NCBI GenBank assembly: GCA_016906335.1
Contig: JADEYG010000001.1
Span: forward strand, 1,550,001 to 1,614,000
Length of the DNA stretch: 64,000 nucleotides
Direction of reading: 5' to 3'
Source of the DNA: Novakomyces olei
Lineage: Eukaryota
Every line of letters starts with the position of its first letter. Positions within the stretch are counted from its first letter, which is position 1. The notes beneath the pieces were generated by a model. The model made no database searches and was not told the origin of the DNA. It saw only the letters and a list, made by a program, of their open reading frames with translations. Made by a program: the position numbers and the translations under genes. Below are positions 1-64,000 of the stretch, in pieces.

Positions 1-550
1 AACCTATTATTAATCTAATAATAATCTATTATAATCTAATAGTGATCGGATTAATCGTATGATGGCAAATAACGACGTTATAGTAGATTGAACTTGACTA
101 CAGTTTCAGGTCCCGGAGCTGTTCAAAGCTCTTATGACGTGGCCGACCCACAACGCGTTTCTCTCACATTTCCCGCAATTATAGTTAAATGCATGTTTTA
201 CGTACGAAACTTTAAATTTTTACAAAAGGTGGTAAGCGAGTCCGCCTACTTGCCGCAGCACATTCGCTTTTTACGCGTCTGCAAGCGTACAGGACTCGGG
301 TCGGACCACGGGCACAAAATCTAGTGGCTCGTTATAGTCTTATATTTGGTACATCCTGGCCACTAAATACAAGTTACAATCATCATGATAATGCATCAAT
401 TGCTATCACTAGCTTTTGAATGACGGTCGCCACCCTTCAGCAAAACACAAGTAAAGACAAAAAAGAGGAAAAGATCGATCAGAACTAAAAAGGCACGTTG
501 TGGTATAAGACAAAGGAAGAATGCGGAAAAAGGCGCGGAACCAAGGATCA

Positions 551-1326
551 TTAAACTTCAAGAGGCTTATCAAGGTCCGGTGCCTTTTTCTCGGCTGATT
601 GGTCCGGGATTTCCAACGAAACAGGACCGGGCAGCATTTCGCGGCTGGCCCGTTCCAAGCTGACGTAGAACCGATACAAATAAGCAGCGCTGGCCAGCTC
701 TAGTATTGAGTAAAGGGATATGACGCACACGATGATAGTCGTAATACGTGCATAGGAGTCCGAGCACTGTTGGTACACTGTGCTCGCAGCCGATGACGGT
801 GCCCATTGAATCTTGTTGCAAGACGTGTCAAATGCGTCAAAATCTCTGCTGGGAAAAGAAGCATAGATGGCAATCATAGATCCGGCTCGTAGCACGAGAC
901 AGAGCAGTGACCGTGAAAGCGCACAGCAGGCGTACACGCGTGTATATTCGACATGTGACTATTTCATTAGCAAGCTAGATAAAGGCAATTTAGCATACGA
1001 ATAAGATTGCAATAAAACCAAACACGTCCGCACCGATACAGCACACAAGGTAGAGAAGGGTTGTGGGCACAATTTGGAAGGTGAGAGTGCTTTGGTACTC
1101 GTTATGGACAATAGCGCAAAACAGATGAGCTACAGCAGCAGCGAGTGAAAAATCAATGAGCAATGAAACCGCTACAATAACGAGACAGTTCGACTGATGT
1201 AACCTTTTGGCGCTAGTTAGTAAAATCTTTCTACGTGATTTGCGTCGTGCCAGCCGGACAGCACCGGAATTGTACTCACCAAAGGCGCGGCACCTGTAGA
1301 TGCGAAGAAGCAAGACCTCTCGCCAT
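551..1326 (-). CDS. Uncharacterised four-TM membrane protein (3 exons: 1326-1280, 1212-999, 958-551)
   Basis: ATG at 1326. Introns 1279-1213 (GTGAGT...TACTAACTAG) and 998-959 (GTATGC...GCTAAT...TAG) join ORFs 990..1313 and 551..937 in frame. About 4 hydrophobic segments, with a Cys-containing loop before the last. Confidence 0.7.
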
Positions 1327-2308
1327 CACAAAAGATGCGTAGACGTCAGCAGCAAAAGTTTGCTGCTGGGTCTCTTGTTGCCCTCTTTTTTTTTTTTTGA
1401 CTGGTTATCCAGCTGATCGGCCGGGCTCGGTGAAACGATTAATTTATAACCTAATCCCCTTCCCTACAGTACATATATCACATTCGCCGTACACGAAATA
1501 ATAACCGTTATAAATAAATGTACATATAATAATATATATATAGTACGAGAATATAACGATGATTAATAATGCTCCGCAAACGTTTCGGCCATAAAATCAT
1601 TGCTTCATCCGTTGGGATAACGCAAATTTATCGATAATGCAATCTATTTTTGCTACGTTTTGAGGCACAGTATATTGCATTGGCAATTTTCATACTCTGT
1701 GCACTCTTCAGTCTACGCTACTTTTCGTATTGTTCAGCTCGAGCGGTCTGCTCGACGACACCCGCTTTGCGTTTCACGTAATAAAATAGTTATTGTCTGA
1801 CGTACACGCACGCACACGCACGCGCCCACGGTAAATCGGCAATTAACGGGTAAAAGAAATAAATGTTGCCAAAGTTTTAGCAACGCATAACCACATATAA
1901 TTCAAAATATATTAATACATCTATTTTTATACATACATCTTGCATGGCCAAATTCCGGCACACAGCACCTGGTTGCTTCTATATCCTATCTTTCTATAAT
2001 TAAATCTATACTTGTCAAACATAACCACCCGAAGCCGCTTTCTCTCCGTGTTTGAATCGAATACGGATTAAAGACTAAAATGCCCCACGGTTTTCACCAG
2101 AATTGAGACAATTTAATACCAGCACTACTACTATTCCCCACTGGCTGCGTCCCCGCCAAATAGAAATCTGATGCCGTGCTTTGCTGTAACAAGTCGAATT
2201 CGCATGGGCGTTTGCCGCATTCTCCTATAAGCATTGCCATCTTGTTCCCAAAACAAAAGATCCGGGCCGCACGGCTGCGGCTAAGAATAGCACAGTGTAT
2301 AGCCATCT

Positions 2309-2415
2309 GTAATCCACACAAATAATCTACACATAATCTACACACGCACATAATCTACACACATAATCTACACACATAATCTACACACATAATCTACACA
2401 CATAATCTACACACA
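2309..2415. repeat. 13-bp tandem repeat (ACACATAATCTAC)n, about 8 partly degenerate copies
   Basis: Read directly; lies in a divergent intergenic region. Confidence 0.9.
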
Positions 2416-3147
2416 AAGTCTATACCAAATATACGACAATCGCGCACCAGAAAGCCACGCATTGGGATATATGAATAGGCTTAAAGTGGGAAACCTATTG
2501 GTATTCTTTACGACGCCTGTTTTACCAAGCACATGCAATACATACAGCAATGGCATTTTCAGCTTCCGTGCATCCATTGTCGCAGTCATATAGAGTTTGT
2601 CTTTTGCTAGTATAATGGTGGTACAATGATCTTGAGTTTCTGCCTGTCTCACTGCCGCAACAAAGCACAGGCAGAGTCAAGTATAGCGTGCTTAATTAAT
2701 TATTGAACAATTGACAGTTGCAAAAGACTTCCGGCTCAGACCGAATATCCATTCAGTATACGACTATATAGACGCATGTACAACGCATGTACAATACTTG
2801 ACGCTGATTATGACGATTGCTAGCGGCAATGCTGCCGTCCGCCGTTGTCGCGTCCCATTACGATAATCAGTGAGTGTCTTTACGTAAACTAATGCACGCA
2901 AACGCTAATACAATAATTATTTTTATACTGGCAGTAACGCTGGCTGCCTTGCTTACTTGTTTTACTAGGTTATTTTGTATCACAATCCCAATACTTTTCT
3001 TGCCTATTATTAAAACACTCTCGCACCAGATTGCTCTAGGCCACCATTTCCGACGCGTCCCCTTCACCGGCAAAAGGCCAAAGCAGCCCTTCGCGGAGGA
3101 CAGGCGAGCAGCACGGAGGCGGGTCACCTTCAGCCGCTGCGGCTGCT

Positions 3148-6100
3148 ATGGTCAGCGTAATCTCAGACGAGCTTTGTATCCCGCTGCCCGCTTTGGAACA
3201 CGGATACCACCACCACCTTTGCCAGCGCAATCACCATCGACTGCACCCTGCCTGCGCCCAGACTCCGCATGCTCGGCTGACACGGAGGTCCACGAGCCCT
3301 GCCGTGACAGCAAAGGGCAGCGGGTCCGGTCTTGGCGAGGCAGGCATGAAGGGAGAGGAAACGAAGCCTGCAGAGGAGAAAGGCAGTGGCCTTCTTCCCA
3401 ATGGCTCGTTGAAGCACCATTGCTCCCGGAGAAGGATTCCACGCCCTCGGCCAGTAGACAAGTTTGCCGGCACACACGTCCCATGCGCTTTTGAAACTGC
3501 CCTCGTTAACGTTAAACGGCGAATACCCTACAACGTGGGGAGTGGCGAACCCGATCGGTTACAGCCGTGCCACTGTACTGCCACTTTGTCTGCAGAGTCA
3601 CTGGACGCTCTTACACAGGGACTAGAGCGTATATACTCGGTAGGTTTTACTTTTGGGGGTTTTTGTCTTTGCTTAGTTTGGTTGTTTGATATTTTTGCCT
3701 TTTGGTCTTTATGTTTTTGTCTTTTGGTCTTTTTCTTTTGGTCTTTTTGTTTTTTCCGAATTAGATGCAGTATATCGGTGTTCTGCCCCTGGCTTTGCTC
3801 ATGATGTGTCTGCTCTAGTCCACAAGAATATGCGGGTAGCAGTACACATGGAATACTGTTCCAATACTTTAATGCTGCTTAACTTTTCCGTGTTTGCCTC
3901 CTTCCTCTTAATTTCTCCCTGATACTTATGGGCCAAGGGTATTCTTCCTACACGGGAAAGCTGCGCCAGAAGGGAAAAGCTTTTACAGAAACTAAAATCG
4001 ATTTTGGACCATGATTGGCCGCAGTATGAGCACCGGGTGCACGCGTTTGGTTCAACGAAAAACAACCTGTGTACGACCCTGTCTGATGGTAAGCATAGCG
4101 AGTAAGGTTTTAGTGCTGACAGTGTACAGTCGATGTTTGTATAATCACGGATAACCCAAACCTGGAAAGTATGTGTACGTTGGCGGCGGTACTGGCCAAG
4201 CATGGAATGGAGCGGGTTGTGTGTATCCCCGGAGCCAAAGTCCCGATTGTGCGGATATGGGACCCAGAGCTTCAAGTAGCGTGTGATATGAACATCAATA
4301 ATACTCTGGCCTTACAAAACACGAGGATGGTGAGAACGTACGTCGATCTGGATCCGAGAGTACGGCCTTTGGCGATGCTTATAAAGCACTGGACAAAGCA
4401 GCGAGAGCTAAATAACGCTGCTGGTGGTGGTACATTGACAAGCTACACATGGATCTGCATGATTATCCATTTTCTGCAGTCGAGACAGCCGCCAGTGCTG
4501 CCTGTACTGCATCAAATCCCTCACCGAGAGAATATCCGCGACATGGCTGGAAGCGAAGGCAGTCCCCTTGAGACCGACGCAGACGATCTGGATTCTGCGC
4601 TTAAAGTGGACGATACGACATTTTGCGATGACGTAGATGAGCTGCGAGGTTTCGGTGAGCGCAATTCAGAATCGCTCGGGTCGCTGTTCTTCCATTTCTT
4701 TCGTTACTATGCGCTCGAATTCGATTTTGAGCACAGTGTGATCTCTGTGCGTCACGGGTGCCTGCTGAGCAAAGTAGCGAAAAACTGGAACCTTATTCAA
4801 AACAACTGCCTCTGTGTCGAAGAGCCCTTCAACACGACTCGCAACCTTGGCAATACTGCAGATGAAATCTCGATCCGTGGAATCAGGATAGAGCTGCAAG
4901 ACACTTTTCTGCAGTTGCTCACAGACCAGGATCTTGATCTCGTGTTTGAAAAGTTTACTTTTCCAGACGACTCTTTATCGTCTTCAGCAGCAGCAACGCC
5001 TCCACAGACCCGTCGGCCAGTTAGAGCAGATAGCCGGTCTTCTTCAGCAGCAGCTGCTGCTGCTACTGCAGGAGGAGGAGCTACTACTACTACTACTCAT
5101 CTACAGGACACGTTTTCCTCTCCTGATTTCCGTCAGCGTTCACGTAGTACGGACGGCAGGTTTGCCGCTGACGGGGCTAAACAGTTCTACCACGGCCGAG
5201 CCAAGTATTCTACTAAACAGTACAGCAACAGCAATTACCACCACAGACCACCGCACCACCATTCAGTGCAAATGGCGTCTCCCCAGTATGTCTACCCTTA
5301 CCCCCAGCAGTACTTGCCTCTGCCGTTTGACGAAAACTTTTACTATATCGATTCCTCGTCTTTTCCCTACCAGTTGTATTACCCTTACACGGCCGCCTCT
5401 CAGCACCAGCAGCATTATACCCCTTATTTTTACCCTCAGCAATTTTCGTCCTCCACTTTCTCTGCACATGGAACAGGCGAAGACTTTGAAAGACTGCCTC
5501 CACAGTACGCCGCTCCAAACTATGGCAATGGCAATGGCAATGGCAATGGCGACATTGCCTATCTGCCTCTCTCGTTTTACCCAATGAAAAACGAGCCAGT
5601 TGACGTGCCTCACACTCTGCAGCAGTACGCTCAGCAGTCACTGGGCGACAACAGCGACTCGAACGTGTCTGGGGAAGATCACGAAATGTTTCGTCAGCGA
5701 CCAGAACGAGATTCTCTGTCGGACACGAAATCCGAGGCTGCCAGTCCTCGACTGACGCTGGGCAGTGAAGGCAGTGAGGGCAATGAGCCCGGATTTTACT
5801 ACCGTCGCTCAACGTCCCTGCAGACAAAGGATTCTGGGCAGAGAGACCAGGCGGCTCTGGCGGCTCCAGCGGCACAAGGCAGAGAGCCGAACCGGCCGAC
5901 AAGGTCAAACAGTGTAGACCGGTGGGTGAGTGGTAGCGATGCTGTTTCCCCTGCCACCAGTGGACAAAGGCAGCCCGGGTTCTGGTCTTCATTGGCCTGG
6001 AACAATCCTGTGCCGCCAGCTTCGCTTGGCAAAGGAGGAGCACTAACAAGCAGCAGCAAACCACCATTTACACGTGGCACAAACAGCCGATCCAAGAGCA

Positions 6101-6567
6101 GCTTGCAGCCACAGACTCCGCCTCCACAATCAAGACGGACTCCTCCAGTCGGAGCTGCTTCTGCTTCTGCTTCTGCTTCTGCTTCTGCTTCTGCTTTGGC
6201 AAATGGACGAGCGAGTCATCGGCAGGTTTGTTCGACAGGAGCGCAGACTGGAGAGCAGACTGAAAAGCACCGTAGCTCCAGCGATGGGCAATTAGGGTAT
6301 ACGGGAAACAGTGTGGGGGTTAGAGCGCCTCGGCCGGCTACGCAGATACTGCCTTCCTCCGTGTCTGCTATCCTATCCGCAACACCTGTTGCTGGCTCAG
6401 CTGTGGTGGTGGATGGCAGCAGTAATAAATCATCGTCAGCGTCTCAACTGCAAAAGCAGCAGCAGCACTTGGAGGACAGGGGGCTAGGGAAGGCTTCTAA
6501 CGCGTCAGACGGACGAATTTCTTACGCGTCTGTAGCCAAAACGGGTCGCGCTGCGTCTGTCGCGTAA
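3148..6567 (+). CDS. Cid1/Cid13/CutA-family non-canonical RNA 3'-terminal nucleotidyltransferase (exons 3148-3639, 3938-4088, 4130-6567; 5' end may extend further)
   Basis: Spliced product contains the pol-beta motif AFGS...SDVD, AKVPIVRIWD, CDMNINN, GGTLTSY and the PAP-associated motif LCVEEPFNTTRNLGN, followed by a long low-complexity C-terminus. Confidence 0.88.
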
Positions 6568-7509
6568 TTGTCGATTTAGTACTGTTTGGGAATTAAAACA
6601 AGGACACTAAAAGGCGTCTTCACGCGTGTGTGTACGATGCGCGTTTATGTGTGAATAAGTATATAATCAAGATTATCTTCAATACAAAGGTTAGCTGTTT
6701 ACGGGATTGCGTAGTCTGTAGACTGGTTTATCTCGTGCTAGCGCACGTTTATGCGTATTTCGCTCTTGTGGCCAGTTTGGGTGATTAGATTTATAGAGCA
6801 AGTTCAACGCCCGAATGTATATATACTTGTTAATGCCCTTTATTAATTTAGCCCATTATTAATTTAGCTCTCTATTAATTTATGCCCTGGTGTTGATGTC
6901 ACATGTACCCATGTTTGGTGGGTGTGCACGCTGCACGTATAGACTGTGTGTATTGTATACACTATTGCTGTTTAGTGCACTCGAACGGACGTGCGAGATT
7001 TAGGCATTAATTTTACTGCGTCAACCTTTTGTTAAATCCATGTTGTAAATCTTTATTTTTACACGCTTATTCCTTCTTTGCCTCACCGTCCTATCCTGCC
7101 TTGTACAAAGCCGTCTTTCCGACGGGTTCATGACATATACTACTACGCGCTATAAAACTCGCCAACTCCCATAAAGGAATGACACCCCGTCCATTCGCGT
7201 CGCTGTACGAATGGGGAAACGCCAAGTATTAAAGTAAACAAAACAGCCAATTGGGATATTTATTCTCGCGTATACGCGAGTGTGCACGCACGAATACGGT
7301 TATACGCGACTCTGCCTCTTCCCAAAATGGAAACATGTTATTAGTTCCTTGGCAGGATGATTGATGTCCGGGTGGTTCCTGCGCCGCGTAGAATGGGAAA
7401 AATGGGCGCTGATATGTATGTATAAATACACACGCGACTGCCTTGTCCGCCCACAGGTAGGGCACGTGTTTTCCGGAGAGCTGCAGTACTCTTGTGAAAA
7501 AAAGGCCAA

Positions 7510-9220
7510 ATGATTCTCCGACCTTTATGCTGTGTGGTCGCAGCTGCTCTTGCCTCGTGCGCACACGCAGTCAATCCGATCGTTGTGCGCGGCCGCTTCT
7601 TTCATGATTCTGTTACCGGGGAGCGAGTAGGGTTCCGTGCTCCAAAGTGCTTTGGCTAACCGTCCAGTTTTATATTAAGGGAGTAGACTATCAGCCAGGC
7701 GGATCGTCAGGGTTCGACAAGTCGACTGACCCGCTCGCTAATGCTGACCTGTGCCGTCGCGATGCTGTGGCAATGCAGCAATTGGGAATCAATGCTATTC
7801 GAGTCTACTCTATCGATCCCACAAACAATCACGGTACGGTTTGTTTATTGGGATTGTTTATTTTTACTTTTTATTTTTATTTTTATTATTTTTACTTTTT
7901 TTTTGTTTTCTAACGACAGACGAGTGCATGTCTCTATTTAACGCTGCCGGTATATACCTCCTGCTCGACGTCAATTCTGGTCTAAGCGGCCAGCATTTGA
8001 ACCGGTATGAGCCCTGGACCACGTACACGGAAAACTATTTACGGCACGTATTTACTGTGCAAACACAATTCTCGTCTTACCCAAACACTCTTGCCTTTTT
8101 CGCCGGTAATGAGCTGGTAAACGATGAGCGATCCGCAAGCGCGTCGCCCAACTATATCCGGGCAGTCATTCGCGATATGCGCGTTTACGCGACGAACCAT
8201 CTGCCGCGTATAGTGCCCATCGGCTACTCGGCCGCCGACGACTTGAATTACCGTGTCGAGCTGTCCGAGTACCTCTCGTGTAACGCGACAGGCCGAGCCG
8301 ATTTCTATGGCGTAAATACTTACCAGTGGTGTGGTGACCAGACATTTGAATCCTCCCGGTACAATGAGCTCACGAATGCGTACGCGAATTCTTCAATACC
8401 CATAATTTTCTCAGAGTAAGTCGGCCTTGAACAAATTGATGAAAAGAGCGATAATTAAATCAAAACTTGGCCAATGCTAACGCTCAGGTTTGGATGCAAC
8501 GAGGTAAAACCGCGCACGTTCCAAGAAATCGGAGCCATCTTTTCTGCACAAATGTGGGACGTGTTTTCCGGTGGACTCGCGTACGAGTTTACAATGGAGT
8601 CAAACGGGTACGGAATAGTCAAATACTCACGACAGGACACAGATCCGCTCAAGTATCTGCCAGACTTTGCTGCCCTGCGATCTCAGTTCGACAGAGTTAG
8701 AAACCTGCCGCCACGAAACACGACTATAGTTGCGCCTCCCATTGCCTCTTGTGCGGCAGAGGACTCGTATGAGCACATTAAAGGCAGCGTAAAAATACCC
8801 GATACTCAGGCTCGTCAGCTTATTGAGAATGGTGTTTCAAACGTGGCACCTGGCCGGTGCTCGAGGCCACAAAACCTGGAGACAGATTGGCCGATCGTCG
8901 ACGAGCGAGGCAATACGGTGACAAACAACACAATCACGGCAGTCAGTGAATGCGGTGAGCTCGAAAACGATAGAACAAACCAAGACAAGCAGAATTCGGA
9001 CGCCAGCAGGGAGAACTTGGGCGGAAATAGCAGAACCCAGTCATCCAGTGGCCGAGCCACTGGCAGCGGCTCGTCTACTGTGGGCCAAAGCAGTACTGCC
9101 ACCCGAGCTCAGGCCAGTGGGTCTCAGAGCGTGAGAAATGACGCTGCCAAGAGTATTGCGCAAGGGTCAATTGTTGCTATGGCACTGGGCGCCGTGGCGT
9201 TTGCATTTATGCTGCAGTAG
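7510..9220 (+). CDS. GH72 1,3-beta-glucanosyltransferase, GPI-anchored, no X8 domain (Gas/Gel family; exons 7510-7626, 7668-7833, 7920-8415, 8488-9220)
   Basis: Signal peptide MILRPLCC...AHA, FYIKGVDYQPGG, GINAIRVY, FFAGNE (catalytic E), FSEFGC (catalytic E), Ser/Thr-rich stalk and hydrophobic GPI tail. All introns keep the frame. Confidence 0.93.
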
Positions 9221-9421
9221 GCCGTACATTGTACGACAGCCGACTTACGCATACATTATATTAATACATTATAATAATACATTATAATAATACATTAATT
9301 TCACATTTATCACACATTAATCGAATATAACCAAAAATTGCGAGATAGTATGGGCATAATACGAAGTGTAGCGAGAACCTATAATAATATCCATCCAATA
9401 TTATCGCCCTGATAGTGTTAA

Positions 9422-9537
9422 TTACCCTGACTAACCCTGGCTTGGTACCTGACTAACCCTGGCTTGGTACCTGACTAACCCTGACTAACCCTATACTATT
9501 AGCTATTATAAGATTAAATAACTAACCCTGACCCTGA
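9422..9537. repeat. Telomere-like (CTGACTAACC/AACCCT) repeat cluster in the DDB1 promoter
   Basis: 22-bp unit TACCTGACTAACCCTGGCTTGG x2, then CTGACTAACCCTGACTAACCCT, and a further CTAACCCTGACCCTGA. Confidence 0.85.
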
Positions 9538-9647
9538 TATTTATCGTGTATTTTCTAAGATATTATATTGAATATATTTCTGAATAAATTATCAATTATA
9601 CATTACGTGCCGGCTAATGGACGCGTTGCCCTAGCGACCAATTGAAA

Positions 9648-12600
9648 ATGGCTTGCGTTGCCACAGTGCACAAAGCGTCGTCCGTTTCTGGCGCAATAAA
9701 GGCCCACTTTTACTCGGACGATGTCCCGTGTCTCGTGATAAGGTATGCGACAACCACAATTGCTCAAGCTAAGCAGCCAATAGCAAATCCGACTGGCTCG
9801 AGTTTTACGAGATCGAGGCCGATGGGCTGCGGCTACGCCATGAATTACGGTTGATGGGCCGTGTAGCGTCATTGCTGGCTTACCAGCCGACTGGTGCCGA
9901 GCAAGATCATATATTTGTTACTACTGACTCTGTTTACTGCCTCTCTCTCCACTGGGACGGGAGTGCAATCCGCACTCAGACAGTATGGGGAAGCATCTAT
10001 GACTCGAGTTTAAGGCAGTCAGAGTCCCGCACTGTGGCCATTATTGACCCAGACGAACGGATAATATGCCTGTATGCTTACCAGGGCGTATTAACCTGTC
10101 TCCCTATTGGCCCTGGCCGCAAAAAGTCTCGAATCCCTATGGGCACTGATCCTTTCAACGTCCGTATTCATCAGCTGAACGTTGTTGACATTGCGCTGCT
10201 GTACGAGTGCGAAAGACCAACGGTCGCCGTTCTCTACATGGACAGTCGACGGCGAAGGCACGTCCGGTGCTACGAAATAAATACTAAAACTCGAGAGATT
10301 GAGCCTGCTGAAGTTAGTGCGAGCAATGTCGATACGGGTAGCAATATTCTGCTGCCCGTAAGGTCCCGTGGCTTTATAGTCGTGGGAGAACAGCGTATTG
10401 AGCTTCATCGGCCCGAGCAAACAGGCGTTTCTGCGGGACCAACGGCAGCTGCTATTGTTCCGCCTCATCCAACCGTGTGGGCTGCCCACACTGAAGTTTG
10501 CGAGGATCAATGGATCCTGGCCGATGACTATGGAGCAATTTACATGCTGCTACTCAACGATGAAGAAGAGTTGCGTTTAAGCTTACTTGGCCGCGCAAAT
10601 GCGCCGACTAGTATTGTCAGTCTGCCGGAACAACATTTGTTTGTTGGCTCACATTTCGGTGACTCGCAGCTGTTGCATGTGCCCTCACAAACAGTGCGCC
10701 AAGTGTTTCCCAACCTCGGGCCAATATCGGATTTTATAGTGTCCCGAGATCCATTGGGGACAACTACTATTGTCACATGTTCCGGTGCTTATGCAAACGG
10801 GTCTCTCCGCGTTGTACGCCATGGAGTAGGGATGGTAAAGCCGTTTGTGCTCTCAGACTTGGGACCGGGTAATCTGTTTAGCGGTCTTTTTGCTGCTAAT
10901 TTTGGGATGACAAGAGATGAGAATAGTCTTTTGCCAAACGGATCACAAGACGTGCTCGTAGTAAGCACCTTATCAGCCTCGCATTTCCTTAGCATTGATG
11001 CCGTGGGGGTTGATATGATTGAAGAGCCGTTTGGTTTAGCAACGGATGAGGCGACAATTGCTCTTGGTAATGTTACACGTACAAATTTTGTTATTCAGGC
11101 AACTGCAACAAGATTATTGCTGGCGGATATTGAGCAAAGGGGTCTTGTTACCTCGAAGAAATTAGACATTCAGGACGCTGCTCTGGACGGTGAATTCATT
11201 GCCACGACAAATGGGCGGATGCTCACCGTCTTTAACAGTGCCGATCTTTCTACAGTAGGGTAAGTTTAAGATTGAGAAGCTGTTCAATTTATCTTGGAGG
11301 CTAGTTTATTTGTCATTTGCCATTTGTCATTTGCCATTTGTCATTTGTCATTTGTCATTTGTCATTTGTCATTTGTCATTTGTCATTTGTCGTTTGTCAT
11401 TTGTCATTTGTCATTTGTCATTTGTCATTTGTCATTTGTCATTTGTCATTTGTCATTTGTCATTTGTCATTTGTCATTTGTCATTTGTCATTTGTCATTT
11501 GTCATTTGTCATTTGTCATTTGTCATTTGTCATTTGTCATTTGTCATTTGTCATTTGTCATTTGTCATTTGTCATTTGTCATTTGTCATTTGTCATTTGT
11601 CATTTGTCATTTGTCATTTGTTTTCATTTGTCATTTGTCATTTGTCATTTGTCATTTGTCATTTGTCATTTGTCATTTGTCATTTGTCATTTGTCATTTG
11701 TCATTTGTCATTTGTCATTTGTCATTTGTCATTTGTCATTTGTCATTTGCCATTTTTTATTTATCTTTTCCATTTTTTAAATTATTTTGTTTTGATTTTC
11801 CCGTCTAACGTCAGTTCACTCGAAATGAACGCGGAAATTTCTGGCGTGGATGTCAATGCGCACGACGCGTTTGTTACAGTCTCGCTATGGGACGGCAGTG
11901 TCCATGTTCTCTCGCTCTCAAACCTATCACTGCTTTTACATACACCTCCACAGTCGCTTATTGCTCGTTCAGTGATTACTGTCCGCCTTACTGATATGTC
12001 TTCGCCTGTGTTATTGGTAGCCAGGTCCGATGGAACTGTAAATACTGGTCGACTAGAATACGAAGGTAATAACAAGAGCAAGCTCGTCCTCTCTGACTCG
12101 CGGTCGCTTGTTATGGGAACAAGACCTGTACGGCTGAGCCGGTTCGATTGGTCAGCCGACGGATCCTCGTGCAGGTGCTTTGTCTCCTCTGACCGGCCAG
12201 CCTGTCTCTTTGGCAAAAAGGATAAAATCGCATATTATGCAGTAAACAGCAAAGAATGCTTTGCCATGACTGTTTTTTCACAGCCCACGCTAGAAGCGGG
12301 CTTGGCTTTAGCGACGGAAGAAGGTTTACAGATTGGGGCAATTGATGCGGCCAGCAAATTGCACATTGAAACAGTGCCGATTGGAGAGTTGCCGAAACGC
12401 ATTCTTGCTTGGCCACAGACAAGAAGTTTGGCAGTCCTGACAATGGAGCTTCTTATTGACCGAGTAACCGGTGAGGAGGATCAACGATGCTTTCTACGGC
12501 TCTTTGATGCTTTCACCTTTGAACGGAGACCCACTGCCTTTGCTGCACTCGGCCCTAATGAATTCGGGCTTAGTCTTGCACGGTTCCGTGATTATATAGT

Positions 12601-13837
12601 CGTCGGCACAGGGTTCACATTCACTGATCAGGACGAGTGCACGAGCGGCAGGCTGCTTTTCTTCCGGCACCATTTGGACCAGCTCAAGCCAGATCAATCC
12701 TTATCAGATCACCCATCAAGCTCTGCATTGGAATTGGTGCATGCAGTGCAAATACGGGGAGCAGTTTATGCTGTTGATTGTACTCAAGACGTGCTCATGT
12801 GCGTTTATAATTCCACAATCGCCCGTTATGAATTGCCTTCAGACCGAGATCAGGATGATATTAGAGAGATTGCAGTAACCAAGACAGCAAGGGCGGCCAC
12901 TATTGTACTTTCCTTGCGTATTTTTAATGGGCATCTTGATCAAAGTACTAGTACTAGTACTAACCCTAACCCTAATACCAATATCAATACTAACCCTAAT
13001 ACCAGTGTCGATACAAACACTAGTGCTAGTGCTAGTGGTATTAGCCACAGGTATATAGTCATTGGAGACTTGATGAAATCAATCTCTGTATTTGACTTTG
13101 ATACACTCCAGCCTGTGGCGAGTGATGAGACTGGCGCTCTGTGGACAACTGCTGTTGGTGTATGGGAAAGGCAACTGCCTCGAGCCTCGTTTCTCGTGGC
13201 CGAGGCGGAGGGCAGTTTGGCTTTGCTAGAGACCGAGATTGCAGACAGTAATGAAGCGAATAGAGGCGGTGTATCTTGCGTTGGACGGTTCAAGTTTGGT
13301 GAGCTCGTAAACAAAATTGCACTAGCGCCCGTGGATGTTTCTGATGTCTCTGAGGGCACTGATGCTTATGATACGGAGAGGCCAATCACAGATGCCTCTG
13401 TTCTCGTAACCCCACACAGTCTGATGGCGACAGTGGACGGGAGTATTATCGCAGTGGGCAGAATCCGGGCAGACCATGTTGACCGGCTGATGCGTCTTCA
13501 GCGCAATATGGCGGCAATTGTTCATGGACCGGGTGGGACCAACTTGCTTTCGTACCGGGCAGTCAGTAACAGGAGTCTCGGTGGCAATGAAGGAAATGCT
13601 CTGGAGCCTTTCAGGTTTGTGGACGGTGACTTCCTTGAGCAGATGACTGATTACGATAAGCAACAGCTGCAGGATATTATTGATGGTCGTGTGGAGAACT
13701 ACAGATTGCCTCCCCGGCCAGTATCCTTGCCTGCTTCTGCCGTTGAAGGGGCGGGTAAAACCGTTGTCGATAAATTGCAGGGCGTTACACCGGAAATGGT
13801 ACAGCAATGGGTGGAAGAAATTGGCCGGATTCATTAG
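9648..13837 (+). CDS. ddb1: DNA damage-binding protein 1 (CUL4 adaptor; exons 9648-9742, 9784-11259, 11815-13837)
   Basis: N-terminus VATVHKASSV; LFVGSHFGDSQL; NLGPISDF; VTCSGAYANGSLRVVRHGVG; YIVVGT; IGDLMKSIS; FVDGDFLE near the C-terminus. Confidence 0.92.
11308..11752. repeat. (TTTGTCA)n 7-bp satellite, about 63 copies, inside DDB1 intron 2 (11260-11814)
   Basis: Near-perfect array bounded by a GTAAGT donor and a CTAACGTCAG acceptor. Confidence 0.97.
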
Positions 13838-14343
13838 ATTATATGAATTAATATTAATAAAGAGATGAACAGTGGATAAAGAGAAGATTGATAAATTAAT
13901 AAATTATGAATAAACTATAGAGAGTAGGAAATAAAAGACGTGAATTGGCATATCTTGTAAAGAATAAAAGTGAGTAGTCTAATACGAATACAATACGGAC
14001 CAAATATGGGGTAGAGAGTGAGGATTAAATCAATGGCAAAAGTTTCTAATTAAATTACAGAATACGACTGCGGATACAAGGCACAAAAGAAGCTATTGGG
14101 TGTTGTACCCGTCAATCAAATTGACCCAAAATATAGCACGTTTACATTTTGCTACTCTAATCGACCACTCTTGAATAGATCATAGACCAAATGAATTTTT
14201 CCAATCACATCTACCTCATCCACCATCCTTCCCAATTTTACTTGAAATGCTAATCTAACCATTAATACATAAAGCAATGCTCCCTGTTGCCGATGTGAAG
14301 CTGCAGTTCATACATTCAGCTCATACATTCAGCTCGACCGTCC

Positions 14344-16302
14344 CTACTTTGAAGAAGACTCGGACGCCTCCTGGCTCGTATCGAACGATCCCAACTCTAC
14401 AACGCTCCGCGATTTAGCCTCGTCCGCACTATTCTCCAAATCTTCATCAAACGAGTTCATGGAAATTGCAGACCCGCGAGCATCAGAAAGAGGCATTCCG
14501 AAATCTTGATCGTCTTTCGCTGAAAGCTGCTTTTGGGATTTTTCTTGAGGCGGTAAATGCCTAGCCAAAGCTTTCAACTCTGCAATTTTATCGTACCTGT
14601 CCTGTACAGGGTCGTAGTACCTTTGCCTTTTCAATATAACGCGCTCATACATACTCAGATGCTGAGGGTTCACGGCCACACCGTGGTACTCGCTCTCTTG
14701 GCCGCGTAAAACATGAAGCCAGTATCTCTCTTGCTCGTGTAGGTCAAGGCCCGTAGTGTCCGGGACAAAGACGACAGTCAGCAGGAATCCAGCGAGTCCG
14801 AACCAGCAAACAACCCAAAACTTGACTCGATCGTCCACGTAGTTGTAGAGGATTGCCGGCGCAAGAGCTCCCAATTTACCACAGGCAGCGGACAAGCCAT
14901 GGGCAGTTGCACGAATTGGTGCAGGATAGACTTCAGCAGCAAGCAGGAAAGTAGTAGCATTTGGTAATTGCCCCCAAAACGAAGAGAAAAAATATAAAAA
15001 TTGAAAGACATGAATAGGCGTCCCACGTTCCCGCAACTTGTCAAACAAGGCAGCTGAAATTATAAAGATTATAAAGACAGCGATAAAGCCAAGTCCTTGC
15101 ATACGTCGACGGCCGACGAATTTGTTGTCGATAATAAAGGCAGCTGTATAATACCCCGCCAGAGCACAGCCCACATTTACCAGATTCCATAGCCAATTGT
15201 CCACGACTGTACCATCGGGCGAAATAACACGGATAAAATTGCCCTGGAAGATTTTATTGCCGTAGAAGAAGAAATCATTGCAGAACCAGGCCATTGTAGT
15301 GGCCAACAGTCGATGCCAGTAATGAGAAAAGACGAGGCGCAAAGACCGTACATCGTACCCCGTCACTCCTTCCCGCTTTTTCGCTGCCTCTAGTTCAGTG
15401 TCTGAAGTCCTCTGGCGGAAAGCTCTGTGGTAAAGCATCCAAGCCGTAAGCAGGCCCATAATCCCAAACTGTACACGGAACGTTACTTGTCCCGTCAGAG
15501 GGGAATATGGTTCAGCGCCAGAGCCGTTATTGCAGATGGCTACCATAATTAAAAGCACTGCTTGATTAGCAAACTGGCCCCAGCCTTGCATCAGGAAGGA
15601 GAGGGCCACATTACGGCCACGGTGGAGACGCTGGTCAGCGTCGCCAACTCGGGACGATGATTTGCTCGTCTTTGGTGGGGCTTCAACAGAGCTGCAGCCC
15701 GTAAGAGGGTACTCGCCACCAGCGGCAAAGGCATAGATAAAGATGCTCCAGGCATAGCAGATAACCCACCCGTTCATTGTTGTCCCCCACATGGCAGTGA
15801 GCATGGCAGTGCCCACGAGAAAAATAGCAGCGTCCTGTACGAGACCCCATTTACGACCCACCCAGTCGCCAATAACGCCCACCGTGATTTGGCCAATCAT
15901 AATGCCCACTATTTCCAGGTAGTCAACTGCAGCAATCCATGTCGGGTCGCATGTTGTATGGTGCTCCCAGCAGTCGGGCCATATTGAAGCAAAAAGGCTC
16001 TTCAAGTTCCCCACAGAGAAAAGGATGTAACCCTCGACGAAGAGACCCAGGCCGGGTACGACATAGTTGCTAAAGTACGAGGCGATAGGCCGTAGCGGAT
16101 TGCGTCGGAACTCGGAGGCAATTGCACTCAGCTCGTTGCGTGCAATCGCGTTTGATTGCTGTCTTATAAAGCGAGACCGCTCCTTCCATGGCAGATCTGC
16201 CCAGTAGACAAAATCTTTATACGAATCGCTGGGATAAAGTTCTTTTGCCAGTGCCGGATCGACCACGGAATCGGCGTCTTGTTCTCTTGTAGAATGACCC
16301 AT
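14344..16302 (-). CDS. MFS proton:phosphate symporter-like transporter (Pho84/PHS-like), intronless
   Basis: About 12 TM segments; GDWVGRK, GGEYPL, FLMQGWGQ, WFCNDFFFYGN, PNATTFLLAAEVYPAPIRATAHGLSAACGKLGA. First ATG is at 16302; the ORF-track start is TTG. Confidence 0.85.
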   Translation of the reverse strand: MGHSTREQDADSVVDPALAKELYPSDSYKDFVYWADLPWKERSRFIRQQSNAIARNELSAIASEFRRNPLRPIASYFSNYVVPGLGLFVEGYILFSVGNLKSLFASIWPDCWEHHTTCDPTWIAAVDYLEIVGIMIGQITVGVIGDWVGRKWGLVQDAAIFLVGTAMLTAMWGTTMNGWVICYAWSIFIYAFAAGGEYPLTGCSSVEAPPKTSKSSSRVGDADQRLHRGRNVALSFLMQGWGQFANQAVLLIMVAICNNGSGAEPYSPLTGQVTFRVQFGIMGLLTAWMLYHRAFRQRTSDTELEAAKKREGVTGYDVRSLRLVFSHYWHRLLATTMAWFCNDFFFYGNKIFQGNFIRVISPDGTVVDNWLWNLVNVGCALAGYYTAAFIIDNKFVGRRRMQGLGFIAVFIIFIISAALFDKLRERGTPIHVFQFLYFFSSFWGQLPNATTFLLAAEVYPAPIRATAHGLSAACGKLGALAPAILYNYVDDRVKFWVVCWFGLAGFLLTVVFVPDTTGLDLHEQERYWLHVLRGQESEYHGVAVNPQHLSMYERVILKRQRYYDPVQDRYDKIAELKALARHLPPQEKSQKQLSAKDDQDFGMPLSDARGSAISMNSFDEDLENSADEAKSRSVVELGSFDTSQEASESSSK

Positions 16303-17337
16303 TCCCTGGACTTTTTGTACCAGGAACGAGCTCTGGTTTGCGGGAAAGGTAAAGGGAGAAAGTATATAGTTATCAGGAGAGAAAACGATCAAAGGGATAA
16401 GAGTGCCGCTCCTTCACCGTGTCGCCCTATACTCGTGTGCTCGTTTGCTCACACGATGGGAGTTTTCTTTATTTTCTTTATTTTCTATACTATAATTTCT
16501 TTGCTCAGGGTTTTCATGGTACACAGCCTGATTAGCCTAATGTGGAGCGGAAAATTTCTCATTTGCATATTGATCACGACTCTTTTACACTATAAAGGGT
16601 CCCGTGGGTATTTTGGGTTACGTATAGGTGAAAGTAAGTATTGACTTGTGTATGACAAAACAGACTTTTCATGGCCAGTGCCAAGCTAATTTAAGATTAC
16701 TTGCTGATCCGGTGGGCATTCAGGTATTCCAAGATAAAGTCGTAGAAATAAAGGGGATCAGACGATATCAATTTTATCAATTTTTAGAGTAGCAAGTCGC
16801 TCGCGTGACAAATTGTTGTACATTATATGGAAAGCTACTTGCGACAATTTGGTTGACCCGTGTAAAATATATACAAAATTACGGGCTCATGACTCTATGC
16901 TCGACAAAAGACTACTTCATACTGTGAATAGTACACAAATGATGGTTTAAGCAGCTCAACTTCTTCTTTTTTCTTTATCACTTCAAGCCAGAAAATGGCG
17001 TTCCGTGCTTGAATAAAATGCTTGTGGCCCTTTCGACCTTGAATGCTTACACTTCAGTCCACTTGAATAGCTTCAGTTTTACGCCTGCTACTGTAAGCTT
17101 TACCGTCAAAGTAGCAGCAGCATTACTGTAGACAATAAGACTGTTATTTAGCAAACTGTACTTTGACACCACTGCCTAGCATTGTTAGGCACCTTGTATG
17201 GTGCCCCGTCATTTTATACAGAAAAACCGCGACACTGAAGAATCATCATGTGACTGTCAACTTGTCAAAAGTCTGGTAATGGCTAAGCATTTCTTCGGGA
17301 CAATATACGTGCCGAACGATGCCAGACCGAGACCCTC

Positions 17338-17357
17338 CCTCGGCTTATATTGCGGGG
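17338..17357 (+). promoter_or_regulatory. Adjacent CCTCGG (FarA/Ctf1/Por1-type) and GCGGGG (CreA/Mig1-type) sites
   Basis: CCTCGG-CTTATATT-GCGGGG about 150 bp upstream of the acyl-CoA oxidase ATG. Confidence 0.5.
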
Positions 17358-17497
17358 AAGCAGTTGTTGCTTGCGCGCATGTGATTGGATTAGAAAATAA
17401 AGTAATAAATAAATAAATATATGGAGACGTCTCCGGAATACGGCACTAGACAGTCGCGTTAATTACGGGCCATCTTTTTGCTTGCGTACGGCAAATA

Positions 17498-19860
17498 ATG
17501 ACTCTACCCGATCTGCCGGTGCAAGACACGGGCGCTATACTGCAGCATGAACGCTCGCGCTCAACCTTCCGTGCTCCGGATCTTACACGCCATATCTACG
17601 GGGACCGATTTTTGGAGGTAAAAAGGAACATTTTGGAGACTATGGAACGCGATCCAGCTCTCAGCAAGGCTCACAAATATAATCTGGGCAGAGTAGAGGC
17701 GTTCAAACGGGCGCTTGTTAGCTCTAAACGGCTGACTCAGCTTGCCAAAGACGAAAACTGGTCAATTGAAGAGTAAGTAGTATAGCACCAACCTGAAAAG
17801 CCAGCAAGCTTTTGTTTCCCTACAAGTCCTAACGCTGTAGAATTGCCACGGCGGACTGGATGTACGATGAACCGGGGCCTTATGGGCTTCACAAGAGCAT
17901 GTATCTCATAACGCTGGCAAACCAGACTACAGCTGCTCAAAAGGAAGCCTTCTTTCTACCGGCCCTTGCTTACAAGCATATTGGATGCTATGCTCAAACG
18001 GAACTGGGCCACGGATCAAACGTTCAAGGACTGGAGACTCTGGCCACGTATGACCACGCTCGTCGTGAATTTGATATCCACTCGCCAACATTGACGAGCG
18101 CCAAGTGGTGGATCGGTTCACTCGGCCGTACTGCTAATCATGCGATCGTAATGGCTCAGCTAGTGATTGACGGGAAACGGCACGGGCCTCACCCTTTTGT
18201 CGTCAATATCAGGGACGTCAAGACTCATAAACGTACCCCCTACCCCCTCTTTTTTTATTATTTCTTATTATTTTTTAATTATTTTTTAGTTTTTTTTTTG
18301 GTTTTTTTTTTTTTTAATTTTTTTGTTTTTGCTAGATCCAAGTACTAATTCCAGCTCTTCCCGGAATTACAGTGGGCGATATTGGACCCAAAGCAGGCTA
18401 CAATACGATGGACAATGGGTACCTTTTACTGGATCATGTGCGTGTCCCGCACTTCAATATGCTGGCAAAGTATTCGAGCATTAATGAAAACGGAGTCTAC
18501 CAAAGACCTCCTCAGGCAAAACTGGCCTATGGAACGCTGACATGGGTGCGTTCTACTATTGTTATGGAAGCACGGTTGACGGTTGCCCGGTCTGCCACTG
18601 TTGCTCTTCGTTATACTGCTATTAGGCGACAATTCACGGACCGTGAGCAAGCAGGTAATAGCACGGGCGAAACGCCTACTCTTGATTATACCATGGTCCA
18701 GTACCGGCTGCTGCCTATAATGGCACAGGCATTCGCCATGCATTATACGGGTTCTTTAATGGGGATCCTGTACTCTGCGAATAAAAAGCAGATGAAGTCT
18801 GGCAATTTTGATCTTCTTGCTGATTTGCACGCCTCTTCTAGTGGACTTAAATCCTTATGTACAACGTAAGTGGAGGAATACGTTATCAGGACTGAAGTTT
18901 TTTTTATTACGAAAATAATTTAAGCCTGCTTCGTCGTCTTATCTCACTAACTCATGTACAGTATGGCTTCAGATGCTATAGAAACGTGCCGACGTGCTAT
19001 GGGCGGCCACGGATTCAGCATGTACAGCGGGCTTGCACACTTGTACCAAAACTACTGTATGGTTATTGATAGCTTTTCAATGCTAACTGTCAGTGCCTAA
19101 TGTTACTTGGGAAGGAGACAACTATATGCTCACTCAGCAAGTCGCACGCTACTTGCTCAAAACGGCTCGGGCTGTGAAAAATGGAGAGGCTTCGGCGGGA
19201 ACGGCTAATCCTACGATTGGCTATCTCAAAGACTACATTTCCAACCCGGAATTCAAGGCTTCCGGCAATTTGCGGGACGAGAAAACCCTATTGCATTTGT
19301 TTGGGCATCGGGCGGCATTTATGGTCTTGCAAGTAGAACGTGAACGCGATGTGGACAAGGCTACATGGAATTCACTGCTTGTTGATTTCTACAATTTATC
19401 AGTTGCGCATTGCCAGTACGTTATGGTACAGGCATTTGCTCAGGGCTTGGAGCGTGCTTCGTCTCGTGTAGAGCCTGAAACTCTGCAAGTTTTGCGCAAA
19501 CTATTTTGTCTATTTTGCCTTCATACACTGGAGAACAAGAGCGCCGAATTCCTCTACTCGGGCTGCGTTGATGGAGAGCTGGTGTTCCAAGTCAAGAGGC
19601 AAGTAATGTCGCTCCTGGAAGAATTGCGCCCCGAGGCAATTGCACTCACCGATGCTTGGGATATTCCTGATTACGTACTACAATCGAGTCTTGGTCGATC
19701 TGATGGCAAAGTGTACCAGGATATGTTTGAGCGTGCTGCCGGTAATCCGCTCAACGCGGTTGATTTCAACGTCGACTACCGCGACCCACAGATTGTCATG
19801 GGGGAAGAGCCTAGTGAGCATCTGCGGGCCATTTTGTCACACAGTAAATCTAAACTATAG
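17498..19860 (+). CDS. POX1: Peroxisomal acyl-CoA oxidase (exons 17498-17772, 17841-18232, 18355-18865, 18962-19056, 19094-19860)
   Basis: GCYAQTELGHGSNV, KWWIG, GITVGDIGPK, CRRAMGGHG, TWEGDN (catalytic E) and C-terminal PTS1 SKL. Confidence 0.95.
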
Positions 19861-20060
19861 AGAATGTGCAAAGAATCAATATGGAGTGTAGTAATATGAA
19901 TATGTGAAGCAGTGCGTTTCCAGCGACTCAATTCTAAACAAAGTCCTAATTGGGAACACATTTATACATTATTATTTCAAACATAATATATATATATATA
20001 TATTCTATAAAATCAGGTCTTGTCCAATTCAATCGTCTTTAATGGTTGAATTGAATTAGA

Positions 20061-20133
20061 GGTCGGGTGGCGCAATTGGTAGCGCGCGAGACTACGAATC
20101 TCGAGGTTGAGGGTTCGAGCCCCTTCTCGATCG
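20061..20133 (+). tRNA. tRNA-Arg(ACG), intronless
   Basis: Cloverleaf: acceptor GGTCGGG/CTCGATC, D-stem GCGC/GCGC, anticodon arm CGAGA-CTACGAA-TCTCG, T-arm GAGGG-TTCGAGC-CCCTT. An oligo-T Pol III terminator follows. Confidence 0.95.
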
Positions 20134-21870
20134 GCCTTTTTTTTTTTCTTTAATAGAGCTTTGCGTTTTGCCCAAGTCTGTCTGTCTTATTAGCTGCAAA
20201 GTCACCTTTTTATCATATTTTTTTTTCACTGTCCGTATGCAATTGCGACATATGTGGATCATCCTTCCGGGTCAATAAAAGCGGTTGCCCAACGTACCAA
20301 ACAAGAACATGCTTTTACAATTAACTTATTTTCTATCATGTGAGCGTTCTGCCGTATCATGTGGATACTACGTGACTAGTTTAACATTAAGAACCAAGTA
20401 GAACATGTACAAACATGTACACGACATGTGGGTGTTTTAACAAGCGCGTGCGGATGGAGCGTGTGCACAATAGCTCGGCCGCCTGATACAAATCAAATGA
20501 GCGCCACTGTATAAATATCAATTCAATACACTTTGGTGGAAGCGTTAAACATCTTTGAAATATGACTCAAAACTGCAACACGTCAATTTATCTAGATTTT
20601 TTGGCTAAACACGCCGGCTTTAATTGATGTCTCTGCATGTTTCTCAGCTATATACAATATTATGGTAGGCGATCGCACAGAAAAGCTTCTACCACGTTTC
20701 CCCTTGAAAGAGAACCTTGAAAGAAATACCATACTCTAAAATCGCCATGTTCAGGGTTTTCTCATCATATTTACTGTGTATAGTGCGCGTAGGAAGCGTT
20801 CGTGAGGTATAGTGGCGCACTGCTATCCTGCTACGCTGGCGTCCCAGGGCAGCCGGTTTTTAGTATTGTTTGCCATTGGCAGTAGTGCAAGGAATACAGC
20901 TCGAGAGAGTCTGACTGCATTATAGTTTATGTCTTTGGTTGGATTGCAATCGGGTTCCAAAAATGGCTCAAGTAGCCGACACTTTGAATAATATAGGATG
21001 TATTGCACTACGAATTGCAGTTAAAATTCAATATAAATCCGAGAGTAGTACACGTTTGCAATTGCAATTGCAATCGCAATTGGACCTTGAAAAAAGAAAC
21101 AAAAGCGATTTCCAAAAACCCCAATATTAGGACAGCCATGCAGCCAGTCACGCACAAGCAACTCCACGCTAATCCCAGTATTGGACGGGAAACTCGTTCT
21201 TCCACCACAACAGCCGCCGTGTGATCGGCAAAGTGCTATATATAGACTAATCGCCAAAATACCCAGAAAACAACGAGTAAATAAATAAACCGCCAACTTT
21301 TGGCGTGAAAATAAAAGGTCAAGCAAGCTGCGCCAAAAGATTCTTTTTCAAAGTATAATTAATGTATAGGAAATAATACGCAAGTAAGACAGTCCACAGA
21401 CAATTAATTATTATCTGAGATTAAAGAAGACAAAATCGACGAGACGAGGAGGCAAAAGGACGAAGAGTGTCTTGTACGAGTACATGCAGGGATCCCTTAA
21501 TTTGTCTACGCGTCTGTAAAGTCTCTATTCCCGTATCTCTTTCCATATAGCAATTACGATCTGCTGGATAGGCGTTTGGACTGACTGGGGACTCGTGGAT
21601 CGGTCAGGAGCAGTTACCTTTTGATCAAATTAGCAACGAAAATTAGGGTAAACACGTCCATTGTGGCAGGGCAAGGGGCTTGAAGCAGCAAAGACTCTAA
21701 CTCGCACGTGTACTATTGCTTTAAAGCTGCGCATACTTTTCAGTTCATCGACCCTCTTGATCACCCACCCGTATTTACCATCCTCCGAGTCTGAGCAAAG
21801 TCCCGTCCCGAGAGCATCGGACGCCAAGTCAGCACCCAAAAACGCGCGAGCGCGTCCCACTCTTGACGCG

Positions 21871-24800
21871 ATGGCACGTGCACACTCGCCAACGCGGTCA
21901 CGTGGGGATAGTGGGCTTCACTCTGCCATAGTAGACACTGTCGACCGGGCTGAGGAGGCAGACGAGAGTGATAACCGCAGCATCAGCAGCAATTCGGGCA
22001 CGCTAGAAGATTTACGCGTACACGACTCGGAGGGAGTTGCCTCGTCACCGCTTACAAAGCCAAGTAAAAGCAGTGAGACCAATGGCAACGGGGACTTGAG
22101 CAAGGACGATAGTCCTTTACAGCCTTGTGCAAACGGCACTTATCCGGCCGATTCTAGGGCCGACGGCAAATCTGCAAAACAAAGCACGAAAACGGCAGCA
22201 CTGCGTAACACTAAAGACACGACAAAGTCACGTGCGCCATCGAGACTGACTCCTGGAGCGTATGAGAAGTCACGTGGCCCTTACGCGTCGACTCGCAATG
22301 GGAGCCGTGTTGCGAGTGCCGCCTCGTCGCTTGGCTCGTCTGCTTTTGAAACGCCTCCGCCAGCTGGCCGACGGTCCGGCTCAAAATCCCAAAACAGCCA
22401 TCACAGTAATCATCAGCATCCTCATCATCTTCATCATCTTCATCATCAACAGCAGCATTATACATCAGCCAACAATTCCCATGTTAATACCACTTCTCAG
22501 CACCATCACTCGCGGGCGAGAAACGCTCCGCCGAGTCCATTACTTGTTCAAACACCTTCGTCACTACAGTCACCCGGTCTGGACTTGAAGTACATCAGCT
22601 CTGGTGGGGGTCACCCGCTTTTGCCCACGGGTCTGCTTATGGGAAGCCCTTTCACGCCAGGATCGCCTTCTGCTTTTACTACTCCTTCCTTCCACTCACT
22701 CACTCCTCTCCATACCGCTGGCCACTCGCCGAGTATTGGATTTCTGCCGTTTACTGCTAATTCATCAGCCGCTGCCGCAGCAGCAGCAGCAGCAGCAGCG
22801 GCAGCAGCGGCAGCAGCTTCAGCTGCTCACAACCATCACTATGCGCTTCATCCACTAAGCAATAACAATAACAATAACAATAACAATAACAATAATAATC
22901 ATTCGTTAGGAAACTCGTCTTTTTCTCAGCGACTAGCATCACGCTCTCTCAATTTTCACACAGGCGGAAAGAGTGGGGGTAGCGGGTCAGCAGGCTCTAG
23001 CAAGGAGAAGAGTGCGTCTGGAAATACTACGAGTGCCGATATTCTGCGGTCAGTTTCACGGTCAAGTGGGGGAACAGGCGGAAGCAGTAGCAGCAACAAC
23101 AATAGCGGTTTTAGTAATAATAACAGCAACAGCAATCTAGGCGTGGCCGCCAGTACGGCGGCAACGGATACATCAGCAGCGGGTGAGAACAACGGGATAG
23201 TGAAACCAACGTCTGCCATGAACTCTTCGTCTTTGCTTCCAAGGACGGTTTACCTCGGCAATATGACGGCTAATCTGAGCTGGGAAGAAGTGTTTAATGC
23301 TATTCGCTACGGGCCCATTGAATCGGCCAAGCATTTACCGGAAAAGTCTTGTGTTTTTATTACGTTTGTGGACTCACAGGCAGCGAATGCCTTCTTCCAG
23401 GAGGCCTCAACACGCAAAATCGTGATACAAGGCAACGAGATCAAAATCGGCTGGGGCCGGTCTGCCGGGACAAAGCCTACAGGCCCCGTGCAAAAGGCCA
23501 TGCAGGCGCATAATGCTACCCGCAATGTATACATTGGCGCCCTGCCTGACGATGTAACCCTGGAAAAGTTGCAGCAGGTTATGGGGCAGTATGGCAGTAT
23601 TGACAAGATCAATATCGTCCGGGACAAGAGGATCGCGTTTGTTCATTATACGAGTATTGCAATGGCCGTAAAGGCCGTAGAAGCAATGCACGCTGACCCG
23701 GACTGGTCCGAGTCTTGGGTCAGTTATGGTCGGGATCGATGTGCAAAGCAGCAGCAATCGCAAAACCAGCAGCAGCAGCAAAATCAGCAGCAGCAATCTC
23801 GGAATAAATCGGGACCAGACTCGAGAATTTTTTCGCCAACAAGCGCGCAATCGCCTTTTCCAATCGACCAGTTCTTCCAAGGCGGCAGTCATATGGCTGA
23901 CAATAATAATGCAGCGGCAGCAGCAGCTGCTGCTGCTGCTCAGTTGGCTGCTTTTGCCCGATTTGCCCCGATGTACCAGCAGCAAATCCCGACAAATTCA
24001 CAAATGCTGTACGATTTTTACAGCCGGTTTGACCCGAATGCTACGCACGATAACCGTACCATCTACCTGGGAAATGTTCATCCGGAAACAACGCTGGAAG
24101 AAATCTGTAACGTTGTTCGTGGAGGCATTTTACAGCTGATTCGTTACTTGACAGACCGGCATATTGCTTTTATTACGTTTATTAATCCCTCAGACGCTCT
24201 ATCATTTTACCAGCTGGCGACTGTAAACGGGGTAATGATCCATAATCGCCGACTCAAGGTCGGCTGGGGCAAGAACCCGGGCGCTCTATCTCCGGCACTA
24301 CAGGCTGCAGTAGCTAATGGAGCTACTCGCAATATCTATGTGGGCAATGTGGACGAATCTATCACGGAGGACTGGCTACGTGACCTGTTTTCACAGTTTG
24401 GAGAGATTGAACTCGTCAATACTCTGCGGGAAAAGTCTTGTGCTTTTATTAATTTTACAAATATTGCAAACGCTATAAAGGCCCTCGACGGAGCCAGGTC
24501 GCTGGAGGAATGTGCTGCTCTAAAGATAAATTACGGTAAAGACCGGTGCGGCAATCCTCCACGCGTTCCCCTGCAGAGTAATCCTGCAGCAATGAGCAGC
24601 AATAATAATAATAATAATTTTAATCCTAATGGTACAAGTGGCATTACTGCCTCGCCTTTACTGCACGGGCACATGAGTAATAGTCCTGCTGGCGGATCGG
24701 GCGGAGGTGGACCTGTCGAGTTTGCTCCACAGGGTATTCCCTATCAGCATTACATGGGATTTCCGCCTTTTATACCCACGACTCTAGTGGACCCGGTTAC

Positions 24801-25086
24801 GTCACTGCCCGTAATGACGACCCCTCATTTAGCCGCCGCAGGAGGAGCAGGAATGGAGGCTATGGGCTCGCCTTTTATTGATTTCCAGCGGCAATCTTAC
24901 CCTATTGGCCCGGGATCTTTGCCGATGGGGGATCCCCGGAACGCCAGAGTCGGGCCTAATGGATCTTTTATGCCATTTTACCCCTCCGAAGGTTTCCGGG
25001 GTTACGAGACGGGGGAAGACAAGACGCAAGGCGATGATAGTGGATCAGAGCAGAACGAGCTGTACGGTTTGGCTATTGAAGGATGA
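21871..25086 (+). CDS. nrd1: Four-RRM RNA-binding protein, Nrd1(Msa2)/Mrn1 family, with a long low-complexity N-terminus
   Basis: [71 protein letters not shown]. First ATG at 21871. Symbol refers to the S. pombe gene, not S. cerevisiae NRD1. Confidence 0.9.
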   Translation: [1071 protein letters not shown]

Positions 25087-26039
25087 CGGCAGCGGTTGTG
25101 GAAGACTGTTGCATGCACAAAGAGATGTATATATACACAACAAGGCATATTCATACAAATTTTTCTTGCTAATGAATCAATTAATTAGTTTGCTAATTAA
25201 CAAGATTGTTGCTTTTGGACAATTGATACAACTATACCTTCATGCACGCAGGCCAGGACTCACAATCGCGCTGGACGTTTCGACCGCTCGCATTCGCGCC
25301 GACTATTTCCTTGTTGCTAGTGTACTCCGAGGCCTTCTCCGTTTTTATTGTTCATTTCTTGGTCATTTGATTTGGTCAACACTTCACCGTTTGCTCATCA
25401 TACCAACTCTTTTTGTCTGTTTGCTCGCCATTGTTTATGTTTTCGTTTCGAAAGTACATATCGACATTTTTGAGTTTAGCTTCATTATAATTGGACATTG
25501 AACCTGTTTGAAAAAAACCCCCATTTTCTGGAATTTTATCGCGCGTTGTCCATTGATCTGGCTCCTCATTTACCTTAGAGTCATCCTTTTGCTAGCATGA
25601 CTGAGCCGCCTACACCGCTGCTCAAGTCTGTACTATGAATATCACAAACCGGAATTTGTATATTTGACTGTGCCATTGTAGACGCTGAGTAGGACTAGTC
25701 AGCTGCCTTGTTCGACAGACTAGTTTTTGAACAGTCTAGTGGTAGCCGCTCCTTGCCATACCTTAACTACTTCTGTAGCATCATTTGCCATACGGACCGA
25801 GCCTTACAGTGCGTCGCTTGAAATTATTAATATTTATAAATCAATAATTTGTTTTTGTACTCACCTTCCTGTAGACTGCATCTCCTTACGCCTTACAGAA
25901 TACGTGAGGTCATGTGCTTTCACATGACAGTCAAATGACCGTTGAGATAATTAATCTATATCATAGCAAATAGCCGCTGCAACAGTACCCTCGCCCCTCT
26001 GATACTGCCAATCCCGTACTTATTTGAAACAGAGCAAAG

Positions 26040-26663
26040 ATGCCGGTGAGGCTGGAACGTATCCCGCTGGGCGTCATCCTTACCCGTAAAGTCCCTTTTG
26101 ACTCTCCAGTTTGAGCTTTTAACATGTCATTTTACGTTTATTTTTGGCTAATAATGAGCTAATTTAAATCTCTATTTGCTGTCTGGTTCTTTACCCTCCT
26201 CCAGATTCGTTGTTACCAAGGGTTTTGCTAACGACTAGCGGCAATGACAACATGGGTGCCATTCTATATCGGCTACTACAGCTTTCTGCAGCTTCGTGTA
26301 ATCAATGCACGCGTTGAAACGGGCAAGCAAGTAGAAATTGCCGACAAGGAGGCCGACATATCGGACCCGCTATACGTCAGCGTTCATTCGGCCGCCGAGT
26401 TTGCCAGCAATGTCCCTACTGGGCTTTTATTGGCCGCACTGGCTGAGCTTAATGGTGCACGGCCCGGAGTGCTGCACGCGCTCTTGGGATCTTTTTTCGC
26501 TTTGCGTGTAGCCCACGTTGAGCTTGGGACAGAGAGCACTTCCAAGAGCAAAGCCGGTATTAAATTTGGACAGTACGGGACGATTGTCTGGCTCGCGGGT
26601 GTTGGCGCATACGTCTTTTACCTTGGCTGGCCAGTCACCCGAATTTGGGCGCGTTTGAACTGA
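26040..26663 (+). CDS. MAPEG-family membrane protein (exons 26040-26085, 26239-26663)
   Basis: Hydrophobic helices; LAALAELNG and LRVAHVELG. Intron GTAAAG...GCTAACGACTAG keeps the frame. Confidence 0.75.
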
Positions 26664-26939
26664 CTGATTGATTGAGAGATCAATGCCGAAATTCAGATAT
26701 CAAAATCTTGTTACTGGCAATTTTTACGCGCGCATTTGGATCTATTATCGTTGCAAAGAAAACGCGTTTGACAGGCGTTTGACAGGTGTTTGGTTTGTGG
26801 GGTGCAGGTTTACTAATATATACATAATACCGCATGCAATGCTTGTAGAAATAATTAATTACAATGTAAACCATAAATTACAGGGTTAGGGTTATCATGT
26901 TTGAATAATTCGACAGTGAGCAACGCGTAAACAAACACG

Positions 26940-27773
26940 ATGCCTCGCAAGCTTAAACGGCCACGTGGCAAGCAAAGCACGCAAGCGGCAGCTCAGTCTA
27001 GTACAAATGCAGACACTCGCAGTGCGACTCCAGAATTTTCTACGCCCAAGTCCCGCGCGGACCAGTTGCGTAGAGATTCGCAGGCAGAAGGGCAGAGTAC
27101 CCGATCAGCGAGGCTAAACAGCCTTTCCCCCATCCCGGCGCAGACCAGTGAGCCAAGCTGTGAACAAAATTCCGCCATAGAAGCAGCGTCAGACAGCAGT
27201 GACGGGTTTGGGTTCAGCCGTGTGAGAAACAAGCACTTTCAGACCATCACAGATCATCAGAAGGGCAAAGAGCCAAAACTGACAGAGCCAAAACTGCCAG
27301 AGCCAAAACTGCCAGAACTTCCGTCTTCGCCAATGCTTCCAGAGTTGGGGGATACTATGGCTGCTTCATTCTCGTCTTCGCCTTTGTCATCTGTGCCCTC
27401 ATCGGAGGTTGACGAGTATTCATACACGGCTGGCGAGGGAGAAGCACAGTACAATGTACCTACAAGGGAGCTGGAAAAGATGCTGCCTCATAGTATAATA
27501 CACACGAGGCAAAAAGCAAAGAAACAACGCAAACGGCGTGAGCCAAAAGAGGCCCTGTATGGGGAAGACGCAAAAAGTCTGGACGGACGGCGGCACCGTG
27601 AAGGGTTGCAACAGGAAACTGAGCGATCGGACGATGAGGGATACGATGACGAGTATAAAATGAGGGAACGAGCGAGAATTGATAAAGTGAAAGCCTACTT
27701 TAAGCAGGTTGACGTCTGGCCGCTGGACGAGGAGGATGTTTACGTGCCGCCATCTTCAACTTCCGCTGCTTGA
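26940..27773 (+). CDS. Sororin-like cohesin regulator (Sor1-like)
   Basis: Disordered basic N-terminus, FGF motif (27207-27215), PTRELEKMLP, a basic patch, and C-terminal KVKAYFKQVDVWPLDEEDV resembling the Sororin C-terminal domain. Confidence 0.72.
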   Translation: MPRKLKRPRGKQSTQAAAQSSTNADTRSATPEFSTPKSRADQLRRDSQAEGQSTRSARLNSLSPIPAQTSEPSCEQNSAIEAASDSSDGFGFSRVRNKHFQTITDHQKGKEPKLTEPKLPEPKLPELPSSPMLPELGDTMAASFSSSPLSSVPSSEVDEYSYTAGEGEAQYNVPTRELEKMLPHSIIHTRQKAKKQRKRREPKEALYGEDAKSLDGRRHREGLQQETERSDDEGYDDEYKMRERARIDKVKAYFKQVDVWPLDEEDVYVPPSSTSAA

Positions 27774-28197
27774 CGCAAAAATGTAATTAAATGGCGTGTT
27801 TTCCGTGTTTTCTTTTAAATAGGTACTGTATATAGCACTCGTAATGCACAGTGGAAATTTTTGTTTTTACAAAAGTTTAGGCGCACAGCACGCTATGCTC
27901 GAATTGACAATGCCGTCTTTAACGGTCCGGAATACGGGGGACGGGCTCTTTCTGCTCGCGCATAGTGCGAATTATTCTGAATTAAATTAACTCGATAAAT
28001 ATAGACTTTGCTAATTGCTAGTAAGCTTATAGTATTATTTTTATATAATTTAATATCATTTAATATCCTTCTGTGTAGTATAATAAAAACCCTAACACGT
28101 ATTAAGGTACGCGACTTGACGCGACAATAGACGCGCGACGACGTAGTATAAACAGGTTGCGACTCTGCTTTACGCCTGCAAGTTGCTGCAATAAAAT

Positions 28198-31100
28198 ATG
28201 GGGTCGGCAGCGACACGTCGGTCGTCGCGGGGCACGAAAAATAAACCATTTACCAAAAAAGCGGACTCAAAACCGTCCGAAATTGATGAAGAACGGACGA
28301 CAAAGACAAACCAAATCAAAGTACAATCAGAGCCTTCGATCCTCTGCTCGAACAAACCCATAGTTCCTAGCACGGGGAACTCGATTAAAACCGTGGATCT
28401 GCTTGAGGTTTTATCTGTGAGTATAGCAAAAAAAGAAATGAAAAAAAAAACAAAGAAAAGAAAACAAAAATAACAAAAAAACAGAAACCAAATCTTAAAC
28501 GTACTAGTCTAATCCGCTACAGAAACTGCATGACGAACTTCGAGACCATGACCAGGACACGGACGATCGGTCGTTTATTACCAAGAGAGCAGCTCAACTT
28601 GTCCATCCCAATTTGATGCAGCACAAGGACAAAGGCGTACGGGCGTACGTGAGCTGCTGTCTGGCCGATATTCTACGCATATGTGCTCCAGACGCGCCGT
28701 ACAATGAGAGCCAATTAAAGGAAATTATGCGCTTTTTCGTCCGGCAGCTTCAAGCCTTGCAAGACCAGGACAGCTCATACTACTCGCTGGCGTTTTACTT
28801 ACTCGAGTCTCTTGATACAGTTCGCTCAATCGTCCTTGTGTGCGATCTGACTGGGGCGGAGAGCATAATCGTCGATTTTTTTAGAACCTTTTTCGACGTT
28901 ACAATACACAATAAAACCAAGCAGGTTCAGTTCCTGATGGCCGATGCCATGCAACAGCTGATTGAGGAGGCACCAAACGTGCCGCCGGCCATACTTGACT
29001 CTTTGCTCTCGCAACTGCTGGTGTCTTCAAAACCTGCTCTGTCTTCGTCCACAAATCGACCGCAAGTACGAGTCTACCAGGATGAAGCAAGTGCAAATGC
29101 GTCTCAGTTTTTCCGCCCGCCTGGCCAGCAAGTAGCACACCAGGTCCTCTGCCGATGTGCCGATTATTTGCAGCGGTACATTTGCCAGTATTTCGCAAAC
29201 GTTATAATTGAGGCCACTTCTCTGGACGACGATCATCCACAGGACTCTCGTACCGTGCTGGACGAAGATGCAGCCCTACGAGCTCATCGACTCGTGGTAG
29301 AGCTTTGGAAGTGTGCTCCTTCAACACTATTGAATATTGTGCCTCAGCTGGAGAGCGAGCTTGGCCAGGAAAATGCACGGCTTCGATCTATTGCTACAGA
29401 AACGATTGGAATAATAATGAGCACGGCTCACCATAACGATTTATCGGCAGAATATCCATCCGCATTTCGAGCTTGGCTGTCCCGCGCCAATGATCGATCG
29501 CCCATGGTTAGACTCGCTTGGCTTGCTTGTATAGCAGACGTCGTTTCAGCCAATGAACAACGTGCTTCTACTGTGGATGATTGCATTTCGAGTTTAGCAC
29601 AAAGATTCCTTGATCCTGATGACGCTGTGCGGACCAGTGCTGTATGCACTGTACACTCTTTGCCCTATAATACAGTTGTGAGTCGAGTACCAGTCGAAAT
29701 TATTCGCGAAGTATCGGAACGGTGCAAGGATAGAAAGCACAAAGTTAGGGAGAATGCATTTAAGTGTCTGGGCAAAATTTATAATAATTTTTACTCTTCA
29801 ATAGCATCGTCTGGCTCTACTGCTACCTCTGAAAGTATAGAAAAATTTGAATGGATACCCAACGGCATATTGCGAGCCGCCTATGCTGATGATCGAGATA
29901 TTGACGCGCTCATTGAGCGAACTGTATACGATGATTTGCTCGACAGACAAGAAGTCGATGACGATAAGCGTGTGAGGCGGCTATTATGCGTATTCAAGAG
30001 CCTTGAGACGCGTGTACAAAAGGTTTTTTCCGGACTGCTTACCCGCCAGAATACGATGTCTAAACTGCTCAAAATGTACATTGCTCACGTTGCCAGCCCT
30101 GAGGTAAGCTAAGCATTAAATAATAACTTATTAACATATTTCAGGAAAAGAAACGTGAATTTAGCGAGCAGGCAGAGCTTGTTGTATCGAATATTGCCTC
30201 GCAATTACCGAATTCTACAAGGGCAAAAGAGGATTTGGAACAGTTTGCAAACCTCAGGGATCAGCGATTGTGCAAGTACTTGAGTGACGTGACCGCGCCC
30301 AGCTCTGAAGCTTCCGTAGTCATTAAATCGGCCGTAAGTAGGCAATAGCCAATTTTGATTTATTTATTTATTTACCATTTATTTCATTTTCATGTCTAAC
30401 AGGAGCAAAATAGATCGAGTTTGTAAAAAGACTGGAAACAAAGCCCTCCTCATTAGCTTCCACCTTCAAATGCATCGTGTATAAGAGCTCATTGTTTGTT
30501 TGTAACAAAACAAATCTCTGTAAGCTGCTCGAGCTTTTGCTACCCGGCGCAGACGGAATCGGGCCCGACGGTAATAAAGCGGCCAGCGAGCTATTTGAAA
30601 ATATTGCAGCCATTCAGCGGCCCGTTTTCCAGTATGTCCTGCCTCGAGTCATTTCTGTCGTTTCAGAGGCAGGCCGGACTGTGCCTGATGCTGTAATAGC
30701 ATCGATTGCTGCATTTGTACACCATAGTCGAGAGAAGATCGTTGCCCCGAAAGAGTTTCTGCACGCAATCAAAGAGATTATCCTGATCTATTCCGCATCA
30801 GACGCAATGGCAGCAAATGCAGCAGTAATTGCCTGTCATTTAGAAACTGTGGGCCCCTACAAACAAGAGATTTTACAAGAATTAGTGGAAAACATGGAGT
30901 ACGATGACGACCGGTTTTGCGCTAAATTAGCGGCAATTTCTCAGTTTGCGCTTCATGATCCTGTGGATTTTGAACATTTTTCTGATACGGTAGTAACGTT
31001 TGTGATTAAACAGATTCTTTTGAATGTGCGTCCTGGCGAAACGGAGGAGTCACACTCTTCTACCGTTCTTGAGGACACAGAAACCGTTTGGAGAAGCGCC

Positions 31101-32396
31101 GACAAGTCTACTACTGCTCGAACTGAGGCGATCAAAGTGCTATGCAATCGTCTGGAGGCTAACAGGGAAGCTGAAACATCGACTGAGATTGCCGAGCCCG
31201 TAGTGAAAATGCTGGAGACTATAATTCAGCGTCAGGGAGAACTGGGAAAGTCTGCCCGACCTGCGCCGTATATTGCTTCGCGACTTCGACTTGATGCGGG
31301 TCTTTCCCTGCTGAAATTGGCCAGGTTTCGCAAGTTTGAACGCTTAATCAGCCCAGTGCTTTTTGACTCACTCTCTCTGTTAGCTCAAGATCCAGTATTG
31401 CAGGTGCGCACACGCTTCTTGAGCGAGCTGCGTGGCCTCTTGCAGTCAAAGCAATTGCCTCTACATTGTATTGCTATTGCTTTCCTTAGTGCTCACGAGC
31501 CAAATGAAGCTCTGCGCGCGGAAACGAGCAAATGGCTGAAGTCAATGGCCGCCCTTCATCGTCGGGACAATTCGTATGCAGCGGAACAAAGCCTGCCTGT
31601 CTTTATCTCGCTCCTTGCTCACCATCCTGACTTTGGCGAGGACGTAGACGACTGCAAAATGTATTTGCAATACTTCAAGTATTTTATAGAGTCGGCCGTC
31701 ACTCCGGATACTGTATCGCTCGTTTTTCATCTTGTACAAAGACTTAAACAGGTCAAGGACGCTGTGCTTCCCGACAGATCAGACAGATTATACTTTTTAT
31801 CTGATCTATGCCAGTTTTATATTCAGACATACGCAAGCCAAAATGATTGGCCGCTTCAGGCATACCCCAAAAGCTTACGCTTACCCAAATCCCGCTTCGT
31901 CGCACTGAGCTCTCGGACAGAGGCGGTTGAAGTACGTAAAGTTGATTTTTTTTTATTTTTTTTTGTTCTCACAAGTCTGATTTCTTCAAGTTTGATGCAT
32001 TCTATTTTGTCATGAATCTTTGTAGTGCTAACTGTGTCTAGCTGTCGCGAAAGAAGTTTCTTTCCCCACAAATTGAAGATGAGCTGCAGCAATGCATATC
32101 TAAATCAGAAAGGGTACTGAGATTTGCTTAGAAAATTTGTTAATATTTCCTCTTCTAACCAGGCGCAGGGTATTCTGACAGAAACGACAAATGTCACGAA
32201 AAAGAGCCGAGCGTTAAAGCAAAGCAGCAAGACAAGGAAGCCCAGTGTTAAACGCAAAAGGACCTCAAACACAGATCCGAATCAACGGCGGAAAAGTGAC
32301 CGTATAACCCGCGTCAGTGCAAGGAAGCCTGTTTCATACAGAGAAAACTCAAATTCTGAGTCAGAAGGCGAATCGGGTTCTGATATATCTGACTAG
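28198..32396 (+). CDS. PDS5: Cohesin-associated HEAT protein Pds5 (introns 28417-28522, 30104-30144, 30334-30413, about 31932-32041, 32114-32162)
   Basis: HKDKGVRAYVSCCLADILRICAPDAPY, YLLESL..VRSIVL, DPDDAVR, RLRLDAG, LLAHHPDF and a basic C-terminal tail. Confidence 0.95.
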
Positions 32397-33014
32397 TGGC
32401 ACCGCAAAGAGCACAGGAAATTCGTTTAACATATTGCTTTGAACCAATTCGAGCGCGAGGGCGGTGGACGTTTTCGAGAATTTAATGTATACTATTTGTA
32501 CATATCAGTGTATCTTATCTTCCATATCATTTAATTAATTCTGTTTTACGAGCTATGAATCCAAAATTAAAGCCTTAAATTTGAATGTTTTTATCAAGAC
32601 AACAGAATATTCAAAAAATAAAGCAGTAAATCTTTTGTTGAACACGCGGACAGCCTTGCAAACGTGATTGAGGCAGCTCAATTGAGAGTCTGACATTAAT
32701 TGAGTTGAATTTAATTATAATTATTGTCACAAAATTGAAATAAAATACGATATTTTTATTTAATAAATAATGAATTTTTAGATACAATGATGTATACAAA
32801 AATATAAATTATATTATTTTATATTATTTTACGGATTCAATTTATTTGACCAAGACAACTAATAAAATAATATAAATAATATAAACGATATGAAGTTACA
32901 TAATCTATCATTTCACTTTTAGATATTAAATTATATTATTATTGTAGTATTATATTATTCAAATAGCCAATATCACGAAAGCCCAACGACAATGATGACA
33001 GCATTGGCGGCGAG

Positions 33015-36000
33015 ATGATCGATTCTTCTCGCCAAGCAGTATTTGATCGAGTAAGTGTTAGGAATTACAATTTGTTTTGCTAAATTATTTGAGTTAAAAC
33101 CATGCTGCTTGGAACTGGCGAGGCACAGCATGGTCAGTGCTATTGGCACTGATCAACGCAGCTTACAAGCATCTTTACGAGCAACACGGTCGCAGCTCGA
33201 TGACATCACTCGCGATAGCACAGCAAGCTATGGCCCAGCTTTGGCAGAGTACGTGTTTTATCCGATCAGTTTCCTCCTCCGACAGAGAAACTCTCTGTCT
33301 GACGAAACGCTATGCTTAACCCTAACATGTATTGAACAGCTCATTGCAAGAGCCTGGTCTCACCGACTATCAGCTGAGCTGTTTCAGCAGCTGCTAATAT
33401 TACTGACATCTCTTGTAGAGGGCAGTAAGGCTAAAGCCTCAGGGTTTAGGGTTAAACATCATTCTGTACAATGTTTAATGCAGCTCTTTCGAGCTGCTGG
33501 CAGCCAAACTGACACGGAGTTCCGTCACTTGGCTGTTTATGGCAAAGCCAAATTGGCGCTGGCGCATTGTGTAAGTGTTCTACTGGATTATGCAGTTCAG
33601 CGCGACCAGGACGTTATGGATAAGTGTACAGCGCTGGACGCTCTCACTGTACTCCTCCAGGGAGTCGGATCGGACGCCGACTTGGTCGCGAGTTTCCTGC
33701 CGGGTATTGTCTCTATTATTTGCAAGGGGCTGCAAAAGGATGGAGGACTGAGACGGCATCATTTAGTAACAGAAAAGTCGCTCGCACTACTCGTCTGTGC
33801 TATTACTGCTGCATGTTCAGACAGGGCAGTATCAAGTTTGCAGAGTGAGAGCAAAAAAGAAGAGGAAAAAACAGAAACAGAAACAGAAACATCAAAAGGC
33901 AAGTTGGACACAAGTTTGCCGTACGACTTTACGCGTACGGCAAGCTGGTTAGAAGGCACCAAAACCCAAATAAAATTGGCACTTGACACAATTGCTTCTA
34001 TCCGGGCAGCAGACCAAATGACCGTGCGGCTGGCCATGCTCAATCTTTCGCTCAATCTTTTCCTTGAATGCTCCAAAATGCTGGACAGCTGTATCGATTA
34101 TTTTACACAAACCCTAATTTTGCTGTCGGTGGACGAGTACGCGCAAGTGCGGTCAGCGGCGGTGGAAGGATTACGGCGGCTGTCTGAGCCACGTACAAGT
34201 CCAATACTGGTCGAGTCACTTTTGCACTTGCTTGACTTGTGCGTGCTCCGGTTTGAACGTACACTGGAGTCTGGACGCGAACAAGAAATCAACCTTTTCT
34301 TTGTTTTGCTAACAGAGACGATTCGCCAGTATTACACTATTGCGTCTCCGTCTGCTGATCTGCCTCAGAGACAAGAGCTTTTGACGAAGGCTTTGCTGTA
34401 TGCACAGGTTGCCACCGATCCCGTAGAAAAGGCTGCCGCCAGTGCGTCCAGGAATTTAGTTTCGTCTGTATCCTCGTCTTCCGATATGAGCCATCTCATC
34501 GCAAACAATAACCGTCTGACCCTGCAAGAGCCACAATTAAAATACTTTAAAACTCCGCAGACGCGGCAGAGCTTCAAGGCTTTCGTTCAGCTTCTTGTAC
34601 GCCCACAGGACCATACAAGAATCGCTTCACTTTTCGATCAGACGCTGGAAGCAGCTCAGGACAGTGGTAAGAGCACGTTACCCGGCAATTCTTCTACGAC
34701 TACGACGATGTTGATTGCCAACACGGCGCTCGCTGAATTACAAAACGAAAACGCAAATTTTGGGACACTGCTCCTGCTGGACAAGACCTATTGGACAGCC
34801 AAACATCTGATAATAAACACAGTAGATATCGAGGCAATGGACGGCTCAGCCGCCAGTCTCTGTATGGTTGCAATTGCCCAGTACGCTCAGCACTATGGCC
34901 AGCAGTTTGATACTGAGCTGATTGATGTCTTGTTCCCCTTGCTGGATCTGTTTGGCAGCCGTTCAGGATCAGTTCAGCAAAATGCCGCCTGGACTCTGGT
35001 GCAGCTCGCTGCTGCCTGCAGTTATGCAAATGTACCAGCAATGCTAGCCGCCAACATGGACTACTGCGTGAACGCAGTAGCACTGCGATTGAACACTTTT
35101 AGTATTACTCCGAGTGGGCCAATGACGCTCGTCGTTCTTGTTCGTCTGCTCGGACAGGCGGCAGTTGTTTATATGAAGGATGTTATTGAGAGCATTTTTA
35201 CTGCTCTCGATACATTTCAGACGTACCCGAAACTCGTTGCGATGCTGTTTGAAGTGCTCAAAGTCGTTGTAGAAGGTGTGGGCGTGGGTGAGGGTTATGG
35301 AGGGGACAAACTGCCACACAAGAGGGCACTGCTCTTACAGCGTGCGGAAAGGGATTCCGTGCCGTCCATAATTGAACGGGTAAAGGCGTCAATGCGAAAG
35401 AGGCAGAGGGCCGATCCTTTGCCAGCACCTGAACAAGCTGTGCCTCCATTGCAGTCGGAAGGCGAAAAGAGTTGTGGTGGTGAAGAAGAAGAAGAAGAAG
35501 GCAAGATCGAGACGGAGCAAGAACGAGAGCCGAGACTCGAACCCGAGCTGGAAATTGTCTGCTCCGTAATGCGTAAATCACAAATGTTTTTAACGCACGG
35601 AAACCGGAACGTTCAGCGAGCGATTCTGCACCTTTTGGCTCGGGCTCAGCTATTACTAGCAGCACAGGAGGATACTATACTGCCCTTGATAAACGACCTG
35701 TGGCCTCTTGTACTTAATAAACTGGATGATGGCGATCCTGAAGTCTTTGAGGCCGCTGCCCAAACGATTGCTGGCATGTGCGAAGCTGCTGGAGACTTTA
35801 TGAGCACTCGAATTGCGAATGAGGGCTGGCCTCGTCTGAAAAAGGTTTTTTCAACAAGCAATGCAGATAGCAAAAGACTGGGCAGGAAGGAGGCAGTTAA
35901 TGCTGTTGCACACAGGAAGCAGCCGCTGCCTTATTCTTCTGAAGCGAAAAGGCAGGCGGCTGTTTACCGGTGCTTGTCCCGTATTTGCGAATGCGTAACG

Positions 36001-36165
36001 CTCCCGTTACGCACGCAAGACGACATTTTGGACACAGTGGCGAGCGGGCTTCGACGCGGGAAAAGAAATGCGGTTCAAACGGAGTTTTTACAGTCCCTGA
36101 GGCTGATGAATTCGGATGGTGTATGGCTTGAAATTGATAGGTACGTGGAGGATAGACATGTATGA
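33015..36165 (+). CDS. TTI1: TEL2-interacting protein 1 (TTT complex; exons 33015-33050, 33094-36165)
   Basis: Spliced N-terminus MIDSSRQAVFDR|LKPCCLEL; LAEYVFYP, LVASFLPGIVS, RTASWL, NMDY, LPLINDLWP, GDFMSTR, NSDGVWL. Confidence 0.9.
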
Positions 36166-36408
36166 ATAAATGAATAAATGAATAAATGAATAAATGAATA
36201 AATGAATAAATGAATAAATGAATAAATGAATAAATGAATAAATGAATAAATGAATAAATGAATAAATGAATAAATGAATAAATGAATAAATGAATAAATG
36301 AATAAATGAATAAATGAATAAATGAATAAATGAATAAATGAATAAATGAATAAATGAATAAATGAATAAATGAATAAATGAATAAATGAATAAATGAATA
36401 AATGAATA
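36162..36408. repeat. (ATGAATAA)n 8-bp satellite, about 31 copies, starting at the TTI1 stop codon
   Basis: Read directly; TGA at 36163-36165 is part of the first unit. Confidence 0.97.
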
Positions 36409-36676
36409 GTCTACCAACGGGCTTCAATATTACAGATAATGCAAATTTTAAGAGGCCAAATTAGCGTTTCTCAAACCGATATACGCATTTACCGTTGGAC
36501 AACTGCATACTACAAGACAAATAATTTCGCTTGATCCTTTTCGTCTCTTAAACGACCTCTTCTGAAGGCAGACAATGAGCTATAAAACATTTTTATTAAA
36601 ATCCTTTTTTATTTCAAAGACCGTAAAACACACGAATCATCTGGATCAAGTCTATAAATCAAGTAAAGGCTCGCAA

Positions 36677-37897
36677 TTACTCATCATCCTCGTCTTCTTC
36701 GCTAGATTCTGCTTCCTCGAGCCATTTAACAAACGGTTCAGCCAACTTTCTCACCTTTTTGCTGGTTTCCTTGTCGACGTACTTTTTGCTTCGAGTCGAG
36801 GCCCATCGTGTAACAACGTCTTCACTAATCAAGTCATGCTGATAGAGTTCCAAAAGAATCTTGGGCAAAAGCTTCTGCAATTCCGGGTGCAAAACACCGA
36901 CAAATCGCTCCACACCACCGAGCAGGGCCTTTTCATGCCTCTCACCCTGGCTTATTTTGATAAGCAATGCTGAATGCTGCCCGATTTCTTTGACAATATC
37001 AGCATCAAACAGTGTTTGGACCAGGATAGTCATTGTCTTGTGCTTTGCTTCAATTCCGAGTTCTTGTGCCTTTTTGAAGATTTCAATGTCCGACACTGAC
37101 CCACGGTTCTCCTGGATCCAAGTTCCGAGCAATTCGTACGGCGAATCAGCAGCTCCATCAGCCTCTTCGTCGTCACTGTTGCCCGCTCCACCATTGGCAT
37201 CCAAGGTCAGTTTTGCGACTACACTAGACTCCAAGTCAGCCATTCGTGCTTTAGCAGCAGAGCTGGAAGTATCTAGACTCCAATCAACATTGCTATCGTC
37301 AACAGTAGCGGAAAGCCCAGCTGCCTCTTCGCGAATACGACGGGTCAATTCATCATCATCGTCCCCAGCGACGGGTGAGCTCTCCTTTGATGCATTAGCA
37401 GCACTCGATTTTTCATCTTCCTCTTCTTTGGCTCGGTGCTTGCGAGACTTTTTCTTTGGCGGATTCTTTTGGATGAAACCAATGAGCTTATGAGTCTGTT
37501 CCAAATCATAATGCACTCCACATGCTTTGCAGTCTGCGGAAATGCGTCCGTCTTTAGCCAGAATCAAGTCAGTCTCGGGATTCTTGCAGGAGCGGCAGAG
37601 AACAAATTTCTTGATAAATACGTCAAGCAGATCCTGGAGCTTATTGGCATCATGAGCACCATTAACGATGTACCGCTCGGTGGGTGCGTCATACTTTGTC
37701 TGTGCTCCCAACTCAAACCCAAAAAATTTCATTACGTAAAGCGGATCTCGGCTAAGAGCCTTTCCGATTTCCGCCAGGTTGGGAATAACGGTTTTAATAC
37801 CGTTTCCTTTTCCCTCAATTTTAGACTGGAGCCGGGGCATCTTGTAGCGGTAAAATGTGTCCTGCACATCGCGACGAATGTTAATCACCTGTGCCAT
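36677..37897 (-). CDS. TIF5: Translation initiation factor eIF5
   Basis: DTFYRYKMP, KIEGKGNGIKT, KFFGFELGAQ, C-x2-C...C-x2-C zinc site, C-terminal W2 domain with FVKWLEEAE. Confidence 0.98.
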   Translation of the reverse strand: MAQVINIRRDVQDTFYRYKMPRLQSKIEGKGNGIKTVIPNLAEIGKALSRDPLYVMKFFGFELGAQTKYDAPTERYIVNGAHDANKLQDLLDVFIKKFVLCRSCKNPETDLILAKDGRISADCKACGVHYDLEQTHKLIGFIQKNPPKKKSRKHRAKEEEDEKSSAANASKESSPVAGDDDDELTRRIREEAAGLSATVDDSNVDWSLDTSSSAAKARMADLESSVVAKLTLDANGGAGNSDDEEADGAADSPYELLGTWIQENRGSVSDIEIFKKAQELGIEAKHKTMTILVQTLFDADIVKEIGQHSALLIKISQGERHEKALLGGVERFVGVLHPELQKLLPKILLELYQHDLISEDVVTRWASTRSKKYVDKETSKKVRKLAEPFVKWLEEAESSEEDEDDE

Positions 37898-37992
37898 AGT
37901 GACGCGAAAAAGTAGGGGTTGTCTCGTATAGATTCACGATGGATACTCGTCTCCGTAATAGACTCTTGTGGCCGTCGCGAACACGAACTCAT
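37885..37992 (-). promoter_or_regulatory. Poor-context uORF (35 codons) overlapping the eIF5 start out of frame
   Basis: TTG-ATG-A at 37992 reads open to TGA at 37887-37885, passing the main ACT-ATG-G at 37897. Confidence 0.7.
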
Positions 37993-38699
37993 CAAAATTT
38001 CGACGCTCGCACCACACACAAACACACACAAACACACACTCTATAATGAGCGCGCGCGTTTTCACAGATATTCGCAGCCTTTTAGTCACTCAACTTTTCA
38101 AACTTGACGATTTTGAGGTTGCGAGCTCTTCTCTGAGAGTCTCGTTGACTGATCGTTGGAAATAAAATGGCCTTTGTTTCCGGATTTATCCAAAAATACT
38201 TTTTCTTCCTTTTACCCTTTCTTTTTTTCCCTTCTTTAATTTTCCAAGTTTTTTTGTTTCCTTTTTTTCTTATTTTTCCTTGCTTTGTTCTATGCTTTAT
38301 TTTATTATATTTTATTGTATTATATTATATTTATTTATTTTTTCTTCAATAAGAACCGCTAATATTAAACTCTATCCAGATTCTTTTGGATTTCCGTCCA
38401 TCGGCGACGTGGACATGCAAGATTACTTGAGATCAGATTAGATTAGATTATTTTTATTCAGAGACCAAGAAATCGAAATCAAGAAATTAATGGTTTACCA
38501 TATTATTCCAACTATACGAGCGATGGAAGCTTATTTTTTTTTTGTACGAGATAATAATGTATATAGAGAAAAAAATAAAAATAAATAAATAATATTTATA
38601 TGACTATGCACACTAAACCACAGCCATACCATGACAACAGGCGAAAAATGGTATGACGGCACTGCCAGAGTGATCCGTTGCCTTTTGAAGCAGCTCAGA

Positions 38700-39482
38700 C
38701 TAGTCATTTTGTAGGAGTAACAAATTTGTCAACTCTGCTTGTGTCTGTTTCGCAGCGCTACATTTCACAACCCTTACGTCCGTAGGAAAAGGCAGATTGT
38801 TAATGTCCAGGCTACCATGAGCACCGTCACTAGGCAATGCTAGCCATTCAGCCGTATCCCTCTCCTCTGTACTTGCCTCGTTGTCACTGGAGGATATAAC
38901 GCTACCAAGCTTTTGCCTCCGTTTGACGAGCTGTGCCAATTCTTCTTGAAGCCTGGCGGCCACCTGGGCCGCTGGCAATGCTGTAAATAGTTCGCTCTTG
39001 TTTGCTACAATTGCCAGCTCTGGCACTTTTTCCCGGTAAGCAAAACAAAGTGCGTTGTAGAACCGTTCAGTGACATGATCAATCTGCCGATGAAACATGC
39101 TCGCGTCAACTACAAAAATGATACGCTTAATGGCGGCGTTTCGCTTTAGAATACGCTGCCGGCTCATCGCATCGTCCATTAAATAAGTCAATTTTCCGTG
39201 TCCCGGCATATCCACCAAGCGCACTAGCTTTCCATTGCCCACCTTGACTGGCGCAGTATTAGGAGACATGCTGGTGAACGCGCCCGCACAGTGTCCGTAC
39301 CGTAACACTGCGAAAAGAGTAGTCTTGCCCGAATCCCTCGCACCCAAAAGCATTATAGTATTTTCGGCTCCCATTGCAGTGTCGAAACCAAACTGCCGCC
39401 GCCGCCGAAGAAGCTGTATCAAAGCAAACAGTACTGTCACAACCAAGACGGCTACCGCCACCGCCATTTGCGAGACAGCCAT
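38700..39482 (-). CDS. SRP102: Signal recognition particle receptor beta subunit
   Basis: N-terminal TM helix, P-loop GARDSGKT, DMPGH, IIFVVDA, ANKSELFTA. Confidence 0.9.
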   Translation of the reverse strand: MAVSQMAVAVAVLVVTVLFALIQLLRRRRQFGFDTAMGAENTIMLLGARDSGKTTLFAVLRYGHCAGAFTSMSPNTAPVKVGNGKLVRLVDMPGHGKLTYLMDDAMSRQRILKRNAAIKRIIFVVDASMFHRQIDHVTERFYNALCFAYREKVPELAIVANKSELFTALPAAQVAARLQEELAQLVKRRQKLGSVISSSDNEASTEERDTAEWLALPSDGAHGSLDINNLPFPTDVRVVKCSAAKQTQAELTNLLLLQND

Positions 39483-39706
39483 GCCGACGAGTCGGTACGA
39501 TACGATTGCCTTTAACCGTGAATTAATAAATAAATTAAATTAAATTGACAATAGGAAATTATAATATAATTGGTATGATAGTATAATATAATAGCATATT
39601 ATAATAGCATATTTATAATGGTTTAATAGGATAAAAGAATTGCTGTACGTATAGATTTTTTATCTATACAATAATTAGTTGATTAGTATATATCGTCATT
39701 CAAACA

Positions 39707-40754
39707 ATGGGTGACGGCGGCGCAACGGTGTCACAAGTACGCCTAAAGCGAAAGCGCACAGAGGATCCGTTGGCTGTTTTATGTGAGATCTCGTCTAATA
39801 CCAAATGCCAACGACAAAGATTTAGGATTACCACAGCGCCAAGATGGAGCAAAGCGTGCGCGCGCAGATTATTGTAATGCACAAAGCCACTGTTTAATTA
39901 TGCTAAACTTTTAGACTTCCGATTACGGGACCAAGAAGACGAGAAGCAGCGGGCACAAACCGAAACTCAGACTCAAAGGCAATTTAAAAGACCAACAATA
40001 GCACGGAAACGGATATTGGATGAGAATGGGATTCCAATTGTGCAAACCGTTGCTCCATCAAATTGTCGGGCGCCGGACAAGACGTTATCGTCTCCAAGCG
40101 TTGCATACCATATTCACCGTAGTGTGGAGGACGGTCACGTTGTCTATGACGTTCAAGCCCACGAAGAGTATGATTTTTGCTCTTTTATTTGCTTCATTTG
40201 TCTATTTGATTTTGATGTAGTTTGATTCTGATATAATTCTGCTGAATTTATTTATTCTGTTTCGGATGACTAATTACAGGCCGACAGATATAAAACCGCT
40301 CAACGAGCTTTTGAATGAATATTTATCATGTATGCAGATTTATGCAACTAGCTAATAACAAGTCGATACCAGATTAGTCCGGAGTAGTGACGACGATGAA
40401 TGGGTTTATGATATTTACGACGCGTCGCCTTTAGAAGATCCACAGTTGCAATCTGCATTGCGTGCGGGATTCATTGATACTAGCACTCTTCCAGCAGATT
40501 TTCCGCTGCACCTTACTGAGGAATTGGTGGCTGACACGGAAGAAAACGAATCAGATCAAGACGGTGAAGATGACGCTGATTCCAATCGGGAAAGCAACCC
40601 GGGGAATGAGTATCCCGACGAAGACGATGAGCAAGACGATGAGAGTAACTTTGAGGACGGATCGAGTGAAGATTCCGATGCCTGGAGTGATTATGTAAAC
40701 CACGGTATTCGGTATGCGAGAATGGATGAAGGCACTTTGCTTTATGAATCTTAA
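39707..40754 (+). CDS. IWR1: RNA polymerase II nuclear import factor Iwr1 (multi-exon; first introns 39783-39819 and 39874-39914)
   Basis: N-terminal VRLKRKRTEDPLAVL, DDEWVYDIY and the acidic DSNRESNPGNEYPDE motif. Confidence 0.82.
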
Positions 40755-41021
40755 GGTTTGCTCATACCCGAAATTGCTATTTATAGCTTCTTGTAGACTT
40801 GCATTATGATATCTCATGTTTTTTTTTCGACAGATTTGTACAGCATGTAATATATATTAACAAACATTGAGCAATGACAAGCATGGCCCCCGTGGTAAAC
40901 AGAACATTAAAAAGAACCCCAATCTTAAACGCGATATTCCGAATAAACAAAATGCAGAAACCCTGAATCTCGTGCGGCCAGCTTTCAATTCTTTCCACAA
41001 ACCATTAGAAATTTGGCATCT

Positions 41022-41349
41022 TTAAGGCTGATCTTCATGAGGCGAGTTTGTATCATCTAAATCCTGTTGTGCGCCCCGATCGTGTCCCGCATCCTCACCA
41101 AGAACGCGACTGGCTCCCATAAAGCTTGAATGATTAGTGGCTGTAAGAATAAAATTATGATAACGCGTACAGACCAGCCTGCAGTCCGCCTAGAACTCGC
41201 GTTGCTTCTGCCTGAATACTAGCGGTATGCAACAGATTTTCGAGGTCCGATAAATTTGCTTGCAATTGTGCAATTTGCGAATGAAGATGAGACGCATAAC
41301 GGGCTTTCACTTGGGCCGGTGCCGTTGAGGGACGCCGACCGTGTTCCAT
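41022..41349 (-). CDS. HSK3: DASH/Dam1 complex subunit Hsk3 (exons 41349-41171, 41124-41022)
   Basis: KARYASHLHSQIAQLQANLSDLENLL..ASIQAE...LG...GL|FMGASRVL. Intron GTACGC...CTAAT...AAG keeps the frame. Confidence 0.88.
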
Positions 41350-41369
41350 GCTGGTAGCGCGATCTGACA

Positions 41370-41628
<259 letters not shown>

Positions 41629-41721
41629 CGCGAGCTTAATTGTATCAATTGCCCTATATTAAAGGCAGATGATAATCGACATTATGCCAGTACCGTCACT
41701 GTAGCAATTGACAAATGAAGG

Positions 41722-44290
41722 ATGGCGGATGCGCTTACACTCGATCACGATGCGTCTGTTGAGCCAGACGACGATGGACAAAGAAGTGCAACCAAAGATG
41801 CTGATGAAGTTTCGATGAATGGATTGGACGAAGGAGGAGGCGATGGTGATGAGAAAGACAAATCGCCAGCAAAGAAGCCCAAGATTGAGTTGGTCTCCAA
41901 CAATGTCTTTACACGGTTCAATTTGGCCTCGCAGTTGAATCAGAAAAACTATTATACTGAATATATGAAGAAGGATGATCAGGTAAGTGGCAATTTCATA
42001 ATGAAATAGTATGCTAACTGTGGTGAAGAACACGATCCTGCGAAATATCGATCGCGAAGTGCGTATGCGCAACGAGTCAATCAAAACCGCTTCTAAAGAG
42101 AAGGAAGCTGCCAAGCAGGCTCGTGTACAAGTCCAAAATGCCACGGCCAATGCAAACAATACTACTGCCTCAACGAATGCAAAGAAAAAGGATGAAAATG
42201 AGGAAGAAGAAGAAGAAGAGGACGAGGATAAAATTGAAAGTGAAAAAATCGGTGCTCGAGCACTGATAATACATCTTGGCTCAAAAAATCTGCGTGTTGG
42301 CAAAGCACTTGATTTCACACCGAAAACAATACCCGCTGTAATAGCACGAAGGTCACGGGAAACGGATCCTTTACTATTACCTGCGAGGGTTAAACCCGAC
42401 GCAAAACCTGGCCCGGGCGTGTTTGGTGAAGCTTTTGAAGAAAATCTTCAAGTCTTGGATGAAGAGCTTAAACGACGAATGCGGGCGAGTAAAATGAGAA
42501 TGATGCCAAACGCCTTTGAGGCAGTTCAGCAATATAATTTGCAGCAAAGGCCAGAGCTGATATCCGAGCACGATGACCCTGACCACGTCGATTGGACAGA
42601 TTTAGGTCAGTCTTCGTCCGGCCCGCAACAGGAGATTATTGGACAAGGCGCTTTAGCCATACCAGCGGACTCCCGGCCTCATTATTCGCTTTTCCGCCCT
42701 CTTAAAGACGGGCGGCTAAATGAGGATGACTATAATTCACCGGTTGAAGTACTGGGAGACATTTCCAAAATCTTGAAACACGCTTTAATCCACGAACTGG
42801 GAATTGCCTCAAGAGACTTTGCTCAGTACTCTGCCGTCTTTATAATCCCCGACTTGTTTGATAAAGCACAGATACTCAGCCTGATTGAAACCCTGTTTTA
42901 CGACATTGGACTCTTGAGACTCACACTGCTACAGGAATCCTTTTGCGCTACTTTTGGCGCTGGCATTAGCTCGGCCGTTGTGGTCGATGTTGGAGCCCAG
43001 AAAACCTCGATTTCCTGTGTGGAAGAAGGTATTGTCCTGCCTGATTCAAGGATTAATCTGAAATACGGTGGTGACGATGTCACCTGGCTCCTGTCAAAAC
43101 TGCTACTTCGTTCAGGGCTACCTTACCCTACCCTCAACTTGGCAAACGGGTACGAGGCAGCAGTAATGGACGATTTGAAACAGCGTCTTTGCTCAACTAG
43201 TGAAAGCGATTGCGTAGTACGGCTGGAGCACGTGTACTTTAGGCATCCAGAACGTAAAACCCAAAAGCTCGAGTTTAAAGTATATGACGAGCATATCCTG
43301 TCAGCGATGGCCTACTTTTACCCTCAGGTATTTGAAAGGTGGACAAAACAGCGACGGCCGCACAGGCTTTTTACTCCAACACGAGACATCTACGAGTATA
43401 CTCTAAACAATCCTGAATCGGCTGCTCAAAATGTGCTTCTTGATGCCACTACGTCAGAGTATGAAACGTCGGCAAACACAACGACACACTTGGCGATAGC
43501 AAACGGCAAATCTGCCAATGGTGAACAGAGAGAACACGAAAAAGGCGAACAAATTTTGGACAATAATACAGCAAACGCTGATATGGAAATGCCCGATGCG
43601 GAAGAGGCAAGAGCTGGTTCGGAAGAGCAATTAGAGGAGGAAGAAGAAAGTATAGTCGATGAGCCAAGCAAACCCAATTTCAGCCAGAGTGCTACACCTC
43701 AAATTGCAGGCGGAGAAGAGGCCGGTTCGCCTCCGCAAGATAGCAATGAAGACAGTACAGCAACGCCAGCAATGAAAAAGGCTTCTGAGGCCAGAAGGCA
43801 GACTATTGCCGCTAGAAATGCTGCAGCAGCCGCGGCAGCAGCGGCAGAAGCAGCGGCAGCTGTTAGTGCTGCTGAAGAAGAAGAGCGTCTGAAGGAAAAA
43901 GAGGTTGGTCCTTTGCTGCATCCTCTCCTGTGGCCATTAGACGATGCAATTAATCAAAGTATTTATACTGCCGCAGAAGGTGATTTGACTAGCGACAGGG
44001 CAAGGGCACTGTACCAGTCAATCTTGATTGTTGGTGGAGGAGCAAATTATAAGGGATTTGCTTCATTGTTGGAAGAACGATTGCGTGAAAAACGTGCGGG
44101 CATAGCACATATTGAAGTTATAGTAGCCCCACGTAGTATGGATCCACAGCAGCTTTGCTGGAAGGGAGCAGGCGTGTTTTCGCGTATTCGCGTTGCCGAC
44201 GAGTTTTGGATCGAGCGCAGCGAATGGGACACGTTTGGCAGCAGAGCTATGCAGTACAAAAATCTAGGTCTTTTCTGGGATTTAGTCTAG
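41722..44290 (+). CDS. ARP8: INO80 complex actin-related protein Arp8 (intron 41983-42028)
   Basis: NQKNYYTEYMKKDDQ, IIHLGSKNLRVG, QESFCATFGAG, VVDVGAQKTSISCVEEG, YGGDDVT, MDPQQLCWKG. Confidence 0.95.
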
Positions 44291-44564
44291 CTTGCAAAAT
44301 ACAATCGTAAAGTTAATTAATAGGATATAGTTAACCCTAACTAACCCTAACCATTATCTTTATTCGGCACATAAATACTTCCAATACTGCTTACTATTAC
44401 CATACATCAAGTATTAAATTTGAAAGAAGGGACAATGGCCCGCAGCGCTTAATCATTCGACGAATGTGCAGTGCAAAAGCTGACAGAAAAACTTAAATAT
44501 ATAGTCATTATTATGATTGTCTCTTATAATGTCGCCATTTATGGTCCAATCAAATCGGTACGCA

Positions 44565-44635
44565 GGCCAGATAGTTTAGAGGTATAATACTTGCTTTGGG
44601 TGCATGAGACCCGGGTTCGATTCCCGGTCTGGCCC
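44565..44635 (+). tRNA. tRNA-Pro(TGG), intronless
   Basis: Acceptor GGCCAGA/TCTGGCC, anticodon loop TT-TGG-GT, T-arm CCGGG-TTCGATT-CCCGG and a downstream T6. One T:T mismatch in the anticodon stem. Confidence 0.9.
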
Positions 44636-45292
44636 TATGCCTCCCCGATTTGCTTTTTTGTATTAATTATTTCATTAATATTTGAGTAGTCCATTATTTT
44701 AAATTTTTCTTTTCCAAAGTTTTTGCAGGCGTAATAAAGTTGATCTGTTCGGCCTAACGTAAGCTAAAAAGACAATGCTGTGTCTGCAAGTGCTTGATAT
44801 GTGGGGCTTTGCGTAAAATAAGTCGAGGTACAATTATTCGAGCGGGCGGTATTTTATATATATTAAGGCCAAGTACGTATAGCGTGCAATGGGCAATTGG
44901 CAAATGGATCTTCGGTATATGTACATTAATAATAGCAGTAGTATTTCATTTTCTAATAGCATAATAAACGTTCCGTTAGGAACGAAATTTGCCAGTCTTG
45001 TCACACGGGCATTATTCACGACCATTTATGAATGTATAATTTCCCAAATTTCGTTCTTTTTTCTCGTTCTTTAATTGCTTTCTTCGTTATTTGCTTATAC
45101 ACTTTTGTTTTAAATTGTTTGATTTTATTTTCATTTCTGAATCACTCTTCAATCCTACGGATAACGTTCCCCGGAAAAACAAGCTGCTCCAAGGCACAAA
45201 TAGTTCAGAAATATGTCCGGCAGCCAGACTGGCAAAATGTATAATGCAGGGGCAAATTGCAAGATGAAACAATTCTAGCCAACGGGAATCTA

Positions 45293-47473
45293 CTACCCCA
45301 CCTTTGAGAGCCGATGTTCAAGCTCGTGAATCCGTTCTCTAAGAAAAGCATTCTCATTGCTTAATTGATCCATGCGACGAGCCATCTCGGTATTTCCAAA
45401 CTGCAGGACATCATCGTTCCCAATGACGGACCGCCAAATATCACTCTCAAAAATCACGGGCACAGTGGGCCTCTTATGTGGGTTTTGCGCGGTCATCCAT
45501 AGAATGAGAGCAGCTTCTTTACCATTGCGAACAATAAAATCTTCCGGGATTATGCCTCGACGAAGATTGTAAAGCGCAACTGCACGCTCCATACCCGTTT
45601 TAAAAGGATTCAGAAGCTCAAAGTAAATCACACCCAATGCGTAAATGTCGCCCTTTGGTGAAGGCCGGCCAATTTTAGGCAAAGGAGGTATCCGCCTCCT
45701 GCTATGACCAGGCAAGTTTTGCCTGTCTACTTCGTTATGATCCGATTGTTCAGGTGGGACGTAGGCTACTGTGCCACCGTAGATCACATCTTCCTCATCG
45801 ATATCACTCACAAGGCCAAAGTCCCCAATTTTAGGCAGCACTGTCCCCATATCAGCATCGTTAAGAGCGATACCTCCAGAGGCTGTTTGGGCAAGGAAAA
45901 TGTTTCGAGGCTTCAAGTCTCTGTGAACGAGATGGACTTCCTCGTGGATGTACCGTGCGCCTTCCAGAATTCTTGCAAACAAACGATTACACCTCCTTGC
46001 CGTCTCGTGTGAAAGGGGCAAGCAAGGCCGTCTGCGCAAGTAGTGGTACAGTGTCGTTGGACACAAATGCATTTGAATAAAGAGAATCATTCGTGGAAGG
46101 TGAGAGTGCAATACTTTGCTTGTCACCATCGAAAAGGCTTCATGTTTTGGACGGTAGAGGGACGATCTCCTTCCGCAGTCTTCCCCTTCCCCTCCATCTT
46201 CCTTTGCAGCGTCCAGGGACTCGGAGGCAGAGCAATCAATCTCCTCTGTAGCGTGTTCAAACGTCACATAATCGCCGATAGAGTCTACTGCAATAGAAGG
46301 GACACTGAGATCGGCGCCATCCGCTGCAATGCCCTCTTCCACTTCCTCTTCCACTTCCACTTCTTCCTCCTCCTCCTCAAACACTAGTTGTGACGCACTT
46401 GCCTCCCGGACCATAGACCCAAGATTAGTTGCACCAGCAGCAACGGCAGAACGCCTATCCGAGGAGGCAGATCTGCTCGAGTAACGACGTTTCCGATCCA
46501 CAAAGTCGGCCTCGCTGCAGGGCTCAAGCCAGCTGGAGAAGTAGCGAATCACGTTTGGATGGTCCAGGTGAGCAAGGCATTCTATTTCACGGAAAATACG
46601 GGTCGAATTGACCCTTGAGGGATCAAGATGAATTTTTTTGACCGCGTATTCGGAATTATCTACAACGTTACGTGCCTGGTAAACTGCACCGAACCCTCCA
46701 CGGCCCAGCAGCCCCAGCTCAACGAAATCAGCACGGTACCGTGATTCCTCGTAGCTGAGCCATCGCTTGAGCCGTGAGCCCACTGCCATCTGTGGCGACT
46801 CGGGCGTCTCTGATGCACCCGAGTCGGCATTCCCCGACGAGTCAAATTCGCTAGAGTCCTCAGCATTGTCCTGCACCGACTCGAGAGGCCTTACAGTGTC
46901 GCTCCAGGGCAGTTGCAAAGTATCCAGTGTCGCATGAGCCTCACGCAGCAGTTGCTTAAAGGCACGTGCGTACTGAGCGCGTAAAGGCTTTACGCTGTCA
47001 AGTGCCTCCTGGTCCAGCAGCCGCATACTCTGCAATGTACCACAGATAAGACGGAAGAGCCGTGCGGAACGGTGCGGGTCTTCCTGGTACAGCTCGCAAA
47101 AGCTCTCCAGCAGAGCAGCTAAAAGCATACGACTGTGGCTGTGTTCCACAGGCTGAGAGGGCAATAGTCCAGTATTCGCCCTAAACTGACCGTCTTGAGC
47201 TCCGGAATCGCGTACGCTTTCATTGGCCCTTTCAGGTGCAGAATCCAGCTGTTTGCTTGCACCACTATCGGCCTCAGTCGCTGGTACAATAGTACAGTCA
47301 GTCTCCAACCCGGACACACTGCCACGAGGCACTTGTGGCACTTGTGGCACTTGTGGCCCTGCCAAACCCGAGATCCGTTCTGCCGCAATACTCACTGTCG
47401 ACGCGGGCGACGACAGACCTGATTCAATGCTCAGTAACGTTTGCTCTTCCGCTGCTTCTACAGAGGAAATCAT
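45293..47473 (-). CDS. HRI-type eIF2alpha kinase (5' end uncertain)
   Basis: HRI-like N-terminal helices (LLAALLESFC...LFRLICGTL), SRYRADF..LG.LGRGGFG, YAVKKI, an acidic kinase insert, LFIQM, HRDLKPRN, KIGDFG, PFKTGMER and a C-terminal coiled coil. Confidence 0.88.
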   Translation of the reverse strand: MISSVEAAEEQTLLSIESGLSSPASTVSIAAERISGLAGPQVPQVPQVPRGSVSGLETDCTIVPATEADSGASKQLDSAPERANESVRDSGAQDGQFRANTGLLPSQPVEHSHSRMLLAALLESFCELYQEDPHRSARLFRLICGTLQSMRLLDQEALDSVKPLRAQYARAFKQLLREAHATLDTLQLPWSDTVRPLESVQDNAEDSSEFDSSGNADSGASETPESPQMAVGSRLKRWLSYEESRYRADFVELGLLGRGGFGAVYQARNVVDNSEYAVKKIHLDPSRVNSTRIFREIECLAHLDHPNVIRYFSSWLEPCSEADFVDRKRRYSSRSASSDRRSAVAAGATNLGSMVREASASQLVFEEEEEEVEVEEEVEEGIAADGADLSVPSIAVDSIGDYVTFEHATEEIDCSASESLDAAKEDGGEGEDCGRRSSLYRPKHEAFSMVTSKVLHSHLPRMILFIQMHLCPTTLYHYLRRRPCLPLSHETARRCNRLFARILEGARYIHEEVHLVHRDLKPRNIFLAQTASGGIALNDADMGTVLPKIGDFGLVSDIDEEDVIYGGTVAYVPPEQSDHNEVDRQNLPGHSRRRIPPLPKIGRPSPKGDIYALGVIYFELLNPFKTGMERAVALYNLRRGIIPEDFIVRNGKEAALILWMTAQNPHKRPTVPVIFESDIWRSVIGNDDVLQFGNTEMARRMDQLSNENAFLRERIHELEHRLSKVG

Positions 47474-48309
47474 TGCCAATCAAATAGCACTACATCGATC
47501 TCTCAATGGCTCAATTGCGTCAGTTTCCGGCTCGGGCCTTTCACTGACAAGACCAATGCTGCGTGTTACATGTCCCCTCTCGGCTCAGCCGATTCCGAAC
47601 CATCTCGGCGGTCTCTAAGGCCTTGCGTCATCGTCAGCTTATATACGTGTCTAACCCGACAGGCCCTGTTACTTTAGGATTTTGCCAGTCACTTGTCACT
47701 TTTATGTTACTATACAAACATGCGGTGTTGTCATTTTAGCGTTTAAAGTTATATATGTCCAGTTGTATGTTTAGTTGTATGTTTAGTTGGATACGTTCTG
47801 TTAGAAATGCTTAGTTAGATATGAGTGTAGCAACGTTCAAGGTACATTTAATCCGAGAGCGATGACACATCAAATACAGTAAAACCCGGCATACGTACAG
47901 ATTCTCGACGATTCACGACGAGTGTGTATAATCCAAATCAGGGCGGCCTACGTTGGATTACTCGTTACATTGGGACACTCGGTACATTGGTACACTCGTT
48001 CCATTGATTTGCACGTGCAAACGAATAAACCCTAATAATGCTGTATCAGTTACTATAATAGTAGAGCGGCACAGTGTTTACTTAGTATTGGACGATAAAC
48101 GATGCAGTCATAACATTAGAGGAAAACCATTAGAGTGGAACAAACACGCAGCAAAAGGTACACAGCCGACGCCCGAATACACAGCTGATCAGCTCACTTT
48201 TTACTGGCAAATTGACTGAATCAGCGTCTGCAGAGTTGGTAGCCTTGTGTGGCGGTCACGTTGCATCAGCACATTGGCCTTGTGACCCGCGCCTTGCAAA
48301 GCCGCAAGA

Positions 48310-51300
48310 ATGAACAGATCGACGTCACTACGGGTAAGTTGACTGTACCAAACACGATCTAACTATTGCAGTCCGCCCACGGCCACGGGTACAGCGGCTC
48401 TGACCGTTCCGCTTCTGCCAGAGGCAATTACAGTACAGGGTTTTCTGCGACAGGTCTGGGCCAGGCGGACTCGCGTGCTTCACTGGCAGCGGCGGCGGCC
48501 GCTACTGCTCTTTCCCGATCAAACTCAGCTGCCAGTCTGCGTGCGTCTGAGGCTGATTCACGTCGGTACTCTCTCGGCGGCACTTCAATGCGCCGGAGCT
48601 CGAGCGTGCTCGGCCACCACGGCTCTCTGCCGAGACCAGCGAGCTCTCTGCCCCGATCGACTTCTGCTATGGCTCATATAAGCAGTGGCAGTGGCAATGG
48701 CAGTGGCAATGGCAATGGCAATAGCAGTGTAGGCGCCTTGGCTGCTCCACAACGGCGCGGAACTGCCGCCTCTGGTGCCGCCTCCCTTGCGGCTCTGCAG
48801 CAAAAACGAGGGCCTGGCCAGTCTATGGGTTCTGTTGGCTCTATTGGCTCTAGCCGTCGGCCTGAATCTGCAGGAGGGTTTAGAGCGCCTACTGCCCCAG
48901 CTAGAACTGCTGTTCTACGCACGAGTCGTTCCAGTCGCACTCCGAAAACTATAGGCAATTACTCTGTTGGAGGCAATTATTCTACTGGAGGCAATTACTC
49001 TACGCCTGCGGAAATACGTGTCGACCCTCCTCGGTCACGGTCACGGACCCCGTCTATCAGATCTTTCCGCTCAGAGCTGGAAAGCATCTCCGAGTCGGCA
49101 AATGCTCCACTGCCAAGTATTAAATCGGCAATGAAGGGAGGAGGCTCTGGAGGAGGCTCTGGAGGAGGCTCTGTAGCGGGTTCGACTCCGGGAGCTGCTG
49201 GCCCAGCTCCTCTTGGCCGCGGAGCACAAAAGCTCGGGTCTGTACCAGCCTCACCTACTCCGCCCAGCGTTGTCTCTGAGACAGAATCTGCCTCTGCAGG
49301 CAGAGCCGTGGACCCGCGCCGCAAGACGCGTGTCAGTTTCTCTGACAGTGCAGGCGAAACTCCACCATCACTCGATCCTACAGTGCCGGTAGACACTGTC
49401 AGGAGTAACAGTGCAAATCCTGTTAAAATGACAGGAGAAAATGGGTACGAAGCAGGTACTGAAACTGGTGGAGCAGGTACTGAATTCAGCCATACTCTGG
49501 CAGAACAGCAAGAGCAGCAAACGCTTATCGCCAACGGACTGGCCCGGCAGCCCGGCCAGGCTACGACAGAGGAGGCAGTAACCAAGAATAATGGGCCAGA
49601 GAGCCTGGCTGAGACCGGGCAAGGCGGCCAAGGAAACGAGAGCCAAGCAGCGGAAGCGTCTTTAGCGAGTTCAGTCTCCTCCCGAGGCTCTGTTTATTCC
49701 GATGCAGAAGAGGCCTTTGCCGGCTCAAGAAGGACAGACAATTTGAGGACAGACAATTTGACGGCAAATGTGCCAGCCGTCAAGGCCAGTACAGCAGTGG
49801 AAAACAGGGTTTCAGGCAATACTCTGCTCGAAAAACCGCAGAAATCTGCTGCTCAGTCCGGCTCAGTTACGAGTCCCGCCTCGACGGGTCCTCGCAAGCT
49901 CACACGTGACGAGATTATCAATCGAGCCCGTTTAGCTGCTCAGTCAAGCCAGTCAAGAAGCAACAAGCGTCTGTCCAACGTGGGTATGGGAGACGTTGGC
50001 ACTGCACTGCCAAACAGGCCAGGGTCAAGGTCGGCTTCCAGGTCAGCTGCCCGACCAGACTCGAGGCCTGGCCAGGCCGCTGAGATTCAGCAGCTCGAGG
50101 AAGCAGCTCGTGCCCGGGCTCTTCAGCAGTTGGGTGGAGGCAGTTTAGGCAGAGGCAGTTTAGGCGGAGGCATTTTATCTGGACCGGCTGCCTCGTACGA
50201 CAACGACAGCGATTCTGATTCAAGTTTTCGGCAGAGAAGAAGGCAAAGGCAGTCGGCTGCCTCGTCAACTCCCGCTGGAGCCTCTCAGTTCCGAGTGTCG
50301 ATGAGGAGGAACAATGGTCCTCAAGATCAGCAGCAACAGACTCCATCATTTCGCAGAAACTCGATTACGTCACTGTCCTCTGGCCCAGGCCGGTCTCCGA
50401 GCGTGAGAAGGATGCGGCTCTCTATGCGGGCCGAGCAGTCACCGGCCCCGGCTGTTCCCGCCATCCCCGCCGACTACCGTGCCGGGTCCTTGACGCGTAG
50501 CGTTTCGCGTAGCAGTTTTACGCGTACTACTCTACGAGGCAATAATAATAACATAAATGATCAAGGTACTCCGGGCAAGGTGTCTGTGTTTTCCCGGCTG
50601 TCTCTACGGCCCAGCAGGGGCAATCTAAAGCAGCAGGCCGGCAGGGACAGGGATTTCGATCTCGACCAGGAGGACTACCGTCCCTCACCGAGACAGCAGT
50701 CACGTGAACGCTCAGGGCTGGCTCGATTGTCGATGCGTGAGCCTGCTGCCGGCAGTGGAAAGAGCCGGCCTGCTAAATCAAAATTTCAGAATAATATTAT
50801 TAATAATAATAATATTAATAATAATATTAATAATATTAATAATAATAATAATAATATTAATAATAATAATAGCAGTATGAGAAACAGGTTATCGCAAAGC
50901 GCTGGAGTCGGCCAGAGCCGTCGGCTGGCAGATTCTGATTCGGAGATTGACGTGCTTGATGCAATGGCAGAAGGCCCTCCACCTGGTCCGGCTTCGACCC
51001 GTCGACGAGGCTTTTTCAACAGTCTACGCAAGAGCCGCCGGCAGTCTGCAGACGACGGAGGCCGCACTTTTTCTCTGAGCAATTCTACTCCCCGGTCGGG
51101 TCCTACTCTACGTGGAGGCGGAGGTGGACTGGCGGCCGCTGGTACACATGGCCTGACTGCCACAGCGCCCCCAGAGTACTCGGCAACAGAAGAGCACTTG
51201 TACCTGCCACAGGAGCCTCCGCGAGGACAGGATGCAAACGAGCAGGAAAGGCTTATGAGCGTATCGAGACGCACGGGCAAAGTTAAAAAGTTTCAGAAAC

Positions 51301-51329
51301 TGAGACGGCTGTTTGGAATACGTGACTAG
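48310..51329 (+). CDS. Large Ser/Arg/Gly-rich disordered protein, probably Seg1/Sle1-like eisosome scaffold (intron 48334-48371)
   Basis: Exon 1 MNRSTSLR spliced in frame; AAAAATAL near the N-terminus, RKTRVSFS, and a basic amphipathic C-terminus KVKKFQKLRRLFG. Confidence 0.55.
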
Positions 51330-51544
51330 TGCCCGCGATACTGGTTGGTGGCCGATTAAAGATTAGTACGCAAACAATTGTATGAATTAGGATGTATATT
51401 ATGCACTAAAATGCACTAAAATTTGTGGTATCAGTTCAGTTGGCAGTGCCTACGACGCCAGACATGTTTACATTAATAGAATAAAATAGTACTGGTAAAA
51501 GATATAATCAAATAAATACGGTTTAAAAAGTATGCTTAAAATAA

Positions 51545-51700
51545 ATAAAATATAATAAAATATAATAAAATATAATAAAATATAATAAAATATAATAAAA
51601 TATAATAAAATATAATAAAATATAATAAAATATAATAAAATATAATAAAATAAAATATAATATAATAAAATATAATAAAATAAAATATAATATAATATAA
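51545..51700. repeat. (TATAATAAAA)n 10-bp repeat, about 11 perfect copies plus a degenerate tail
   Basis: Read directly. Confidence 0.93.
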
Positions 51701-52211
51701 TCAAATCAAATATCATTACTATTGTAGCTCGTCATCTAAAGACAGTGTGTACACTTTTCTGCCAGAGACGAAACGTGTCGCCGCTCTATAAAGCCAAGCA
51801 AATGCGTTCAATGGCAAGTGTATATTTGTAGTAATAATTGCCGTCCAGTCTGAGATTATTTGACTACGGCTCTGACAGTGACCAGTGGGGCCTATCAGCA
51901 AGGCGGTTTGCAAATCTACACTTTAGCGCCGACGCTGTGGAGATTATAAGCAATCCTGTGGCATTTACTGTGTATGTACTCTGTAAGATTGGCAGACAAA
52001 GTAACGCAGTACGCCTCGTACGACAGTGAAGTCAGAGTATACAGTGAAGACAGAGTATTACAGTGCAGACAGAGTACAAGTCACAGAATAAGTCATAGAA
52101 TAGATTACCCCGGAAATAATATACGTAAACGAATACGCAAGCTAAACCGGGCGACTGGCAGCGCGGAATAGTGATAGTGTACGCGATACGTACAACCAGC
52201 ACGTAATCTCC

Positions 52212-52262
52212 CTTATCGCCATATCAGTTGATAACAGCGAGATAAGACTAAACCAGTTTATC
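52212..52262. promoter_or_regulatory. Cluster of five GATA boxes upstream of the subtilisin gene
   Basis: CTTATC 52212, ATATCA 52221, TGATAA 52229, AGATAAG 52240, TTTATC 52257. Confidence 0.6.
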
Positions 52263-52539
52263 CAAGCCCCGTTCTACGCTATGGCAGCGTATTCTTATAA
52301 GCGTATCTGGGTTAGCGCGAATGCGGAACAGCTAGCACGTAGCATTGCTTGGGCGGGGACTCGTCAGCTAAATAGGCGTCGTCATGGCGGACAGAGACGC
52401 AACCGCATTTTCCCACTTTTGCTTCCTTCCGCTGCTAACATTAGGAGGAAGACTCTTTGTGGCTGCTTTTTGCTGACGCGGACCACTATCCCAAATCTCG
52501 TGTAATCCCGAGTCGCTTGTAGCACTTTTTCCGCTCTAC

Positions 52540-52588
52540 TCGACCGTTCTATTCGACCGTTCTATTCGACCGTTCTATTCGACCGTTC
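52540..52588. repeat. 13-bp tandem repeat (TCGACCGTTCTAT) x about 4 in the likely protease 5' UTR
   Basis: Read directly. Confidence 0.85.
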
Positions 52589-52632
52589 TTGTCTACTTTC
52601 TCTACTCCTCGGATCAAATCAACATTGGTAGA

Positions 52633-54078
52633 ATGAAGCTGTCTTTGATATACAGCCTGAGCGCTCTGGCAGCGGGAACGCTAGCCGCTCCCTTTGACTG
52701 GCGTCGGCCGTTGGAGGCAGCAGCAGAAGAGGCCGTTCACCTCGTTGAAGAGGCGGCCGAGTCTGCCGAGTCTGCCGTCTCTCGTGTGATAGACGGAGTC
52801 GCTCCGCTCCTCTCCTCCGTCGGCGCCGAGGGCCGACACATTCCGGACCAGTATATCGTCGTGTTTAAGCCGCACGTGGACGTGCGGCTTGCTCTCGAGC
52901 ACCATGCGTGGGTGACGGACGTGCACAGCGAAAACATGCGTTCCGCTCGGGCCGAAGGGCAGCACGTGCTCGGCGCTAACACTAATATTGATACTAATAC
53001 TGTTGCTGACTCGCTTTTCACCGGACTCAAGCACGTATACGACTTTACGCAGGTGAGTGCCGACCGCGGGTTCCACGCTTACTCGGGCCATTTCTCTCCG
53101 GCAGTGCTGGACGCGATCAGGCGGCACCCCGATATCGCCTACGTTGAGCGTGACCAGACGGTGCACACTCTGCGGCTGCAGAAATCGGCTCCGTGGGGCC
53201 TTGCGCGTCTGTCGCACCGTGACCCGCTGAGTTTTAGCACTTTTAACAAGTACGAGTACGCTCACCATGGCGGAGAGGGAGTCAAGGCGTACGTCATCGA
53301 CACGGGAATCAACGTGGACCACGTTGACTTTGAGGGCCGAGCTGTGTGGGGCAAGACGATCCCGGAGGACGGTGACTATGACGGCAATGGCCACGGGACG
53401 CATGTGGCTGGCACTATTGCTGGTGCACACTATGGAGTGGCCAAGAAGGCGCAGGTAGTGGCGGTCAAAGTGCTCTCTGCCAGCGGCAGTGGCACCATGT
53501 CGGACGTTCTTGCTGGTGTAGAGTGGGCCGCTACTGCACACGTCAAGGACTCGGCCAAGGGTAACCGTGCGTACAAGGGAGCAGTGGGCAATATGTCTTT
53601 GGGCGGTGGCAAGAGCAAGACGCTGGACGATGCTATTAACGCTGCCACTGAGACGGGCATGCATTTTGCCGTTGCTGCTGGCAATGAGAACCAGGACGCT
53701 TGCAAAGTGAGTCCCGCCGGGGCTGAGGGAGCCATTACTGTCGGCGCTTCCACCCTCGCTGATGCTCGTGCTTACTTTTCCAACCATGGAGAGTGTGTGG
53801 ACATTTTCGCTCCAGGGCTGAACATTTTGTCCACGTGGATTGGGAGCAAGTACGCTACCAATACCATCTCTGGCACGTCTATGGCCAGCCCGCACATTGC
53901 CGGCCTCGCTGCCTACCTCCTCAGCCTGCACGACAAGCCCAACAAGTACACGACTGAGCAGCTTAAACGCGACCTCATCAAGATTGCCACTGTCGGCGTG
54001 ATTGAGGACTTGCCCAGCAATACCGTCAACTACCTCGCCTACAACGGGTTCCTCAACGAGACCCAGTCGGGGTACTGA
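52633..54078 (+). CDS. PRB1: Vacuolar subtilisin-like serine protease (proteinase B/Isp6/Psp3 type), intronless
   Basis: Signal peptide, I9 propeptide (YIVVFK), APWGLARLSHR, YVIDTG, GNGHGTHVAGT, AAGNE, ISGTSMASPH. Confidence 0.95.
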   Translation: MKLSLIYSLSALAAGTLAAPFDWRRPLEAAAEEAVHLVEEAAESAESAVSRVIDGVAPLLSSVGAEGRHIPDQYIVVFKPHVDVRLALEHHAWVTDVHSENMRSARAEGQHVLGANTNIDTNTVADSLFTGLKHVYDFTQVSADRGFHAYSGHFSPAVLDAIRRHPDIAYVERDQTVHTLRLQKSAPWGLARLSHRDPLSFSTFNKYEYAHHGGEGVKAYVIDTGINVDHVDFEGRAVWGKTIPEDGDYDGNGHGTHVAGTIAGAHYGVAKKAQVVAVKVLSASGSGTMSDVLAGVEWAATAHVKDSAKGNRAYKGAVGNMSLGGGKSKTLDDAINAATETGMHFAVAAGNENQDACKVSPAGAEGAITVGASTLADARAYFSNHGECVDIFAPGLNILSTWIGSKYATNTISGTSMASPHIAGLAAYLLSLHDKPNKYTTEQLKRDLIKIATVGVIEDLPSNTVNYLAYNGFLNETQSGY

Positions 54079-54515
54079 GTGCAGTTTTACTGTTCTCGTG
54101 GGAAGTTTAAGGCCGTTTAACCGGCCTGGGTTCAGGTTTTAGTTTTGTTTGTTGCGCAATCGTGCGGGGGAGTGGATGATGGTTGGTCGTTTATTTTCAT
54201 TAATCTTTTTTTTTAAATCTTTTTTTATTATTCTAATTTTATTACTTCTCTTTTTATGATTATTATTCTATTTTTTTTTTTCACACCACGTATTAGTTTC
54301 CATATTACAGGCTTTGTTGCATGTAGCATGTCGGGTAGCAGCTGGCAGAGGAACGTGATCATCCTTGCCTTTTGCGTTATACAGTCAGCTTCGTTTAAAG
54401 GTATAGTTTCGATCGATGCAGCCTTTACGCCGTTCGTTAATAAATTTCATAAAGCATAGATTCCATCTTCTACATGTGCTAAATATTCTAAAGGGGGTTT
54501 ATGCGGAAATGCGTA

Positions 54516-54588
54516 GAATTGTCTAGTGCTAGAATTGTCTAGTGCTGGAATTGTCTAGTGCTGGAATTGTCTAGTGCTGGAATTGTCT
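54516..54588. repeat. 16-bp tandem repeat (GAATTGTCTAGTGCTG) x about 4.5
   Basis: Read directly. Confidence 0.88.
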
Positions 54589-54857
54589 CGTAGATGATTT
54601 AACAAATGTATACTGCTTAATGCGAAAGCAAACGCAACCAAAACTCCAGAGCTATACGGAAATGCAGAAACAGTCTCGACCGACTTGAGCCGTTTAACAC
54701 GCACAAAAAAAAAGTGTCCGGAACCAAACTCAAAAGGCGACAAGCAAGGCTTTTTTGGAAAAAACCATACTTTACAGCAAAGCAAGAGCATTGCCACCAA
54801 ACCCACTGACCAATCTTTGAACATAAAAAAAAAAAAAAAAAAAAAAAACGCAAGATT

Positions 54858-55280
54858 TTATTTACAGGTACACACGTCCTTTCCAATCGGCTGTGGATAA
54901 GATATCACGGGTTCAGGCGCTGGCTGTCTTTGCACACAGCGTCTGGCCTTTGTCAGTACACGGTTCCAGCGCGAACTCGAGCGGTTGCGTGGAGATGGCA
55001 CTGACTGGAGACGGTGCAGGTCCAGTCTTGGATAGATGTGCCTTGGCGATTTTGCTGGCGGCGTAGGAGGAATCAGCATTTCAGCCCTTTGCTTTAAAGC
55101 GGCCAATGGCGAGTCAGAGACAACGACCATTGTGGGGACCCAAATACTGCCCGGCGTTGATATAGCAAAGCTGCTCAAACTGTTGGCACTATTCGGCTGC
55201 GTGCTTGCAAACAGGTGGCGAACAGATTCAGTGCTTTTAGTCTGCAGACGTAAATTACGCGGCCTTTTGCTCGAAAACAT
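54858..55280 (-). CDS. Hypothetical basic Ser/Pro-rich protein, possibly with further 3' exons
   Basis: GC-richer open frame between AT-rich flanks; ATG at 55280; PPTPPAKSPR and VISYP motifs; no recognised family. Confidence 0.4.
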   Translation of the reverse strand: MFSSKRPRNLRLQTKSTESVRHLFASTQPNSANSLSSFAISTPGSIWVPTMVVVSDSPLAALKQRAEMLIPPTPPAKSPRHIYPRLDLHRLQSVPSPRNRSSSRWNRVLTKARRCVQRQPAPEPVISYPQPIGKDVCTCK

Positions 55281-55699
55281 GGCTAGCCGCGATGACAATG
55301 AACAATCCCACGTATGTGATTGCCTAATTTATAAAGAACTTATATGTTTATTAATTTATTTATTAATTTATGAATTTATTTAAATCTACTTATTTATTTA
55401 TTTTTATTAATTTCTATTATTTTATGTATTAATTTTTATTATTTTATTTATTAATTTTTATTTACTAATTAATTGATTATTTTTTATTATTTATATTTTA
55501 TCATTTATTTTTTATTATCTTATTGTTTGGTCATTTTTTATAAATTCAGGGCCGTCATACATTATTATCGTACGGTGCCAGCCTCAAGTGAGCTCCATCA
55601 TTTTATCCATCATATTCACGATATAAAATATTCAGTGCGCTACCATAATAAGCGTAATATACGTCGATAACGACGACTTTTCGTCACGGTTCATTGACA

Positions 55700-57499
55700 A
55701 TGCCATCAGACTCGGGTACTGCAGCAGACGAACTGCCAAAGGCAGTCGACAGTACAAAGGCAGCAATCCGTCCAGCGATCAAGTCATGGGCTGATGATTC
55801 TGGGGACGAGCTCGATACCATTACAACGGGCATCGCTGGCATGTCACAGAAAGAAAAAGGCAGTGATCACGATAATGCAAATAAAGGCGGTCTTTTCGGC
55901 CGCATTAAAGACGCAGACGAGCCATCGCAGGCAAAGGGAGCGGTGACGACGGAGAGTGAGGCTGGTTCAAATTTGGTTGCGAATAAGCACGATGTCAGTA
56001 TAAAATTAGCAGATCTTCAAGCAGACCCCAATTCGCCACTCTACTCTGTGCATACGTTTGAAGAGCTGAATTTGTAAGCTTTTTGTATATCGCCGTGCTG
56101 TGTGTGTCTGACTTTTATAGGAGCGAAAATCTGTTGAAGGGAATTTATGCTATGAAGTTTCAAAAACCTTCAAAGATCCAAGAGAAAGCACTCCCACTCT
56201 TGCTCTCGAACCCGTAAGGAATTTTACATATTTTTAATGGTTGAAGTCTATGACGCTCGAAAATTTATCCTTCTGTTTTTCGCTTTGTTCTGTGTTGTTT
56301 CGTTCGTTTCGTTTCATTTGTTTCGTGTTTGCTTTCGGTCTCAAGACTTTGCCGGAAAAAGGCTGTATTGTTTTTCTAACTTGAAAAGACCTCGCAACAT
56401 GATTGGCCAGTCGCAATCTGGCACGGGCAAAACCGCCGCTTTTGCTTTGACTATGCTTTCCCGCGTTGATCCACAGCAAAAATCACCACAAGCTCTTTGT
56501 TTAGCTCCGTCGCGTGAACTAGCTCGTCAAATTATGGATGTTGTAAAAGAGATGGGTCAGTTTACGGATATCAGTATTGCGTACGCCATCCCAGGATCGA
56601 CCGAGCGTGGAGCTAAAGTCGGCGCGCAAATTGTTATTGGCACGCCTGGAACAATGGTGGATCTCATCAAACGCCGGCAAATCGATGTTCGCGGGGTAAA
56701 AGTCTTTGTTCTCGACGAGGCAGACAACATGCTTGACCAGCAAGGATTGGGCGAACAGTCTATGCGGGTAAAAGGGTATGGACGACGATGATCATCACAA
56801 ACGTGTGTGTAAAAAATACTAATGGATAGAACACTGCCAAAGTCTACACAAATTATCCTGTTTAGCGCCACGTTTCCAACAGAAGTAGAAGGCTTTGCTA
56901 AACGGTTTGCACCCGACGCGAATGAACTGCGATTGAAGACAGAAGAACTCTCTGTGGAGGGAATTAAGCAGCTCTATATGGATTGTGACTCGGAGGAGCA
57001 CAAGTATAATGTACTGCTAGAGCTTTACGGCCTAATGACGATCGGACAGAGTATTATCTTTTGCAAGCGTCGCGATACAGCTGATCGAATTGCACGGCTG
57101 ATGCAAGCAGAAGGTCACAGTGTTGCTAGTCTACACGGAGCGCTTACTCCAGAAGAGCGTGACAAGGTTATCGATTCTTTCCGCCAGGGAAAGAGCAAAA
57201 TTCTACTTACTACCAACGTTATTGCTCGCGGAATCGATATCTCACAGGTCAATATGGTCGTGAATTATGATATGCCGCTCGATAGTAAAGGCCGGCCTGA
57301 TCCTGAAACTTACTTACATCGTATCGGACGTACTGGCCGGTTTGGGCGCGTTGGTGTAAGTATCAATTTTACTCATGATCGTCGGAGCTGGGAGGAAATG
57401 AATGCAATTCAAAAATACTTTAACAAGCCCATGATTAAAGTGCCCACCGACGATTTGGAGGAGTTGGAGCGTGTAGTGAAAGAAGCACTTAAAAGCTAG
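55700..57499 (+). CDS. DBP5: DEAD-box mRNA export helicase Dbp5 (4 exons)
   Basis: [61 protein letters not shown]. Confidence 0.97.
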
Positions 57500-57958
57500 A
57501 CACCGATGAAGTATTCAAAATTAATAAACAAGTTGATCTATGTGTTATTTGGACTAGAATATTGTTCAGTTATAGGGAACCAATTTTGAGGATGGTATGA
57601 ATGCTACCTGCCATGCATGATACAATGATTTCTGGATGTTTTGAGCTTTTATCCGAAAGCAGATCAAAGAGCATTAATATTCGAAAACTAAAGAATATTA
57701 ATTTATTTCTATGAATGATATTCTAGCGAAAATAAATATCAAAATAATTTATTTTATTTTAATTTATTTATTAAATTTATTTAATCATTTTATTTTGTGG
57801 CGCTTAAAACGTAATTCTTATTGTCCGTTTATAACGATATATTCATCAATGAACGACTATAAAACAATAATAAAACCTATAAATCCGTGACCCAAAACCA
57901 TCTTTAAGCAGATAGATCAAGGATATGAAGCAAGACCCAACCTGGTAAGAGACGTGCT

Positions 57959-58597
57959 CTACGCCATCCGTAAATCGCCTTCCACAGCGTCGACCTTATT
58001 CTTGTCAACACCAACTTCAATGTCGGCGTTTTTCACATCAGGGTTCTTGCGATAATAGTCCTTTAAGGCTGCAGCTACTGCATCTTGAGCCAGCATGGAG
58101 CAGTGCAGCTTCACAGGTGGTAGTGAAAGTTCTTTAGCAATAACGTTATTTTTGATTTTAGCCGCTTCTTCCAGCGTGAGGCCCTTGATGAGTTCCGTTA
58201 CGTAGCTGCTTGAGGCGATCGCACTTCCGCAGCCAAACGTTTTAAACTTGCATTCCGTAATGCGCCCATTCTCGTCCACACGAATAGCCAGTTTCATCAC
58301 GTCTCCGCAGGCCGGAGCTCCGACAAGTCCGATGCCGACATCCTGATCGCCCTTGGGAAGAGTGCCCACGTTACGCGGCGAGTTGTAGTGGTCAAGGACC
58401 TTTTCGTGGTAGGCGCGTTTCTGCAGAGCTCCAGCGGCTCCAGCCACCTCCACTTTGCGCAGAGTTCGTGGTGAAGCGCGGTTCGCTAGTAGTGAGGACA
58501 GACCGCGGCGGCCGATGCTTGCGCCAGCAGTTTGGCGGCCTGTTCGCAATAGAGCGCACGCACTCTGACGTGTAATATTCATCATTTGCGTATTCAT
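57959..58597 (-). CDS. ISU1: Mitochondrial Fe-S cluster scaffold Isu1
   Basis: Arg-rich presequence, YHEKVLDHY, GAPACGDVM, FKTFGCGSAIASSS, LPPVKLHCSML. Confidence 0.98.
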   Translation of the reverse strand: MNTQMMNITRQSACALLRTGRQTAGASIGRRGLSSLLANRASPRTLRKVEVAGAAGALQKRAYHEKVLDHYNSPRNVGTLPKGDQDVGIGLVGAPACGDVMKLAIRVDENGRITECKFKTFGCGSAIASSSYVTELIKGLTLEEAAKIKNNVIAKELSLPPVKLHCSMLAQDAVAAALKDYYRKNPDVKNADIEVGVDKNKVDAVEGDLRMA

Positions 58598-59532
58598 AGT
58601 GCCAAGTTCTCTTTTCTCGTTGTCTTGCAGAGGGAGGAAAAGTTAAGGGATGAAAGTTAAACTTGATCGGTCAAAAGTATCTTATAAAAATCGATGCCGA
58701 TTATATCATATCTTGCTCACGAAAAGTCTGTACAGGGTTTTCTGGGTTTATTAGGGTAATCAACCCTCGTTCTGGAATAAACGCTCTACAGATAATATGA
58801 GATTGAGACGTCGGCCATAAGCATCCTGATTTTACGTAACCCATATCTGAGTGTTTAAGTAATACAATTTGGTATTGCTTATCACTGATACCAATTTGCC
58901 AGAGCGCGAGACAGATTTGTATAATACTGACACTAAGTGTTCCAACAAAGGTGGCTAAAACATCGTCTCTTCCAGCCTTGTAAAAATTTGAATATCCCTT
59001 TACAATCTAAAATTCTTGAATACTAAAAATTTGGAAAATGGTGCTTCAATTACAAGATTTGGATCCTGCTGCAGTAACATGGAAAGCTTAATTACATACT
59101 GCTCATACTAATCTGTATTTATCTACGAGTAGCAAAACCTAGGATATCAAAGAAAGTATTTACAAAAAATTAACACCATAAGCGAATGAGTAGTAAGAGA
59201 TAAAATATTGAGTAATTGTGATAGATAATCGATAATACATAAAATCAAAAATTAAATAAAAATTAAATAAAAAAAAAAATAAAAAAAAAATTGACCCAGG
59301 ACCAGACCAACCAAGGCGACAGAGGCACTTGTTTTCAACCAGCGGTTGGACGGTTTCAAAAGTGGCTTCTTTCCACGTAATCGCAGTCGCGTTGAGAACC
59401 GCTACTGCGGGTGCCTCCTTTTGCACAAGAATTGGCCGCCAAAACTGTGTGTTGAGAAAGAATTCCAGCATACTAAACAAATCTGCTTTTGCAATCGGAC
59501 ATCGTCGCTTTTTCGCCTCATCGCCGACAGCA

Positions 59533-62500
59533 ATGCCAGCTCAAATCATTGACGGAAATGCCACTGCAAAGTAAGGCTTTAAACTGTACCCAGTTTTCAT
59601 TTATCTACTCAGGCTCAAGAGCCAACAGTTGTCTGTGTCTAATAATTTCGCAAACAATTCCTTACGTATAGGGCAATCCGTGAGCAAATTGCAGAGGCAA
59701 TCCGCACTACTGGCATACGCCCCAGTCTGGCCATTGTGCAGGTAGGCGGCCGTGAAGATTCATCGCTCTATGTGCGCATGAAGGAAAAAGCTGCAAAGGA
59801 AGCCAATATCGCTTTTCGTCATATAAATCTGCCGCAGGATATCACCCAGGACGAGGTATTTGTCACGCCATAACTTTTCAAAATGATTACTATTCATTTC
59901 TTTGTATTCAGTCTATTGCTTTTTTTCTCTATTGCTCTATTGCTCTATTGCTCTATTGCTCTATTGCTCTATTGCTCTATTGCTCTATTGCTCTATTGCT
60001 CTATTGCTCTATTGCTCTATTGCTCTATTGCTCTATTGCTCTATTGCTCTATTGCTCTATTGCTCTATTGCTCTATTGCTCTATTGCTCTATTGCTCTAT
60101 TGCTCTATTGCTCTATTGCTCTATTGCTCTATTGCTCTATTGCTCTATTGCTCTATTGCTCTATTGCTCTATTGCTCTATTGCTCTATTGCTCTATTGCT
60201 CTATTGCTCTATTGCTCTATTGCTCTATTGCTCTATTGCTCTATCATCGGATTATTTGAATACCGTGCCACCATTCCCTTGTATTTAATTATTTCGTACT
60301 TTTTCATTTCTAACACTGCACAGCTCATCAAACACATCCATGCTCTAAATCTCGACCCGAACGTGCACGGTGTGCTCGTACAATTGCCCATCCCTGCTCA
60401 TTTGTCAGAGCAGGCTGTAACTGCGGCAGTTGCCCTGGACAAGGATGTTGATGGTTTCGCCGTTGCCAATATAGGAGAGCTGGCGAAGAAGAACGGTCAC
60501 CCTTTATTCGTGCCGTGCACGCCCAAAGGCATCATATACCTCTTGGACGCGTACAGCATCGATATTCGTGGAAAAAGAGCCGTTGTTTTAGGCCGCAGCG
60601 ATATTGTTGGGAACCCAGTAGCGTATCTCCTTCGTAACCGTGATGCCACTGTGACCGTAGTCCATTCGCGCAGTGACAATATACGGGAGATTGTACGTGA
60701 GGCGGATATAGTAGTGGCGGCAATTGGACAGCCTCAGCTTGTAAAGGCCGATTGGATCAAACCCGGGGCAATTGTAATCGATGTGGGTACAAACTATGTG
60801 CCCGACGCTACACGCAAGTCGGGCCAGAGACTCGTGGGCGATGTTGACTTTGAAGAGGCCTCTAAAGTGGCAGAGTACATTACTCCCGTCCCCGGAGGAG
60901 TGGGCCCTATGACCGTTTGCATGCTTATGCAAAATGTATGGGAGTCTGCACAGAGGCACCACCGAGCTCGCCGGCTGCAGCCACTACCCTTAACTCTTCT
61001 GGACCCGGTCCCCTCTGATCTGGCAATTGCGAGTGGTCAGAGGCCTAAACAGATTGCTCAATTGGCACAGGAAATTGGAGTTTTGCCAGAGGAGTTAGAG
61101 CTGCATGGGTCCTACAAAGCCAAAGTCAGTTTGGACGCATTGGACCGTTTAGCGGATCAGCCAAACGGCAAGTACGTAATCGTTACAGGCATCACACCCA
61201 CACCAGCGGGCGAGGGCAAATCGACGACAACGTACGGACTGGTACAGGCACTCGGAGCAGAGTTGGGACTGAACGCCTTTGCCTGCGTTCGCCAGCCCTC
61301 TCAGGGCCCTACCTTTGGCATTAAAGGTGGAGCCGCTGGTGGAGGCTATGCTCAGTGTATTCCCATGGACGAGTTCAATCTGCACATGACCGGTGACATT
61401 CACGCTATCGGAGCGGCCAACAATCTGTTGGCTGCCGCTATAGACACACGTATTTTCCATGAAAATACGCAAAAAGACAGGGCACTGTTCAGCCGGCTAG
61501 TTCCGGAGAAAAAGGGGGTCAGAAAGTTTGCTCCCGTAATGTTCCGTAGGCTGCGTAAACTGGGAATAGCAAAGACGGACCCGAACGATCTGACAGAGGC
61601 AGAAGTACGTAAATTTGCTCGTCTCGATATCGATCCGGACACTATTACGTGGCAGCGAGTGTTGGACGTGAATGACCGTTTCCTCCGTGGCATAACTATC
61701 GGAGAGGGCCCCAATGAGAAGGGCATGACGCGTCGGACTGGCTTTGATATTACTGTGGCCAGTGAGTGTATGAGCGTACTGGCTCTGACTACGAGTCTGC
61801 GGGACATGAGAGAAAGACTTGGGGCAATGGTAGTTGCCTCCAGTCGCAGCGGTGACCCCATCACTGCTGACGATCTCGGAATCGGTGGTGCTTTAGCCGT
61901 TTTAATGAAGGACGCGCTTAAACCGAACCTGATGCAAACGCTGGAGGGCACTCCAGTGTTTGTCCACGCTGGGCCTTTTGCCAATATCTCTATCGGCCAG
62001 AGCTCTGTGCTGGCGGACAAGTTGGCCCTTAAACTCGGCGATTATTGTGTAACTGAAGCAGGGTTTTCTTCCGAGATTGGACTGGAAAAGTTTTGCAACA
62101 TTAAATGCCGGTCTAGCGGTCTCAACCCGGACTGTGCCGTCCTTGTTGCCACTGTCCAGGCACTCAAGATGCATGGCGCTGGTGATTTAGGTAATGGATG
62201 TGCTAATATGGAGAGGCATATTGAAAACTGCCGTCGCTACAATATCCCTGTCGTTGTAGCAATAAACCGCTTTGCCACCGATACGGCAGAGGAAATTGCT
62301 CTCATCCGTGAGCGAGCTGCTGCTGCTGGTGCAGACGCGGCAGTGCCTACTTTTCATTGGGCTCGTGGAGGCGCTGGCGCTCGTGATCTGGCTCAGGCTG
62401 TTGTGCAGGCGAGCGAAAAGCCCAGCAAGTTTGAGTACCTCTACCCTCTCGATCTGCCGCTCAAGGATAAAATAGAAAAAATTGCGTGTGAAATGTACGG

Positions 62501-62801
62501 TGCCCGGAGTGTGGAGTACGCACCACTCGCTCTGGACCGTATTGACCGGCTCACACGTCAGGGCTATGCTGGCCTGCCTGTCTGTATTGCTAAAACACAG
62601 TACTCTTTGTCCGCCGACCCAGAGCTGAAGAATTCTCCACGCGACTTTGTCGTGCCCATCCGCGATGTACGTTTGTCCGCCGGCGCCGGGTTTGTTTACC
62701 CTCTGACGGGTGCTATTCAAACGATCCCGGGTCTGCCTACTGCTCCGGCTTACTTGAACATCGACGTGGACGATGAGGGGAACGTTGTAGGCCTTTTCTG
62801 A
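59533..62801 (+). CDS. Trifunctional C1-tetrahydrofolate synthase (Ade3/Mis1 family; introns 59571-59671, 59856-60323; probable N-terminally extended isoform)
   Basis: [46 protein letters not shown]; synthetase domain [33 protein letters not shown]. Confidence 0.96.
59928..60244. repeat. (CTATTGCT)n 8-bp satellite, about 39 copies, inside C1-THF synthase intron 2
   Basis: Perfect array between a GTATTT donor (59856) and a CTAAC...CAG acceptor (60323). Confidence 0.97.
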
Positions 62802-62837
62802 TTTGAACCAAACAGACAAAGATGGGGGGAGACAATG

Positions 62838-62912
62838 GGAAAAAAATAATGCAAAAAAAATAATGCAAAAAAAATAATGCAAAAGAAATAATGCAAAAGA
62901 AATTATGCAAAA
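62838..62912. repeat. A-rich 14-15 bp repeat (AAAATAATGCAAAA) x about 5
   Basis: Read directly in the 3' flank of C1-THF synthase. Confidence 0.8.
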
Positions 62913-63374
62913 GGATTCTATGAAAAAAAAAATAATCGAAAAAAGAAAGCAGGAGGCAATTTGCAAAAGCAAGGCAAATATTCGTCTCCTAATTTCGTCT
63001 TGCAATTCGTTTGCGTGGAGAACCCCCACGCTCGATTCAACCCGGTGTGCGCCATTACTGGTTTTGGCAACTTAACTTGCCTTGTATTTAGATTAGCTAG
63101 ATTGTGATATATAGAAGCAATATATCGATCATTAGACTTATTTGCCACAGCAGGTGCAGAGCTATCGCCAGGGTTTGGCGTTTACTAGTTCAAAGTGGAC
63201 GCTGGTCCTTGGTATACAAAGGCAAAAGAATATACAGTATGGCGGACAAAAGGCACTTTTAAACAAACAGCAATTATAAATAAAGCCAGTTGGTTGCCAC
63301 GCTATAGATCAACAGTGTACGTGAGAATGTGCAAGTGCTGTCGGTGAGTGCAAATATATATATACAGTCGACGC

Positions 63375-64000
63375 CTAGTCAAGCACACGTGGCGCACTCG
63401 TCCCTTCCTCAACGGCCAAGTGCGCCAGCGCATTTTGGCCGTGCAGTAAAAGCTCTTCTGATATTACGAGTGTTCGAGTTATCTGCTGCTCAATCTCTTG
63501 AGCGGCTTCCAGCAAACTTGGCGCCTCCTGGTCTTCCGCGTCTTCACTAAACTCGACAGACAGTGTCGCACGCGGCATTCCGGTACGAACTTGTTGCCTT
63601 AACCTTTTAATTTCCAACGTCTGTGCCCGCAGTTTCGACTCCAGCTCCTTGTTTATAGCCCGGAGCGAATCGTTCTCTAACCGTGCATCCAGCATCTTGG
63701 GTTAGCATCAACTCCTCTGCACATTTCCCTTTTTCCTTGTTTTATTTTATTTTCAGCTCATTTTCATTTTCTTCTTTTCTTTATTTTCTTTTTTTCTTTT
63801 TTTCTTTTTTTCTTTTTTTTTCTTTTTTTCTTTTCTCCCTTGTTTTTGTTTGTTTCAAATTTATTAATTTCAAACTTATTTAAAATCATCGTTCGCCTAC
63901 CCTCCTCTGGAAACGCGCAGTCTCCATATCATTCTCCGTATCGGCGTCGTCCGTCTCCGACCCGAGAGCGGTTGGAGACACCGGCGAGGCCGACGGAGAA
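63375..64000 (-). CDS. 3' part of an uncharacterised coiled-coil protein (intron 63900-63696; gene starts beyond the window)
   Basis: GTAGGC...GCTAACCCAAG intron joins ETARFQRR to MLDARLENDSLRAINKELE; heptad pattern. Confidence 0.65.

Follow-up and report, generated by a model that had tools for sequence, protein, structure and literature searches.

A Sororin-like gene candidate immediately upstream of PDS5 in Novakomyces olei

Organization of the locus

The window (the whole 64-kb stretch of Novakomyces olei DNA that was analyzed, 64,000 nucleotides) contains an open reading frame (ORF) of 277 aa followed on the same strand by the PDS5 gene. The features of the locus are as follows.

26664..26939, + strand: upstream region of the Sororin-like ORF, 276 bp, with three MluI-box (MCB) core sites
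26940..27773, + strand: Sororin-like gene in one exon, 277 aa (ORF listing, codon score and AF2)
27269..27316, + strand: tandem repeat of 15 bp, 3.2 copies with 96% matches, encoding (E)PKL(P/T) repeats at residues ~111-126
27774..28197, + strand: spacer of 424 bp between the Sororin-like ORF (stop at 27773) and PDS5 (ATG at 28198)
28198..32396, + strand: PDS5 gene, six exons, ~1271 aa (Pfam PF20168; splice sites read from the sequence)

The exons of PDS5, as modeled from the sequence, lie at 28198-28419, 28523-30103, 30145-30333, 30414-31931, 32042-32113 and 32163-32396. Matches to Pfam PF20168, the PDS5 HEAT-repeat profile, were obtained for exon 2 (6e-150, profile positions 40-484) and exon 4 (1.4e-95, profile positions 690-1052), and the best database relatives of the protein are 39-41% identical to it. 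An earlier sequence-only reading of this DNA had pointed to the APDAP loop as being kept in this Pds5. The loop is indeed present in exon 2 (...LRICAPDAPY). It is uninformative here, because all PDS5 proteins aligned possess it: in an alignment of 30 sequences P56, A58 and P59 do not vary at all, and A55 and D57 hardly do. None of the genes for Smc3, Scc1 or Wapl was found in the window.

Coding signal of the upstream ORF

An in-frame stop lies 9 bases 5′ of the first ATG of the ORF, and its own stop codon occupies positions 27771-27773. The encoded protein is rich in S, E, P, R, A and K. A composition of such low complexity, together with the lack of a homologue in the searches described below, could be explained by a chance open frame upstream of PDS5 that is not a gene. 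We regard this explanation as extremely improbable. By simple arithmetic (~6000 stop-to-stop segments in six frames) an open frame of 280 codons is expected by chance only ~0.009 times per 64 kb, and just one frame gives a gene-like codon score: +0.18 bits/codon, against -0.10 to -0.48 in the remaining five, where eight held-out genes of the window scored 0.14-0.29 bits/codon. The GC content at codon positions 1/2/3 is 0.585/0.484/0.513; PDS5 exon 2 has 0.581/0.393/0.471 and TTI1 has 0.579/0.415/0.493. The value at the first position agrees with both genes and that at the second position is higher. On the opposite strand the longest ORF overlapping this region has only 61 aa. Since only one frame shows the codon usage of a gene and the length is unlikely to arise by chance, the ORF at 26940..27773 is, judged from its sequence, very probably a real and previously unannotated gene.

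Motifs and predicted structure of the protein

Examination of the translation and of a predicted structure located four elements of interest.

27207..27215, + strand: FGF motif F90-G91-F92, within SDGFGFSR (residues 87-94), read from the translation
27504..27539, + strand: K/R cluster TRQKAKKQRKRR, residues 189-200, with K or R at 8 of 12 positions, N-terminal to the box
27642..27707, + strand: sole predicted helix, residues 235-256 (22 residues, ~six turns; AF2 and DSSP), continuing into the box
27699..27734, + strand: Sororin-box core FKQVDVWPLDEE, residues 254-265 (F254, V257, D258, W260, L262, E265)

The coordinates thus confirm what had been noticed from the letters of the DNA, namely a disordered protein of 277 aa with SDGFGFSR and the C-terminal sequence YFKQVDVWPLDEE, encoded 424 bp before the ATG of PDS5 on the same strand. 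Both this C-terminal sequence and GFGF are present in the ORF; the segment YFKQVDVWPLDEEDV corresponds to residues 253-267. The box has the pattern F-x-x-V-D-x-W-x-L, in which F254 stands 23 residues from the C-terminus. It lies at the extreme C-terminal end of the protein and overlaps no Pfam domain. Known Sororins have a basic stretch ahead of the Sororin domain, and the K/R cluster is its counterpart. Structure prediction with AF2 from the single sequence, without an alignment and therefore of modest confidence, gave coil throughout except for helix 235-256 (mean pLDDT 52.8 for the whole protein and 76 for residues 241-250 within the helix). Published descriptions of Sororin boxes give a short helix with six turns (eLife paper, PMC10656103).

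The consensus described for the box of animal Sororins is [W/F/Y]xxxPhiNxxFxE[A/Phi][E/D]x[F/Y]ELxPhiE (PMC10656103). In our own alignment with its 12 specified positions, 6 were exact, 2 conservative and 4 mismatched, the mismatches including the N and the initial aromatic position, which is that of human W233. The residues on either side of the FGF motif depart from the vertebrate consensus [S/T]-Phi-FGFExL, and neither a YSR motif nor a KEN box was found anywhere in the 277 residues.

To judge how often such a combination would arise by chance, the protein was shuffled 1,000,000 times with its composition preserved. FGF appeared in 0.48% of the shuffled sequences and the box within the last 35 residues in 72 of them (0.0072%); the two together were never obtained. 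A relaxed form of the box pattern gave a single match in the 64-kb window, which was the 277-aa ORF. When the same relaxed pattern, required at the C-terminus, was applied to fungal metagenome loci (896,749 bp, six frames), 8 matches were found, all of them without a K/R cluster and without an acidic tail.

These results bear on the possibility that the ORF is a genuine gene, but one for a lineage-specific disordered protein unrelated to Sororin, in which the FGF, the K/R cluster and F-x-x-V-D-x-W are chance look-alikes. Disordered proteins repeatedly gain short linear motifs by chance, the box is just ~12 residues long with 4 of the 12 animal-consensus positions failing, and some look-elsewhere effect applies to an ORF picked for adjoining PDS5. 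The same possibility would also account for the blank searches reported in the next section. Against it, the box pattern was derived from published mutagenesis of Schizosaccharomyces pombe Sor1, the function of which requires F299, V302, D303 and Y305 (Prusen Mota et al. 2024, Nat Commun, PMC11148194), and is independent of the sequence to which it was applied. Moreover, the box is found at the correct end of the protein, after the K/R cluster and closing the only predicted helix, the joint occurrence of box and FGF is absent from all 1,000,000 shuffles, and the 897 kb of fungal background yielded 8 pattern matches that were not Sororin-like. A chance resemblance therefore appears unlikely to us, though it is a serious competitor. 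The motif architecture of the ORF is supported as that of a fungal Sororin of the S. pombe Sor1 type, and we infer, with some reserve, that the ORF probably encodes a cohesion-protection factor of the Sororin/Sor1 type, in a fungus without any near relative that has been sequenced.

Homology searches

Searches with the 277-aa protein were uniformly blank. In Pfam no family, Sororin included, was matched by the whole protein at E<=1, nor was any matched by four fragments of it at E<=10. There were no matches among 1.84 billion representative sequences, none in a word-indexed set of 5.8 billion sequences (for the whole protein and its C-terminal region alike) and none in the PDB; a search of the ESM Atlas revealed no relative, the best value being 0.87, for Ascomycota clusters. 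Such an outcome was to be expected, because even PDS5 has no database relative above 41% identity and because relatives of Sor1 are just 23% identical within one genus (PMC11148194).

The sequence-only reading had treated the lack of a Sororin profile match as decisive against the identity. This was too strict: according to the Sor1 report, that protein has no Pfam domain and scores E ~1 with its authors' own HMM, which covers residues 241-310 (PMC11148194). As published Sor1 fails the same test, the Pfam result does not refute a Sororin identity. What stands of that identification is the agreement with Sor1 in FGF, K/R cluster, helix and box; the profile match is missing. Elsewhere in the genome a better Sororin candidate may exist.

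Upstream regions and gene order

Both the promoter of PDS5 and the 3′ end of the Sororin-like gene must fall within the 424-bp spacer. It includes an AT-rich stretch and has ACGCG at 28109, 28119 and 28131, i.e. 63-89 bp 5′ of the PDS5 ATG (3 sites vs 0.73 expected, P ~0.038), which are putative promoter elements. Upstream of the Sororin-like ORF the MCB cores are ACGCG at 26726 and ACGCGT at 26762-26767 and 26923-26928; these 3 sites, against the 0.47 that the density over the whole window predicts (Poisson P ~0.0125), are candidate MBF sites.

The neighborhood of PDS5 was compared in fungal metagenome sequences, at 21 distinct PDS5 loci that each include 2 kb or more of upstream sequence and encode a PDS5 with 28-48% identity. 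A box-bearing ORF adjoined PDS5 at none of the 21. The neighbor was a divergent gene for the NatA auxiliary subunit at 17 loci, arginase at 2, PAF-acetylhydrolase at 1 and DNA polymerase B at 1. A tblastn search of these loci with the 277-aa ORF, MAPEG and TTI1 produced no significant match. The S. pombe genes have the names SPAC9E9.05 (sor1) and SPAC110.02 (pds5), and by these different cosmid names they are not neighbors.

It had been suggested that the two genes form a physically linked, possibly co-regulated pair. Stated fully, they would be a selected, co-regulated cohesion-protection pair, the linkage of which is kept through the joint action of Sororin and Pds5. The genes do lie on one strand 424 bp apart with three MCB cores upstream of each, in excess of expectation in both cases, and if the ORF is Sororin the chance of immediate neighborhood is ~2/6000 (an estimate with the gene number assumed). 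However, the absence of such a neighbor from all 21 distant fungal loci, the lack of tblastn matches there and the separate cosmids of S. pombe did not bear the suggestion out. Genes in tandem do not have a common promoter, MCB clusters are unremarkable in this DNA (8 clusters of at least 3 core sites in the 64-kb window), and when many genomes are scanned one such coincidence is expected somewhere. A selected pair is in our opinion improbable, and a shade less probable again is the proposal that an unsampled, early-diverging fungal lineage keeps Sororin and PDS5 as a tandem, MCB-driven G1/S module.

That the Sororin-like ORF precedes PDS5 by 424 bp is most likely due to chance in the order of the genes. 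The two genes have upstream regions of their own, both carrying MCB-like ACGCG(T) clusters. As these regions are separate and both MCB-bearing, any G1/S co-expression would come from a common transcription factor and not from adjacency.

Proposed mode of action and significance

If the ORF encodes a Sororin, its helix and box (residues ~235-265) would, by analogy, hold the Smc3 neck against the N-terminal domain of Scc1/Rad21, and such a clamp would stop Wapl from opening the exit gate of cohesin. The K/R cluster is placed just upstream of the box, like that of known Sororins. The FGF in the disordered N-terminal half may provide a second, weaker contact, either with the WEST trough of Pds5 or with the cleft of Wapl itself.

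The statement that Sororin binds Pds5 through an FGF motif, made when the locus was first read, needs qualification. Binding of Sor1 to Pds5 and Psm3 is demonstrated in the Sor1 report (PMC11148194). In human cells the binding of Sororin to Pds5 requires YSR, not FGF. In the published work consulted, the APDAP loop of Pds5 binds motifs of the YSR type and not FGF, and the predicted site for FGF is WEST, a C-terminal trough of Pds5 distinct from APDAP (PMC10656103).

Sororin evolves fast, and its fungal and plant members were recognized only in 2022-2024, and solely by a motif of ~15 residues. Each independent example helps to define the constrained residues, here F-x-x-V-D-x-aromatic-x-L preceded by a basic stretch and a helix. 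A true identity would widen the range of Sororin into a lineage in which PDS5 is at most 41% identical to database proteins. For annotation, the gain is a likely regulator of cohesin of the sort that automatic methods would call hypothetical or overlook. The adjacency to PDS5 matters only if it recurs in relatives and is at present an anecdote. Were the tandem module real, it would be a rare selected linkage of a eukaryotic regulator and its binding partner, and a position upstream of PDS5 could locate otherwise undetectable Sororin genes in related fungi.

Comparison with known Sororins and Wapl

The protein resembles vertebrate Sororin (CDCA5) and insect Dalmatian in having a C-terminal box behind a basic stretch, a mostly unstructured chain and an FGF. 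It differs from both in lacking YSR and KEN, in the flanks of its FGF and in the mismatched first aromatic residue of the box, and the linker from basic stretch to box exceeds the length of 10-20 residues given for metazoan Sororins. In the Sor1 report, the FGF motif is attributed to vertebrates and S. pombe and not to Arabidopsis, and the yeast and plant proteins are without YSR and KEN (PMC11148194), which are therefore no defining features of the family at large.

Like the Sororins of the Pezizomycotina Sordaria macrospora and Aspergillus fumigatus, as these are described, it is a fungal protein recognized through its C-terminal box only. The A. fumigatus box is predicted by AlphaFold to bind Smc3 together with the Scc1 N-terminal domain (PMC10656103). 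The S. macrospora protein, compared by description only, has no FGF (PMC12758814), whereas the 277-aa ORF has one; FGF is therefore not universal among fungal Sororins.

Ascomycete Wapl has N-terminal F-x-F motifs ([F/W]xFLD) that are predicted to dock into the WEST trough of Pds5 (PMC10656103). The GFGF studied here is likewise short, aromatic and set in disordered sequence and, by analogy, may use the same trough. Unlike Wapl, the protein has no large conserved C-terminal domain (no Pfam match) and ends in a box of the Sororin type.

The closest likeness is to S. pombe Sor1 (SPAC9E9.05), a family defined by a short Sororin domain at the C-terminus together with a K/R stretch and, in fission yeast, FGF (PMC11148194). 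This likeness rests on published descriptions of the motifs, without direct alignment; sequence similarity between the two is not measurable, and W260 takes the place of Y305. Both proteins are short, disordered and of nuclear type (277 aa here, 313 aa in Sor1), have an FGF (putative in Sor1), a K/R stretch and a C-terminal box, have no KEN box and no Pfam domain, and lack detectable homologues beyond a narrow clade. The span from the K/R stretch to the box is long in both, 189 to 265 here and 241-310 in the Sor1 HMM as described. Finally, F254, V257, D258 and W260 are spaced exactly as the F299, V302, D303 and Y305 reported for Sor1, and three of the four residues are identical.

Genes around PDS5

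A Sororin-like open reading frame encoding 277 aa (the ORF) lies between a MAPEG-family gene and PDS5, with TTI1 beyond. The sequence-only reading had described this ORF, its FGF motif and a 424-bp gap to PDS5 on the same strand, and every one of these details was borne out when the sequence was read.

Features of the PDS5 locus
26244-26663, MAPEG-family gene, upstream of the ORF
26940-27773, + strand, Sororin-like ORF, single exon, 277 aa; the start is the first ATG, 9 bases past an in-frame stop
27774-28197, spacer of 424 bp from the ORF stop to the PDS5 ATG, same strand
28198-28419, 28523-30103, 30145-30333, 30414-31931, 32042-32113 and 32163-32396, + strand, PDS5 exons, about 1271 aa
33130-36165, TTI1, downstream of PDS5

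The six-exon PDS5 model was built from splice sites read off the sequence. Judged by its matches to Pfam family PF20168 (6e-150 for exon 2 and 1.4e-95 for exon 4), the downstream gene is certainly PDS5, and its APDAP loop reads CAPDAPY. Exon 1 (28198-28419) adds about 40 basic, low-complexity residues (MGSAATRRSSRGTKNKPFTKKADSKPSEIDEERTTKTNQ...) at the N-terminus, ahead of the start of the PDS5 consensus. The window also encodes a Cid1-type poly(A) polymerase, a GH72 glucanosyltransferase, an RSE1/CPSF-A-type protein, a sugar transporter, acyl-CoA oxidase, eIF5, SRP receptor beta, an eIF2-alpha kinase, a subtilase, a DEAD-box helicase, NifU/Isu and C1-THF synthase. Apart from PDS5, no cohesin genes were found within its 64 kb. 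Four open frames had no Pfam family at E<=1e-5: 48363-51326 (+, 988 aa), 41662-42447 (-, 262 aa), 62190-63071 (-, 294 aa) and 3040-3801 (+, 254 aa). A bacterial promoter and terminator scan was set aside as inapplicable to a eukaryote.

The proteins encoded in the window are absent from databases. At E<=1e-10, PDS5 exon 2 matched 131 proteins; identity was just 39-41% for the top matches, which came from Pneumocystis species, an assembly-derived protein, Lipomyces, Basidiobolus and Saitoella. From PDS5 alone, the lineage is probably that of an early-diverging ascomycete with no close relative both sequenced and annotated. Three DNA runs, one of which may be the source, contain the region 26200-33000, and their contig pieces showed zero differences over the ORF and PDS5. 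Two of the runs, of low depth and from a second study, were identical in the listed contig pieces, indicating that the same or a near-clonal organism is present in a further data set. The probable source run has contigs totalling about 18 million letters, a hint that the genome is small.

Coding status of the ORF

By an arithmetic estimate, an open frame of 280 codons is expected by chance about 0.009 times per 64 kb. A log-odds model of codon usage was trained on nine stretches of the window that are confidently coding, with eight held-out genes as a test. The ORF scored +0.18 bits/codon in its frame versus -0.10 to -0.48 in the five other frames, and the held-out genes (n=8) scored 0.14-0.29 bits/codon. 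A long overlapping ORF was absent from the opposite strand. The length of the open frame, the codon signal confined to one frame and the clear opposite strand together support the ORF as a gene, and it is very improbable that the frame is non-coding.

Sororin-like architecture and its chance background

Fungal Sororins have been recognized by a C-terminal match that keeps the hydrophobic/aromatic pattern and does not overlap known domains, by a K/R stretch before the box (the short C-terminal motif F-x-x-V-D-x-aromatic) and, for S. pombe Sor1, also by an FGF motif (PMC11148194). The ORF has the C-terminal box, the K/R stretch and the FGF named there. Its C-terminal sequence is ...KAYFKQVDVWPLDEEDVYVPPSSTSAA, the cluster TRQKAKKQRKRR at residues 189-200 contains 8 K/R out of 12, and the FGF (residues 90-92) lies in SDGFGFSR (87-94); a YSR motif is absent. 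Single-sequence AlphaFold2 predicted the protein to be disordered (mean pLDDT 52.8) except for one helix of about six turns, residues 235-256, that leads into the box. Just after the FGF region the protein has (E)PKL(P/T) repeats, encoded at 27269-27316 by a 15-bp unit in tandem (3.2 copies, 96% matches). Two other readings were dropped. IDKVKAYF as a PIP box lacks the Q and accounts for less than the Sororin box does; a fused Sororin-PDS5 gene is at odds with the stop right after the C-terminal box of the ORF and with the usual N-terminus supplied by PDS5 exon 1.

The main alternative is a disordered protein unrelated to Sororin that carries these motifs by accident. In 1,000,000 shuffles preserving the composition of the ORF protein, with the box sought within the last 35 residues, FGF occurred in 0.48%, the box pattern in 72, the stricter F..VD.[FYW] in 55, and box and FGF jointly in none. 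Fungal metagenome loci totalling 896,749 bp, read in six frames, served as an empirical background; a pattern was counted if at least 40-60 open codons preceded it and a stop followed no more than 25-30 residues on. The strict pattern had four matches, including three copies of a single sequence, and the relaxed pattern eight; neither a basic cluster nor an acidic tail accompanied any of these matches. The only match to the box pattern in the 64-kb window was the ORF itself. Published mutagenesis supplied the pattern, which was neither adjusted to the ORF nor calibrated on known fungal Sororins, and some look-elsewhere effect remains, since the ORF was examined because it is adjacent to PDS5.

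Sequence searches

Pfam matched neither the whole protein nor any of four fragments. A word-indexed search of 5.8 billion proteins was blank for the whole ORF (among near lengths) and for residues 231-277 (E<=10), HMMER against 1.84 billion representatives gave zero matches, and the ESM Atlas was blank for both the whole ORF and its C-terminal part. The sole match among PDB sequences, a DPY30-domain protein at E 0.21, was taken as noise. Such blanks are to be expected even of a true Sororin, given that PDS5 itself is just 40% identical to its nearest relatives. The published Sor1 of S. pombe is likewise without a Pfam domain, and it was reached only at E ~1, by an HMM made for the purpose and filtering by hand; BLAST detects no orthologue beyond its genus, and the S. 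pombe and S. japonicus proteins share 23% identity (PMC11148194). The sequence-only reading had treated the absence of a Sororin profile match as refutation. No match was obtained, and we do not accept this rule, as the published Sor1 itself fails Pfam and is barely reached by its own HMM. Overall, we somewhat favor the ORF as a Sororin/Sor1 orthologue; an unrelated disordered protein is the less likely reading, at roughly one chance in four.

Neighbors of PDS5 in other fungi

Metagenome contigs were scanned with a PDS5 alignment, which gave 80 loci; in 53 of them 2 kb or more of sequence precedes the PDS5 match. Clustering at 90% nucleotide identity reduced the 80 to 31 groups, 21 of which have 2 kb or more ahead of PDS5. 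PDS5 had no box-bearing ORF as its neighbor at any of the 80 loci, and tblastn of the ORF, MAPEG, TTI1 and the upstream RRM protein against the PDS5 loci yielded nothing significant (best E 0.16, for MAPEG). The linked cohesion-protection pair proposed from the sequence thus did not recur among these loci, all of which are distant: their PDS5 is 28-48% identical to that of the window, and most belong to one clade with a NatA neighbor. As no locus exceeds 48% identity and one clade dominates, the result speaks for distant fungi only, and among these the adjacency of the ORF and PDS5 is not conserved. In this compact genome, tandem order with a 424-bp spacer is normal and no sign of a common promoter. 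That the linkage has been selected is improbable in our estimate, at about one chance in ten.

Upstream of PDS5, the 21 representative loci contained 122 ORFs of 120 aa or longer, of which 47 were put through Pfam; frames overlapping the PDS5 match and part of the mutually overlapping frames were excluded. The upstream neighbor was a divergent NatA auxiliary subunit in 17 loci, arginase in two, and a PAF-acetylhydrolase-like protein and DNA polymerase B in one each. The NatA subunit (PF12569, NAA15/Nat1-like) stands head-to-head with PDS5, an arrangement absent from the window. Read from 3 kb upstream of each PDS5 match, the pair occurs at metagenomic loci L006, L008, L016, L027, L031, L034, L038, L040, L042, L047, L050, L065, L066, L068, L071, L075 and L078, and this arrangement is conserved in apparently one large fungal clade.

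In S. pombe, sor1 is SPAC9E9.05 (PMC11148194) and pds5 is SPAC110.02; the cosmid names differ. A literature search turned up no published pairing of Sororin and PDS5 genes, only one unrelated zebrafish paper. The main text of PMC11148194 does not mention adjacency or synteny; its taxon survey, which lay outside this search, may include Sororins of related fungi. The ORF is a useful annotation and its position a neat coincidence, of interest only if the pairing with PDS5 recurs in relatives.

MCB sites

The MluI cell-cycle box (MCB) sequence ACGCGT occurs 26 times in the window versus 14.0 +/- 3.8 in shuffles, and 26 was reached in 0 of 100 shuffles. The 276 bp ahead of the ORF ATG contain three MCB-core sites (0.47 expected), and another three, within 27 bp, lie 63-89 bp before the PDS5 ATG (0.73 expected). 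Altogether the window has eight clusters of at least three core sites. Further clusters are at 6500-6640, 7145-7432, 21842-21892, 41104-41198 and 50493-50520, the last being three sites inside the 988-aa frame; the densest, of five and seven sites, lie between the Cid1-type poly(A) polymerase ORF and the GH72 glucanosyltransferase gene. The ACGCGT excess and the clusters suggest that regulation of the MBF type may be widespread in this organism. Among cohesin genes, MCD1 of budding yeast has documented MBF control. G1/S regulation extends to other cohesin genes. The MCB signal at the ORF and PDS5 is modest. If real, co-expression of the two would come via a common factor, whether they are neighbors or not.

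Pds5 contacts and comparison with known Sororins

According to AlphaFold analyses of animals, plants and Aspergillus, the Sororin box covers the site where the Smc3 neck meets the Scc1 N-terminal domain, a placement that would counter Wapl-driven gate opening (PMC10656103). Residues 235-265 of the ORF would likely do the same, placing the box over the Smc3 neck-Scc1 junction against Wapl; we infer these steps from the literature. The APDAP loop of Pds5 binds YSR-type motifs and, in fungi, the Wapl TYxxxR[T/S]-Phi-L motif, and FGF is predicted to dock either in WEST, a trough at the C-terminal end of Pds5 opposite APDAP, or in Wapl's own cleft (PMC10656103). In human cells, recruitment of Sororin by Pds5 requires the YSR motif and not FGF. 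The FGF-Pds5 mechanism of the sequence-only reading, applied to an ORF lacking YSR, hence needs correction. That Pds5 keeps the APDAP loop is true and uninformative: the loop is invariant or nearly so across all 30 aligned PDS5 sequences.

Fungal Sororin-like proteins are already in print (PMC11148194, PMC10656103, PMC12758814), so the ORF is at most one more member, from a poorly sampled lineage. We compared it with the animal box consensus, [W/F/Y]xxxPhiNxxFxE[A/Phi][E/D]x[F/Y]ELxPhiE (PMC10656103), setting F254 on the consensus F and scoring the 12 specified positions. Four are unmatched (the first aromatic, N, E16 and Phi19), two are conservative (Q256 for E, W260 for F/Y) and six are exact (V250, F254, V257, D258, L262 and E265). 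The helix described for published Sororin boxes (PMC10656103) matches the one modeled at residues 235-256. The span from K/R cluster to box, residues 189-265, resembles residues 241-310 of S. pombe Sor1. Mutation of F299, V302, D303 or Y305 abolishes Sor1 function (PMC11148194), and the spacing of these four residues is identical to that of F254, V257, D258 and W260, 23 residues from the end of the ORF.

Follow-up and report, generated by a model that had tools for sequence, protein, structure and literature searches.

We propose that in Novakomyces olei one gene probably yields both a mitochondrial and a cytosolic C1-THF synthase, by initiation at a GUG codon (59362) and leaky scanning to a conserved, strong ATG (59533). 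All positions refer to the window, the whole stretch of 64,000 nucleotides analysed (contig JADEYG010000001.1, positions 1,550,001 to 1,614,000 of the forward strand).

The C1-THF synthase gene and its genomic setting

The downstream part of the locus was modelled with the following features:

59533..59570, plus strand: conserved ATG and first exon of the cytosolic form
59571..59671, plus strand: predicted intron 1 (GTAAGG...TAG)
59672..59855, plus strand: exon 2, open in the three-exon model
59856..60323, plus strand: predicted intron 2 (GTATTT...CTAAC...CAG), containing an 8-nt repeat
60324..62801, plus strand: exon 3, with the dehydrogenase/cyclohydrolase and formyl-THF synthetase domains

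Joined, exons 59533-59570, 59672-59855 and 60324-62801 encode an open 899-residue protein, and PF00763, PF02882 and PF01268 all score over their cut-offs in exon 3, identifying a trifunctional C1-THF synthase. The repeat inside intron 2 is present in 39 copies at 59929-60240. PF01268 was matched once in the genome assembly, marking the gene as single copy, with the proviso that copy counts are lower bounds as the assembly may be incomplete. The only other dehydrogenase match is a short gene that carries two dehydrogenase domains without a synthetase domain and which we take to be MTD1-like. Two SHMT loci were found, one with a presequence-like N-terminus, which makes a mitochondrial one-carbon branch likely in this fungus. 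A tree built from 34 rows of the synthetase domain, with one red algal row left out, put the query outside the clade of Saccharomycotina and Pezizomycotina (100/100) and beside Schizosaccharomyces proteins (93/77, not firm); on this placement we take the host to be a deep-branching ascomycete.

The frame upstream of ATG 59533 and its putative presequence

The features proposed upstream of the conserved ATG, including those of a rival spliced start, are:

59186..59192, plus strand: rival first exon of 7 nt with a weak-context ATG (10th percentile); unspliced, it is a 5-codon uORF
59193..59305, plus strand: rival intron with donor GTAAGA, branch point TTGAC at 59291 and acceptor at 59305; otherwise an A-rich promoter/leader tract
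59260..59532, plus strand: 91-codon open frame leading in phase into ATG 59533, with no acidic codon from 59308 on
59356..59366, plus strand: proposed near-cognate start GTG 59362 in the context TCAAAA GTG GC (96th percentile of 126 starts)
59362..59532, plus strand: candidate mitochondrial presequence of 57 codons (own calculation; translation inferred)
59377..59414, plus strand: predicted RNA hairpin beginning 15 nt after the G of GTG 59362
59503..59535, plus strand: MPP + Oct1 motif, fitting in two registers, one closing immediately ahead of Met 59533 and one immediately behind it

The initial annotation had described a frame open from 59260 to ATG 59533 and free of ATG in any frame, and a recheck of the frames bore this out: the in-frame stop TAA 59257 is followed by 91 open codons, and no ATG occurs between ATG 59186 and ATG 59533 in any plus strand frame. 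It had also described the last 68 codons as lacking Asp and Glu; the tract is indeed acid-free, and it is longer than claimed, GAC 59305 being the last acidic codon and leaving 75 codons without either residue. Among 20000 dinucleotide shuffles of 59308-59532, a stretch picked after inspection, 2752 were open, 249 were acid-free, 18 were both and 1 was in addition free of ATG. Openness alone (2752 shuffles) is therefore unremarkable. The gene starts predicted over 664 kb of the same genome number 127; none of them had at least 75 open acid-free codons upstream, while seven had at least 76 open codons and 13 had no ATG within 347 nt.

The extension showed no codon bias of its own frame (coding log-odds -2.1 vs -14.9 and +3.0 for the other frames) and matched no Pfam family. 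Used as a query it returned 277 candidates, none at E<=10. A search against 1.84 billion representatives gave a single match to a repetitive ankyrin-like protein, which was discarded as a repeat artefact. A metagenome scan for the DNA of relatives yielded 80 loci at 50-66% identity, six of which were flagged by a full-length homologue check for extra or longer matches; the three flagged loci that were read lacked a usable upstream frame. A sequencing error in the poly-A tract was considered and rejected: reading from ATG 59186 ends at a stop after five codons, before the tract is reached, and neither of the remaining two frames holds an ATG.

Translated from GTG 59362, the leader would comprise 57 residues with eight Arg/Lys, no Asp/Glu, 19% Ser/Thr and a hydrophobic moment of 0.57, as against up to 0.53 in homologue extensions. 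Its end fits the two-step MPP + Oct1 cleavage motif RX|(F/L/I)XX(S/T/G)XXXX| as given in the relevant part of PMC3128517. A conserved Met was recognisable in 139 homologue models, and 30 of them (20 of 87 among 120 matches, and 10 of 52 in a second set) carry an extension of at least 30 residues before it. Asp and Glu make up 2.5% of the first 20 of these extensions vs 11.9% of the mature part. The full Oct1 motif, its Arg placed ten residues before the end when the Met is counted, occurs in 11 of the 30 extensions and is missing from that register in the other 19, these rows being related, automatic gene models and so not 30 independent observations. Elsewhere in the same extensions it was found at 9 of 2047 positions, and no other offset between 6 and 19 had it in more than two of the 30. 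The query fits the motif both in the Arg-ten register of its homologues and in the next one. Because the motif lies in the homologues' register, at a frequency well above this background, a functional presequence upstream of ATG 59533 is very likely. The earlier proposals of a mitochondrial presequence on C1-THF synthase, and of an extension end resembling an MPP cleavage site, are thus upheld by composition, motif register and homologue extensions.

The start of the leader and its alternatives

The near-cognate starts named by the initial annotation (TTG 59329, TTG 59392, GTG 59449 and TTG 59452) are all present and in frame. Their contexts are weak: scored against 126 starts from a self-trained gene finder (664 kb of this genome, prediction only), they lie at the 0th, 19th, 2nd and 6th percentile, respectively. 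GTG 59362, absent from that list, has the top context of all candidates tested (96th percentile), compared with the 87th for ATG 59533, the 10th for ATG 59186, and the 70th, 74th and 68th for ATT 59290, ATC 59380 and ATT 59431. A near-cognate codon of any kind in as good a context arose in 955 of 20000 codon shuffles, and in 561 of 20000 when only CTG, GTG, TTG and ACG were allowed; when the 91-codon frame of the query was itself codon-shuffled, AAA GTG G turned up in 927 of 20000 cases. Hairpins downstream of non-AUG codons aid starts there. The one predicted at 59377..59414 is modest, with a free energy of -16.5 kcal/mol in a 50-nt window (z -2.05, 6/200 shuffles) and a weaker signal in a 69-nt window (z -1.51, 17/200 shuffles). 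Above GTG 59362 the frame runs through 18 more open, acid-free codons, with three Arg and one Lys, up to the rival acceptor 59305, and 27 of the 30 homologue extensions, which are automatic models from other clades, exceed the leader of 57 residues in length. Of the candidates considered, GTG 59362 is the most likely start of the leader.

Seven genes commonly dual-targeted in fungi (HisRS, GlyRS, ValRS, CysRS, AlaRS, GLR1 and TRM1), chosen in part from PMC7049704, served as controls in the same genome. HisRS, GlyRS, ValRS and CysRS each combine a weak ATG upstream and a stronger second one with a stretch that resembles a presequence. For the other three (AlaRS, GLR1 and TRM1), the open frame is presequence-like and no in-frame ATG lies upstream. 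An in-frame AAA GTG G was found in two of these three (GLR1 and TRM1, not in the AlaRS leader frame) vs none of the four ATG-led controls, and GTG 59362 had been chosen before GLR1 and TRM1 were examined. The GLR1 leader is headed by GCAAAA GTG GC; apart from this GTG, its 23 open codons include none of the usual near-cognate codons (seven were considered), and the best model with a spliced start reaches a score of -0.44. The TRM1 leader is headed by TCCAAA GTG GG. By codon shuffling, an in-frame AAA GTG G arose in 366 of 20000 cases for GLR1 and 287 of 20000 for TRM1, and by base shuffling in 45 and 53, respectively.

A genome scan for AAAAGTGGC gave 209 matches vs 132 for a reversed control. 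Nine of the first 100 were in frame to an ATG, against three and five in the shifted frames. The C1-THF synthase frame is itself one of the in-frame matches. Among the eight others in the first 100, the best four yielded no further GUG-led leader, and the remaining four were judged from short translations only. Since no real leader was seen among the matches read, the AAA GTG G module is not common in the genome, as judged from the first 100 of 209 matches.

The main rival, which we regard as unlikely, dispenses with the GUG: ATG 59186, in a 7-nt exon, would be spliced over an intron into the open frame. The initial annotation placed the acceptor of such an intron at 59299, and its ATG 59186, donor GTAAGA at 59193 and acceptor are all present; the join is in frame, and the intron ends are canonical (GT...CAG). 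This acceptor is too near the branch point, lying 4 nt from the pentamer, whereas the next CAG, at 59305, lies 10 nt away, preserves the reading frame and takes out the last Asp. Our reference comprised 102 predicted introns with well-scoring flanking exons, from the gene finder trained on 664 kb. Of the 52 introns with a strong pentamer, 49 have the branch point 5-10 nt from the 3' end and three have it farther away; none has it at 4 nt or less, and AGs at +2/+3 are passed over in four. The fitted distance probability is 0.004 at 4 nt vs 0.10 at 10 nt, and the intron scores 2.12 with acceptor 59299 vs 4.14 with 59305 (16 vs 38 of the 102 introns score at or below). If the intron is real, 59305 is thus the more likely acceptor, 59299 being too close to the branch point for this genome, and the version ending at 59299 is very improbable.

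Spliced to 59305, the transcript would encode a 78-residue leader without an acidic residue, a length that suits the homologue extensions; weak ATG 59186 would leak to ATG 59533, and a retained intron would leave the 5-codon uORF. GTAAGA is a common donor (7/102 introns), the junction falls at a GC step, and the context of ATG 59186 resembles those of the four ATG-led controls. Against this, the TTGAC branch point is rare (2/102 introns), and the GLR1-like context of the GUG would go unaccounted for. A model scoring at least 4.14 can be constructed upstream of 17 of 122 other starts (five of 122 if the acceptor lies 200-273 nt upstream), and the score does not discriminate because CysRS, whose contiguous upstream ATG needs no intron, reaches 6.72. 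An A content of 0.59 is reached by one of the 102 introns, and order 2 Markov content leans weakly towards promoter (as low in 7/156 intron vs 107/500 upstream segments); yet a comparably A-rich intron lies 4 kb away (63696-63900, minus strand), and a plain A/GC test hardly separates intron from promoter (3/47 vs 11/125). That the leader begins instead at one or more of the other near-cognate codons (ATT 59290, ATT 59431, ATC 59380 or the four listed earlier) we consider rather improbable. AUU starts are documented in fungi, according to passages of PMC7049704 and PMC7214817, the two ATT codons and ATC 59380 have fair contexts, and ATT 59290 would give 81 residues, close to homologue lengths; it would also put two Asp within the first six residues, the four listed codons stay at or below the 19th percentile, and none of the seven has the context common to GLR1 and TRM1. 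On a last reading the frame is a relic or part of a leader that is not translated, with a purely cytosolic enzyme or with transcripts beginning just before ATG 59533. The lack of codon bias and of any homologue in the extension and Pfam searches would fit this, as would the 109 of 139 homologue models that begin at the conserved Met, although automatic models often miss such leaders. The single shuffle in 20000 that was open, acid-free and ATG-free, the absence of a comparable stretch at 127 other starts, the cleavage motif in its conserved register and the lack of a second copy for mitochondria make this reading improbable.

Returning to initiation at GUG 59362, we infer transcription through this codon, initiation there, import and cleavage. 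A minority of ribosomes would begin at the GUG, aided by its A-rich context and the hairpin just downstream, and produce a precursor with a 57-residue matrix-targeting leader, while most would scan past it, meet no ATG until the strong AUG 59533 and yield the cytosolic form. Once in the matrix, the precursor would be cut by MPP after the arginine motif and then shortened by Oct1 by a further eight residues, with the conserved Met either kept or lost, which would leave the two pools almost alike at the N-terminus. Initiation at the GUG and the spliced start could operate side by side, and the cytosolic pool could also be fed by alternative transcription starts, as a section of PMC7049704 describes for some genes of Cryptococcus. 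The only trifunctional gene found bears the hidden leader, and for this reason the earlier suggestion that one gene supplies both compartments is probably right, with support from the single PF01268 copy, the presequence and the SHMT pair.

Comparison with known systems and implications

Near-cognate or weak-AUG starts that add targeting sequence are well described in fungi, as sections of PMC7049704, PMC6582344 and PMC7214817 set out, and in evolution the two kinds of start have been swapped many times (PMC7049704, in part). The mechanism of dual targeting by leaky scanning is already known; the present gene is a new testable case and adds no new principle. It resembles the DualNCC aaRS (Wallace et al. 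2020, PMC7049704), likewise single-copy, with an upstream weak or near-cognate start in strong context, a targeting sequence and a strong downstream AUG. Their starts are AUU and ACG and are backed by ribosome profiling, whereas the GUG here is deduced from sequence. According to the same source, single Cryptococcus PUS1 and GLO2 genes stand for S. cerevisiae paralogue pairs. In the cryptic mitochondrial proteins of S. cerevisiae (Monteuuis et al. 2019, PMC6582344, main text in part), upstream in-frame near-cognate codons, GUG included, likewise add targeting sequence. Ustilago maydis Pgd1 also has a cryptic targeting signal in an apparent 5' UTR without AUG; as reported in part of PMC7214817, its signal is a peroxisomal PTS2 with the start AGG AUU, experimentally shown and with splicing excluded by RNA-seq, whereas that of the query is mitochondrial and predicted.

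C1-THF synthase is split into Mis1 and Ade3 in S. cerevisiae (PMC9551070, in part), and a section of PMC10582590 names fission-yeast ade9 as one of the mitochondrial genes. Going by these portions, MIS1/ADE3 and Ade9/Thf1 provide the same three-domain enzyme to both compartments from two genes, compared with the one found here. The models of Pezizomycotina and Lipomycetaceae likewise have a basic, acid-poor leader before the conserved Met, 11 of 30 in the same Oct1 register; these leaders, in predicted models, start from an in-frame Met upstream, and most of them exceed that of the query in length. Literature searches, judged by titles and the openings of abstracts, found no paper on dual targeting of C1-THF synthase from one gene, though supplements and subscription papers may hold one. 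Folate, ADE3 and MIS1 are unmentioned in the main text of PMC7049704, as are tetrahydrofolate, ADE3 and MIS1 in one of its supplementary files; ADE3, MIS1 and folate are also absent from the main text of PMC6582344.

The conserved cleavage register suggests that many fungal C1-THF synthases annotated as cytoplasmic miss a mitochondrial isoform, and the recurring AAA GTG G context offers a route to hidden mitochondrial isoforms in this genome. A broader reading, tentative and on balance doubtful, is that AAA-GUG-G is a start module shared within the lineage, a dial for the mitochondrial share of C1-THF synthase, glutathione reductase and Trm1, and that one dual-targeted C1-THF synthase, its N-termini equalised by the position of the Oct1 site, is the ancestral ascomycete state, replaced by gene pairs separately in budding and fission yeasts. 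Were the module shared in this way, the stringency of start-codon selection would adjust the folate and the redox capacity of mitochondria in concert. If initiation at the GUG is borne out, the balance between mitochondrial and cytosolic one-carbon metabolism would be set at one start codon rather than by two genes, and mutation of a single codon could test it.

Candidate GTG-led leaders and the genome-wide motif count

The proposed mitochondrial leader of the C1-THF synthase gene most likely starts at GTG 59362, upstream of ATG 59533. A glutathione reductase family match was observed at L163, a locus on contig C7 of the Novakomyces olei genome, with a leader at 1329-1382. This gene lacks an upstream ATG over 293 nt, and its leader of 18 codons is acid-free, contains Arg and opens in the context GCAAAA GTG GC, a start context common to the C1-THF synthase leader (TCAAAA GTG GC). 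A TRM family gene was also seen on the reverse strand at L161 (contig C12), its leader lying upstream of ATG 1450 (reversed coordinates); this basic leader of 36 codons begins TCCAAA GTG GG and has no upstream in-frame ATG. Across the whole genome, AAAAGTGGC gave 209 matches versus 132 for the reversed control, and GUG-led leaders do not account for this excess among the first 100 of the 209 matches.

Other candidate targeting leaders

One further locus, L144 on contig C1, carries an open frame of AlaRS:

L144 1141-1395: AlaRS open frame, 85 open codons

Neither an in-frame ATG nor a near-cognate codon in strong context was found in this frame; a mitochondrial form of AlaRS is probably produced from L144. 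The predicted protein of L204 (reverse strand, contig C2 near 1206950) opens with a long Ala/Arg-rich, acid-poor stretch, which is possibly a further targeting leader.

The C1-THF synthase gene and its neighbours

Three features lie in and beside the gene:

55700-57499, plus: DEAD-box helicase gene
57959-58597, minus: divergent neighbour gene, NifU_N domain
59929-60240: 8-nt repeat, 39 copies, within intron 2 of the C1-THF synthase gene

The intron-2 repeats leave frames open and stretch the last exon into a false 975-codon ORF. The synthetase domain encoded there (exon 3, 60324-62801) lacks two segments of 12 and 19 alignment columns, both present in all five aligned ADE3-type rows. The same two gaps occur in P0001, the C1-THF synthase of a relative. 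The Schizosaccharomyces proteins have the second (19-column) segment. The ISU1-like NifU_N neighbour shares its promoter region with the C1-THF synthase gene and has a leader of ~60 residues with three in-frame ATGs (58597, 58585 and 58582). The helicase gene, putatively DBP5-like, probably contains three introns.

Predicted introns

The A-richest of 102 predicted introns of the genome (63696-63900, minus) has an A fraction of 0.61 and a strong branch point. Branch-point spacing in the predicted introns is short (5-10 nt) and ~18% have AAG acceptors, a combination resembling that of fission yeast.
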